This document shows, one piece after another, positions 1 through 43,604 of a DNA stretch of 43,604 nucleotides (within the stretch, counting starts at the first letter, position 1; each line of letters starts with the position of its first letter). This stretch comes from a bacterium (GTDB lineage Bacteria; Zhuqueibacterota; Zhuqueibacteria; Zhuqueibacterales; Zhuqueibacteraceae). The stretch is taken from assembly GCA_044869275.1 (NCBI GenBank), contig JBIOXB010000073.1, forward strand, positions 1 through 43,604, in the 5' to 3' direction. A program made the position numbers and the translations under genes. A model generated the notes under the pieces. That model searched no databases. It was not told the origin of the DNA and saw nothing but the letters and a program-made list of their open reading frames with translations.

Positions 1-126
1 GTGATTGAACGGTTAAGGCAGCGATGGGAGCTCGGCGAAAAACTTCTGACGCAATTAATTGACGATCTAATGAGTGTCGCCGCAGGCCTGTTTTTACAGC
101 CTCAAATCACGAAGTCAGAAAGTTGA
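1..126 (+). other. 3' end of an ORF entering from the left edge (VIERLRQRWELGEKLLTQLIDDLMSVAAGLFLQPQITKSES*), possibly the end of an IS transposase
   Basis: Frame 1 is open from base 1 to TGA at 124-126. It converges on and overlaps the point where the protease gene loses homology. The identity is inference only. Confidence 0.3.
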
Positions 127-860
127 GCTATTGAGTTTTCTATAGCTTTCTGCGTTCCAGTAATTCTTCCAATCTGGCAAATCTGTGGATCGTGCTGCAT
201 GGTGTTCAACACCTCGCCAATTGCTGCATCGACACGGTTGGGCGTGTTTGCATCCATTTGAATTCTGACGAACCTAAAGAGTTTGGCGAAGTAATCGTCA
301 ACTGTTCCACCATCGGCTGGCCCTGGTTGATATAAAGCATCACCTATCTGCGCCTCATTGACTCTCGCAAATACGTGACTATTGCTCATGACAAAAACTT
401 TTGAGGGACCATCTTCGGAACGTGTCGAGTGACAAAAGCATGAGATAGTTCCGGCGGTGTCTGCGAAATGAGCCGCGCTTATTCCCGCCATAACTGGTCG
501 CTGTCTTCTCATACGATTAGTGGTGCAAGGAATCTGTGAAATGTAAGCTCGAGGTGATTCAATAACATCCGTTGATATACCGTCAATTTGTTTCGGTAAC
601 ATTTCCTCGTTCGATAGACGAGAAGATCGCTCCTTTTTGACGACATAGATGCGAATGCAAGTATCCTTAGTAGTCGCCCCACTCACAATTTTAGGGCCTA
701 TACCAACAGCGTGAACATTTTTTTCGGTCGAATTAACATCTCGTCGTGCACTGAGCGTTGAAATCGCACTGAATACAATGCCGGTTGACCTATCGCGAAG
801 CAAGCGATTACTTAAATCTTGCTTGGCTTTCAGGAGGTCTTCCAAGTTTTCCATTATCAT
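102..860 (-). pseudogene. Nal1-like/trypsin-like (S1) serine protease, C-terminally truncated
   Basis: N-terminal prodomain-like segment (VHAVGIG..IRIYV..IDGISTDVIE), then RQRPVMAGIS, AGTISC, SNSHV (catalytic His), QPGPADGG and VDAAI (catalytic Asp). It ends before the expected K.GRTTG and GDSGS catalytic Ser motifs. Confidence 0.7.
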
Positions 861-1853
861 ACTCCCTGGAGGTATCGATGCGGTAGTGCTTTATAATCCT
901 ACAAATAGCTCGTCAAGCCATGAACGTGATGATGGCCGTTAAAGATTCTCATCATTCATTTCTGTCACCTTATTTATGCGAACATTTTTATCAAATTGCG
1001 GAATATCAAATAACTAAAACCCACCCACACCGACACCAATCCCATAATTACCTCCATTAAGCTCAAAACAGGCCATTGCGCTTTTGTAAACTCGTGATGC
1101 AAGGTTCGGCTCTCAACAAACGCACATCAAGTTGATGCTGACCTTGCTAAAAAGATGTTTGACGTAGGGGTCGCTCATGCCGATACCTACGATGGGCAGC
1201 ATTTCGTAAGCAAAAACGATCTTTCAGCAGCCGAACAAAAGGCCGGCAGTCTTAAGCCCGGCTGTGATCATCCAGCATCGGGACAATGGGGTCGGCGCGA
1301 GCAAAATGGTGGTGGCATCCAGCGTGGGGCGTTTGCAGCTCCGGTCACGAATCTGCTGGGCCGCTACCTGGTCTCAGAAATAATAGGAGGTGGTGGCTTG
1401 GGGATAGAGAATAGCTTTCGCATTGGATAAACCAGCATCATCGTTCAGAGTCAGATAGTGGCGAAGCGGCAGCTGCAGCAAGGCGCGGCGGGTTGGAGTG
1501 AAAGTGCCGTTAGTGCACGCAGAAATTTTATTGCAGAATGTTTCGTACAAGCACTCAAAACAAAATTGCTCTCCCATTTTATGGCTCAATCAAAACTCAG
1601 AAAAACCAAAAGAGTTATTTCGCACAAAAAGGGAATTCCTGCAAGAATAAATTCTTGAAGAAAGTATTTTACACGTGGATTAGACGCGACGATTGAGGAC
1701 CCCGGAAACAACTAAGATAATCTGTGTAAGTTTCGATCAGTGGGTAATGGCACTGACTTCGCGTACTTCAAATCTCCTACAAAGTCCAATTTCCACTCGA
1801 CATGCTCATATTGCTTTCGCGCATCATGGTGTAAGTTGCACTTCACCGATTTT

Positions 1854-2522
1854 TCACAACCTCGTCACTCCTTCGATGCTCACTTGCACCGAATCCGCTC
1901 CCGGTTCTCCCGGCGAGAGCGCGCGAAAAGCGGTGGCGAAAACCGTTGCCGATCCGGAAAGGCCTTCGACGCGCCAGGGCTGCTGGTAGGGCGGGGAATT
2001 ATCTACGCCCAAAAGACTATCCCCCACGCGGAACTCGACGCGCTCGATGCCATTGGGATGGGTGGCCAGCGCCTCCACAATGACAACGCCGACACCGGGA
2101 ATGAATGCACCGGCTGCCGGCTTGACTATTTTTACGGTGGGGCGTTCGAGGGCGATAACCGAAAGCGTAACCGAACCCTCGGCTTCTCCATCCCTGTCAT
2201 CGCGAACCTTGACTGTGATTTTATAATCGCCAGCCAGGGCGGGCGTTGACCAACGCACGTGGCTTCCGGTCGTGGAGGAGAGCGTACCTCCTGCGGCGCT
2301 CCAGGTATAAGCGAGAGCGCTGCCTTCTGGATCGTGAGCCTCTACTTTTATGGTCGTCGTGTCCGCCGGGAAAAGGGGATGGCGCAGAGCGGAAATCCGA
2401 TCGATCACCGGTGCTTGGTTGGCTTGGATCAGCTTATTCAACTCATCGCAACCGAATAAAAGACTGAGCGCAAGCAACGCGAGCCAGGCCAGTTTAAGGG
2501 GGCGAATCAGCCTTCTCTCCAT
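1854..2522 (-). CDS. Lipoprotein with two Ig-like domains (PKD-like + bacterial Ig-like)
   Basis: Lipobox LLFGC. NQAPVI..EAHDPEGSALAYTWS..GDYKITVKVRD, then PTVKIVKP..GIERVEFRVGDSLLGVDNSPPYQQPW. Confidence 0.8.
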   Translation of the reverse strand: MERRLIRPLKLAWLALLALSLLFGCDELNKLIQANQAPVIDRISALRHPLFPADTTTIKVEAHDPEGSALAYTWSAAGGTLSSTTGSHVRWSTPALAGDYKITVKVRDDRDGEAEGSVTLSVIALERPTVKIVKPAAGAFIPGVGVVIVEALATHPNGIERVEFRVGDSLLGVDNSPPYQQPWRVEGLSGSATVFATAFRALSPGEPGADSVQVSIEGVTRL

Positions 2523-2528
2523 ATCTCT

Positions 2529-3296
2529 TCATTCCGCCAATGCTGCTTGCAGGACTTCCTTGCCAAGATCAGTGTTGTGCTCTATCATGACTGCTGCCTG
2601 CAAGCGTGCCGAATCGCGCACGCCAAGCAGGCTTGCCTCAAATCGGACGGATCTGGTTTCGCCGGCGGCGATGCCGCTGAAAATCTCCGGCGAAAAAACC
2701 TTGCGAACCACATGGTGGTGCCCGGTGGGACCCAAATCTTCCCACACCATGGCCTGCACGGCAAATGCCGAGAGACCGTTGTTGCCGAGCGGGGCGAACG
2801 TGGCGTCGATCTCGATGGTCGTCGCCAGAATATTTTTCCTTGCTTCGATGGTCAAATAGGCGATTTCGCTGTGTGCGGTTTGCAGGGCGCCACGATAACG
2901 CGTCGAGGCGTTGCGCGCGTCCGAGGCGCCTTGCAAGCGGAGGGCCGAGCCATTGAAAAATACGTCGGGAACGCCACGATCCGCTGCCGCCAAATCCCGG
3001 TAGCGGTCTGCGCTTTCCGGCAAGGCGTGGGCGTCGGCATAATTCGCGCTCGGCAGATGATGTTCCACGATGAGAATCTGATCCGCAGAGAAGGCGGAGG
3101 ACAAACTGTCCAAGGCCGTTAGTGCAAACGGGCTGAAAGGCGTTGCGTCGTTGACAAACGCTTCAACAAGAGTAACGCGCTGCCGCTCGCTCCGTGGATT
3201 TCTGGGATCGAGGAGATTATTTCTCTCCAATGCCTCGCATGCGCACAGCAGCAGGAGACCACCGCACAGGCCAAAGTGTAGTTTTCGAATCAACAT
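2529..3296 (-). CDS. Omp28-like thioredoxin-fold lipoprotein lacking CxxC
   Basis: Lipobox LCAC. RVTLVEAF, EHHL, GVPDVFFNG (cis-Pro loop) and HHHVVRKV match the Omp28 pattern. ATG at 3296 lies 5 bp after the upstream stop. Confidence 0.7.
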   Translation of the reverse strand: MLIRKLHFGLCGGLLLLCACEALERNNLLDPRNPRSERQRVTLVEAFVNDATPFSPFALTALDSLSSAFSADQILIVEHHLPSANYADAHALPESADRYRDLAAADRGVPDVFFNGSALRLQGASDARNASTRYRGALQTAHSEIAYLTIEARKNILATTIEIDATFAPLGNNGLSAFAVQAMVWEDLGPTGHHHVVRKVFSPEIFSGIAAGETRSVRFEASLLGVRDSARLQAAVMIEHNTDLGKEVLQAALAE

Positions 3297-3301
3297 TCTT
3301 G

Positions 3302-4240
3302 TCAAAAGTGCAAACAAACGCCGAGGCGTACGCCGCCCTGGTCAGCAAAGAAGGTCATTTCTTGCATCTGCCAAGGCCTCTCTGGCGGCGCCACGCTGGC
3401 AAAGACTTGATTTTGCTCCGAGCGCTCCTTCAACCAGAAATTGGCGCTGGCGATCGCCAATGCGCCAGTGGCAATGGCCAGAGCATTGCGGGCATTGCGG
3501 AAGTCATGGGCACGATCAAAATACTTGTCGAACTCTTCCAAGCTGGTGGCGGACTGATATTGCTGGTAGGCGTCTTGCGAGATCACATGCGTCACGCCGG
3601 TAGCCACTGCAGTCACGGCGGTGGCCAGCAAAAACCATGAGGTGGGATAGCTTTTCACGCGCAGACTTTGCCGGTATTGGCCCTCACCTTTTAGATTGAA
3701 CAAAATGTTTGCCGCCAGCAAACGCACCATGTCCTCGATGACTTCGCGATCGCGCCCAATCACTTTTTCACCGCGCACTTGCGCCGTCTCTACTTTGAGA
3801 ATATGGCAATCGATTCGCAAGCGTGAGCTGCCGGTCGCGCTGATCTCGCCGGTTAAGAGATACTGCGCCCCCGCCAGTTGCCCAAGCGTTTGCGCTGTTT
3901 TTTCATCAATTACTCCGGTTTGCCCCAGCGCGTGCTCCTGCAAAATCACATCCAGTTTTTGGCGTTCCACCACCGCTATGCCATTGCTGGTTTGAGAAAG
4001 CTCGGTTTTCAGCATCTCCGGCACGCTCTTTTCCAGCACATCAAGATTGAACAACCCACTGTTGTTCTTGAAATCCAAGACCGCAACGGTGATGGTGGCG
4101 GAATCCGGCGCAGCGAGCGGGAAAACTTGGATCTTTCCGTGTAGATCTGGCACAAGGGTTATATAGAATGCCACCACCAGGACAGCAAACGTGAGGCGAG
4201 AAACCAGATCATGCAATGGCCGCATGGTTATTTCTGGCAC
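3302..4240 (-). CDS. CsgG/HfaB-family protein with C-terminal hydrophobic helical hairpin
   Basis: Signal peptide. TVAVLDFKN, VVERQKLDVILQEHALGQTGVIDEKTAQTLGQLAGAQYLLTGEI. Two hydrophobic segments near the C-terminus. Confidence 0.8.
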   Translation of the reverse strand: MPEITMRPLHDLVSRLTFAVLVVAFYITLVPDLHGKIQVFPLAAPDSATITVAVLDFKNNSGLFNLDVLEKSVPEMLKTELSQTSNGIAVVERQKLDVILQEHALGQTGVIDEKTAQTLGQLAGAQYLLTGEISATGSSRLRIDCHILKVETAQVRGEKVIGRDREVIEDMVRLLAANILFNLKGEGQYRQSLRVKSYPTSWFLLATAVTAVATGVTHVISQDAYQQYQSATSLEEFDKYFDRAHDFRNARNALAIATGALAIASANFWLKERSEQNQVFASVAPPERPWQMQEMTFFADQGGVRLGVCLHF

Positions 4241-4300
4241 GATAAACGAGTAAGTGAGCGAGCGCGGGAAAGCTCATGCAAAATGTTTCCAGCAAATCCC

Positions 4301-5872
4301 TCAATCCAACCCCGGCGCAGCTGGTGCGGCGCTTCCCTGCAAGCGCCGCAACTCATCAAAATGCATTTTCGCTTTGGCAAATTCACCCAAACGGCGGTAG
4401 TTGCGAACCAGCAGCTTGTGCAGATTGATGACTTCATCCGACTCGAGCTGGGTAACGAGTTTGTAGGCTTGTTCCGCGTCCTGCACCGCCTGTTTGGGAT
4501 CGGACTCGGCGAGCGCGGCCATGGCAAAATAGCTTTTGCCGCGGCCCGACCACGGTATCATGGCCGATTGCATGAAATAGGTGTAAGCCAGCTTGCTATC
4601 GACTTGCATTTTTTCATTGCCCATGTTCAAACACATCGTGCCGTAGGTGTCAAGATAAGTTTGGTTGGCTTTTTCGACCGGAGCGCCGCTGGCATCGTGC
4701 GGAATGCTTTCCACGATTTTAAGCATGCGTTCGCACGCCTCTTCTTGCCGCTCGAGCTGGGAAAAATCGAGAATCGCAATATTGCGGCCGATCTCGAAGC
4801 GCGCGCGGTCGGTGCGCAGCTTGGGCAGCATTTCCTGGTACACGGCCGAGGCCGAGGCAAACTCCCCACGCGTTGACCGCGCCGCTGCCGTGTCCCGCAA
4901 AACCGTGCCGAGGATTTGACCGCCGTCCCAATCCAGCCATGCGAGATTGTTTTGCACGGCGTTGCGATTTGCCGGCACGCTGGTGAGCGTGAGCGCGCGG
5001 CGAAAACTGGCATAGGCCTTTTCTTCGTTGAACAATTTGATCGCGCTCAAGCCTTGATAATAAACTGAAAGAAACAAGAGATTCGAATCAACCGCCGCCG
5101 CCACCGGTAGCGTGGCATACTGAATGCGGCTTTCTTTCACCTCGGCGGAGGCCAGCAATTTCTGCTCGCATTTTTCAAAATTATCGAGCGCCGGTTGCCA
5201 GGTCTGACTCGCGAAATAATTCTCGCCCAGGTGAAAATAGTGGCCATATTCACCCGGCTCGAGGCGCACCAAGGTTTCCCACAGGGCAATGGCGCGGGTG
5301 TAGTTGTTTTTATCCGCCAGCCGGTCGCCCAGTACGCGGTAGACCGCCGCCAGCAATGCGCGCGTTTGCACACTGTAGGGGTTCAGTTGCAACGCCCTGG
5401 AGAGCGCAGCCTCGGCTTCCTGCAAATAAGCAAGCGCTTGCTGCCGGGCGCGCTGATCTTGTGTGGCGACATATTGCTGCACGAACGGTGTGCCCTGCTG
5501 AACTTTTTGATAACCTTCGCGTGTCGCTTTCGACGCGGCCGCCGAATCCGCAGCCGAGACCTGAATCGGTTTCGCGGCGGCACGATCCAAGAGCGACAAC
5601 AATGAATCCGCATAGGCGCGTTTCTGCGTCGCCTGCACGACCCATGTTTGCGCTTGCTTTTCTTCTTCCAAGGAAACAAAAAGCTCCTGCGCCAGCGAGT
5701 CTGCATGCGCGGCGGTCAAAGGCGTCACTCCTGGAGGGACGCGCACTGAGTCGAAATTGCGCGCGACGGGACGAGAGGAGCTGCAACTTGACAACAGAAT
5801 AGCCGTGAGGCCCGTGACCGCATCGGCGCGCCAGCGGCGCTGCATGCGTTGTACTATCTTCTTCATAAGCAT
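4301..5872 (-). CDS. TPR-repeat lipoprotein (paralog of 6669-8153)
   Basis: Lipobox LLSSC. TPR signatures ALSRALQLNP and LEPGEYGHYFHLGENYF. Confidence 0.8.
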   Translation of the reverse strand: MLMKKIVQRMQRRWRADAVTGLTAILLSSCSSSRPVARNFDSVRVPPGVTPLTAAHADSLAQELFVSLEEEKQAQTWVVQATQKRAYADSLLSLLDRAAAKPIQVSAADSAAASKATREGYQKVQQGTPFVQQYVATQDQRARQQALAYLQEAEAALSRALQLNPYSVQTRALLAAVYRVLGDRLADKNNYTRAIALWETLVRLEPGEYGHYFHLGENYFASQTWQPALDNFEKCEQKLLASAEVKESRIQYATLPVAAAVDSNLLFLSVYYQGLSAIKLFNEEKAYASFRRALTLTSVPANRNAVQNNLAWLDWDGGQILGTVLRDTAAARSTRGEFASASAVYQEMLPKLRTDRARFEIGRNIAILDFSQLERQEEACERMLKIVESIPHDASGAPVEKANQTYLDTYGTMCLNMGNEKMQVDSKLAYTYFMQSAMIPWSGRGKSYFAMAALAESDPKQAVQDAEQAYKLVTQLESDEVINLHKLLVRNYRRLGEFAKAKMHFDELRRLQGSAAPAAPGLD

Positions 5873-5888
5873 TTTGTTTGTGTTTCTT

Positions 5889-6590
5889 TCATTCGCCTGC
5901 TTTGATAAAAACCGTATCGCGCTTGGTTTGCTCGATGTAAATCACATCGTAAATGGGTTTGTCAACGAACACCGTATCCGTGCGCGTGTAAAACAGTAAA
6001 TCATGCTTGTATCTGAAAGAGCGGGTCGTGTCTTGCAGTGCCTTTTTGTCGCCGAATCCCCAAATCTTCAAAGCCGCAATGCCTTTCACGTCGTCGAATT
6101 CGAAAAAGAGGCTCAGCTTCTTGCCCTTGATTTGGTAGATTTCTTCTATCATCCGCACCAACCCGGCGTGCATTTCCCGCGCCACGGGGAATTCCTTCTC
6201 GCGCACTTCGATTTGGCCGTATTTGTTCTTCGCGCCAATAACCTCGATGAAGCCGGTGCGCTTCCAATTGCGCATGACGTCCAGCGCGGTCTCCGCCTGG
6301 CTCAAATTCACCAGCTGGTCGGAAGGATAGACCTTGAGAATGTCCTTGTCGTCAAAGCCGTTTTCATTCATGTCGAACACTTCCATGCTGTCGATGCGAT
6401 CCTCGCTAATGAAGTATTGCTCGACGAAAAACTGAATGGTTTGGCGATCTTTGATTACCGCGACCGGCAACGCCTTGCGCGAAACGATTACTTCTTTATC
6501 GGACTGCGCCGCAGCCGTTTGCAGCAGGCCGGCTGCCAGCACCAATGCTGCTCCTGGCAATCTGGCTGGGAAGATTGAATAAAAGCTCAT
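5889..6590 (-). CDS. Secreted hypothetical protein with a possible Ca-binding DxNxNG loop
   Basis: Signal peptide ending AAAQ, the DMNENGFDDKD loop and an upstream AGGAG RBS. Confidence 0.75.
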   Translation of the reverse strand: MSFYSIFPARLPGAALVLAAGLLQTAAAQSDKEVIVSRKALPVAVIKDRQTIQFFVEQYFISEDRIDSMEVFDMNENGFDDKDILKVYPSDQLVNLSQAETALDVMRNWKRTGFIEVIGAKNKYGQIEVREKEFPVAREMHAGLVRMIEEIYQIKGKKLSLFFEFDDVKGIAALKIWGFGDKKALQDTTRSFRYKHDLLFYTRTDTVFVDKPIYDVIYIEQTKRDTVFIKAGE

Positions 6591-6668
6591 ATTCTCCTGA
6601 CCTGTTTAGTGTTTTTCATGTGGACGTGCCGGTCCTGGTTGCATGCCACATGCCATGGGGAATGCTCA

Positions 6669-8153
6669 TTACTTCACCGCGCGGAGCGTGTCAAAATAGA
6701 ATTTGGCTTTGTCCATTTGATTCTTGCGGCGGTAACTGTCGATCAAAAGCCGGTAAAGTTTTTTCAACTGTTCACTATTCAATTGGTAGGACAAGGCCAA
6801 TGCATTTTCGCCGTCGCGGATGGAAAGATCGGCGTTGGAGTGGGAAAGTTCGGCCATCTGCAAATAGCTTTTGCCGCGTTCTTTCCAATTGATCGCCGCG
6901 GCGCGCGCGAAGTATTCATAGGCCACCCGCCGGTCCACCCGCAGCGTGTCAATGCCTAAATTGTAGCACATCGCCCCGTAATTGGCGAAATCCTGGATGT
7001 AGGTGGTGTCCAGGGGCGCGCCTTCCGCATCTTTAGGAATCCTTTGCAGCGCTTCGTCCAAGCGGGCGACGGCTGACTCTTTGCGATGCAGTTGCTGGTA
7101 TTCGATATCAGCGTAATCCCAAATAATTTCATCACGCGCGCGCTTGGTTTTCAAGGTCTCGTTCAACATTTTTTCATAAAGCTGAACCGTGTCGGTATAG
7201 CGGCCTTGTGCCACGAGCGCAGCGGCGGAGTCGCGGTAAACCGAGGCCAAAATATTGCCTGCGTCCCATTTGATCCACCGGATATCTTCGGCAATGCTGG
7301 CCAAAATCGTGGGGGAATTCACAAAGTTTCTCGCGCGCTCGAGATTTGACAGCGCTTGCTTGTCGTCAAAACTCTTGATGGCGCATTGTCCTTGGTAATA
7401 AATCGCGCGGAACAGTGTGAGGCTGTCCAGCGTTGCCTCCGGCAACAATTGGGGATTCCACAATCGCCGGTCGTTGACTTCGGTGGAAGCGAGCAGAATC
7501 TCTTCCGTCTTCTTGAAATTCTTCCAGGCTTCTTCCCATTGTCGTTGCGCATATTGGCATTCGCCCAGATTGTAGAAATGATGATATTCCCCTGGCTCCT
7601 GGCGCGCCAGCTCGGCCCAGATTTGTGCGGGTTGATCGAAAGACATCGCGCTTGGGAAGCGCTCGGCAAGCAGCTTGTAGGTGGCAGCCAAAAAATGTTT
7701 GGTGCGGAGCTGGAAGGGATTTAGCCGCAGAGATTTTTCCAGATGCTGGCGCGCCTCTTGCAAGTGATAGCTGGCTTGAATCTCGAGCTGGCGCTGGCGA
7801 ACATTGTGCGTGGTTGAACTCTGGCCATTTGAAGCAGTGGCATGGGCGGCTTCGTTTTGGTGGGCTGAATCGGCCGTAGGTGACAACGCCTGCTTGCCCT
7901 CTCTGCGCAAAAGCACCAGCAGTGAATCACAGGTGCGGAAATGCTGCAGCCCTTGCTGGCTCAACACTTCCGCCTGGTGCTCTTGTTTTTTAGCGACGAA
8001 CATGCGCGCCGCCACGGAATCAGCGCGCGCCAGCACTTTCGTCGAGACGCCGCGCGCATTGGAGCTCCCCTTCGAGCCGGCGCAACCAAATGCAAAAAAA
8101 GCCATCACCGCCCATGACAGTGGAACGACTCTTTCAAAGTTGAATGCCTTCAT
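6669..8153 (-). CDS. TPR-repeat lipoprotein (paralog of 4301-5872)
   Basis: Lipobox FAFGC. LEKSLRLNP and QEPGEYHHFYNLGECQY. The ATG overlaps the upstream TGA (ATGA at 8150-8153), which implies translational coupling. Confidence 0.8.
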   Translation of the reverse strand: MKAFNFERVVPLSWAVMAFFAFGCAGSKGSSNARGVSTKVLARADSVAARMFVAKKQEHQAEVLSQQGLQHFRTCDSLLVLLRREGKQALSPTADSAHQNEAAHATASNGQSSTTHNVRQRQLEIQASYHLQEARQHLEKSLRLNPFQLRTKHFLAATYKLLAERFPSAMSFDQPAQIWAELARQEPGEYHHFYNLGECQYAQRQWEEAWKNFKKTEEILLASTEVNDRRLWNPQLLPEATLDSLTLFRAIYYQGQCAIKSFDDKQALSNLERARNFVNSPTILASIAEDIRWIKWDAGNILASVYRDSAAALVAQGRYTDTVQLYEKMLNETLKTKRARDEIIWDYADIEYQQLHRKESAVARLDEALQRIPKDAEGAPLDTTYIQDFANYGAMCYNLGIDTLRVDRRVAYEYFARAAAINWKERGKSYLQMAELSHSNADLSIRDGENALALSYQLNSEQLKKLYRLLIDSYRRKNQMDKAKFYFDTLRAVK

Positions 8154-9862
8154 TTCTTCTTGTTGTTGTCCCACCAGGAAAGAAAAATGTTGTAAAATTG
8201 CGAAGTCTCCTCCCGCGTCGGGCTGTTTTCAAGCATCGTGAGCGAAGAGACGATACGATCTTCATCGCGCGACGCCCGGCCCTTGCTGAGATAAAAGCTC
8301 TTTTTGCGAAAACCGGTATCTCGCAGCATGATGGCATTGCCGCTGTGTTCCTCTACCATTAGAATCCCAATATCCTGGGAGAACTCATTGCACAAAATAT
8401 AAAGATCATAATTCACCGGGGCCGTCGTGAGGCTGACGTTGGCCGTGAGATCGCCCGGCCGGTAACGCAGGTAATGCTTGAGCACGGGCGAAAGCTCGGA
8501 ATGGTTCGATTTCAACCATTCGATCAATTCCAGAAAGACTCTATTGAGATCAACGGTCTCCAGATTTTTTTCCTTGACCTCGACTTTATTCGTGCCAGCC
8601 GCCTCGCCCTTGCGCTCCACCGCAGGCTTCAGCCCCGTGCCGCTCCCATTACCCAGGCCAGGTCCCGAACCCACTCCTCCTCTGCCCGGGTCCTCGCCAT
8701 AGCCGCCGCTGCCGCCGGAACCGCCACCGGTCCCGGTTCCCCCACGCGTTCCGCCACCACCACCACCATAGCCGACTTTGGTAGCCGCTAAGTCCGCGGT
8801 ATAACCCGTGGCACTCCCACTGGACGAGGCAGTCGGCAACCCGACCCCGGTGGGATTCTGATAATCTGGAGCGTTTTTGTCGGCTAGGATGATGCTCCCA
8901 ATATCGAGCTCGGGCAGAGCGGAAGCTTGCAAGGATGAAGTGATGCGCTGTGGCGGCGCCAATCCCGGGGTGGAGGGGCGTCCCAGTTGCGCGATTTCTT
9001 TCAGCCGTTCGATTGCCACCATGGGGACGTAGTTTTCAGGAGTGTTGATAGGCCCCGGCTGGCCGGGCGCGGGAGCGCCTGGCGCTGCGGGTTCCGTAGC
9101 AGCGCCTCCACCCGCACGTCTGCGAGCGGAACGAATTTCCGGAACAATTTTGGGCTCGATCTCTACATACTTGAAAATCGTTACCGTTTGGGGGTGTTCG
9201 CCTTCTTCCAGAGTTGACCAGTAAACCAGTACTCCCGCGAGATGCAGAACCGCAGCAATGGCCAGGCCGCGTGAAACATTTTTCTGATAAATTCTGTGGA
9301 GCTCTTGGCGGCCATAATCTGTCAAAAAATAAAAACCCTCGAACGAAATGGGCTGAAACTGTTCTCGCACCGCCTGCACAAATTTCGCCCAGGAGAAACG
9401 CGGAGTTTCTGGTGCCCAATCAAGTTCAAGGAGTGCCCGCGCTCGGGCCGGAAAAGTCGAGGCAGCAGCGAGAGCCGCAGGCTGGGTGGCGAGCGCATCC
9501 GCTGACGCAGCGGTGGCCAGCCAAGCGTGCAAAGTGTCGACCGGTATTTCGGCGGCCCGTGCAAATTTCCAGTTCGTGAGCTTGCCTTCTTCCCAGAGGT
9601 AACGCTGCACGATAAAGTTTTTGAAATTTTCACTGTACGTGACCACGCCGGCCTTTTCGGTCATCGCCTCGAGATGCGCGAGACGAAACCGCAAGACGTC
9701 CATTGTGATTTGGTCTTCACGCGAACGGCCCCGGGGCCGCGATTCCGGCGCGGCAGGCTGGGAAGACCAGTGCCTGCCGAGCCACCTGAAGAGACTGTTC
9801 TTAAAGCGGCGCAGCGAATAAGATTGTGGAGGCGTTTTCATCAGCTTGTCCAGAGGGAACAA
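8150..9862 (-). CDS. Inner-membrane protein: N-terminal HTH-like domain, TonB-type TM anchor, Pro/Gly-rich linker, unrecognised C-terminal domain
   Basis: YSENFKNFIV..FARAAEIPVDTLHAWL (HTH-like). DYGRQELHRIYQKNVSRGLAIAAVLHLAGVLVYW (TonB-like anchor with His). Long P/A- and G-rich tracts. Confidence 0.7.
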   Translation of the reverse strand: MFPLDKLMKTPPQSYSLRRFKNSLFRWLGRHWSSQPAAPESRPRGRSREDQITMDVLRFRLAHLEAMTEKAGVVTYSENFKNFIVQRYLWEEGKLTNWKFARAAEIPVDTLHAWLATAASADALATQPAALAAASTFPARARALLELDWAPETPRFSWAKFVQAVREQFQPISFEGFYFLTDYGRQELHRIYQKNVSRGLAIAAVLHLAGVLVYWSTLEEGEHPQTVTIFKYVEIEPKIVPEIRSARRRAGGGAATEPAAPGAPAPGQPGPINTPENYVPMVAIERLKEIAQLGRPSTPGLAPPQRITSSLQASALPELDIGSIILADKNAPDYQNPTGVGLPTASSSGSATGYTADLAATKVGYGGGGGGTRGGTGTGGGSGGSGGYGEDPGRGGVGSGPGLGNGSGTGLKPAVERKGEAAGTNKVEVKEKNLETVDLNRVFLELIEWLKSNHSELSPVLKHYLRYRPGDLTANVSLTTAPVNYDLYILCNEFSQDIGILMVEEHSGNAIMLRDTGFRKKSFYLSKGRASRDEDRIVSSLTMLENSPTREETSQFYNIFLSWWDNNKKK

Positions 9863-9878
9863 TCATAGTCCTCAATAA

Positions 9879-11780
9879 TTACGGATTCAAATGCACGGTT
9901 GCCTGAATCTGCTGCGGTAAATTGGCTGGAAGCTGCTTCAGCACTTTTTGGTAAATGCGCTCCGGCCGGCGATCCACCACGAGTTTTCTTTTGGGCGAAC
10001 GATAGGTGTTGCCGTCTGCCGATTTCCAGGCGAGATAGTAATAATAATTGCCGGCATCAGGATAGCCCCCGTCTTTTACTTTCCAATCCCACACCAAACG
10101 TTGCAAGATTTGCGGCTGATCTTTTTTGTTCTTGCGCCTGGCAACGGTCGAATCAAACCAGACTTTGCCGGCGGCGTCCTCAATTAGGAGCGTGCCCGAA
10201 ACCGGGCCCCAGCGCACGGTTTCATCCAAATTCAAACTGAAATCAAATACCGTCGCCGGCGCGCTGAATTTGCGCTCGAAATCTTCCGTGCGCACGGAGT
10301 CGGCACCGAGATAATTCTGCTGCTGCACCTTGGCCGAATCGGCCACGGCCACGAGCAAATTATCGGTGATCGGACCGTACAGCTCAATGTAGCGCAGAAT
10401 CAAGTGCGTGCGCCGCGCATCCGGCGGCACGATTACGGTGGTGCGAAAACCAGGATCGCGCAGGCGCTCGGCCAGGTTGCGAAACGCCTCACGATAACTC
10501 TTGGTGTGGTTCTTTTCCATTTCTTTCACCAGCGCCAAACTGTCGCGCGGCACACTGAAACGGCCCGTCTGTTTTTCCTCTGCGGCGATTTTATCCAGCA
10601 AGCGCGCGGCGCTCATGCGCGCGCTGCGTGTCGGAACCGGCGGTGAGGACAGATAAATATTGTCCGGTGTTTCAGGACGCGGGCTGCCGGTGGAATAAAA
10701 AATCGCGCGCGGCAATTCCGCACGCTCTTTGACGCTGATTTGCGCATCGATTTCGCGGAAAATGTGGGTGTCGACGATGGCGACAGTATCGACAGAAGAT
10801 CGCACGGTGAAGGCATCAGCCAAACTAATGGCCGGCGGCAGCGGCACGTTGGTTTGCACCCATTCCGGTTCGTAGGGCAACGCCCGCTTTTTGAAGTTGA
10901 AAATCAAGCCCAGCTCGTGCGAGCCGTCACTGGCGAGGTTGAGATCGTTGATGGGATAATTGTAACGATAATTCACGCTCACACCGCTGATCACGTGCAA
11001 CTGACCCTCGAAGGCCATGGCCTCCGCGCTGTAGCCGACTTTGAGATAGCCGCGCTCCAGCGACAACGCTTGCAGGAAAATTTGTGAAGAGAGTTCTTCG
11101 TTTTCGTGGAAGAAAGACAGGCCGGCGGCAAACTGGCTGAACCCGACCACCGCTCCCGCGCTGAGATAGCGCTCCAAACGCACTTCGCTGTTTTCTTGGA
11201 AGGCGATATTCGGGCGGTTGATGTTGTTTGCGCTCGCGCCGAGCTTGAGATAGCGGTTCACGTTGACGAAGATGCCCGCACCCAGGTTGAAAAGCGCCCA
11301 CTCCGAGGTTTGTTGCAGCAGCGGATCGTTCAAATCCGCACCCTCGAAATTCGAAAACGAGCGGTTGAGCACGCCGATGCTCACTCCGGCGCTCACGCGT
11401 TCCCCGATTTTGGTGCTGGCGATGGCATTGAGGGCAAGATCATTCATCACCGGGGTGTTGAGCACTTGGCCCTGAATGCCCCAGCCAAAATTCTTCTGGC
11501 CAAAGAGTGTTCTATCCCTGGTGGTGAGCCCGAAAAAATTATTGCGGAAGGAAAAAGTGTTCTCACCCACGCCGAGATGCAAAGCTTGCAGACCGGCGGT
11601 GAAAAGTGGATCCTGAAATGGCACAGCCGCAGGATTGGCCAAATTCAAACGCGCGTCCAGCATATCCGCGGGATTCGGCGTGATCAACGTTTGCGCGCGC
11701 AAAGCCAAGGAAGGCAGCAGCGCTGCCGCAAAGGTTAAAAGGCTTGCAAGGCCCTTGTACAGTCGTTTCTTTCCTTTCAT
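9879..11780 (-). CDS. PorP/SprF-family T9SS outer-membrane beta-barrel with long C-terminal extension
   Basis: Signal peptide. NPAA, DPLL, LGASANNINRPNI and YNYP..DGSHELGLIFNF are PorP/SprF motifs. The C-terminal WDWK..DAGNYYYYL is FlgD/Ig-like. Start set at MKGKK with an AGGA RBS. Confidence 0.8.
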   Translation of the reverse strand: MKGKKRLYKGLASLLTFAAALLPSLALRAQTLITPNPADMLDARLNLANPAAVPFQDPLFTAGLQALHLGVGENTFSFRNNFFGLTTRDRTLFGQKNFGWGIQGQVLNTPVMNDLALNAIASTKIGERVSAGVSIGVLNRSFSNFEGADLNDPLLQQTSEWALFNLGAGIFVNVNRYLKLGASANNINRPNIAFQENSEVRLERYLSAGAVVGFSQFAAGLSFFHENEELSSQIFLQALSLERGYLKVGYSAEAMAFEGQLHVISGVSVNYRYNYPINDLNLASDGSHELGLIFNFKKRALPYEPEWVQTNVPLPPAISLADAFTVRSSVDTVAIVDTHIFREIDAQISVKERAELPRAIFYSTGSPRPETPDNIYLSSPPVPTRSARMSAARLLDKIAAEEKQTGRFSVPRDSLALVKEMEKNHTKSYREAFRNLAERLRDPGFRTTVIVPPDARRTHLILRYIELYGPITDNLLVAVADSAKVQQQNYLGADSVRTEDFERKFSAPATVFDFSLNLDETVRWGPVSGTLLIEDAAGKVWFDSTVARRKNKKDQPQILQRLVWDWKVKDGGYPDAGNYYYYLAWKSADGNTYRSPKRKLVVDRRPERIYQKVLKQLPANLPQQIQATVHLNP

Positions 11781-11827
11781 ATGTTCTCTTCCTGTTTGCG
11801 AATATTCCTGAGCGAGAGAAATCTGCC

Positions 11828-14800
11828 TTACCTCACCACGCCAACGTGTCCGCTGCCCAGAGCTTTGTCGCCATCCTGCAAAATCCACATGTAAGTATGC
11901 GGAGAAACCAGCCGCCGTTCTTGATCTTGGCCGTTCCATCTGATGGTTTTGGTCTCGGCATTGCCTTCGAGCGTCGCAATCAACTGGCCGCGCATGTTGA
12001 AGATTTTGATGACCGGCTCGAATACTTCTTCGATGTCGGGAAACTCGAAATCGGCGAAATCATTGTAACCGTCGCTGTTGGGTGTAAACACCTCCGGCCT
12101 GACGCGCACGCCGCGATCGGGCCGGCCACGGCCGATGCCGGAGAGCTGCACGGTGCGGGGATCGCGGGTTTGCCGGCTTTTCACCAGCACCTCATTGAGG
12201 TGCGGGCCGGAAACCTCAGGTTTGAATTTGACCTGTACCAACACCGAGTCAAGTGACTTCAATTCCGGCAGCGGAAAAGCGGGCGAGATAATTTCGTACT
12301 CGCTGGTATGATCCAGCGCGGCCTCGACGTTTCTCAAATCCAGCGGCCCGCTGTTGATGATGTGAAATTCCCGCGTGGTGCTGTCCCTCCTGATGTACAG
12401 CCGGCCGAAATCCAAATTCTCAGGATAGACTCTCAAATCTGCAACCAGCTCGACGATTCCTCTTCCCATTAATTGCACCACATGCAGCGTGTCCCGGAAG
12501 GCATCGCTGACGAGCACGAAGGAACTGCGCAACTCACCGTCTCGGCTGGGTCTGAAGGTGATCTGCACGTCCTTGGTCTCACCCGGCTCCATCCGCAAAG
12601 GCAGACGCGGGAGTAATTCTATGGTGAAATCGGACTGAGGCTGCTGGACGCTCAAGATCGTCAACGGCGCTGTGCCGACGTTCTTGATGGCGTCGTAAGC
12701 CGTCACGCGGATGGACCGGCCGACGCGCTCACCTTCGAGGTTTAACGGCGACTGCGCGAAAATGGCTGCCGCCACACCGTCGCCACGCACAGCCACGCCA
12801 AATGTGGAATCTTCGCGAGCATTTCCGTTGCGGATTTTGGCAATCGGCACGTCCAGGGTGTCACCGAACAGACCAGGCTCCGGCGGCGCGAAACAGACGG
12901 AGATCGAGGCCTTGCCCCCGGGCAAGATCAACAAATCCAGACCTTGTCCTTCGACTTTAAAAGCGGTGCTCCGGCGCAGCGCAGCCGAGGCCACGGACAG
13001 ACTGTCACGCGACCGATTTTCGATTAACACGAACATGCAGCTGTCCTGTCCCACCCGCACTTTGCCAAAATTGAGTGGATTCGGGCCTACACCGAGGATC
13101 GGCGCCGAGCCGTTGCCCTGCAACTGCACCGCTTTCGGATTTTCATCGCCGTCATTGCTGGCGATATTCAATATCGCGAGACGCGCGAGCGAATCCGCGG
13201 GTGCAAACTTGATGGTTAACCTTGCAGTATCACCCGAGGCGAGAGAGAAGGGCACCGCGGGTGTGGCGGTGAGAGTGAAATCGTTCGGATGCTGCCCGGC
13301 GAGTGAGAATGAATGCACGCGCAGCGAGCAAGCACCGGTGTTGTGCAGCGTGTAAATCCTCTCGGCGAAACTGCCCACAGACGTTGATGGAAAAAGCAGC
13401 AGATTGGCGCCCGCGATGTTCGCCTGGCCCTTGTTCCCGGACAAAACAATCACGTAGGGATTTTCGTCCGGATCGTTGCTAACAATGGACAGCGTGGCGT
13501 GTGCCGATTGCGCCACAGCCGGATCGAACGAAACCGTCAGGGTAATCTTCTCGCCCGGCATGAGAGTATCGGGCACTGCTTGCGTTGTCGTATAAGCTGG
13601 ATCGGTGAACGTGAAGGCAGTCACGAACAGGGTGGCATCGCCTTCATTCGAGAAGATCAGTTCGCGCGTTGTTTTTGCGCAATCCGCGCCGAAGCTCAGG
13701 GTGTCGCGCTCAACAGCGATATCCGGTACTTTGGGCGGAACGGGCAGGCCATTGCCGATCAAACGCACAGTGAAGGGGTTGTCCGAAGCTGGACCGGGAT
13801 CGTTGTTGTAGACCAGCAGGTTGGCAACGAACAGGCCCACAGCCGGCGGGGTAAATGAAACAGGAATGCCCAGGCTGTCACCCGGCGGAATGATTCGACC
13901 GGTGAAATCGCCCACCACGGCGAACGGTTCCTGCGCCAGGATTTTGGGCAGATCCTTGTTCGCCGCGAGATCTTTGACCACAATCGCGGAATCCACCACC
14001 AGATCACAAACGCCCACGTTGCGGACAAAAACCGTGTCGATCTCTGTTTGATTCACCGGCGTCGGCGGAAAGAGGTGTTCTTCCGGCCCGGCGATTTGGC
14101 CCGAAACTGCTTCGCCTGAAACCGGAATCAGCACCGGCGGCACGTCGGGATTCTGCCAAACGATGCGGAGCGTGTCCGTGACCCTTTCCAGCGTTTGCGG
14201 CTTGAACCCGATGGTCAACGCCTGGCTCTGGCCCGGCAGAACTTGAAAATCGGTCGTCGGCTCGACGCTGAATTCCGGACGGCCCACGGTAAAGCCGAGC
14301 GAGGCTGCGACGACTGCGACCGAACCATTGTTGACGATTTCCACCACTTGCGTGCTGTCGCCGCCCAAACACACGGAGAGAAACGCCAGCTGAGGAGGTC
14401 TGGGAAAGACATTGACTTGTTGCCCTGCGCCGTGCAGCACGATGCGCACCGGATTTGAATCCGGTGCATTGTTCTCCACCAGCAGCGTCGCGAAATGCTC
14501 GCCGGCGCGGAGAGGACTAAAGGTGACCGGCAGATTGAGTGTGTCGCCAGAGCGCAGAGTGGACGGCAGGCCGGAGACATCCACGGAAAAAGATGAAGAA
14601 TCGGCGCCAGTGAGGCGCGCGGCGCGAATGTCCAAATCACATTGCGCGGCGTTCCAAATCAAAGCGCTGGCGCCTCGCGATTGCTGCAGCGGCACCACAC
14701 CAAATTCCACGGTATCGACTGCCGCGACTTGCGGTGACAAAACTTTTCCCGGCACGACAATCTGATGCGGACTGCCTGGGGCATTGGACCAAAAGGTGAC

Positions 14801-17260
14801 GCGCAATTCGAAATCGCGCGGCGGCTGGGTGATTTCTATGGGGATGGTTGCGCTGTCGCCCGGCGCGATAATGAGCGGCACAGAAGCTGGATGCGACACG
14901 AATGAAGATGACGTCGATGTTGTTTGTTGCAAGAACGCGATCGCGACTCTGAAGGAATCGACGCGCAGCTCACAAGACGTGCTGGTGTTAAAAATCACGA
15001 TTCTGGTTTCACCCGATCGGCCGAGACAAACTTCGAGCCGCGGCGGCCTGGCCGCCAATGCGATCTGCGGCCGTTCGCCCTTGCCGGTCAATGCCACCGT
15101 TTCCGCACCGGCATTGCTTTGTAATGCCAACGTCCCCCTGGAGGTGCTGGTGTCAGCAGGCGTGAAGCGAATCGGCACAAAGAGCGCTTGATTGGGCAGC
15201 AAGGTGAAAGGGAAAACCAAGCCGGTGGTATCGATCGCAAAAGCAGGGTTGGAAATAGTTGCGCTGTTGATGACGATATTGACCAGGCCGAGGTTTCTGA
15301 TTTGAACATAATCGCGAACGGTGGTATCCACGCAAGCGGCGAGCGTTAATGCTCGCGGCGTCACTTCCCAGCGCGGTTGGGGTGTGGTGCCGGTGCCGCG
15401 CAATGCCACTGCCAGTGGATTCGTGTCGGTATCATTGCTGAAAACTTGCAGCGTGGCGTTGCGTTCACCCACGGCTTTCGGATTGAAAGTGACGGGCAAG
15501 AGCAGACTATCGCCGGCACCCAGTTCCACGGGAAAATTGCTTGGTACCACGGAGAAGTCGGCGGCATGCGCGCCGGTGATGCGCACCGAGTCGACGCGCA
15601 GCACACAGCTTCCTACTGCACGAATGGCGACCCTGTCCAAGCGGCTCATGCCCACTTCTGTTGCCGGGAAAATTAAGCTCGCCGGCCCGGCAATCTGCGG
15701 CGAGATGCCTTCACCGCGCAGAATAATGGCGAACGGATTATGATCGGGATCGTTGCTGGAGACAAACAGCGTATCTTGAAAAACGCCCACAAGGTTTGGG
15801 GCAAAACTAACGGAAATAATCAAGCGTTCGCCCGGCTGCAGACGCGCTGCGCGGCCTTCAAATTTGAATACCGGACTGTTCAGCTCGAAAGCGGATATGA
15901 TCAACTCCGCAGAACCATCATTGGAAAGAGTATCCTTGAGAACGGCTTCGGTATTCAAACAAACCTGGCCGAATAAGACCGGATTGGGGCTCGCCACCAG
16001 CCTCGCGGGTTTTTGGCGCACGGCATAAATTTTCCGCAAGCTGGGGACGTACATCGTGCCGTTCGAGCCGAAGGCGGGAGAGTATTTGCATTGCACCTCA
16101 GGCAGGCGCCACAGAATTCGCTTGTCCGGCGCGAGCGCGAACAAACCAAAATCCGAACGCTCATTCACAATAAAAATGTTTCCTTGCGCATCGACCACCG
16201 GCATGGTTTTGTAGCGCGAAGTGCCAAGATCAAGAGGCCAACCGGCCTTGGGTCTGCCTTCCGGCGTCAAAGCGAGCAACAAGCCGCGATCGAATCCGGC
16301 GAAATAAATCGTGCCGTCAGGGCCGAGGGCGGGCGGGGAAGGAGGACCATAAGTTTGGTCGTAAGCATGGGCCCAAACTTCGTTGCCAGTTTCGGCGTTG
16401 AGCGCAACCACAAGCGCATTCGTGCGGGACCCGGCGTACACCAAGTTGCCATTCGGACTTATCACCACCCACGCCACTTCGCCGAGTCTCGCAAGACTCC
16501 ATTTTGCGATTCTGTTGCAAGACGGGTCAAAAACATAAATGTTATTTCCGGCAGGGGCATAGACTCTGCCGCTCGCACTCAAGGCAGGTGTTGCTCCCGG
16601 CTTTTCACCATCAAAATTTGCGGTGCACAGCAAACTGCCGGAAGAATTGAAGACGTAGAGCCGCCCGTCATCGACGGGGACATAGAGATGTCCGTCATTG
16701 TCCACATTCGCCGCCGCGCTGACAAAGCCACCAACCGCTGCGCGCCAGCGCAAGTTGCCGTTGAGATCGAGCGAGAGAAAACTGCCTTGCTGCGTGCCGA
16801 CGTAAATATTGCCATCTTTGCCGATCACCGGCGGCGACGAGAAGGTCTCGTTGCCGTTTCCTCCCTGCCGGGCCCGGCTGAATTGCCATTTCTTGGAGCC
16901 ATCCGCATTCAACGCGTAGACAAATTCGTCTCCTCGGCTAATGAAGATAATGCTGCCCTCTGGCCCGACCACGGGCGATTCAATTTTCTCTGATCCGATC
17001 GGAACTGTCCATTGCAGTTCGGGGAGTAGAGGCCCATTGACGGCGGCACGGCCGTTCAACGCGGCGTTGAAACGGTAGAGTGGCCATGAAGATTGGGCAA
17101 GCGCATTTTGCGCAAGGCCCATTCCGGCCAGAATGAGAACGCACAGCATGGCTTGGCTGTGCAGGTGTGGCGAGAGTGTCGGACGAACCCCGGCTGCTTT
17201 TTTGCATCTTCCCTGAGCAAAAAGAACTGGCATCACGATTTTAGTCGAGGCTTGAACCAT
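11828..17260 (-). CDS. Large surface adhesin: PQQ-like beta-propeller, 12 ASH/choice-of-anchor-D Ig repeats, type B (gliding-motility/CHU_C) T9SS CTD
   Basis: SWPLYRFN..GR start, repeated SxPxxGxDGxIY..LxA..G..W blades, repeats ending SNDxDxNP..LxGxG, and C-terminal VFTPNSDGYND..IFNMRG..WNG..SGHVGVVR. The start codon is uncertain. Confidence 0.9.
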   Translation of the reverse strand: MVQASTKIVMPVLFAQGRCKKAAGVRPTLSPHLHSQAMLCVLILAGMGLAQNALAQSSWPLYRFNAALNGRAAVNGPLLPELQWTVPIGSEKIESPVVGPEGSIIFISRGDEFVYALNADGSKKWQFSRARQGGNGNETFSSPPVIGKDGNIYVGTQQGSFLSLDLNGNLRWRAAVGGFVSAAANVDNDGHLYVPVDDGRLYVFNSSGSLLCTANFDGEKPGATPALSASGRVYAPAGNNIYVFDPSCNRIAKWSLARLGEVAWVVISPNGNLVYAGSRTNALVVALNAETGNEVWAHAYDQTYGPPSPPALGPDGTIYFAGFDRGLLLALTPEGRPKAGWPLDLGTSRYKTMPVVDAQGNIFIVNERSDFGLFALAPDKRILWRLPEVQCKYSPAFGSNGTMYVPSLRKIYAVRQKPARLVASPNPVLFGQVCLNTEAVLKDTLSNDGSAELIISAFELNSPVFKFEGRAARLQPGERLIISVSFAPNLVGVFQDTLFVSSNDPDHNPFAIILRGEGISPQIAGPASLIFPATEVGMSRLDRVAIRAVGSCVLRVDSVRITGAHAADFSVVPSNFPVELGAGDSLLLPVTFNPKAVGERNATLQVFSNDTDTNPLAVALRGTGTTPQPRWEVTPRALTLAACVDTTVRDYVQIRNLGLVNIVINSATISNPAFAIDTTGLVFPFTLLPNQALFVPIRFTPADTSTSRGTLALQSNAGAETVALTGKGERPQIALAARPPRLEVCLGRSGETRIVIFNTSTSCELRVDSFRVAIAFLQQTTSTSSSFVSHPASVPLIIAPGDSATIPIEITQPPRDFELRVTFWSNAPGSPHQIVVPGKVLSPQVAAVDTVEFGVVPLQQSRGASALIWNAAQCDLDIRAARLTGADSSSFSVDVSGLPSTLRSGDTLNLPVTFSPLRAGEHFATLLVENNAPDSNPVRIVLHGAGQQVNVFPRPPQLAFLSVCLGGDSTQVVEIVNNGSVAVVAASLGFTVGRPEFSVEPTTDFQVLPGQSQALTIGFKPQTLERVTDTLRIVWQNPDVPPVLIPVSGEAVSGQIAGPEEHLFPPTPVNQTEIDTVFVRNVGVCDLVVDSAIVVKDLAANKDLPKILAQEPFAVVGDFTGRIIPPGDSLGIPVSFTPPAVGLFVANLLVYNNDPGPASDNPFTVRLIGNGLPVPPKVPDIAVERDTLSFGADCAKTTRELIFSNEGDATLFVTAFTFTDPAYTTTQAVPDTLMPGEKITLTVSFDPAVAQSAHATLSIVSNDPDENPYVIVLSGNKGQANIAGANLLLFPSTSVGSFAERIYTLHNTGACSLRVHSFSLAGQHPNDFTLTATPAVPFSLASGDTARLTIKFAPADSLARLAILNIASNDGDENPKAVQLQGNGSAPILGVGPNPLNFGKVRVGQDSCMFVLIENRSRDSLSVASAALRRSTAFKVEGQGLDLLILPGGKASISVCFAPPEPGLFGDTLDVPIAKIRNGNAREDSTFGVAVRGDGVAAAIFAQSPLNLEGERVGRSIRVTAYDAIKNVGTAPLTILSVQQPQSDFTIELLPRLPLRMEPGETKDVQITFRPSRDGELRSSFVLVSDAFRDTLHVVQLMGRGIVELVADLRVYPENLDFGRLYIRRDSTTREFHIINSGPLDLRNVEAALDHTSEYEIISPAFPLPELKSLDSVLVQVKFKPEVSGPHLNEVLVKSRQTRDPRTVQLSGIGRGRPDRGVRVRPEVFTPNSDGYNDFADFEFPDIEEVFEPVIKIFNMRGQLIATLEGNAETKTIRWNGQDQERRLVSPHTYMWILQDGDKALGSGHVGVVR

Positions 17261-17862
17261 AGAGATACCCTAATACGCGTGCACTTCGGAACTTATCCTT
17301 AAGGGCTTCCGTGCAGGCTGCGAATTCAGAATGAGAACGGATTCTCCCCTTGAACGTATTAAACACATCTCCCACACGCACAGCCAATGCGTGGCAAAGA
17401 AACTGTCCTTCTCCGCCGAGAAATTGAGTCAAGAGGATGCCAGTGCGGGATGCATTGCGGGAGAAAGGGAAGGAATTTTGTAAACAAAGTTTTTACATAT
17501 TGGAATTCTGGAAAAAATGTAAAAATTACTCCCAGCGAAGTTTTCACTTCGAAAATAAAGTTGATTACTGTTTGAGCGTTAATTGTATTACAAAAACAGT
17601 ACCAGCGGTTGTGCTCCCCTCAGCCACGAGAAAGATGTCACCATTGGGACGGCGGCGCCAGAATTGTCGTATCGAATTGGCTTGCGCCTTTCGAAAGCTC
17701 TTCATGGCGTCTGTGCGAAGGCAATGTAGGCATCTGTTGGGTGGGTTGTGTGGCTGAGCAGAAGTCCTAAACCCAACGGTTGAGGGGAATTTAAATCCTT
17801 TTAACTTAAATGCAAGAAGAATTTCTGCGAGGAAAGGCTGGCAAGGCTAACTCCTTTCTAAA

Positions 17863-20800
17863 CTATTGCATCAACACCATTTTCTTAATTTGCCTGAAAT
17901 CGTTTACAGTAAGTCGATAAAAATAAATCCCGGAGGGCTGTGCCTTCGCTTCCCAGATGGTTCTATGAAAACCCGCTGGCATTTCGGCATCAATCAAGGT
18001 TTCGATTTCTTGCCCCAAGAAATTAAAAACTCCCAATCTGACGTGGCCGCGCAAAGGCAGGGAGAATTCAATCGTGGTTTGCGGATTGAAGGGATTGGGA
18101 TAGTTGTTTCCCAACTCGTACACGGCCGGCAGCACGGGCTGCGAACGTTCATTGAGGCGCGTGATGTTTAACGAAACATTTGCGCGCGCGCTGGGATTGC
18201 CGTTCATGTCGACTGCCGTCACAGCGTAGCTCACCATCTCACCTACAGTCACGGCGAGATCGGTGAAAGCCAAATCGGTCGTGATAGCCAGCAGCACCAC
18301 ACTCCCGTTTTTATAGAGGGCGTAATGGGCCAAGTCCTCATCCGCCACAGCCCGCCATTGCAGCCGGACCGCGGGCCGTTGATTCGCGAGAATGCGCGCG
18401 GCGGTGAATCCTGCGGGCACGCTTGGTGCCAGGTTATCGACAGAGTAGCCGCTGTCGATTTTGGCGTCCGCAAAGCGGCGGCCGCCGTCATACGCCGTTA
18501 CCATAAACGCTGTATAATTCATGCCGGTGAAGTTGGAATCGTTCAAAGTCGGCGCGGCAAGACTGTACGCTTCGAGCCCCGGGCTTGCCGGCATGCGCAC
18601 GAGGAAATCCCATGCGGCATTGCCGGCCACGACGACACGGTCGCCTGGCTTGCCGTTTTGAATGCCGTATTCATATAAAGCCGGCATACTGGGCACTTCA
18701 ATGGCGCGAAAATTACTATCTGCTGCGCCGGGATTTTTCACTCCGCGCCAGAGAGCATAATGTGAAATGTTGCGGCTGAACGCTTCGCTGGACGAAGGGA
18801 ACCAGCTCACCTGCACGCGCCTGCCTTGGTCAGCCGGCAGGTCCCGCACGAGAATGATTTTGGCACCGGGGAGCCAGGAAAGGCGCGCGCGAATTTGGCG
18901 GCCGAGACTCGAGGGCGACCAGCGCTTGCCATCAAAAAAGAAATTGTGTCCGGTGAAACGCGTGCCGCCGTCCATCAACAAGCGCGCGTTGCCATGGCTC
19001 ACGCTGAAATCCACCAAAACCACAAGCCGCTCGGCAGTTAAATCTCGGGCATTCACCTGCAAAACATGTGAAGAAAAATCGCGCGCCGGCACCGGCTCGA
19101 TCCCATCAAACAGGATCGTCTGCACAGTGGTGTCATTGCTCGCGGTCGCCACCACGAGACGCACTTGATCGCGGCTGTTGCTGCCATTGAATAAATCGAC
19201 TTTGACCTGATGCAGCGTATACTGCTGCACCCCGCCGCGCAAGTCCCTGTTGACCGTAAAGCTCACCAGGCTTTTGCTGCCGGTCACAAAGCCATTTTGA
19301 TGGAAGCGATCATCATAACCGAGCTCGGCAATGCCATGGGGATAAACGACGACGGGCGCAACGCTCAAGGTGTCGTTGGCGCGCCTGGTGTCATGAGCCA
19401 GTTCCGTCTGAGTCGACAATGTATAAATGCCGGCGCCGGGCGTTTTCCAATTTAAAATGCCCTCACCTTCCGAAGCAGAGGCGAGGTCGAAATTCAAAGG
19501 AGGCGAGGGCGCCAGCGCCGGGCCGCCATCAAGGCGATAGCGCACCGGCACCGCGTTTTGACTATGGGAGCCGTGATTGCCGACGCGAACCAGGGCTTGC
19601 TGCGCGGGCATCATTTCGACATTGGGAAAAGGGACGTCGAGATCGATCATCGCCACATCGTCAGCGACGCCGGTGATCGCCTCGAGAGCAATCTCATCAA
19701 TGAAAATGCCGCGGCCGTTACCCTGAGCGAGGCTGCCGTTGGTGACCCAATGAAATGCCAGCCGGATCGAATCGCCCGGCACCAGACCGGCCGCGCTGTC
19801 AAGAATATTCAATGACCCGCGATCGATACTCGTACTGTCTCTTTCCACCCACAATGCCGCGGGGTTGGCAGCGTCCTTGTCAAAGTCCAGGCCGATAAAC
19901 GCATCGCCGCCGGCAAAACCCCATTTCGTCATTGTGGTCCTGCCGTCGTCTCCGCCGTTGTCGGAAAACAGCACCCTGGTGCCGTCTTTTACGGCAATGT
20001 CATCGAGGAACCAGCGTGCGTTCGGCTGCGAAAAGCCGAAATCGGAAATAAATCGAAAGCGCAAACGGATTTTTTTGCCGGCATAATTCCTGAGATTCAG
20101 TGCCACGCTGCTGTAGAGGGCGCGAATGCCGGAGTAACGCGCGAGAGTCTTGTATGTGGCGAACTGATCCGTGGAAAGATCGACGGCGCAGTAATCGAAA
20201 TTCGGCTCGGTGGCATAGAGCTGCACGAAGCTCAAGGCGGGATTCACCGCGCCCGCAAGATTGATTTCAGGCGTGGCAATGGATTGCACGTTGAAAGCGC
20301 CTTGGGCCTCAATGGGACTTTGGTGCAACGCCCAGTGGCTGCTTCCCGAGAAGGGCGCGACGGATTCGAACTTCCACAACGCCGTGGCGCGGCCCGCGCG
20401 CACATAGTAAAAATCCTGCAGATTGCCTTCAAACTCGACGTCTGGCGCGTGCAGATCGAGATAAAAACGCACGCATGCCTTGAGCAGCGGCTCGCCGTCG
20501 AGGGATCGGGGAAGATGGATGATCGGCGAGATCAATAGATCGATGGCGGTGTTTTCGTTGTCGTCGTTGCGCCACGCGTGCTTGGGGCTCGGCGGCTCTT
20601 GTGCGATCGTATCCACTCGCGCCCAGCCGCTGTGGTCGCCGAATACGAAACCGGCATCGGGATTGCCGGAACGGACCGGAGTATTGGTCCAACTGGCGAC
20701 TGGTGTCCATGGCGCTTGACTGCCTTCAAAATCGTCTTCCCATAGAATCGTCGCCGCAGAAGTTGTGCGGGAATTCGTCAGCGCAGGCGAGGGCGCTTGG

Positions 20801-20973
20801 TTCGTCAGCCAAATAGGTTTCTTGAACGGAACCCTGTTTTCCTGGTTGCTGGTTTTCCGCGCATGCGCATTTTTCCTCTCGCTTGTGCGCGCGGATGAAG
20901 CCAGCCCGTTTAGGCTGAAAATAAAAAAAATGCCAATCACCAGCCTGCTCCCAGCCGGTACGGCCTTTCGCAT
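17863..20973 (-). CDS. Type A T9SS-CTD secreted protein with jelly-roll (MAM/InhA-like), CARDB-like and FN3-like domains
   Basis: Signal peptide. TEPNFD..IRLRFRFISD..WFLDDI, DQGRRVQVSW, DNLAPSVP, YAVTAVDMNGNPS, and C-terminal NYPNPFNPQTTIEF..PSGIYFYRL..KKMVLMQ. Confidence 0.85.
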   Translation of the reverse strand: MRKAVPAGSRLVIGIFFIFSLNGLASSARTSERKNAHARKTSNQENRVPFKKPIWLTNQAPSPALTNSRTTSAATILWEDDFEGSQAPWTPVASWTNTPVRSGNPDAGFVFGDHSGWARVDTIAQEPPSPKHAWRNDDNENTAIDLLISPIIHLPRSLDGEPLLKACVRFYLDLHAPDVEFEGNLQDFYYVRAGRATALWKFESVAPFSGSSHWALHQSPIEAQGAFNVQSIATPEINLAGAVNPALSFVQLYATEPNFDYCAVDLSTDQFATYKTLARYSGIRALYSSVALNLRNYAGKKIRLRFRFISDFGFSQPNARWFLDDIAVKDGTRVLFSDNGGDDGRTTMTKWGFAGGDAFIGLDFDKDAANPAALWVERDSTSIDRGSLNILDSAAGLVPGDSIRLAFHWVTNGSLAQGNGRGIFIDEIALEAITGVADDVAMIDLDVPFPNVEMMPAQQALVRVGNHGSHSQNAVPVRYRLDGGPALAPSPPLNFDLASASEGEGILNWKTPGAGIYTLSTQTELAHDTRRANDTLSVAPVVVYPHGIAELGYDDRFHQNGFVTGSKSLVSFTVNRDLRGGVQQYTLHQVKVDLFNGSNSRDQVRLVVATASNDTTVQTILFDGIEPVPARDFSSHVLQVNARDLTAERLVVLVDFSVSHGNARLLMDGGTRFTGHNFFFDGKRWSPSSLGRQIRARLSWLPGAKIILVRDLPADQGRRVQVSWFPSSSEAFSRNISHYALWRGVKNPGAADSNFRAIEVPSMPALYEYGIQNGKPGDRVVVAGNAAWDFLVRMPASPGLEAYSLAAPTLNDSNFTGMNYTAFMVTAYDGGRRFADAKIDSGYSVDNLAPSVPAGFTAARILANQRPAVRLQWRAVADEDLAHYALYKNGSVVLLAITTDLAFTDLAVTVGEMVSYAVTAVDMNGNPSARANVSLNITRLNERSQPVLPAVYELGNNYPNPFNPQTTIEFSLPLRGHVRLGVFNFLGQEIETLIDAEMPAGFHRTIWEAKAQPSGIYFYRLTVNDFRQIKKMVLMQ

Positions 20974-20991
20974 ATATGCTCCGTGCTCCGT

Positions 20992-22296
20992 TCACTCCAT
21001 TTCTTCCCGAAAATAAGGCTCGACCCTCTCGCCATTGTGTTTGAGCTGGACCTTGACCGGCAATGCCGTGGCCTTGCCGGTCCAGCCTACGCGCACGACC
21101 TTTTCCCACAAATCCTGCGGGAACACAATTTCCCATTTCTGCGTGGTGAAATTCTGCCAGGCTTCACTATCGGATTGCTGGCGGAACTTTTCGACGATTT
21201 GCGCCAGCAAGCCCGGCGCGATTTTTTCTACCTGCTCCGGCGCAATGGCTTCCTGCTGGTCGAAGAACTGTTGCATGTAGCCCGCCACCTCGAACGCGCC
21301 GCCCTTGCTCCAGACGTGCCGCCACACGGCGACGATCATCCTGATATCCGACCAGGTTTCGCGCAGTCGCGATGCTTTTTTCTCGCTGAATATCCGGCTT
21401 CTGACCAACTGCGGCCAGACGCGCATGAAATATTCGATGATGCGGTCGTTTTTTTTGAACGTGCGCATGTGCCGGCCCAGCAGGATGCCGAACCAATCCG
21501 AAGAACGGTCTTCGATGGTGTCCGCGCTGGCGGCAAAGCCCCACAAAAAATCGGCGAGCCAGCGGCCCAGGCGGTTTTCTTTCTGGTTGCGCCAATCCGC
21601 CAGCCATTTTTGTTGCCGCAGCCAGCGCTGCCGGCGCTCGATCTGCTCGCCGCGTTTCTTGCCTTCCTCTTCTCCATATAGATACGCCACAGCGGCGCAG
21701 TTGAAGAAATGACCCAGGTCCAAAATGCCGCAGTAACGGCCGAGCACGTAGCGATTGTAAAAGCCGGTTTGTTCGTCCGGCTCGCCGATGCCCGGTGAAA
21801 ACGTCCACGCCAGCACGATGAGACTGGCGAGATTGTCAACCGCGGCGGTCAATCCCACCAAGATGCGGCGATAGACGTAGCGCCATAATCGCTGTTTGAA
21901 TGACTGGGCCTCTTCGACCTCGCGATATTTCTCGCGCAGCATCAATTCCATGAAAGGCAATACCGCAAAACGATAGTTCTGCCGGACAATATCAACCGCG
22001 CCCGGCATGTTCCACAGCGTCAACTGCGCGGCCAAGCGGCCGAGCCGATTCACCAGATCTTCATAGGAGATCGCGGCCTGGTCCGGCTTGACACAGCGAA
22101 GAAAACGGCGGGCGCGCGGCGGCAGCAGCGGCCAGAGCACGTCGCGCAGCAGGTAAAGGTCTTTTTGACGGAAATCTGCCACCTGTGCCAGCGCTTTTTG
22201 CATAACCCGTAACGCTTCTTCCGCGCTGACGAAGTATTCCCGCTTTTCCGGAAACCGGTCGTGTCGATCAGAAATTTTTATTTCGGGTTCGGGCAT
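20992..22296 (-). CDS. Hypothetical protein
   Basis: 434-aa ORF co-oriented with its neighbours and ending 18 bp before the next start. Contains DLGHFF and EDRSSDWFG segments. Confidence 0.75.
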   Translation of the reverse strand: MPEPEIKISDRHDRFPEKREYFVSAEEALRVMQKALAQVADFRQKDLYLLRDVLWPLLPPRARRFLRCVKPDQAAISYEDLVNRLGRLAAQLTLWNMPGAVDIVRQNYRFAVLPFMELMLREKYREVEEAQSFKQRLWRYVYRRILVGLTAAVDNLASLIVLAWTFSPGIGEPDEQTGFYNRYVLGRYCGILDLGHFFNCAAVAYLYGEEEGKKRGEQIERRQRWLRQQKWLADWRNQKENRLGRWLADFLWGFAASADTIEDRSSDWFGILLGRHMRTFKKNDRIIEYFMRVWPQLVRSRIFSEKKASRLRETWSDIRMIVAVWRHVWSKGGAFEVAGYMQQFFDQQEAIAPEQVEKIAPGLLAQIVEKFRQQSDSEAWQNFTTQKWEIVFPQDLWEKVVRVGWTGKATALPVKVQLKHNGERVEPYFREEME

Positions 22297-22375
22297 GTTT
22301 ACGGTATGATAGACTATGCCGGATTTGCAGCCACGCTCAAAACCGGTGATCTTCGAGCGGCTTCAAATCAAAAGC

Positions 22376-22438
22376 TTTTGAACACGGATTTGCTCTATCC
22401 GTCTTAATCCGCGCAATCCGTGTCATCCGCGTTCAAAA
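22376..22438. repeat. ATCCG short-period repeat in a hairpin
   Basis: ATCCG at 22397, 22407, 22416 and 22425. TTTTGAACACGGAT pairs with ATCCGCGTTCAAAA with one mismatch. Confidence 0.8.
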
Positions 22439-22519
22439 AAATAATCAGAAAACTTTCAAAAATGTATTCTGAACGTCTCGGCGTCGCTGCGTGCGCTCTT
22501 GGCGCTTGCGTCTTTCGGC

Positions 22520-25500
22520 TCATGCACTCTGGCTTCCCAGCTTGAACGCCAGTTCATTCTTCTCCGCCTCGAAGCGCACGGAAAATTCCCTCTCATTCGA
22601 AATGAATAAGTTCAGCAACAAGCCCATTTGATTGCAACGCTCGTTCTCCAGCAAATGCGCGGCGTAGAAAAACAGTGCACCGAGATAGTGGTACAATTTG
22701 CTTTGCGCGTCAACGCGGGTCCACTCTTTGCCGAGCTTCAGGGCTTTCAGAGTCGTGGCCACGACTTCTTTGTGGGACAACGCGCGCTCGACCAGTGAGA
22801 GTTTCTGCGCCTCGGAAGCCGTGCGCAACAAATCGCCGAGATCGAGAATGATTTCCAATTGAGGTGAAGTGTTCGGGCGGTTTTCCAAATGGCGCAAAGC
22901 CCACACTTGGGCGGTGCTCAGCGCCGGGCCGCGCATATCCGCTGCCAGCGGCCGCAAATCGATGCTCCGCACGCTGCTGAAATCATCCACTTCCTCCCAG
23001 GTGGCGAGATGCTGCGTGTTTTCTTCCAGCGCGGTGGTTTGATTGAAGCACTTCGCCAAAAATACTTTCACCTTTTCTCTGAACCGCTCGACATGCTTGG
23101 GCGTGCTGCCATGCAGCTCCCAGGGCATATAATTCGGCTCTTGCGAGTTCTGTTCCCAATAAAACAATTTCGCCTGGCCATAGGCCGTGATCTCGACGCC
23201 CCACAGTACGCCTTCCCACCAGCCGCAGGTGCCGCTATTATAATAAGGTGTTGGAAGTTTGATCGCCACCTCTTTTTGCAGGCCGGGCACTTCCAAGTTT
23301 CCCAGGCACAAATGCGGCCGGCTTTGTGGCCAGTGCGTGTGACCCACGAGAATCTGCACCTGCAACAGGCCCTTGGCCCCGGGATATTTCAATGCCAGCG
23401 CCAGCGCCGCGGTCAGCGTCTCGCAGTAATAAATATTGTCCACGATTTTGCGGCCGCCTTCTGCCTGCTCGATTCGACGCGACCAGCGTTTGGCCGAGTC
23501 CGGCGGCAGCCAATTCTCCACTTGCGGAATTTTGATCAACAGATCTTCGAATTTGAGGATGGGATTGCCACCCAAATCGATGCCGCGCAGGTGATAGGGA
23601 AAAGTGGTCATGCCGTCCATGATCACGCCGATGGAATTCGCCAGAATCTTGCCGATTTCGTTGTGCTCGTCGCAATTCCAAAAATCGGTTTGATGGCCGT
23701 GCATGATGAACAGCGGCTTGCGCTCGCGATAACGCTCCGGGCTGAGGCCGACCGGAATCAGGCCGGCCAGCTCCTCGACGTCCACCGGTTCTTTGTGTTT
23801 CTTCGCCGCGCGAATTCTTTTGAGAATGCCGAGGTAATCATCTTCCATCGTCAGAATGTCTGGAATGATGAGCGCGTCCCAGACTTGAAATGAAACCGGG
23901 CCATGATTGAACCATGCCTCGCGCAGAATCTGCTCGTTCTCCGGGGCGAGCGCCCAGAAATCATCGTGGTTGCCGCGCGTGCGAAAATAGCGGCCCTCGC
24001 TGTGCAACGCCGACAGCATTTCATAAACCTCGCGATGAATGCCGTCGCGCGCAATAATGCGTTCCGCGCGCGCTTTCACGCCCGCATGTTTTTTCACCGA
24101 AGGCACGATCCACAGCTCTTCGCAATCGCCGTTTTCGATGACAATATCGCCGCGGTCGCGATAGTAGCGCAGCGCGCGCAGAAACAAGTCACGATTCTTC
24201 GAAAAATGCGACAAATCGAAGAAATCTTCGTCGACGCGGTCGTCGGGCGCATCGCGATGCACGTCGGAAAAAATCACATACTGGCAGTGGTCTTTAACCG
24301 GCGCAGGCAGGGTATGAATTCGGAGCGCGCGATCTTTTTGTATGATCTTGTCCGCCTCCTGGCCGATCCATTGAAAGACTTTCATCGGTGTCTGGAGCGC
24401 CTGTACTAATTTTGGAAAGAGCAGCACGATCATGCCCGGCACTTTGGCCAAATGCAGCCAGATTTCACCGGCCAGCTCATGCTGGAATGGCAGGGCATTG
24501 AAAAACTTCGTGGTGAATTTTTCGATCGCGGGCAAGTCGTGAAAATAATCCTGTAAAAAAGATTGGATGCCGGCACCGAGCAAATGCACCCGCCGCGGCA
24601 CCTGTGCCGCTTCATTTTGGGGAAGAGCAGTAGCGTCCGCCAGTGCTACTTCCTCTTGCCGCTCACCGGCGCCCACCCACGCCAGCAAACGCGGCATCAT
24701 TTCATCCAAACCGTTTTCACTGGCCACGCCGCTGCCGCTAATCGCACTGAACAGCCGCGCAAAAAAATGCTCTTGACCTTTTTCCGTTTGCAGAGGAATG
24801 TCCAGCAATTCTTCAACGCGGTTAAAAGTTTCCATTCCACAGGCAAACAGCTGCTGGATCACCGGCTGGAGCATGGCCGCGCCTTGCTGATAAAGTGTGT
24901 ACAACAGCGAAGCTTTCTCGTAGCGCTGCTTGGAGCCCAGCGCTTGCAACACCGTCTGCAAATCGGAGGATTTTTCTGCCTCCTCATTTTTCAACACCGT
25001 ACCGATCAGTGCGGCGGGATCGAGCTGAGTATTCTCCAGCAGCTTGTCGATCGTTTCCGCAAACACTTCTTTGACTTTGAGTGCGCCCGCCACGAGCGTT
25101 TGCCAATCCGCGACGCGGCCGCCTTGGGCGTCGGTGAGCAGGGACAGCAGCGTTTCTTTGGCATTGGTTTGCGGCAGCAATTGCAGCACATTTTCCACAG
25201 GAATTTGTTGGACCAGCGCTTTCAACCAATGCTTTTGCTCCTGCGCGGAGGAAACGGCTTCGGTGATCAGCTCGAGAAACCCGCGTTTGCTGGCCAGCCC
25301 ACGCTCGAACATCCAGGGCAGAAGCCGTGCTTTTTCATGCTGCGCCGATCGCGCCGCGCTGCGCAAAACATTCCCCGCAATTTCGTCCGTGGAATGCCAT
25401 TGCTGCACCCGCCGCAGTGCCGATTCCATGCCCTTGTGCTTGGCCGCGACGGCGCTCACCAGCTCCCGATAAGCAGGGCGCAACGCAGTTTCGATTGCAG

Positions 25501-26284
25501 CCCGATTCGCCGCGGGTTCGCTTCCCGGCAAACTGCGCACACGCGCGGAGGAGCGCGTCTTGGCCCGGGGCCGTGTGCGCAAGACCTGGCGGCGAATTTT
25601 GACTTCGTCCCCGCGATACCGCTGCCAAAGCTGAAAGGCATAGGCAGGCCCGCAGCCAAATTCGAGGCGCAAAGCCGCGAGCTTCTGCCAAGTGACATAA
25701 TCCTGCTTCTGCAAAGCAGGAAGAAACTCACGCTGCAAGGCTTCCCAGGAAATCTCGCGCACTTGTGATAAGGTCTTCACACCTTGCGCAAATAGAGCAA
25801 CCGCGTGCACAGGCGGGAGCGGCTCGATTTCCAGTGCAAGCGGCAGGCGTTCCGGTACGATATGCGGAGGAATGCTCTGCGCAATGAATTTCCACGCACG
25901 CAATTTAGCGGAGGAAATTTTTCCTCGCACGGCTTCGGAGTCAAGATTTGCCATGTGCGCAACGGAAGCGACTCCGGCTTGCGCCAATACCTGCGCTTCC
26001 TTTTTGCCCAAGCCCGCAAACACCGTTTGCAGCAGGGCCTGCCGCTGCCAGCCTTGCCATTGTTGGCGCGAGACGCGGGTGTCAATTTGAACAAGCGTTT
26101 CGATCCCGGCGTCACGCAAATCGGCGAGCGTGCGCAGGCCTTGCGCCGCCAGCTTGCGCCCGAGCAGTGGCGTGAGACTGTGAATTTTTTGGGGAAGTGA
26201 GGAAGCGCGGGTTGCCATGGGACCTGAGGAGGTTGGCGACTTCAAAGAGCGGCCTCGCTGGAAATTTTCAGAAGTGAAAATCAA
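22520..26284 (-). CDS. HhH/DUF4332-like N-terminus fused to a calcineurin-like metallophosphoesterase
   Basis: Repeated LxxxG(L/V)xTL helix-hairpin-helix-like units and AGLGKKEAQVLAQAGV. Phosphoesterase motifs SDVH, GDCEE, GNHD, HGH, GHTH and NSG. ATG at 26218 is an alternative start. Confidence 0.8.
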   Translation of the reverse strand: MIFTSENFQRGRSLKSPTSSGPMATRASSLPQKIHSLTPLLGRKLAAQGLRTLADLRDAGIETLVQIDTRVSRQQWQGWQRQALLQTVFAGLGKKEAQVLAQAGVASVAHMANLDSEAVRGKISSAKLRAWKFIAQSIPPHIVPERLPLALEIEPLPPVHAVALFAQGVKTLSQVREISWEALQREFLPALQKQDYVTWQKLAALRLEFGCGPAYAFQLWQRYRGDEVKIRRQVLRTRPRAKTRSSARVRSLPGSEPAANRAAIETALRPAYRELVSAVAAKHKGMESALRRVQQWHSTDEIAGNVLRSAARSAQHEKARLLPWMFERGLASKRGFLELITEAVSSAQEQKHWLKALVQQIPVENVLQLLPQTNAKETLLSLLTDAQGGRVADWQTLVAGALKVKEVFAETIDKLLENTQLDPAALIGTVLKNEEAEKSSDLQTVLQALGSKQRYEKASLLYTLYQQGAAMLQPVIQQLFACGMETFNRVEELLDIPLQTEKGQEHFFARLFSAISGSGVASENGLDEMMPRLLAWVGAGERQEEVALADATALPQNEAAQVPRRVHLLGAGIQSFLQDYFHDLPAIEKFTTKFFNALPFQHELAGEIWLHLAKVPGMIVLLFPKLVQALQTPMKVFQWIGQEADKIIQKDRALRIHTLPAPVKDHCQYVIFSDVHRDAPDDRVDEDFFDLSHFSKNRDLFLRALRYYRDRGDIVIENGDCEELWIVPSVKKHAGVKARAERIIARDGIHREVYEMLSALHSEGRYFRTRGNHDDFWALAPENEQILREAWFNHGPVSFQVWDALIIPDILTMEDDYLGILKRIRAAKKHKEPVDVEELAGLIPVGLSPERYRERKPLFIMHGHQTDFWNCDEHNEIGKILANSIGVIMDGMTTFPYHLRGIDLGGNPILKFEDLLIKIPQVENWLPPDSAKRWSRRIEQAEGGRKIVDNIYYCETLTAALALALKYPGAKGLLQVQILVGHTHWPQSRPHLCLGNLEVPGLQKEVAIKLPTPYYNSGTCGWWEGVLWGVEITAYGQAKLFYWEQNSQEPNYMPWELHGSTPKHVERFREKVKVFLAKCFNQTTALEENTQHLATWEEVDDFSSVRSIDLRPLAADMRGPALSTAQVWALRHLENRPNTSPQLEIILDLGDLLRTASEAQKLSLVERALSHKEVVATTLKALKLGKEWTRVDAQSKLYHYLGALFFYAAHLLENERCNQMGLLLNLFISNEREFSVRFEAEKNELAFKLGSQSA

Positions 26285-26366
26285 TGCCCGCTGCGCCCGC
26301 GCCTAACACGGCAACGCGCGGCCAATCGTTTTTTGGCAAGCGACCTCCCGAAGGTGGACTCGGCGC

Positions 26367-26960
26367 CTAAGCCGCAGGCTGCCAATCATACTCGATATAC
26401 GTCGCGGTTTCGAGCGCCTGTTCTTTTCCCAGCAGCCGCGCAATGACATGAAACGAGGCGTCGATACCCGCCGCCACGCCCGCGGCGACGATCACCTTGC
26501 CGTTGTCAATGAAACGACGTGACGCCTCGATCGTGGTACGCGGTGCCGCTTGCCGCAATTCTTCCACGGCGCCGTGATGCGTGGTCGCGGCCAGGCCGTC
26601 GAGAAATCCGGTTTTGGCCATAATCAATGCTCCGGTGCAAATGGAAAGCACGAGTTCTGCATGCGGAAAGCAAGCGCGAAGCCATGCCAAAGCGACGGGG
26701 TTTTCCATTTCGCGGCGCGTACCAAAGCCGCCGGGAATGACCAGCAGATCGGGCGTGGGGCAACTCGTGAAATCATATTTAGGATTCACGCTCAATTCAT
26801 TACGCGCGAGAACGGCGCGGCGCGTTTCAGCAACGGTGTAAACATTAAAAGGCTGCATGCCCTGCCGGCGGCCGGTGACGGAGAATACTTCGAACGGCCC
26901 GCAGAAATCCAGCACTTCAACTTCGTCGAAGATGAAAATGGCGACGTTGCGGGTTTTCAT
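26367..26960 (-). CDS. DJ-1/PfpI family protein
   Basis: VEVLDFCGPFEVF, LVIPGG, SICTGA (catalytic Cys), ATTH, AGVAAGID. Confidence 0.9.
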   Translation of the reverse strand: MKTRNVAIFIFDEVEVLDFCGPFEVFSVTGRRQGMQPFNVYTVAETRRAVLARNELSVNPKYDFTSCPTPDLLVIPGGFGTRREMENPVALAWLRACFPHAELVLSICTGALIMAKTGFLDGLAATTHHGAVEELRQAAPRTTIEASRRFIDNGKVIVAAGVAAGIDASFHVIARLLGKEQALETATYIEYDWQPAA

Positions 26961-26976
26961 GAGGGGTCCTTTTGCT

Positions 26977-27867
26977 TCATATTACCAGTTCACCGCGTAT
27001 AATCGCCACTGCGCCACCGCCGACTTTAACGGTTTGAATATCGTTACGCGGCCCGACAATTTCAACCATTGCTTGGCCGGGGCGACTCATACCATGACCT
27101 TGCTCGGCGATGAATTGCGGTTTATCGATCAATCCATGATGCCACAAATAGGCCGCCATCCCGCCAGTGGCGGAACCGGTGAATGGGTCTTCGATCGTAT
27201 CCGGCGGCGTGCCAAAATGCCGCGCCGCGGTTTGTCCTTCGGGCGTGAATCCCTGCAAACAGAACAAATGCGGACTGAAGAAGTCGCTCTGAGCGCGAAG
27301 TTGATTGTAGGCGGGAATGTCGAGCTGTGCCCGGCGCAACGTGGCGAGATTGCGCACCGGAACCATCAGTTGTGGCGTGCCTGTGCTCACAGTTTGTAGC
27401 GGAGCGCCGGGAAGCGCATCGTCCGCATTCAAGCCGAAAGCAGGCAACACTTTTCCCGGAGCATAGGTCGCGAGAAACTGCGGCTTTTTCTGGGTCATGA
27501 CGATGCGCAGTACTTTGCCGCCAGCGCTGAAAATTTCCACCGCTATCGGCCCGACTTTCAGCTCCAATTTGATCATGGTATGATTGCCCTGCAACGGCAA
27601 GCGGCCGGAATCGATCAAAGCAAGAGTGGTGGCTATCGTCGGATGTCCGGCCAGAGGAATTTCTACTGCCGGCGTAAAGTAACGCACACCGAAATCGGCA
27701 ATCTTCGAGCGGCGCACGAAAGCGGTTTCGGAAAGATTCATTTCGCGCGCCAGGGCCTGCATCGTGGCCTCGCTCAACGCCTCGGTGTCAAAAATGACGG
27801 CGCAGGGATTGCCGGTCAGGGGGCGGTCGGTAAAGGCATCGACGAGCATATAGGAGAATTTGGGCAT
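26977..27867 (-). CDS. PhzF-family isomerase/epimerase
   Basis: VDAFT..GNP, NLSETAF, RYFTP..EIPLAGHPT, EDPFTGSA, EQG..RP. GGAGG RBS before the ATG at 27867. Confidence 0.9.
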   Translation of the reverse strand: MPKFSYMLVDAFTDRPLTGNPCAVIFDTEALSEATMQALAREMNLSETAFVRRSKIADFGVRYFTPAVEIPLAGHPTIATTLALIDSGRLPLQGNHTMIKLELKVGPIAVEIFSAGGKVLRIVMTQKKPQFLATYAPGKVLPAFGLNADDALPGAPLQTVSTGTPQLMVPVRNLATLRRAQLDIPAYNQLRAQSDFFSPHLFCLQGFTPEGQTAARHFGTPPDTIEDPFTGSATGGMAAYLWHHGLIDKPQFIAEQGHGMSRPGQAMVEIVGPRNDIQTVKVGGGAVAIIRGELVI

Positions 27868-27877
27868 GTTGAACCTC

Positions 27878-28525
27878 CTAATCATTCTCATGAAAGAGCG
27901 CGGGCTGAATGCGCGCCATCGCTTCCGCTACTTCTCGAGCATTGGCATCATCGCTTTTGCGCAGCTTTGCCATGACATTGGCAAAATCTTCTGCGTGGCG
28001 ATTTTGGCTCAATTTGAACTTGGCTTCGATTTTTTCGACTTTGATTCGAAATCCCACCAGCCCCTTCATTTCTTTCTTGAGGAATTCTTCCGGCAAGCCT
28101 TCAACCATGTACGGACTTTGCGGGTTGGCTACGGCCTCGTTCCGATCCACGAGTCTTTTCAGTATGGCACGAAGCTCTTCGTGATCCTCAATGATTTCCG
28201 GCTTGCCATAAACATGCGCCACCAGGTAATTCCACGTCGGGACATTCAGGTGATTGTACCAGCGCGCCGAAACATACGCATGTGCGCCGGAAAAAATCGC
28301 CAGCACGTTCTCGGAGGAATTGAGAGTGCGCCATTGGTGATTGCCTCGCGCGACATGGCCGTAAAGAAACTGCCCGCTGTTTTCCGTTTGGACAAATTCC
28401 AACGGCAGATGCGTAGCAATAGGCACACCTTTTTCACAGCTCACCAATACGGCAAAACTGTTATGCCGCAAAAAATCTGCGATGATTTTCGGATCGTTTA
28501 CGCGATAAAACTTAGGGATGTACAT
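27878..28525 (-). CDS. paiB: PaiB-family FMN-binding split-barrel protein
   Basis: MYIP, ATHLP, GHVARGN, AYVSARWY, VPTWNY, KFKLSQNR. Confidence 0.85.
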   Translation of the reverse strand: MYIPKFYRVNDPKIIADFLRHNSFAVLVSCEKGVPIATHLPLEFVQTENSGQFLYGHVARGNHQWRTLNSSENVLAIFSGAHAYVSARWYNHLNVPTWNYLVAHVYGKPEIIEDHEELRAILKRLVDRNEAVANPQSPYMVEGLPEEFLKKEMKGLVGFRIKVEKIEAKFKLSQNRHAEDFANVMAKLRKSDDANAREVAEAMARIQPALFHEND

Positions 28526-28674
28526 GGCGATTATCACGAAAATAGGGTTTGTAGTGGCTCCTTCAGGAGCCGGAGGTTCACTGCGCTGAGTGCCTGAAGG
28601 CACTACTACAATCCTTCAATTTCATCATGGTAGATGCCGTCTCACGACATGGCAACTCGTGCGCAAAAAATTTT

Positions 28675-29535
28675 TCAAACCAATCGCGCGATGGTCTCGG
28701 CAAAACGCGCTGGCGCCGCAGGGTCAGCGCGCAAGAAAAGGGCAGGCTCGATCAACTCCAATTCGATCAACAAGAATTGCTCTTCACGTTGCACACCGTC
28801 GGCGCGCGCATAAAGCAACGGCGGATCGACCCTCTGCAGAATTTCTTCCGCCTGGGCGATGAATTGCGGCGGCGGTGTGGCAGCGCGATAGCTGCCGCCG
28901 AAGTCGGTTTGTACACGAAAATCTCCCGCTTGCGGCTGTTTCAAAACCGCGTGGCTGAATTTTCCGCCGAAAAACATTAGCGACCATTCGCCGTGCGTGG
29001 TGATTTCCGGAACAAATTCTTGCACCAATGCGCCGGATTGGCGCAATATCGCGTTGAGTTGAGATTGATGCTCATGTGCCTGCGCCGGCGAAGTTTGGAA
29101 AGTCAAATAGGCCGTGGCAGAAATCGCGGGCTTGATCACGGCGTGAGCGAAATGATTCCGCTCTAAAATGGAAACCAGCGCACCCTCTGCTCCCGCTTCG
29201 AGCCAAACGGTTTGAGGAATGGACACGCCGCGCGCCGCCAGATCACGCAGATAGATTTTATCCATATTCCAGCGCACGATGCGGGCGGGATTCCACAAGG
29301 GGATATTCGACGAAACCAGGCGATCGATCCAGAGGCGAAAAGCCCTCGGTTTGTGATGATAATCCCAGCATGAGCGCAGAACGACTGCCTCAAAATCGCC
29401 CCAATTCATCGTGGCATCGTCCCACACGGTGGCCACGGCTTGGATTCCCAGCTTTCGCAAATACTCCGGCGCCAGGGCATCGTCTTCTGTCAAGTGCGGC
29501 TGTTTGGCGTAAGTCACAAAGGCGATTTTTTTCAT
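28675..29535 (-). CDS. ATP-grasp ligase (RimK/GshB-like)
   Basis: LRSCWDY, WNMDKIYL, IKPAISA, LVQEFVPEI..GEWSL, DFRVQ..FGG, YARAD, ELELIEPALF. Confidence 0.85.
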   Translation of the reverse strand: MKKIAFVTYAKQPHLTEDDALAPEYLRKLGIQAVATVWDDATMNWGDFEAVVLRSCWDYHHKPRAFRLWIDRLVSSNIPLWNPARIVRWNMDKIYLRDLAARGVSIPQTVWLEAGAEGALVSILERNHFAHAVIKPAISATAYLTFQTSPAQAHEHQSQLNAILRQSGALVQEFVPEITTHGEWSLMFFGGKFSHAVLKQPQAGDFRVQTDFGGSYRAATPPPQFIAQAEEILQRVDPPLLYARADGVQREEQFLLIELELIEPALFLRADPAAPARFAETIARLV

Positions 29536-29579
29536 GAGAACTTTTTTGCCCTGCGGGCTGTCTATGGCGGGCACTGCCG

Positions 29580-30503
29580 TCAAAAAACGTCGAGATCGCG
29601 TCCGGAGACTACTTTCCCATCATAGAATTGCCGAATTTCATTCTCCAGCTCTTCGTCCGTCGTGCCCCAAAACAACTGGTGGTAAAGCACCAGCAAGTCC
29701 GGCTTGACTTGATTTGCGATCTCCGCCAATTGTTTTGAAGAAGTGTGAAAATTGGAGTGATACCTTTGCCACACCGGCGGCCGTTTGGCAAAACCCGTGG
29801 TCGAATAAACTTCGTGAATGAGCACGTCGCAGCCCATGCTGTTTGCAATCAAAGCCGGGCTGGGTGTGCAATCGCCTGAAATCACAATCGTACGATCTCG
29901 CGTTTCAAAGCGAAGGCCGAACGCTTGCTTCCACGAGCCGTGATTCACCGGAAAAGCTTTGACGGTCACGTCTTGATCTTGGTAAATCACGCCCGGCGCA
30001 ATCTCGTGCACCACCACTTTATATCCGGTTTCATTCGCCGGCTCCAAGCCGTTGAGGCGAATGTCAATGTCTTCGGCATATGCTTGCACGATATGTTTGG
30101 TCATGGCTTTGAGGCCGGTGGGACCATAAACCGCGAGCGGCGCATCTCTTTCCAAAACCCAGGGCGTGAAAATCAAGTCGGCATAACCGAGCGTGTGATC
30201 GGAATGCAAGTGCGTGACAAACGCGGTTTGAAGATTTTTCACTTCCAGTCCCGCGACGCCCTTGCGCGCCGCCGCTGCCGCACGGCGCACTACGCCCGGC
30301 CCGAAATCTACGAGATAGGGTTTGCCATTCACCATGACGGCGACAGCGGGACCGGCGCGATCGGGATCGGCGTTCGGCGTGCCCGTGCCCAATAGAACGA
30401 TTTGTGTCGCCGCTTGGACTTGCGCTCGTGCGAAATTGGGCACAAGCGTAAGCGACAGCACCAGTCCAAGCGCGAGATGGCATGCAGGGGTCTTCATGAC
30501 CAT
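29580..30503 (-). CDS. Secreted MBL-fold metallohydrolase (RNase Z/AtsA-like)
   Basis: Signal peptide. LLGTGTP, LVDFGPG, THLHSDH, SGD, LIHE, HT, LYH. Confidence 0.9.
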   Translation of the reverse strand: MVMKTPACHLALGLVLSLTLVPNFARAQVQAATQIVLLGTGTPNADPDRAGPAVAVMVNGKPYLVDFGPGVVRRAAAAARKGVAGLEVKNLQTAFVTHLHSDHTLGYADLIFTPWVLERDAPLAVYGPTGLKAMTKHIVQAYAEDIDIRLNGLEPANETGYKVVVHEIAPGVIYQDQDVTVKAFPVNHGSWKQAFGLRFETRDRTIVISGDCTPSPALIANSMGCDVLIHEVYSTTGFAKRPPVWQRYHSNFHTSSKQLAEIANQVKPDLLVLYHQLFWGTTDEELENEIRQFYDGKVVSGRDLDVF

Positions 30504-30607
30504 TTACTTGAGATCGTTTTGCAGCTACTATCCAACGAGCCTTCGCCTCAAACCAGCGAGAAAAATCGCCCAGGGAATTGATACTCCCACGGAAGTATAT
30601 CTTGGAT

Positions 30608-31744
30608 TCAATTCCTTGGAAACGCGTTTTTGTCGACACCCGCCAGAATGCGCAGCGCGTTTTTGTAGTAGACTTTTTTCAAAACCTCATCGGGCAAGTC
30701 CAGGCCATACATTTTCCAAAAGGCATGGCGCTTGCGGTAATAGTCGAAATATTCGTCAGCGGTTTCGAATACTCGGAAATAAACATGATATTCCGCCGGC
30801 GCCCAAATATCTTTGCCCATCATAATGCGATCTTGATATTTGATGAACCAGGCGCGCGCGAAACGCGGTTGCCGGCCAATCTCCGCGAGCACGGCGCCGA
30901 GCTCGGTGTGCATGTTCGGATACTTTTCCATCAACTCTCCCAAGCGCGCCAGGTCGCCCCCGAGCCAGCCCAGATGCGCGTTGATAAAGGTCGTTTTGGG
31001 ATGCTTGCCAAAGAGGTGATGCTGCTCGCCCATCACTTGTTCCCACGTCGGAAACATATCCGGCGGCCGCGCGCGATCGGGAAATTGCTTGAGCTCGAGC
31101 CAGCGTTCGTTGAACCGATCGCTGGGATCGAAGAAGGGTCTGGGTTCGCCGGTGTGAATCAAGACCGGAATACCCAGCTCGCCGCATTTGGCCCACACCG
31201 GGTCGAAACGCGGATCGTCGGTGGGAATGCGCTGGCCGTTTTTGTCTTTTAATGTCAAACCGAGATTCTTGAAAATCTTCAGGCCGCGCGCGCCGTTTTT
31301 GTAATCCTGTTCCAGGCGCGCGGCAGCCTTCTGGCCGTAATCGGGATCATCAACGTCCTCAAAGCTCAAATTGCAAAAGACCACGAAACGATCGGGATAG
31401 CGCCCCACCATGTTTTTTACGACTTGTTTCAGCGTTCCTCCCGTGCCGCCGCTGAGATTGACCATTACGCGCATGTTGAGCTTATCCATTTCCTGCACCA
31501 GCGTATCCACCGCACCGGGCGACATTTTCGAAGATTGATGATTGTGCACGTCGATGAATGGATACCTGGCGCGCGTGACGGGGTGCTGCGGCACGACCAA
31601 AGTGGATCTCGGCTCATACTCCTCGATGCTCATCGTTTGCGCCTGCAACCGCAGAGGCAGGAGCGGGGACAATACCAGTGCCAAAATCTCCGGACGGGCA
31701 AGGCTCCAAAGATTTTTTCGAAAAAAATCACCGATGCGGCGCAT
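30608..31744 (-). CDS. Secreted amidohydrolase (Amidohydro_2 family)
   Basis: Signal peptide. IDVHNH, GLKI, PVLIH, INAHLG, MGKD, YYKNA. Start set at MRRIG, after the upstream stop. Confidence 0.85.
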   Translation of the reverse strand: MRRIGDFFRKNLWSLARPEILALVLSPLLPLRLQAQTMSIEEYEPRSTLVVPQHPVTRARYPFIDVHNHQSSKMSPGAVDTLVQEMDKLNMRVMVNLSGGTGGTLKQVVKNMVGRYPDRFVVFCNLSFEDVDDPDYGQKAAARLEQDYKNGARGLKIFKNLGLTLKDKNGQRIPTDDPRFDPVWAKCGELGIPVLIHTGEPRPFFDPSDRFNERWLELKQFPDRARPPDMFPTWEQVMGEQHHLFGKHPKTTFINAHLGWLGGDLARLGELMEKYPNMHTELGAVLAEIGRQPRFARAWFIKYQDRIMMGKDIWAPAEYHVYFRVFETADEYFDYYRKRHAFWKMYGLDLPDEVLKKVYYKNALRILAGVDKNAFPRN

Positions 31745-31787
31745 GATACTCTCGCGTTTGCCCCGGATCGCCAGGGTTGAGTTCGAA

Positions 31788-33374
31788 CTAATCGTTTGCG
31801 TCGAGCAGCCGGCGTGGATCATGGATCCTACCCGCTTTGATGACCAGCGCAATGTTCTGTGAATTTTTGATATTGTCAAGAGGATTAGCGCGAAGCACGA
31901 CCAAGTCGGCGCGTTTTCCGGCTGCAACCGTGCCGATTTCCTCTTCACGGCCGAGGGCGAGAGCGCCGTTGTGCGTGGCCATGCGCAGAACGTCTCTGGC
32001 CGCAATGCCGGCTGCCGCGAGCAGCTGCAATTCCTCGTGATAACTCACGCCGGGAATGATCCACGGCGTCGGGGTGTCGGTTCCAACCGCCAGCAGCACG
32101 CCGCGATCATGCAGCAGTTTTATGAAGGCCAGCAATTTGGGCCACTGCATTTGCGCGCGTTGATATTGCTCCTTGGTCCACGAAGCGGTGAAGCTGCCTT
32201 TAGGCCAGCCCCGGCGAAAAACTGCGGGTACCAAATCACTGTGGGGATGCTCCAAATAACGCGCGTCGTTTCCCCAGAATTTGCTGTGCATGGCAATGAG
32301 CGTGGGGTCAATGGCTGTACGATGATGCACCAGCGCCGTGATCAGCGTGTCAATGGCCGGTGCCTGCAGGTCGAGATGCTGCAGCCAATACACGCGCCCC
32401 CACAGCGTTTGTTGATAGGCCGCCCGTTGCGCTTCGGGCAGGTATTCGGGCGACCACGGCGCGGCATGGCACAGGGCATCAATGCCCAGCTCTGCCGCCT
32501 GCGTCCACGTCGTGCGCTGGAGATGGCCGATCACGCGCAGGCCGTGCTCATGCGCCGCTGCTATCGCGGTTTGCAGAAGATCGGCGGGCATGCTGGAATA
32601 AACTTTGATAAAATCCACGCCGGCGGTTGCCTGCCAGCGAATTTCATCGCGAACTTGTTCCGCGGTGGTGACAACCGCAAACGGTTCTGGATCGAACGAG
32701 GAGGCATTGAGTATGCGGCCGGCAGTCAAAATTCTCGGTGCGATGATTTTCTCGCGCGCCGCCAGTTCGCGCAACGTGATCGCCGCTTCCGTGGGCGCAC
32801 CCGGATCGCGCACGGTGGTAATGCCATGCGCCAGCAGCACGCGCAAAATTTTGAGAACGGCAGCGCGATCGTAGCGCGGCATGATGTTGCCATTCGCATC
32901 CCAGGGATGAAGCAGCGCGTGCGCATGCATCTCGACGTAGCCCGGAACGACATAATGCCCGCTCAAATCTATGACTTTCGAGTTCTCCTGCGGTTGGTAT
33001 TGCGCGGCAGGCGCAATTATCTCGATTTGTGAACCACGTATCGCCAGCGCCATGTCGGGCTTGATCGTCCCTGCCGCTGCCTCGATGATGACAACGTGAT
33101 TCAAAACGACGGTTTGCATTGAATCTGCCGCTGGAGTTTTGAGGGTAGCCAAAGCCGGGGAAATGCGGGTCAACAAACGCAAAGCATTGAAAGCAAGCGG
33201 CGTGAACTGCCGCAAGGCAGTTTTGACAATTGGGAAGTTTATGCCCCAAACCAATACGATGAAGGCCAGCAGTATTTCGACACCAGCGGCTTTTTCTCTT
33301 GCTGCGGGGATTTGTGGAGTGATGACCGCAGTGGGTTGCGATTGTAGTTGCCCTTGAGAAAGCATGTTGTGCAT
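31788..33374 (-). CDS. Amidohydrolase carrying an N-terminal EamA transporter fragment (chimera)
   Basis: IDLSGHYVVPGYVEMHAH, GITTVRDPG, VDFIKVY, GTD, GTVAAGKRADLVVLRANP. Residues about 31-67 (LVWGINFPIVKTAL..PLAFNALRL) are EamA-like. Confidence 0.85.
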   Translation of the reverse strand: MHNMLSQGQLQSQPTAVITPQIPAAREKAAGVEILLAFIVLVWGINFPIVKTALRQFTPLAFNALRLLTRISPALATLKTPAADSMQTVVLNHVVIIEAAAGTIKPDMALAIRGSQIEIIAPAAQYQPQENSKVIDLSGHYVVPGYVEMHAHALLHPWDANGNIMPRYDRAAVLKILRVLLAHGITTVRDPGAPTEAAITLRELAAREKIIAPRILTAGRILNASSFDPEPFAVVTTAEQVRDEIRWQATAGVDFIKVYSSMPADLLQTAIAAAHEHGLRVIGHLQRTTWTQAAELGIDALCHAAPWSPEYLPEAQRAAYQQTLWGRVYWLQHLDLQAPAIDTLITALVHHRTAIDPTLIAMHSKFWGNDARYLEHPHSDLVPAVFRRGWPKGSFTASWTKEQYQRAQMQWPKLLAFIKLLHDRGVLLAVGTDTPTPWIIPGVSYHEELQLLAAAGIAARDVLRMATHNGALALGREEEIGTVAAGKRADLVVLRANPLDNIKNSQNIALVIKAGRIHDPRRLLDAND

Positions 33375-33499
33375 AAATTATTTTGCGTGCGAGTGCCCCC
33401 TCGGGAAATGCAATAAATCACAAAGCTCGTCACCAACAACCCGACGGTGATGTCCCGGCGGAACGCAGAAAAAATTTGCCTTTGTTCAAATGACGAATT

Positions 33500-34027
33500 T
33501 CAGCGATGCAAAATAGGAAAATACACCTGCCACGGGCCGCTCGCCTCCTGATAGTGCTTGCACATCACCCGTGCGATTTGCGCGAGATGGCTGAGATCGT
33601 GCAGCACCCAGGTCGCCAGCAATTGGCGCAGCGTCACCGTGCCCAATTCGGGATGCGCGCCGCGCCGCGCCAGCTCGGCCGGCGTGATCTTCATCTGTGC
33701 AAGGGTCGTGAGGTTTCGGCTGCGCCACTGGGCGAAGGTGTCGAGCAAATCTTCCAAAGATCTGCCTTTGAATTTTTCAAATTGCGCGAAGCGGTCGAAC
33801 GGCTCGAACGGTTTGGACTCACCGTATTCCAAAATAATCTTCGCACGCGGTATCCAATCCGTTTCCTCGCCATGAATCAGATGGCCCACGACGACGTAAG
33901 GACTCCAGCTATCACCGCCTTCGTTTTGGTGCAGCCATTCATGGGACAGCCCACGCAGCAACGTGTTCAAGGTCGCCGGCGTGCGCGGTAAAATCTCCAG
34001 TGCATGGTCGAGTTGGAATTCTATCAT
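33500..34027 (-). CDS. DinB-superfamily protein
   Basis: WSPYVVVGHLIHGE, HPELGTVTLRQLL, HDLSHLAQI (three-His pattern). Confidence 0.9.
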   Translation of the reverse strand: MIEFQLDHALEILPRTPATLNTLLRGLSHEWLHQNEGGDSWSPYVVVGHLIHGEETDWIPRAKIILEYGESKPFEPFDRFAQFEKFKGRSLEDLLDTFAQWRSRNLTTLAQMKITPAELARRGAHPELGTVTLRQLLATWVLHDLSHLAQIARVMCKHYQEASGPWQVYFPILHR

Positions 34028-34050
34028 AACGTGCCTGCAAGATTTCAGAG

Positions 34051-34124
34051 CATTCACAATTATCAATTCGCAATTGTCAATTAATAATTGTGAATTGGCA
34101 ATTGTGAACTGTCAATTGTCAATG
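34051..34124. repeat. About 10 degenerate AATTGTS heptamers, self-complementary
   Basis: cattcac aattatc aattcgc aattgtc aattaat aattgtg aattggc aattgtg aactgtc aattgtc aatg. Confidence 0.85.
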
Positions 34125-34149
34125 AAGTTGGCCAATCTCCCCGCAGGCC

Positions 34150-34788
34150 CTACTTATTCCTGCCTGATCCTGAAAGTGCCGCGCCGACACCGAGTGCGAT
34201 ATAAAGGCTTCCAGTGAAATAACGCTGCATGCGCAAAAAACGCACATTGCCCTTCAGCCATTGACGCATCGTTCCAGCCAGCAAGGCGTAGAGGCTGTCG
34301 CTCAAGAAAGCCATGATCACGAAGATTCCACCCAGGAGCAGAATTTGCACCACCACACTGCCGCGCGAGGGATCGACGAATTGCGGCAAAAAAGCGAAGA
34401 AGAACAACGCGGTCTTTGGATTCAAAAGATTGACGAGCACGCCTTGACCAAAAATGCGTGAAAGTTTTTGCGGCGGGCGCGCCTTGGCCGTTTGTGCTTC
34501 TTCGCGACCACACAATTTGCGCACGCCGAGAAAAATCAAATATGCTGCGCCCAGGTATTTGACGATATTGAAAGCCAGGGCCGAGGACATGAGGATCGCC
34601 GAGATGCCAAAGGCCGCGGCGACCACGTGCACGAGGGTTCCGGTATTAATGCCCAAGGTCGAAACGATCCCCGCCGCGCGGCCTTGATCGATGCTGCGAG
34701 CAACAATATAAAACACGGCCGGGCCGGGGGTGAGCAGAAATACCAACGTCGTACCCATGAACAGAGCGAGAGTTGAGCTATCGAACAT
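34150..34788 (-). CDS. LysE/RhtB-family amino-acid exporter
   Basis: TPGP, GRAAG, KYLGAAYLIFLG, NLLNPK..FF. AGGAG RBS. Confidence 0.92.
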   Translation of the reverse strand: MFDSSTLALFMGTTLVFLLTPGPAVFYIVARSIDQGRAAGIVSTLGINTGTLVHVVAAAFGISAILMSSALAFNIVKYLGAAYLIFLGVRKLCGREEAQTAKARPPQKLSRIFGQGVLVNLLNPKTALFFFAFLPQFVDPSRGSVVVQILLLGGIFVIMAFLSDSLYALLAGTMRQWLKGNVRFLRMQRYFTGSLYIALGVGAALSGSGRNK

Positions 34789-34800
34789 AAGCACATTCTC

Positions 34801-34842
34801 CTTAATCCGCGAATATCCGCCTAATCCGTGTCATCCGTGGTC
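34801..34842. repeat. ATCCG short-period repeat (same family as 22376-22438)
   Basis: ATCCG at 34805, 34815, 34824 and 34833. AATCCGTGTCATCCG is identical to 22415-22429. Confidence 0.8.
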
Positions 34843-34870
34843 AAAGAAATATGAGGAACTGCTTTTGTCC

Positions 34871-35398
34871 TCAATCCCATCCCATGCGTTCGCGCAGGGA
34901 GGTGATGTGCGCCGTATGATGGCGGCCGTGCCAGGCATACAGACACAGCAGCCAATCCAGCGAGCGGAGGCCATGCTCAGGATGAATGAACATGCGTGCG
35001 AAATCATCCGGCTGCATCGCCTGCCACTGCAATACCCAACGGCGATGCAAGGCTTCCAATAAATTCAAGGAAAGATCGATTGGCGCGGTGCGTGCTTCCG
35101 GCAATTCCGCCCAAAGTTTTTCATTGTAGGCTTTGATGGCAGGTTGATTTTCGGTCAGAGCCAATTTGAGGCGCGTGTAGGCATTGAGATGGCTGTCGGG
35201 AATGTGGTGTACCACTTGCCGCGCCGTCCAGCCGCCCGGGCGATAGGGCGTGTCGAGCTGCGTTTCATTCAATCCTTTCACCGTCGCGCGCAGATTTCTG
35301 GGCGCCTCGGCTATTTGTTGAATCAATTCTCTCCGGCGTTGTGGCGAGAGATCTTCTTCCAATTTGAAGGGACCAATGGGATAACGCAGATCGGACAT
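34871..35398 (-). CDS. yfiT: YfiT/BstA-type DinB-superfamily thiol S-transferase
   Basis: DLRYPIG, LDTPYRPGGWT..QVVHH..DSH, LHRRW, YAWHGRHHTAHI. AGGAG RBS. Confidence 0.88.
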   Translation of the reverse strand: MSDLRYPIGPFKLEEDLSPQRRRELIQQIAEAPRNLRATVKGLNETQLDTPYRPGGWTARQVVHHIPDSHLNAYTRLKLALTENQPAIKAYNEKLWAELPEARTAPIDLSLNLLEALHRRWVLQWQAMQPDDFARMFIHPEHGLRSLDWLLCLYAWHGRHHTAHITSLRERMGWD

Positions 35399-35459
35399 GG
35401 TGGGGTCTCCTGAAAAATGCATGCTGGCAGCATGGGAAAAAGGACACTATTGGCAAACC

Positions 35460-35506
35460 TTACACGTTACACTTTACACGTTACACGTGTAAAGTGTAAC
35501 GTGTAA
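35460..35506. repeat. Perfect 21-bp inverted repeat built from TTACACG heptamers
   Basis: TTACACGTTACACTTTACACG, loop TTACA, CGTGTAAAGTGTAACGTGTAA. Confidence 0.92.
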
Positions 35507-35517
35507 ACAAGACACTG

Positions 35518-35877
35518 TCATATCCATTCCAATTTCTCAACCGTTCTCTCGTTACGCTGATCGCCCGTGTTCAGTGTGGAGATAGGCTCGAACAAAACGA
35601 CGTGAGCTTCTTCTTCGGCAACGGGCTTGTGCTCCACGCCTTTGGGCACGATGAAGAATTCTCCCTCTTCCAGCCAGAGGTCGCGGTCGCGCAACTTGAG
35701 ACAGAATCTGCCTTGCACCACGAGAAAGAGCTCGTCTTCCGCTTCGTGCTGGTGCCAGACAAATTCTCCTTTTAGTTTGACGAGCTTCACGTACTGGCCG
35801 TTCAATGCGCCGGCGATCTTTGGGCTCCAATGTTTGTCAATGCGGCGGAATTTTTCCTGGAGATTGACTTTTTGCAT
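35518..35877 (-). CDS. Cupin domain protein
   Basis: WSPKI, GEFVWHQHEAEDELF, VPKGVEHKP, NTG. AGGAGG RBS. Confidence 0.92.
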   Translation of the reverse strand: MQKVNLQEKFRRIDKHWSPKIAGALNGQYVKLVKLKGEFVWHQHEAEDELFLVVQGRFCLKLRDRDLWLEEGEFFIVPKGVEHKPVAEEEAHVVLFEPISTLNTGDQRNERTVEKLEWI

Positions 35878-35894
35878 GTGAGTGCCTCCTTTGT

Positions 35895-37373
35895 TTAGCT
35901 CAGGAATCGCGGTAACAATTCCTTCCCTAAATTGACGGTCTCGTGCGCGAGAATTTCAAAATCTTCCTTGCGGCTGCGATGATTGGTGATGGCGGCGCGA
36001 ATCGCGTATTTGCCTTTGAGCATGGTGTAGGTGGGCACGGCAATGCCACGCTCGTGCAATTCCATGAGAATTTCACGATTCAAAGCGTTGCGCTTCGCCT
36101 CGTCCAGCTGTTTGGCGACGAAACGGAAGCACACCACGTTCAGCGGGACCGGCGCGACCAATTCCAGATCCGCACTGCTTTCCACGAGCTGCGCGAGGTA
36201 GCGTGCTTGCGCGACATTTTGCCGGATCAAGCGCTGGTATTTTTCAATGCCGTGTTCTTTAAATGAAAGCCAGACTTTCAGCGCGCGAAAGCCGCGGGTG
36301 AGTTGAATACCGTAATTTGCCAGCCACACCGGCCCGCCGCTCAAGCCGCGCTCGTGCTGCACCAAATATTCGGGAATCAAGGCGAATGCTTTTTGATGCG
36401 CGTCGCGATCCTTGATGAGCACACATCCGGCTTCGTAGGGAAGGTACATCCATTTGTGCAGATCGAAAGCCAGCGAATCCGCGCGCTCCATGCCGGACAA
36501 GTGGCGGCGCAGTTCCGGCGCCAGGGCGGCCAGCGCGCCAAACGCGCCATCGACGTGGAACCAGATTTTCTCGCGCGCGCACAGATCGGCAAGCTTGTCG
36601 AGCGGGTCGATAGCGCCGGTGTTGACCGTGCCGGCGTTGCCGACGATACAAATGGGAATGAATCCGGCAACGCGATCGGCCGCGAGCATTTTTTCGAGCT
36701 GCAAATAGTCGAGGCGATATTGATGGTCCACCGGAACTTTGCGCAAGGCTCTGCTCCCCAAGCCCAACAGCTCCACGGCCTTTTGCACCGAACTGTGCGT
36801 CTCGCTGGAACAATAGACCGCCAGCAATCCCGGCGCCGCGCTCACGCCCTCGTTGCGCACATCGAATCCGGCGCAGGTATTACGCGCGACGGCCAGCCCG
36901 ATCAAGTTCGCCATCGAACCGCCGCTCACCAAAATGCCGCTGGCGGCGTGCGGATAGCCTAGCATTTCTTTACACCAATCTAACACTTGCAACTCGACAT
37001 AAACCGCGCTGTGATCCGCGCCGCCGACATTCGGATTGACGGTCGCCGCCAGCATTTCGGACAGCATGCCGAAAACCGTGCCCGTGCCGTTGACAAATCC
37101 CCAGTAACGCGGATGAATGTTGCCGTGGGGATAGGGCAGAACGTTTTCGACGAAATCTTGATACGCTTTTTCCACGCCTTGCGGCTGCAACGGCAGGGGC
37201 TGTCGCAAGTGTTCTTTCACTTCCGGCGGAGTCGGCCGCCACGCGGGCCGATCACGCAGCGTCTGCAAATACGTGATCATGTCATCGACCATGCGATGGC
37301 CGAGGCGGCGCATCTCGTCCCAATTTTGTGGATCGAGCGTTTCTTCTGGCGGGAGCAAATTCTCTTGGCTCAT
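35895..37373 (-). CDS. Group II PLP-dependent decarboxylase (aromatic-L-amino-acid decarboxylase-like)
   Basis: HPRY, SGGSMAN, HSSVQKA, AGTVNTGAID, HVDGAFG, DSLAFDLHKW (PLP Lys), RALKVW. Confidence 0.92.
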   Translation of the reverse strand: MSQENLLPPEETLDPQNWDEMRRLGHRMVDDMITYLQTLRDRPAWRPTPPEVKEHLRQPLPLQPQGVEKAYQDFVENVLPYPHGNIHPRYWGFVNGTGTVFGMLSEMLAATVNPNVGGADHSAVYVELQVLDWCKEMLGYPHAASGILVSGGSMANLIGLAVARNTCAGFDVRNEGVSAAPGLLAVYCSSETHSSVQKAVELLGLGSRALRKVPVDHQYRLDYLQLEKMLAADRVAGFIPICIVGNAGTVNTGAIDPLDKLADLCAREKIWFHVDGAFGALAALAPELRRHLSGMERADSLAFDLHKWMYLPYEAGCVLIKDRDAHQKAFALIPEYLVQHERGLSGGPVWLANYGIQLTRGFRALKVWLSFKEHGIEKYQRLIRQNVAQARYLAQLVESSADLELVAPVPLNVVCFRFVAKQLDEAKRNALNREILMELHERGIAVPTYTMLKGKYAIRAAITNHRSRKEDFEILAHETVNLGKELLPRFLS

Positions 37374-37428
37374 AGGTCGTGTACGTTAAGAAATTTTTGA
37401 AATGTGGTTTTGTGCTTCGTTTCTCAAC

Positions 37429-37454
37429 TGTTATCCCGAGGCTTCGGGATGACA
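37429..37454. repeat. REP-like palindrome ATCCCGA-N4-TCGGGAT
   Basis: TGTTATCCCGA GGCT TCGGGATGACA. The same core occurs at 39732-39759 and a half copy near 38900-38909. Confidence 0.7.
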
Positions 37455-37509
37455 AAACGAAAACAAAAAAACAAATCTCTTCTTCCAACCTGGTTAATTT
37501 ATAAAACTG

Positions 37510-37648
37510 AACCGCCGAGACGCCGAGTGCGCAGAGAACATCAAGTTGTGGCATAGCTTCGGTCAAAGGCAGCCACTTCCATGCTTCTTAACGAGATCCA
37601 CGAAGTCTAAAATTCTTCAACCTCTGCGTGCTCGGCGACTCTGCGGTT
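37510..37648. repeat. 27-bp imperfect inverted repeat of 9-bp-period CGCMGAG units around an 85-bp spacer
   Basis: AACCGCCGAGACGCCGAGTGCGCAGAG versus CTCTGCGTGCTCGGCGACTCTGCGGTT (4 mismatches). Confidence 0.8.
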
Positions 37649-37901
37649 ATGAATTATTCAGGATTAATTGCTACCCCAGGTTTTCAGGCCAGCTGATCTC
37701 GAAGCTTCGGGTGGCAGCTCTGCGAGCGGCTAAGTTAAGGCGCACGGAATTGGAACAGCTCACGGAAACAAAAGAACAGGCATTTTTCCGTGGGTGTTCA
37801 TTGCCGTGAGCCAGAATTTTGCCCCAAGTTTGATGAACTCATCGGATGCTGCTATTAAGGTAATCGCCGGCGATGAGTTTCGCCACCCGTTTTTTGCGAT
37901 T

Positions 37902-38879
37902 TTACGCTTCTTCCAGACAAAGCGCTTCGACCGGAGCCGGAACTTCTTGCTCGCGGGGTGCGGCTGCTTGTTTTTGCGGCACCGGGCTGGTCACGATCAA
38001 GACCACGGCGACGACGATAATTGCTGCGGCCAGCAAAGAGGAGCCGGCCAGTTTTTCATCTGCCAATGCCCAACCCAAAAAGATGGCAATCACGGGATTC
38101 ACGTAGGCATAGGTTGAGACGCGCGCTGGTGTGGTGACGCGCAGCAACCAGACAAAGGCGGTGAAGCCAATAATGGCGCCAAACACGATGAGATAAAGCA
38201 AAGAAAAAATCGAGCGCGGAGAGACGGCGGCAAGGTGAAATTTATCCGTTTCACCGGTCAGCAACCCGGCAAGCAGCAGAAGCCCGCCACCACACAACAT
38301 TTGCATGCCGGTCGCGAGCAGCGGCGATTGCGGCAGCGGCGCGCGGCGTGAATACAACGCGCCCGCGGCCCAGGCCATGGTGGCGACGAGCAAAGCGCCG
38401 AGGCCTATGGGATTGAGTCCATGGCCATGCAGCAGATTTTGCGGGCCGATCAAAACCAGGATGCCTATGAACCCGACCAGCAAACCGATCATGGTGCGCA
38501 GGCTCGGGCGCGCGCCGCCTTGCCAAATCCAACCCAACAATACAATCCACAGCGGTGTCGTGGCCACCACCAAGGCTGCGATACCCGAAGGCACAAACAG
38601 CTCGGCCCAGGTGACGAAGCCGTTGCCCACGAGCAGTAGTAGAACGCCGATGACGAGTGCCGAGCGCCAGTGCTCCCTCCCGGGTTTTTCAGCGCCCTGC
38701 CGGCTCGCCCAGGCATATAGAATGGCACCGGCCGCCAAGAAGCGGAAGCCGGCCATCAAGAAGGGCGGAATGGTCTCGATGGCAAAGCGAATGGCCAGGT
38801 ACGTCGAGCCCCAAATCAGATAGATTGCAGCGAATGCGATAATGATCTGCGCTGACAAGTTTTTAGATGAGTCCTTCAA
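37902..38879 (-). CDS. EamA/DMT-family exporter (YedA-like)
   Basis: IWGSTYLAIR, PPFLMAGFRF, VPSGIAAL, STYAYVNPVIAIFLG. About 10 TM segments. TTG start with GAGG RBS. Confidence 0.92.
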   Translation of the reverse strand: MKDSSKNLSAQIIIAFAAIYLIWGSTYLAIRFAIETIPPFLMAGFRFLAAGAILYAWASRQGAEKPGREHWRSALVIGVLLLLVGNGFVTWAELFVPSGIAALVVATTPLWIVLLGWIWQGGARPSLRTMIGLLVGFIGILVLIGPQNLLHGHGLNPIGLGALLVATMAWAAGALYSRRAPLPQSPLLATGMQMLCGGGLLLLAGLLTGETDKFHLAAVSPRSIFSLLYLIVFGAIIGFTAFVWLLRVTTPARVSTYAYVNPVIAIFLGWALADEKLAGSSLLAAAIIVVAVVLIVTSPVPQKQAAAPREQEVPAPVEALCLEEA

Positions 38880-38958
38880 GATTCACCTCACTCTTCGTTT
38901 GTCATCCCGAACGATCCGTTGAGATGGGCGGTGTGAAAATCATACCAGGTTTCCAATT

Positions 38959-39552
38959 TTATATTCGAGAGAACTCTTGCGATGGTTGCATCTGAAATAA
39001 AATTGATTGCGTATCGATGATGGCGGCGAATTCGTTTTGTAGGCTGACGAGCGCGAGCGTATGAATCAAATCGGAAGTATAGTGTTTTCCGTCATAGCCG
39101 GCGCGATCGAAAGTTGCCGTGCCGTCTGAAACGACATAAGTGTTGAAGCCGAGATTCCCCGCCATTCTTGCCGTCGTCGAAACGCAGTGGTCGGTTTGAA
39201 TGCCGGTCAGAATCACGCTCTCAATCTTATGCTGGCGCAGTCTTTTCTCCAAATCCGTCCCGATGAATGCGCTATTGACCTGCTTTTGAATTACAGGCTC
39301 GCCGGGCAGCGGCCTCACTTGCTCTTTGATTTCATTCCCGGGATGGTCAGGGCGCAGCGGCGAACGCGGCTCGGTGGAACAATGTTGGATGTGAAAGATG
39401 GGCAGCCTGAGTTCGCGCCAGCGCTCCAGCAAGCGGCGCACATTCGTTTCTGCTTGCGGATTGTTGCGGTTGCCACCCCAATGGTCTTGATCGTCAAAGC
39501 CCTTCTGCATGTCGATGATGAGCAAAGCTGGATTTTTTTCGAACAGACGCAT
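38959..39552 (-). CDS. Isochorismatase-family cysteine hydrolase
   Basis: ALLIIDMQKGF, KQVNSAFIGT, TDHCVSTTAR (D-K-C triad). Confidence 0.92.
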   Translation of the reverse strand: MRLFEKNPALLIIDMQKGFDDQDHWGGNRNNPQAETNVRRLLERWRELRLPIFHIQHCSTEPRSPLRPDHPGNEIKEQVRPLPGEPVIQKQVNSAFIGTDLEKRLRQHKIESVILTGIQTDHCVSTTARMAGNLGFNTYVVSDGTATFDRAGYDGKHYTSDLIHTLALVSLQNEFAAIIDTQSILFQMQPSQEFSRI

Positions 39553-39638
39553 GATTTGTTCTCCGGGGATGGCCTCACGCCATACGCGTTTAAGCGCCTC
39601 GCTTTTCAGACTGAGAATGAGATCCTAACTTTTTATCG

Positions 39639-39711
39639 CCAACGGATAGATTAAGACCAACTGATGAAAAGACAAAGGGTTTTATCCGTTGGACTTAATC
39701 TATCCGTTTGG
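39639..39711. repeat. About 27-bp inverted repeat of CCAACGGAT units
   Basis: CCAACGGATAGATTAAGACCAACTGAT versus ATCCGTTGGACTTAATCTATCCGTTTGG. Confidence 0.8.
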
Positions 39712-39731
39712 AGCCGTTCGCAGGGCTTCGG

Positions 39732-39759
39732 TTTTCATCCCGACCGTTCGGGATGAAAA
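39732..39759. repeat. Perfect 12-bp palindrome, ATCCCGA family
   Basis: TTTTCATCCCGA CCGT TCGGGATGAAAA. Confidence 0.85.
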
Positions 39760-39869
39760 TTCGTTGTAGGGCTTTAAATGCAAAATAAAAATTTCAAAGG
39801 CTTTGTGATCAACCAAGTGATTGAGGCAACAGATTATTTGCTTTATTGCGTCGAATTGAACAAGAGCCG

Positions 39870-39979
39870 GGACAGAAAAATGAAGGACAGAAAGATGGCA
39901 ATGGATCTCGTGCCGAGAGGCTGGTTTTTGACGAGAGATGACAAACGACTAACATTTTTCTGTCCTACATCTTTCTGCC
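39870..39979. repeat. Inverted pair of 15-bp-period GGACAGAAARATG repeats
   Basis: GGACAGAAAAATG AA GGACAGAAAGATG versus CATTTTTCTGTCC TA CATCTTTCTGCC. Confidence 0.8.
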
Positions 39980-40100
39980 TTCTACTTTTTTGCAGGATAA
40001 TTGTGCTATTGCTGCTCTCCTCTGGCTTCGGTTTTCAGCTCGGCTGAAAACACGAGGTAGCATATGATAGGCATGAAACTAAATCAAAATTCCAAAACAA

Positions 40101-40140
40101 AACAGATGCAGTTACTTGCAATTGTGACCATAACAGTTTT
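40101..40140. promoter_or_regulatory. Candidate MocR operator
   Basis: Minus strand reads AAAACTGTTATGGTCACAATTGCAAGTAACTGCATCTGTT: repeated AACTG/CTGTT boxes in the divergent region upstream of the MocR gene. Confidence 0.5.
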
Positions 40141-40278
40141 ATATTCAGAAAAATTGTTCTGGCAGTCTTTTTGCACCGGGCACGGCCGCAGCCAATCAAG
40201 AAATATTTGGACGGGACAAACAGGATTAATGAGGTGCAAATTTAATCCTGTAAGCCCTGCCAAAGAGGAGATGATCGA

Positions 40279-41718
40279 ATGAGAGAAATGATGGCGCCCA
40301 TGAAACTGCATTTATACGAGCAAGTGGCTGACGACATTGCCCGGCTCATTGAGAAAGGCACGTTTCGCCCGGGCGAACGCGTACCGTCGGTACGCAAGCT
40401 AAACGTGAAAATGGGCGTGAGCATGTCCACGGTCTTACAGGCGTACGTCTTGCTGGAAGACCGCGGCCTGATTGAAGCGCGGCCGCAGTCCGGCTACTAT
40501 GTGCGCTTGCATCCGCGCGAACTGCCGCCGGAACCGCGCACTTCGAAACCGCCGCTTGCTGCGTGCAACGTGGACGTCAGCATGCTGGCCGCGGAGGTGC
40601 ACGAGGCCGCGATGAATCCCGACAATGTGCCGTTGGGCGCGGCCACCGGCAGCCCGGAATTATTGCCGAGCCACAAGCTGAACCGGCTGCTGGCCCTCAT
40701 CGCGCGACGCTCGGTCCTGACGACGAATCTTTATGATTCGCCGCAAGGCAATCGGGAATTGCGGCATCAAATTGCACGGCGCTCGCTGGATTGGGGCTGC
40801 CATCTCACCAGCGAAGAGATCGTCACAACTTTTGGCTGCACGGAAGCGCTCAATCTTTGTTTGCGCGCCGTGACCAAACCCGGCGACACAGTCGCGGTCG
40901 AATCTCCGATTTACTTCGGCTTCCTGCAAATGTTGGAAAGCTTGCAACTGAAAGCGCTGGAAATTCCGACGCACCCGCGTGATGGCATGAGCCTGGAAGC
41001 GCTGGAGCGCATGTTGCGTCGCAAAAAGATCGCGGCCTGTTTTGTTTCGGCGAATTTTCAAAATCCACTGGGCGGCTGCATGCCGGACAAGAATAAAAAG
41101 GCTTTGGTGGAAATGCTGTCGCGGCGCAGCATCCCCTTGCTCGAAGACGACGTGTTCGGCGATCTCTACTTCGGCGCGGATCGCCCCAAAGCGGTGAAAG
41201 CATTCGACCGGAACGGCTGGGTGTTGCTATGCTCCTCTTTTTCCAAAACTATTTCCCCCGGGTTTCGCGTGGGCTGGACTGCACCCGGACGGTTTCTCGA
41301 TCAAGTGCGGCGCTTGAAGCTGACCAACTCCATCTCCACGGCCACGCTGCCGCAAATGGCCATTGCGGAAATGATGCTCAATGGCGGCTACGAGCGGCAT
41401 CTGCGCCATTTGCGCAAGATCTACGCCGGTCAGGTGCAGTTCATGTCGCAGGCGCTCTGCAAGTATTTTCCCGAGGGCACAAAGATCACGCGGCCGATGG
41501 GCGGGCACGTGTTGTGGGTGGAGATGCCGAAAAGCGTGGATTCACTCGAGCTTTATCGCAGGGCGTTGGAAAAAAATATCAGCGTCGTGCCCGGTCCGCT
41601 GTTTTCACCCAAGCGGCATTTCCGCAATTTCATTCGTTTGAATTGCGGCTATCCCTGGTCGGAGCGCATCGAGCGCGCCCTGATCACGCTCGGGCAGATT
41701 GCCGCGAAGATGGCGTAA
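40279..41718 (+). CDS. MocR/GabR-family regulator (GntR HTH + PLP aminotransferase-like domain)
   Basis: LYEQVA..GERVPSVR..VSMSTVLQAY..LE..G..EARPQSGYYV, FQNPLG, EDDVFGDL, SFSKT..PGFRVGW. The start may be 40288 or 40300. Confidence 0.95.
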   Translation: MREMMAPMKLHLYEQVADDIARLIEKGTFRPGERVPSVRKLNVKMGVSMSTVLQAYVLLEDRGLIEARPQSGYYVRLHPRELPPEPRTSKPPLAACNVDVSMLAAEVHEAAMNPDNVPLGAATGSPELLPSHKLNRLLALIARRSVLTTNLYDSPQGNRELRHQIARRSLDWGCHLTSEEIVTTFGCTEALNLCLRAVTKPGDTVAVESPIYFGFLQMLESLQLKALEIPTHPRDGMSLEALERMLRRKKIAACFVSANFQNPLGGCMPDKNKKALVEMLSRRSIPLLEDDVFGDLYFGADRPKAVKAFDRNGWVLLCSSFSKTISPGFRVGWTAPGRFLDQVRRLKLTNSISTATLPQMAIAEMMLNGGYERHLRHLRKIYAGQVQFMSQALCKYFPEGTKITRPMGGHVLWVEMPKSVDSLELYRRALEKNISVVPGPLFSPKRHFRNFIRLNCGYPWSERIERALITLGQIAAKMA

Positions 41719-41769
41719 GCCGGATATGCCAGGCTCCGAGCGTTTCCATCGGAGCAGTGGAGCGACAGG

Positions 41770-41857
41770 TGGATTGTTGTATAGATGGATTGTTGGATGA
41801 ATGGATTGTTGCAAACTCCATCCATCCAACAATCCATTAATCCACCACTCCATTGAT
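41770..41857. repeat. GGATTGTT/GGATGAAT octamer repeats forming a 21-bp hairpin between convergent genes, likely a bidirectional terminator
   Basis: ATGGATTGTTGGATGAATGGA (41785-41805) versus TCCATCCATCCAACAATCCAT (41817-41837), one mismatch. Confidence 0.8.
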
Positions 41858-43015
41858 CCCTCTACCCGTCAATCTACCCCCGCAGTATATGCGTGCCAGT
41901 TCAGCCAGCGCGTCGCGGCAAACCAGCACTTCATCGAGCTTCACGTATTCTTCCACGCTATGTAAGCCCGCGCCACCTGGGCCGAAAATAACCGTGGGAA
42001 TACCGGCCTCACCGAGAATCGCTGCGTCCGTCCAAAAGGTCATCCCGCCGCGCGGCGCAGGTCTGCCCCGTTGCTGCAGCGCCTGGCCCAGCAAGTTCGG
42101 CAGCTCATGATCGGCTGAAATTTGATACGGGAAGCGCTCGAACATGAATTTGGCGCTGGCATCGAATTCATGGTCTTCGGCACGCAACGAGGCCAGGATT
42201 TTTTCGACTTCCTGCAAAACGGTCTTGCCCGTCTCTCCGCTGATCGTGCGCCGCTCAATTTGCACAGTGCACGAATCGGGATGAACACTCAACTCGCGCC
42301 CTCCATTAATAATGGAAGCATGCAACGATCCCGTTCCCAGGATGGCATGTTTTGGCTTAGCCTGCAATTCGCGATCGAGTTTTTCCAGACGCGAGAGCAC
42401 GCGACCCATTCTGAAAATCGCATCACGCCCTTCCGTTGGCCGGCTGCCGTGCGCGGCGAGGCCTTTGGCTTCGATTTCAATCCACACAAAGCCCTTGTGG
42501 CCGATGCCAATGAGCAAATCCGTGGGCTCGGTCACCACCGCGGCGCCGGCCTGCCATTTTTTGACTAATACTTGTGCGCCGAGGCTGGCGTATTCTTCGT
42601 CTGCTACGGCGGCGATAATCAATCGCCCCGCCGGCAAGCCGCCGGTTTCGGCGAGCTGGCGTGCGGCACCGATCATGGCTGCGACGCCGCCTTTCATATC
42701 CTGCGCGCCGCGACCGTAAAGCTTGCCGTTTTTCTCCACCGGATCGAAAGGCGCGTTCATGCCCGCCACGCCGACGGTATCGATATGGCCGCAAAACATC
42801 AAGGTTCGTCCTGAAGTTTTTCCTTCTAAAATGCCAATGGCATTTGGCCGGTTCGGGGCAGCCTCTTCAATTTCGACTTTCATTCCTATCGCGCGCATTT
42901 CTTCCGCAATGACTTGCGCGATTGCCGCTTCGCCCGGCGCACCGGGAACGAGCGTGGGGTTGATGGAGTTGGTGGCGACCAGTTTATGTAAGAAATGAAG
43001 GGTAGGGTCCGGCAT
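41837..43015 (-). CDS. ArgE/DapE-family M20 metallo-deacylase
   Basis: GHIDTV, LYGRGAQDMKGG, ADEE, TEPT, AAHGS, WTDA, FGPG..LHSVEE. Confidence 0.92.
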   Translation of the reverse strand: MPDPTLHFLHKLVATNSINPTLVPGAPGEAAIAQVIAEEMRAIGMKVEIEEAAPNRPNAIGILEGKTSGRTLMFCGHIDTVGVAGMNAPFDPVEKNGKLYGRGAQDMKGGVAAMIGAARQLAETGGLPAGRLIIAAVADEEYASLGAQVLVKKWQAGAAVVTEPTDLLIGIGHKGFVWIEIEAKGLAAHGSRPTEGRDAIFRMGRVLSRLEKLDRELQAKPKHAILGTGSLHASIINGGRELSVHPDSCTVQIERRTISGETGKTVLQEVEKILASLRAEDHEFDASAKFMFERFPYQISADHELPNLLGQALQQRGRPAPRGGMTFWTDAAILGEAGIPTVIFGPGGAGLHSVEEYVKLDEVLVCRDALAELARIYCGGRLTGRGINGVVD

Positions 43016-43060
43016 GATTTATTTTCCAAATGTTGAGCAGGATTTTGATTGCTGGAGTTG

Positions 43061-43089
43061 AGAATAACGATTTGTGGCGAGGTTGTCAA
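43061..43089 (-). promoter_or_regulatory. Sigma70-type promoter for the M20 gene
   Basis: Minus strand TTGACA-17 bp-TATTCT, about 45 bp upstream of the ATG at 43015. Confidence 0.65.
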
Positions 43090-43161
43090 TGCAGGTTTGC
43101 CGAGTGGCTGAAAAAGGCTAAATCGAGTAAAGTGCAATTTAGCTACGATGGCAAATCATAG

Positions 43162-43196
43162 AGGCCATCGATTGAAAAACTTCGATGGCCTTTTTT
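43162..43196 (+). terminator. Intrinsic terminator-like hairpin
   Basis: AGGCCATCGA-10 nt-TCGATGGCCT followed by a T tract. Confidence 0.6.
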
Positions 43197-43604
43197 AATT
43201 CAGATTTTGTGTTTGACTTCACGCCAGCTTTGCAACTTCAAAACTCTTCGCCGCAAGCTCAGCTTCATCCGCATAAACCACGACAGGCAAGCGCGTTTCA
43301 ATTGTTCTTCGACCACTCGTGTAAACTCACCCTTCGATGCTGCATAGACAATTTCGCAGCGTTCGTCCAACTCGATTTTTCCGCCTAGAAAAACTCCCCT
43401 TGCAGTATAGCAGATCACGGGGATCGACCAAATTTTTCTTTTCTCATCGAAAGCGGCATGCCAGTCGCTGCCTTCTCACCGATATAAGCCGCTAAATAAT
43501 CTGCTGCTACGGCTGCGCTTTTTTGACAGATGTTTGCATTTATAGTGATTTTTGAAAGGTAGTGCCTTCAAACGCAGTTTCTTTCATTGTTGCAAACTAT
43601 GATA

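Follow-up and report, generated by a model that had tools for sequence, protein, structure and literature searches.

A type-B T9SS cargo cassette without motor genes in KSB1 and its connector with a putatively grafted TonB anchor

Introduction

The 43,604-nucleotide stretch of DNA analysed here (the window), from an uncultured bacterium of the KSB1 lineage, carries nine adjacent genes for predicted envelope proteins, and the question it raises is whether these genes encode one trans-envelope complex and what would drive it. A preliminary description of the sequence had proposed a single complex for adhesin display, anchoring or motility, in which T9SS and Glt-like logic are mixed.

Results

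Organization of the locus

The nine open reading frames called in the window all lie on the minus strand, to which every coordinate below refers, in the order originally listed. The likely starts of genes 1 to 9 are at 17149, 11780, 9841, 8153, 6590, 5872, 4225, 3296 and 2522; measured from these starts, the intergenic gaps are 47, 37, −4 (ATGA), 78, 16, 75, 5 and 6 bp, and the compact arrangement first described (co-oriented genes, gaps of about 80 bp or less, one ATGA overlap) is thereby confirmed. Downstream of the last gene are 993 bp, and upstream of the longest cargo frame about 600 bp. Envelope signals were found in all nine genes, as had also been claimed: a pattern scan located lipoboxes at C24 (gene 4), C30 (gene 6) and C25 (gene 9) and missed the one in gene 8 (LCAC, C20), which was read by eye; gene 3 has a single transmembrane helix at residues 189–207; and the signal peptides of genes 1, 2, 5 and 7 are by-eye readings, with no predictor involved. 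A promoter scan returned 18 sites where 8.2 were expected, none of them a minus-strand site ahead of the cargo start, and terminators occurred at chance level; these scans were not used as evidence. The dN/dS values range from 0.07 to 0.24, which indicates purifying selection on all nine genes.

Genes 1–6 and genes 7–9 are separate modules. Gene 7 (3302..4225) encodes a CsgG/LpoB/TolB_N-like domain protein in which residues 47–135 match positions 7–100 of the 210-position CsgG profile, i.e. under half of it; LpoB, FlgT_M and TolB_N are matched as well, the pattern scan found no lipobox, and a full CsgG domain is not present. Gene 8 (2529..3296) encodes an Omp28-like lipoprotein, at 24 bits against a cut-off of 150, and gene 9 (1854..2522) an Ig-domain lipoprotein with Big_7 and Big_9 matches. 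The trio adjoins the cassette formed by genes 1–6 in only 1 of 19 other loci, that of the same-genus genome G001, where all nine genes are kept in order; in distant relatives, it lies within a KDO/Lpt cluster, its usual home. These observations suggest that a separate trio landed downstream of the cassette, and the proposal of a single nine-gene complex does not hold up.

Cargo and carrier

Gene 1 (11828..17149) encodes a type-B T9SS cargo, likely an adhesin, with a PQQ-type propeller, choice-of-anchor D/ASH Ig repeats (11 choice-of-anchor D stretches) and a CHU_C C-terminal domain (CTD) at 11873–12097. The CHU_C profile match, second-best in the genome, scores 32.2 bits, above the Pfam cut-off of 27, and that to TIGR04131 scores 29.7 bits, below its cut-off of 35. 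Among relatives, the cargo body varies and the CTD is kept.

Gene 2 (9879..11780) encodes a PorP/SprF-like barrel (PF11751, 52 bits, cut-off 22; TIGR03519 below its cut-off) followed by a C-terminal arm. The barrel (about 10896–11693) is supported by PF11751 and by a structure model (pLDDT 83.9) with FadL and translocon-chain matches; in Foldseek, the matches span the barrel only and include chain F of the T9SS translocon entries 6h3i and 8gl6 (TM 0.54–0.56 by target), which we take to be PorV. The arm, of about 340 aa (9882–10895), is predicted to be periplasmic and is conserved in 45 homologs. There is no cysteine in this PorP or in 28 of the 45 aligned homologs, and the twin-Cys C-tail is absent.

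TPR lipoproteins and protein E

Genes 4 (6669..8153) and 6 (4301..5872) encode lipoproteins in which TPR repeats were detected by profile search; the first belongs to a cassette family and the second is its paralog (37–38%). Between them, gene 5 (5889..6590) encodes a secreted protein of no known family, here called E, which is a core cassette member present in 41 of 61 genomes. For E, no match was found in Pfam, NCBIfam or the Atlas, and the best PDB match had E = 0.15; profile comparison of TPR and E gave no match either. Distance correlations among the connector, TPR and E (0.90–0.92) reflect shared descent and were not used as evidence. That a host outside the Bacteroidota combines a type-B cargo/PorP pair with TPR lipoproteins and a TonB-shaped protein is, as first described, borne out by profile matches and synteny.

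A chimeric connector

Gene 3 (8150..9841) encodes a force-transducer-like connector of 563 aa, denoted C*, which is a chimera whose native N-terminus was replaced by a canonical TonB anchor behind a transposase-derived helix-turn-helix (HTH). The anchor (9146..9319) comprises a YGxxEL lead-in, a transmembrane helix with a histidine and the following strand. In a search of the host genome, its sole significant match was the TonB at contig C243 (E = 1.2 × 10−5; 39% over 64 aa). An anchor HMM gives 20 bits for C* and at most 0.8 for native anchors, the scores overall being bimodal (at least 20 vs at most 0.8). As in the host TonB, A-x-x-L-H replaces S-x-x-x-H and the motor-binding histidine is present, whereas native connector anchors are His-less. 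Of 11 swapped anchors, 9 retain this histidine (all but L039 and L070); it is also missing from P0096 and from one GltG-like graft, so that coupling to a motor may fail in some grafts. A single clade of swapped C-domains is rejected (AU test, p = 0.0024; for the HTH type, p = 0.00013).

The cytoplasmic HTH (9506..9730, residues 38–112) derives from a DDE-type transposase. It matches a 705-aa rve-like frame of G001 (49% over 82 aa, E = 7 × 10−17) and, weakly, HTH_Tnp_1; in the donor frames, rve itself is weak (20–24 bits, cut-off 32.6), and two copies lie behind a clear rve frame. The catalytic core is absent from C*, and no full transposase was found in the host genome, G000 (94% complete, 255 contigs). 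The HTH has no PDB match, and its Atlas matches (scores 0.82–0.84) are leads only.

The C-terminal domain (8153..8569; 139 aa) is modelled as an alpha/beta fold with a six-stranded sheet and three helices (pLDDT 89.6) and has a dN/dS of 0.03, compared to 0.17 for the anchor. It matches no known family (274 cluster representatives). No Foldseek match reached E ≤ 0.001 and the best VIA Z was 7.2, which is weak; no TonB or TolA C-domain is among the matches listed, which does not make the fold new. By sequence, C* has no Pfam or NCBIfam TonB_C match and is not among the 11 TonB_C matches of the host.

Conservation of the cassette and the missing motor

Genes 1–6 form a cassette that is shared by KSB1, Calditrichota, Rhodothermales and, partly, Gemmatimonadota. 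Synteny is conserved across phyla for these genes but not for genes 7–9, which in this genus alone have the cassette as a neighbour. Of the loci of 99 non-redundant connectors, 79 include sufficient downstream sequence; protein E was found in 77 of these and a TPR in 72. Extended PorP (73/81) and cargo (69/81) were counted with short PorP-bearing loci included, so that these fractions lean high. In Gemmatimonadota and one Rhodothermales genome, motor, connector, TPR and E occur without an extended PorP (0/4), and the PorP link is therefore not obligatory.

In relatives, the cassette has its own ExbB-ExbD-ExbD motor (Pfam MotA_ExbB and ExbD); the Asp motif of ExbD is present in 38 of 41 and 40 of 41 cases. 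Where the window has the 37-bp junction 9842..9878 between genes 2 and 3, relatives have about 2.5 kb encoding ExbB(+Ig), ExbD and ExbD. The preliminary description, which had seen the TonB-shaped connector correctly, could not have seen this usual motor, its absence here or the chimeric nature of gene 3. Cassette-type ExbD was identified in 17 of 19 family genomes and in neither G000 nor G001 (99% complete), each of which has one connector, with a TonB-type anchor; that G000 is incomplete and spread over 255 contigs counts against this absence. An assembly artefact is ruled out, given that the G001 locus (L031) has the same motor-less junction and similar proteins (P0041–P0044) occur in other data sets; decay of a motor-less copy is ruled out by dN/dS.

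Across the 99 connectors, ExbD lies directly upstream of 84/84 with a native anchor and of 0/9 readable ones with a TonB anchor. Phylogenetically independent anchor/motor pairs number only 3, all concordant (sign test, p = 0.25). For 7 of 11 swapped connectors, the genome still holds, or probably holds, a cassette motor elsewhere, so an anchor swap need not entail loss of the motor. An intermediate locus, L116, reads PorP-C*-ExbB. The new feature, judging from these comparisons, is a cassette that in this genus has no motor genes and a grafted TonB anchor, yet remains under purifying selection.

T9SS, Ton and Glt components of the host

Of the T9SS and motor genes whose inventory had been suggested, SprA was found in the host (869.5 bits, cut-off 200) and in 61/61 genomes, together with PorV-family genes in the host, and exbBD genes are present in Ton operons, exbB-exbD-exbD-tonB at C243 and in another gene order at C212. 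The Gld motor components were not recovered: GldM was found in 0/61 genomes (named controls gave no match, although the model did hit elsewhere), the best GldL match in the host had E = 0.24 with none over the cut-off, and GldN had no match in a search that lacked a positive control. Weak GldM-like matches (E = 1 × 10−11) occur in 2 of 5 Rhodothermales-type genomes that carry the cassette. The suggested Glt-like logic stands as a resemblance in architecture but not as homology: no NCBIfam Glt model matched the nine genes at E ≤ 0.01, hhalign gave a probability of 0.1% against a GltG-like protein, and the same models place true GltG/AgmX-type loci on other host contigs, C50 and C211.

Discussion

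The reading to which we give roughly even odds is that the motor-less cassette, through a connector with a grafted TonB anchor, draws proton motive force from the housekeeping ExbB-ExbD-ExbD and passes it to a surface adhesin. By sequence, a cargo with a type-B CTD adjoins a PorP barrel in a host with SprA; according to the literature, such cargo exits via SprA and stays attached to its PorP, a protein with a periplasmic C-tail, and passages of PMC12635249 describe the SprF C-tail as the likely periplasmic handle of the carrier. Comparison shows that relatives combine ExbB-ExbD-ExbD with a His-less-anchor connector, whereas this genus has neither and a TonB-anchored sole connector. The anchor would then dock on the Ton motors of C243 and C212; passages of PMC12204202 report that the transmembrane motif of TolA/TonB binds heterologous motors and that domain swaps are functional, with domain III setting the activity. 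The predicted force path runs from C* through the TPR lipoproteins, protein E and the PorP arm, which the C-domain would grip, to the adhesin, which might be released, repositioned or tensioned. The transposase-derived HTH presumably arrived together with the grafted N-terminal part and might contribute DNA binding.

Several alternatives are to be weighed against force transmission. That C* is a membrane-anchored, ToxR-like regulator, whose C-domain senses the adhesin/TPR state and whose HTH alters transcription with no force involved, is possible but rather unlikely. The HTH is kept in 8 aligned members (dN/dS 0.165), two genomes have tandem duplicates of a GltG-like transducer that begin with this HTH-anchor front end, and at two loci C* stands beside a native motor and connector, as a regulatory copy would; however, in the other subfamily seven swapped connectors have a TonB anchor without an HTH, this genus has no connector besides C*, and C* here holds only one HTH of a seemingly larger transposase DNA-binding region. 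Somewhat less credible is a passive, PorE-like tether by which the PorP-adhesin pair would be anchored in the envelope. The absence of motor genes here would fit, as would the PorP-PorE (TPR lipoprotein) anchoring that passages of PMC9143113 propose for non-mobile type-B cargo, but the nine genes contain no OmpA-type wall-binding domain, and a tether leaves the TonB-specific anchor on motor-less copies in at least two subfamilies unexplained.

A broader role for the cassette family, namely to energize T9SS export in general where lineages lack GldKLMN, would agree with SprA in all 61 genomes, GldM in none and the lack of host GldL over the cut-off and of a GldN match. As a universal role it is largely refuted and we consider it very improbable: protein E was not found in 20/61 genomes, among them G048 (single contig, 100% complete), which has SprA and only weak CTD-like matches to the extended PorP, and there are the GldM-like matches in Rhodothermales-type genomes. 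Hardly to be credited at all is one Glt-like adhesin or motility complex of nine genes with a CsgG-type pore; despite the tight spacing, the order kept in G001 and selection on every gene, conserved linkage is refuted by the placement of the trio, Glt homology is lacking and gene 7 is a partial CsgG match without a lipobox.

Compared to known systems, the cassette shares with SprB-SprF (Flavobacterium johnsoniae) and PG1035-PorP-PorE (Porphyromonas gingivalis) the type-B CTD cargo beside a PorP/SprF barrel, SprA, PorV-family genes, a nearby TPR lipoprotein and a probable periplasmic C-terminal handle on the carrier. Unlike in these systems, the carrier has a long arm and no cysteine and, therefore, no SprF-GldK disulfide is available; here GldM, GldN, GldL and a PorE OmpA domain were not found, and it is to a motor of the ExbBD type or to a TonB anchor that the cassette is tied. 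With the FCB Ton system (exbB-exbD-exbD-tonB-PstS-TPR) it shares the layout of transmembrane helix, Gly/Pro-rich linker and globular C-domain, an anchor homologous to the host TonB and, in relatives, ExbB with two ExbD; however, the C-domain of C* is not TonB_C by sequence and has no TonB-like fold among the matches listed, there is no TonB-dependent receptor, the native anchor is His-less and the cassette ExbB often has C-terminal Ig domains. Section 8 of PMC12204202 describes vWA-domain force transducers of unknown function that adjoin TPR, tolQ and two tolR genes; as there described, they share a motor-linked transducer, a non-TonB C-domain and a cluster of TPR, ExbB and two ExbD, whereas C* has no vWA domain, is linked to T9SS cargo and PorP, and has a front end exchanged among lineages. 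In passages of PMC3169522, the Agl-Glt core is given as aglRQS and gltC, D, E and G, with a motor of TolQ and two TolR; on that account, both have a TolQ-two-TolR motor together with TPR proteins and a TonB-like transducer, in sets that were duplicated and put to new uses, but the cassette connector, TPR and E have no detectable Glt homology and the GltG/AgmX loci are separate. The preliminary description had recognized no described system, and in the open literature we likewise found none for the cassette, the anchor swap or a T9SS in KSB1; supplements (e.g. of PMC12204202) may list such loci.

More tentatively, and with less than even confidence, we suggest a fourth use of ExbBD-type motors, in which the periplasmic arm of a T9SS carrier is pulled by a new connector and a dedicated proton motor to deploy or move surface adhesins in FCB bacteria without GldKLMN. 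In one KSB1 family, the system would have been repeatedly re-plugged into the Ton motor by a grafted TonB anchor, once on a domesticated transposase fragment that gave the transducers a DNA-binding head.

In KSB1, where the T9SS pore is universal among the 61 genomes and no Gld motor is detectable, the cassette is a candidate energizer for one class of surface cargo. The same C-domain occurs with two anchor types, which follow whether or not a motor lies adjacent; this is a natural experiment on motor specificity, and the proposed coupling is therefore testable with small chimeras. The HTH would also exemplify the domestication of a bacterial transposase, here as part of envelope force transducers that belong to two distinct systems.

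Conservation of the cassette

The window, an entire contig of the 6.67-Mb host genome, contains nine minus-strand ORFs at 1854-17260, which confirms the nine co-oriented genes of the preliminary description, their order, and their spacing of about 80 bp or less (with likely starts, the largest gap is 78 bp and there is one ATGA overlap). Searches against Pfam and NCBIfam upheld the assignments of a type-B CTD cargo, a PorP/SprF protein, two TPR proteins and an Ig protein, with only a partial CsgG match and a weak Omp28 match; genes 3 and 5 matched no family in either database. The names attached to homologs indicate candidate division KSB1.

Protein E, encoded by gene 5, was found in all 18 family genomes and in 41 of the 61 surveyed in the class, and multiple copies are common. 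We analyzed 57 regions around E matches (58 were taken, one being a duplicate of an earlier short locus) and the best 80 of 107 loci with the gene 3 C-domain. The usual gene order starts with cargo and extended PorP, continues with ExbB, which frequently carries Ig domains, and two ExbD genes, and ends with connector C, TPR and E. Among 99 non-redundant connectors, E was found in 77 and TPR in 72 of the 79 loci with sufficient downstream DNA, and for PorP and cargo the counts were 73 and 69 out of 81 loci; the body of the cargo differs between loci (FG-GAP, vWA, cohesin, Ig). By record name, the order recurs in KSB1, Calditrichota and Rhodothermales; in Gemmatimonadota the motor-C-TPR-E part stands alone, and extended PorP was not found in three Gemmatimonadota genomes with this part. 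At L152, L158, L170, L172, L176 and L178, the Gemmatimonadota E proteins measure 590-800 aa and their acidic loop motifs are repeated; neither PorP nor cargo was found near these E genes. One protein of 1330 aa (P0045) carries two connector C-domain copies behind an unrelated N-terminal part. No description of the motor-bearing cassette was found in the literature searched.

The T9SS is possibly present outside Bacteroidetes (PMC5837995). As to the T9SS and motor genes that the preliminary description proposed to inventory, the host has SprA, 20 PorV-family genes over the cut-off, many CTD proteins, and six generic ExbB/TolQ loci, two with GltG/AgmX-type transducers; no GldL, GldM or GldN was found in the host. 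Because all 61 genomes have SprA and no E was found in 20 of them, the cassette is not the general T9SS motor. Two host loci, C50:10740-18920 and C211:49031-55199, resemble the Agl/Glt core in this KSB1 genome, each comprising a large TPR-like ORF, a small exported ORF, ExbB and a transducer with an AgmX/PglI C-domain. A second PorP-like gene (C241:11164-13344; 726 aa, C-terminus OmpA-like by eye) has no adjoining cargo.

A chimeric connector and the missing motor

Gene 3 encodes a chimera. The last 139 residues form the conserved connector domain (model pLDDT 89.6; 274 cluster representatives), for which structure searches returned no clear fold match. The anchor segment, residues 175-232, resembles the N-terminus of the host canonical TonB on contig C243 (E = 1.2e-5; 39% over 64 aa). 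This TonB belongs to an exbB-exbD-exbD-tonB-PstS-TPR operon, and homologs of it occur in all 19 family genomes. In the HTH region, residues 28-109 share 49% identity with a section of a 705-aa ORF from the same-genus genome G001. This ORF, with a weak rve match of its own, has two copies there, each behind an rve transposase ORF of ~410-440 aa, and this two-ORF element (L271:133-6867) is the donor family of the HTH. In L116, an intermediate locus with the order PorP-C*-ExbB (C*, connector with a TonB-type anchor), the transposase likeness spans 184 columns and runs up to the anchor, thereby marking the fusion point. Of 167 phylum genomes, 5 yielded the HTH, all of them in the host's family (34 candidates scored per genome); in two of the five, the HTH-anchor front end also takes the place of the N-terminus in a tandemly duplicated GltG-like transducer (L272:8132-9475; L273:6097-7449). 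As far as the literature was searched, this rewired, transposase-headed variant is new.

An anchor HMM built from three host TonB anchors and run on 99 connectors gave at least 20 bits for 10 and at most 0.8 for all others; L039 was added by hand from the alignment, yielding 11 swapped connectors. ExbD lies directly upstream of 84 of 84 full-length native-anchor connectors, whereas nine swapped connectors lack upstream ExbD and the remaining two sit at the end of a contig. This count leaves out four rows: two truncated at the N-terminus, and two whose anchor is another His type beside a generic ExbB. Only three anchor/motor pairs are independent, all concordant (p = 0.25). Both the window and G001 have PorP directly followed by the connector, with no genes between, and each genome has a single connector. 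Of 19 family genomes, 17 have a cassette-type ExbD, the exceptions being exactly these two; in the host, cassette-motor profiles gave weak matches to generic ExbB/ExbD and nothing stronger. The genes are not decaying, given dN/dS of 0.07-0.24 against G001 (0.03 for the gene 3 C-domain), rough values from a simple counting method at dS 1.0-1.5. G005 and G017 have C* in addition to a native connector and motor genes. One paralogous cassette (L076, L078, L223) lacks both ExbD genes and has a generic ExbB before a connector with another His-bearing anchor, possibly a third, separate rewiring.

On the C-domain tree, the 10 HMM-scored swapped rows require at least four changes. AU tests on a 38-row subset, run after the first tree had been viewed, rejected a single clade for nine swapped rows (p = 0.0024) and, for the four rows of HTH type, did so at p = 0.00013; for the five swapped rows of the other subfamily, a single clade was not rejected (p = 0.148). 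Repeated grafting of a TonB-type anchor would fit this pattern, as would an old duplicate kept alike through gene conversion.

Genes 7-9 and other window features

The recurrence of the cassette order across lineages bears out the expected synteny for genes 1-6 but not for genes 7-9, which among the 19 other loci examined lie downstream of the cassette TPR in G001 alone. The trio (1854-4225) is itself conserved across the class: gene 8 homologs occur in 25 of 61 genomes, and at these 19 loci, gene 7 precedes gene 8 in 19 and gene 9 follows in 18. Of 12 wider regions, ten were read. In five of them (L258-L262; gene annotation verified in L261 and in part of L262), the trio has kdsA/kdsC on one side and kdsD on the other and precedes lpxL-like, lptC, lptA and lptB genes, the cluster holding it in these distant relatives being kdsB-pyrG-kdsA-kdsC-kdsD-lpxL-lptC-lptA-lptB; in five others (L251-L255), the neighbours varied. 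The trio may represent a module, so far undescribed, that is related to LPS or the outer membrane.

A type-A CTD protein is encoded at 17863-20973; ahead of it, at 20992-26284, lie two ORFs, one of 434 aa without family and one of 1254 aa whose N-terminal part has helix-hairpin-helix repeats, each showing 80% identity to its G001 counterpart. A 252-aa ORF (102-860), with a weak NAL1_N match and one paralog in the genome, is in a lower-GC region (0.47).

A possible force path

The earlier interpretation, an adhesin complex combining T9SS and Glt-like logic, is partly supported. The Glt-like component was not borne out: NCBIfam models and a profile comparison with a GltG-like protein revealed no homology to the Glt core (as defined in PMC3169522). 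Type-B cargo remains bound to a PorP-like carrier (PMC9143113), and in F. johnsoniae the periplasmic C-tail of the carrier connects it to the energy chain (PMC12635249). The window carrier has a folded arm of ~340 aa without cysteines. TonB and TolA bind their motors via the TM helix, each can use the motor of the other, and domain swaps are tolerated (PMC12204202). In the ancestral cassette, force would pass from its own motor through C to TPR and E and on to the PorP arm; the window copy would retain the same path, through putative contacts, powered by the Ton motor.

Follow-up and report, generated by a model that had tools for sequence, protein, structure and literature searches.

A predicted TonB/TolA-style transducer with a transposase-derived HTH beside a PorP-cargo pair in an uncultured KSB1-type bacterium

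The protein studied here comes from an uncultured KSB1-type bacterium. It is encoded at 8150..9862 of the window, which is the whole analysed stretch of 43,604 nucleotides, among the following genes.

1854..4240, minus strand: three co-directional accessory genes (CsgG-like, Omp28-like lipoprotein, PKD/Ig lipoprotein)
4301..5872, minus strand: second TPR lipoprotein, family F1
5889..6590, minus strand: 233-aa exported protein with no known family (F3), a conserved neighbour in 54/69 loci
6669..8174, minus strand: TPR lipoprotein, family F1, a conserved neighbour in 58/69 loci (profiles, gene context)
8150..9862, minus strand: the whole ORF, 570 aa from TTG at 9862, with GAGG 7 nt upstream; an alternative start, ATG at 9841, gives 563 aa
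9879..11939, minus strand: PorP/SprF-like outer-membrane barrel with a C-terminal extension (PF11751, E 7.5e-14)
11828..17260, minus strand: 1810-aa surface protein with beta-propeller, Ig/choice-of-anchor D repeats and a type-B T9SS CTD (CHU_C) (profiles)

PorP lies directly upstream of the transducer gene; in relatives, ExbB-ExbD-ExbD intervenes. No exbBD genes were found within the window, as a sequence-only reading of this DNA had stated. The CHU_C-type CTD protein stands beside the PorP/SprF-like barrel, and SprA and PorV-like genes are present in the genome (G000). These features identify a T9SS type-B module, in which PorP and the type-B CTD passed the Pfam cut-offs and did not reach those of NCBIfam. 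The 1810-aa surface protein is likely the cargo of the neighbouring PorP. The CsgG-like/Omp28-like/PKD-Ig trio is common to just one other locus among those examined. Promoter and terminator scans gave consensus matches only.

Against two relatives, the ORF showed dN/dS well below 1 in every computable region; against the second relative, two regions had saturated dS. These results indicate that the ORF is genuine. The domain order proposed by the sequence-only reading, an HTH followed by a TonB-type His anchor, a Pro/Gly linker and a C-domain other than TonB_C, was confirmed, and the parts are as follows.

9425..9829, minus strand: cytoplasmic transposase-derived module, a basic leader plus a homeodomain-like HTH (sequence, AlphaFold, structure search, tree)
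about 9488-9721, minus strand: well-folded HTH core (AlphaFold)
9218..9328, minus strand: TonB-type membrane anchor, residues 179-215, with Ala203-x3-His207 in Ser-x3-His register (sequence, TonB alignment)
9152..9193, minus strand: D-box-like strand after the membrane helix, residues 224-237, a predicted ExbD-binding site (sequence pattern)
8591..9151, minus strand: periplasmic linker of about 188 aa, Pro/Ala-rich and then Gly-rich (composition)
8153..8590, minus strand: conserved, family-defining C-domain of two helices, a six-stranded antiparallel meander and a final helix (AlphaFold, profiles)

The product is thus predicted to be a single-pass inner-membrane protein, the long HTH/His form of an unnamed transducer family. 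It had been considered that the N-terminal 170 aa might be absent in homologs because the true start lies later. Most family members do lack this region, and the HTH is not conserved family-wide; 15 of 20 homologs in one set carry it, so its absence elsewhere reflects a lineage-specific fusion and not a wrong start. A later true start was ruled out, since the N-terminal extension is conserved at the protein level. In two RNA libraries, contigs of just 248 and 173 nt covered the anchor (9137-9384) and none covered the HTH; with a word share of 0.05 they could stem from DNA and were set aside.

The HTH motif spans residues 74-118 (window 9643-9509), and residues about 48-125 fold with a block pLDDT of 94-97 in AlphaFold. 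Along with this fold, an identity of 41% over 111 aa (E 2e-19) between the N-terminal segment and a 626-aa DDE transposase bore out the resemblance to transposase-type HTHs seen earlier. Pfam HTH_Tnp_1 matched the segment weakly (E 0.039, below cut-off). The transposase itself matched rve (E 4e-5) and an IS21 model (E 8e-4), both below cut-off, and resides in IS-like elements of a same-genus genome; no IS copy was found in G000 by protein and DNA comparison. The relation emerged from profile searches, and a word-based protein search with the HTH alone returned four close relatives. Only the N-terminal region of the transposase aligns with the ORF, with no catalytic integrase core and no flanking IS ends, and in some relatives about 200 contiguous residues of the transposase are retained, as far as the point where its catalytic core begins. 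The best listed rows of a structure search were TnpE (Z 5.7) and CENP-B (Z 5.1). Language-model look-alikes scored at most 0.84, fell mostly in transposase/homeodomain clusters and serve as leads only. These results indicate that the HTH derives from the N-terminal region of a DDE transposase.

The HTH is under purifying selection, with dN/dS of about 0.15 and 0.24 against the two relatives. The HTH tree groups all 30 fused copies together and sets them off from three transposases (support 100/99). The fused copies are also the more basic, with K+R 15-34 and D+E 8-17, compared with K+R 12-15 and D+E 18-20 in the transposase segments. The longest end branch (0.63) belongs to the G000 copy, so the HTH in this genome may be relaxing. 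The module is also found at the head of a second kind of protein (11 cases), GltG/AgmX-type TonB_C proteins where tested or complete. This second fusion sits in an Agl/Glt-core-like cluster, beside another GltG-like gene.

Given its origin in a transposase N-terminal region, a tie of the HTH to DNA is plausible. Transposase HTHs bind specific DNA ends, and a cytoplasmic HTH, one membrane helix and a periplasmic domain would also suit a membrane-bound one-component transcription regulator. In such a regulator, either the C-domain or the motor would read the state of the envelope machine, and the HTH would recognise a specific operator. In Myxococcus, deletion of gltG is described as raising gltH expression 4-5 fold (PMC3169522). 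However, about 190 low-complexity linker residues separate the helix from the C-domain, and the same HTH heads an unrelated TonB_C-type protein. The 14-bp IS-end motif occurs in G000 in no exact and two one-mismatch copies; at two mismatches it occurs 46 times, compared with 11-105 for ten shuffled motifs. It is thus not enriched in G000, has no occurrence within two mismatches in the window, and gave one match across nine fusion loci. The majority of the family has no HTH, so the core function is not regulation. We therefore consider a regulator rather improbable and weaker than an energy transducer.

The HTH could instead be a protein-binding module that links the motor-transducer unit to the cytoskeleton or to a cytoplasmic partner, as in RodZ-MreB or with the FHA domain of GltG. 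It sits where GltG is described as having its cytoplasmic FHA domain (PMC3169522), and the second fusion lies among Agl/Glt-core-like genes. The cognate ExbB of the family bears C-terminal Ig domains that are predicted to face the cytoplasm, and the HTH might replace them. On the other hand, the RodZ/MreB analogy of the sequence-only reading did not hold: the HTH is transposase/homeodomain-like, and no RodZ-type family was matched by the window protein or by any of 21 members (Pfam/NCBIfam). The basic charge gained after capture would suit DNA or anionic lipid better, and 9 of the 16 forms with no ExbD upstream have no HTH at all. A protein-binding role is about as improbable as a regulator on this evidence.

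The lone hydrophobic segment covers residues 195-220, with the His207 codon at 9244-9242. As had been proposed, the anchor resembles TonB N-termini, being 39% identical over 64 aa to the canonical TonB of G000. The Ser of Ser-x3-His is replaced by Ala, as it is in that TonB. The best other match of the anchor profile in G000 was the C243 TonB (E 3e-10), which belongs to an ExbB-ExbD-ExbD-TonB cluster. In the D-box-like strand, 6/7 positions fit the pattern given in PMC10907165, prolines flank it and it aligns with TonB, a likeness of sequence pattern only. The Ser/His face is described as binding TM1 of ExbB, with Ton and Tol cross-complementing (PMC12215075), and the D-box as binding ExbD (PMC10907165). 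A composition count of the linker gave 17% Pro and 15% Ala (residues 237-345) followed by 41% Gly (346-424), in agreement with the spacer described before. A Gly-rich linker would be a poor rigid lever, which counts against a force-transducer model.

The C-domain (residues 425-570, 146 aa, AlphaFold pLDDT 91) matched no Pfam or NCBIfam family. The claim that it is not TonB_C was upheld by profiles: none of 63 members matched TonB_C at E up to 1, and hhalign against a TonB_C-type domain gave a probability of 0.1%. The predicted order of its elements differs from that of TonB_C, as does its length, 146 aa vs a 79-position model. Foldseek gave no match at E 0.001, and TonB_C was absent among the matches listed. 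The best listed row of a wide structure search was TipC2 (Z 6.7, rmsd 4.4, 121 aligned), so that no clear structural counterpart emerged. Language-model look-alikes scored at most 0.80 and are leads only. One strong PDB sequence match, to a designed repeat protein, had no passing stretch and was taken as an artefact. When the C-domain was modelled in complex with the TPR lipoprotein and the neighbouring 233-aa protein, two runs scored 0.00 and were uninformative.

The C-domain family spans KSB1, Calditrichota, Balneolota/Rhodothermota, Gemmatimonadota and Ignavibacteria. A typical member has about 350 aa, with neither HTH nor mid-helix His. The usual operon order is T9SS type-B cargo, PorP, ExbB, ExbD, ExbD, transducer gene, TPR lipoproteins, and a cultured Balneolaceae member, a Rhodohalobacter, has the operon in complete form; at several Gemmatimonadota loci, motor and transducer are present and PorP/cargo are missing just upstream. 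The upstream gene is known at 85 distinct loci. ExbD lies directly upstream at 69 of them, and 68 of these lack the mid-helix His. At the far end of the helix, a His does occur in six ExbD-linked anchors (L017, the counted exception, and L034, L094, L096, L099 and L100). In the other 16 loci, with PorP (13) or canonical ExbB (3) upstream, all 16 anchors carry the mid-helix His. The anchor is thus swapped where the ExbD pair is absent, a pattern defined after the data were seen. A quick tree of the C-domain requires 7 changes of the His/no-ExbD label, and well-supported branches make 5 of these unavoidable. The label occurs in no fewer than three separate clades, one of which has an anchor sequence of its own. 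Every His form belongs to a single bacterial family or to metagenomic relatives of that family, which implies few independent events. The membrane His, asked about by the sequence-only reading, is conserved in 11 of 16 long homologs, with Asn in three and Ser in two, and is missing from most of the family; the pattern of His and HTH presence is itself the finding.

Cognate ExbD was found in 17/19 and cognate ExbB in 16/19 family genomes. Both are missing in G000 (94% complete) and G158 (99%), the two genomes of this genus, which hold only the long form. This loss, the lack of the His in 5/16 long homologs, the long HTH branch of G000, and a family majority that works without any HTH would fit a passive tether. 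Such a protein would, after motor loss, hold the PorP-cargo/TPR complex to the inner membrane, with the anchor a mere helix and the HTH a tolerated IS passenger. Yet a passive tether has no need to exchange its helix for a TonB/TolA-type anchor with D-box in at least three clades. Compared with the closest relative, the anchor region has a dN/dS of about 0.1. The HTH, also with low dN/dS, has stayed in frame and has spread to another family of transducers. Asn, moreover, can reportedly stand in for TonB His20, as the title of Swayne and Postle 2011 has it. We consider a passive tether unlikely.

SprA was found in 163/167 genomes of the phylum, and GldM scored over its cut-off in 0/167, in a search with no positive control scored; SprA without GldM over cut-off was also the state of 5/5 family-carrying genomes of other phyla. 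GldL, GldM and GldN were not found with the queries used, again with no positive control scored. The transducer family occurs in 63/167 phylum genomes (one query), so it was rejected as a general replacement for the T9SS motor. Type-B substrates are described as staying bound to their own PorP-like carrier and needing an energy input to leave SprA (PMC12635249; PMC9143113).

We favour, at somewhat better than an even chance, a TonB/TolA-style force transducer for PorP and its type-B cargo, plugged into a housekeeping ExbB-ExbD encoded elsewhere. The ExbB-ExbD-ExbD context of the family, the TonB-like anchor and the non-TonB_C C-domain support the earlier suggestion of an energy transducer with a new effector domain. 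As the protein has a TonB-type anchor and both genus genomes lack the cognate motor, it likely borrows the housekeeping ExbB-ExbD. ExbB would receive the His helix, and the ExbD pair the D-box-like strand; of the six motors in G000, the C243 cluster is the most likely source of these partners. The linker would span the periplasm, and the C-domain would pull the PorP-cargo pair via the TPR lipoproteins or the PorP extension, leading to its release from the SprA translocon or to its positioning. Least certain is the cytoplasmic step: the basic HTH may bind DNA without sequence preference and tether the transducer-motor unit to the nucleoid, as something to pull against or a means of positioning. 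We propose this step tentatively, at less than an even chance.

The family likely connects membrane motors driven by protons with the carrier of a surface protein, and is a candidate for energising part of type IX secretion in phyla with SprA and no detectable GldM. Its anchors offer a natural experiment, in which a short cassette of helix plus D-box may carry motor specificity with it, as laboratory Ton/Tol swaps had suggested. With the HTH, bacteria provide a clear example of host envelope machines that have taken in a piece of a transposase, which selection has kept and two transducer families have come to share. If this HTH binds DNA, it would link the nucleoid to a proton-driven envelope motor, a link not described in the literature searched. 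More broadly, SprA+ GldLM- bacteria might power type-B surface proteins by a Ton/Tol-type motor and a new transducer family, with anchors repeatedly rewired to housekeeping motors in one family and a domesticated transposase domain chaining this machine and the GltG-like one to the chromosome, from nucleoid to surface; taken as a whole, this picture is doubtful. In a search of mostly open literature, titles and abstract openings held no earlier description of the family, the anchor swap or the HTH fusion.

With TonB and TolA, the window protein shares an N-terminal membrane helix, a His in Ser-x3-His register, a D-box-like strand, a Pro-rich linker and a globular C-domain, and family genes normally follow exbB-exbD-exbD. 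It departs from them in having a C-domain that is not TonB_C by profile, Ala at the Ser position and a cytoplasmic extension of about 180 aa with a transposase HTH, and the His is absent from most of the family. Its links are to PorP and T9SS cargo instead of TonB-dependent transporters or TolB/Pal. The vWA force transducers (Williams-Jones et al. 2025, PMC12204202) have a vWA (Rossmann) C-domain, whereas a helix-flanked antiparallel beta-meander is predicted here, with no VWA Pfam match in 63 members; section 8 of that article describes no HTH, PorP link or anchor swap, and its supplements may name further families of transducers. GltG (PglI) of Myxococcus Agl-Glt gliding is likewise described as a TonB-like transducer that has a cytoplasmic domain, TPR partners and a TolQ/TolR/TolR motor (PMC3169522), and in relatives, GltG/AgmX-type proteins begin with the same HTH-anchor module. 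However, GltG is described there with an FHA domain and a TonB_C-type end, and the window protein has neither and no GltG model match; AgmX/PglI models match the other HTH fusion, but the window protein matched 0 NCBIfam families. As described for SprB-SprF and PG1035-PorP-PorE (PMC9143113, PMC12618676), a type-B CTD gene lies here by a PorP-like barrel and TPR lipoproteins. Unlike those systems, this locus has a Ton/Tol-type transducer, and its neighbours have no PorE-type wall-binding domain. In contrast to a DDE transposase, the window protein has a membrane anchor in place of the catalytic domain. RodZ has the same order of HTH, membrane helix, linker and periplasmic domain, whereas the HTH class and the C-domain of the window protein differ from it.

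The window ORF lies in a run of genes that all point in one direction, in the following order.

Co-directional gene run in the window
1810-aa Ig-repeat protein with a type-B T9SS CTD
PorP/SprF-like barrel
8150-9862, minus strand: window ORF, 570 aa
TPR lipoprotein
233-aa unknown protein
second TPR lipoprotein
three more exported proteins

The window protein has one hydrophobic segment (residues 195-220). The sequence-only reading had claimed an HTH-like motif, an anchor with a His and a Pro/Gly linker, and all three were found: the motif at residues 74-118, the His at position 207 inside the segment, then a linker that is Pro/Ala-rich and after that Gly-rich. The C-domain comprises 146 aa. Pfam gave HTH_Tnp_1 alone, at E 0.039 and under its cut-off, and the NCBIfam search of the protein returned no match. 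Elsewhere in the window, upstream of the operon, the product of positions 17863-20973, 1036 aa long, combines an InhA-like MAM domain with a type-A T9SS CTD. The 1254-aa product of positions 22520-26284 has helix-hairpin-helix (DUF4332-like) repeats at its N-terminus and matches weakly to a metallophosphoesterase, and the 434-aa gene after it (20992-22296) is without a family match. At positions 1-2000 the GC content is lowered (45-49%), and a 252-aa ORF there with a weak NAL1_N match is possibly a broken protease gene.

A whole-protein search found 20 homologs, of which 16 are long and the other 4 measure about 355 aa. The genome scan found 68 family loci, labelled KSB1/Ca. Zhuqueibacteraceae, Calditrichota, Balneolota, Rhodothermota and Gemmatimonadota plus one Melioribacteraceae; the closest relatives were KSB1-type, which makes a KSB1-type origin of the window probable. 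A profile built from 63 C-domains matched 278 clusters at 50% identity. Since none of the 63 members matched TonB_C, the C-domain is, judged by sequence, not TonB_C, in line with the first reading, which could not match it to TonB_C. Its AlphaFold model (mean pLDDT 90.8) starts with two helices, continues as a six-stranded meander and closes with one further helix. Foldseek gave no match at E 0.001 and the best row of a wide structure search reached only Z 6.7 (rmsd 4.4, 121 residues), so the domain is without a clear solved relative. The typical member has about 350 aa, a short N-terminus and a His-less helix. One 1330-aa protein, P0022, ends in two tandem C-domain copies; its N-terminal part is unrelated and includes a carboxypeptidase-regulatory-like domain. 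The Melioribacteraceae gene (L068) was seen as two ORFs of 244 and 108 aa.

Neighbours were compared at 69 loci, the 68 scan loci and the window. PorP-like genes were found at 52, ExbB-like at 55, TPR at 58, the 233-aa family at 54 and ExbD-like at 51, the last an undercount owing to ORF picking. The family's usual gene context is a motor operon. Pfam assigned MotA_ExbB and Big_1 domains to the cognate ExbB in 3/3 tested, and ExbD to the two small operon genes in 8/8 tested. The Big_1 (invasin-type Ig) domains are C-terminal (L004:7589-9115 and other genes of the cognate ExbB family) and, given the topology of ExbB, would lie on the cytoplasmic side. Loci L106/L013 and L126 kept both arrangements, with a long HTH/His form between PorP and cognate ExbB and the motor genes next. 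In a third paralogous operon type (L094:5932-10964, L099, L101), vWA/cohesin proteins with CTDs lie directly upstream of an ExbD pair (or canonical ExbB) and the transducer. In Gemmatimonadota (L043:11756-14155, L050:5067-7244, L034), the 233-aa neighbour is lengthened to 600-800 aa by Asp-rich repeats resembling calcium-binding loops, and directly upstream there is neither PorP nor cargo.

We then compared anchors with upstream genes. Loci L001-L130 and the window were pooled, identical last 120 residues were collapsed and entries with fewer than 110 aligned residues were dropped, leaving 91 rows. By our own definition of a mid-helix His, set after the data had been seen, this residue was missing in 68 of the 69 rows with ExbD directly upstream; the single flagged row, L017, has a His at the far end of the helix. 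Where ExbD is not upstream (16 rows: 13 PorP, 3 canonical ExbB), the His is always present. No upstream gene was called for the remaining six rows, of which two are truncated, two carry His, one Asn and one Ser. When the His/no-ExbD label (18 rows) was mapped on a quick maximum-likelihood tree built from C-domains, it required 7 changes, 5 of them forced by well-supported branches, against 16.6 in shuffles, and was spread over at least three clades. All these rows come from one bacterial family or its metagenomic relatives, and cognate ExbD and ExbB are present in 17/19 and 16/19 genomes of that family. Neither was found in the window genome (94% complete) or in the second genome of the genus, G158 (99%), each of which has one member, of the long form. 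The anchor swap is thus correlated with the upstream gene, and the cognate motor is missing genome-wide in two near-complete genomes. The first reading had asked about conservation of the membrane His: it is kept in 11 of 16 long homologs, but 3 have Asn, 2 have Ser, and the typical member is His-less. According to the title of one study, cited in PMC8928145, Asn can reportedly stand in for His20 of E. coli TonB.

Six further ExbB genes and 11 matches to TonB_C were counted in the window genome. Apart from the anchor itself, the anchor profile ranked the C243 TonB first (E 3e-10), followed by two TonBs with E values of 0.01 and 0.13. The C243 TonB, identical to the window anchor at 25/64 positions, is the last gene of an ExbB-ExbD-ExbD-TonB cluster. 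The alignment extends over the membrane helix and the following strand; this strand agrees at 6/7 positions with a D-box pattern given in PMC10907165. PMC12215075 reports that a Ser/His face binds ExbB TM1 and that Ton and Tol cross-complement each other. In an alignment read by eye, the TM1 position that is Ser or Thr in most canonical ExbBs is occupied by a bulky residue in cognate ExbB, in line with its His-less partner. Architecture, family and operon of the window protein are established by these data. It may dock on a housekeeping ExbB/ExbD motor, most likely that of C243, and the linker would carry force to the C-domain, from which it would reach PorP and its cargo; we slightly favour this reading overall. 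That the protein is a passive tether is unlikely, and that it is a membrane-bound regulator is improbable.

The HTH profile matched in 5/29 genomes of the order and in 14 metagenome loci, in three kinds of protein.

Proteins matched by the HTH profile
long forms of the transducer family
446-451-aa proteins with an AgmX/PglI (TonB_C-type) domain at the end, in an Agl/Glt-core-like cluster
626-aa proteins in which an integrase core is matched weakly (rve, E 4e-5)

The 626-aa proteins lie inside 3.45-kb units, of which G158 has a tandem pair and a metagenome contig a single one; because perfect 14-bp inverted repeats bound the units, these elements are IS-like (L131:84-3539 and 3611-7100, L120:39-3491). 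The 626-aa DDE transposase passes no family cut-off. The transposase-type resemblance noted at first was borne out: across 111 aa the window protein is 41% identical to this transposase (E 2e-19). In other fusions about 200 uninterrupted transposase residues are preserved; they reach as far as the catalytic core, which gives way to the membrane anchor. In a tree rooted on 3 transposases, for which the software flagged long branches joining close to the root, 30/30 fused copies formed one group (100/99) with the 11 Glt-type copies nested within. The AlphaFold block of the HTH had pLDDT 94-97, and the best structural rows were TnpE, a transposase protein, at Z 5.7 (rmsd 4.2 over 57 aligned residues) and CENP-B at Z 5.1 (rmsd 2.8 over 54); these modest scores agree with the sequence result. 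The transposase origin of the HTH is shown by these comparisons. Two clusters of the window genome (L134, L135) are related to the Agl/Glt-core-like type (L132:582-8130, L119, L128), which combines two sets of ExbB-ExbD-ExbD with three transducers ending in AgmX/PglI; the transposase HTH heads one of these three. L134 and L135 are without an HTH gene.

HTH dN/dS was 0.25/1.67 and 0.31/1.28 in two comparisons, and fused copies are more basic than transposase segments. We speculate that the HTH might tie the transducer unit to DNA, a tentative idea that is somewhat doubtful; a protein-binding module has little probability. The HTH is present in long forms, but the typical member lacks it. The window genome's copy has the longest end branch of the tree (0.63) and 9/16 ExbD-less forms lack the HTH, which argue against a strong HTH role in this genome. 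The IS-end motif was not enriched there, so nothing points to a specific operator.

SprA and PorV-like genes are present in the window genome; GldL, GldM and GldN were not found with the queries used, which had no positive control. SprA occurs in 163/167 genomes of the phylum and GldM is over the cut-off in 0/167, its query likewise without a positive control. Family-carrying genomes of other phyla had SprA in 5/5 and GldM over the cut-off in none. According to PMC12635249, PMC9143113 and PMC12618676, a type-B substrate in Bacteroidota remains with a PorP-like carrier of its own, and its exit from SprA has an energy input. Since the family was found, with one query, in only 63/167 genomes of the phylum, a general T9SS motor role was rejected, and the family is an optional module for particular cargo. 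A second PorP-like gene of the window genome (L136:5165-7345) is fused to OmpA-type wall-binding domains.

TonB, secretion and motility occur nowhere in the text of PMC11683472, on this phylum, and our literature search found no paper describing the transducer family or the HTH fusion. The window protein would work like TonB/TolA or GltG, but its C-domain places it outside them; for GltG, PMC3169522 describes a cytoplasmic FHA domain. The vWA-ended transducers described in PMC12204202 are a parallel case with another fold. We regard the window protein as a variation on an established type of machine, marked by two features that are unusual and can be tested.
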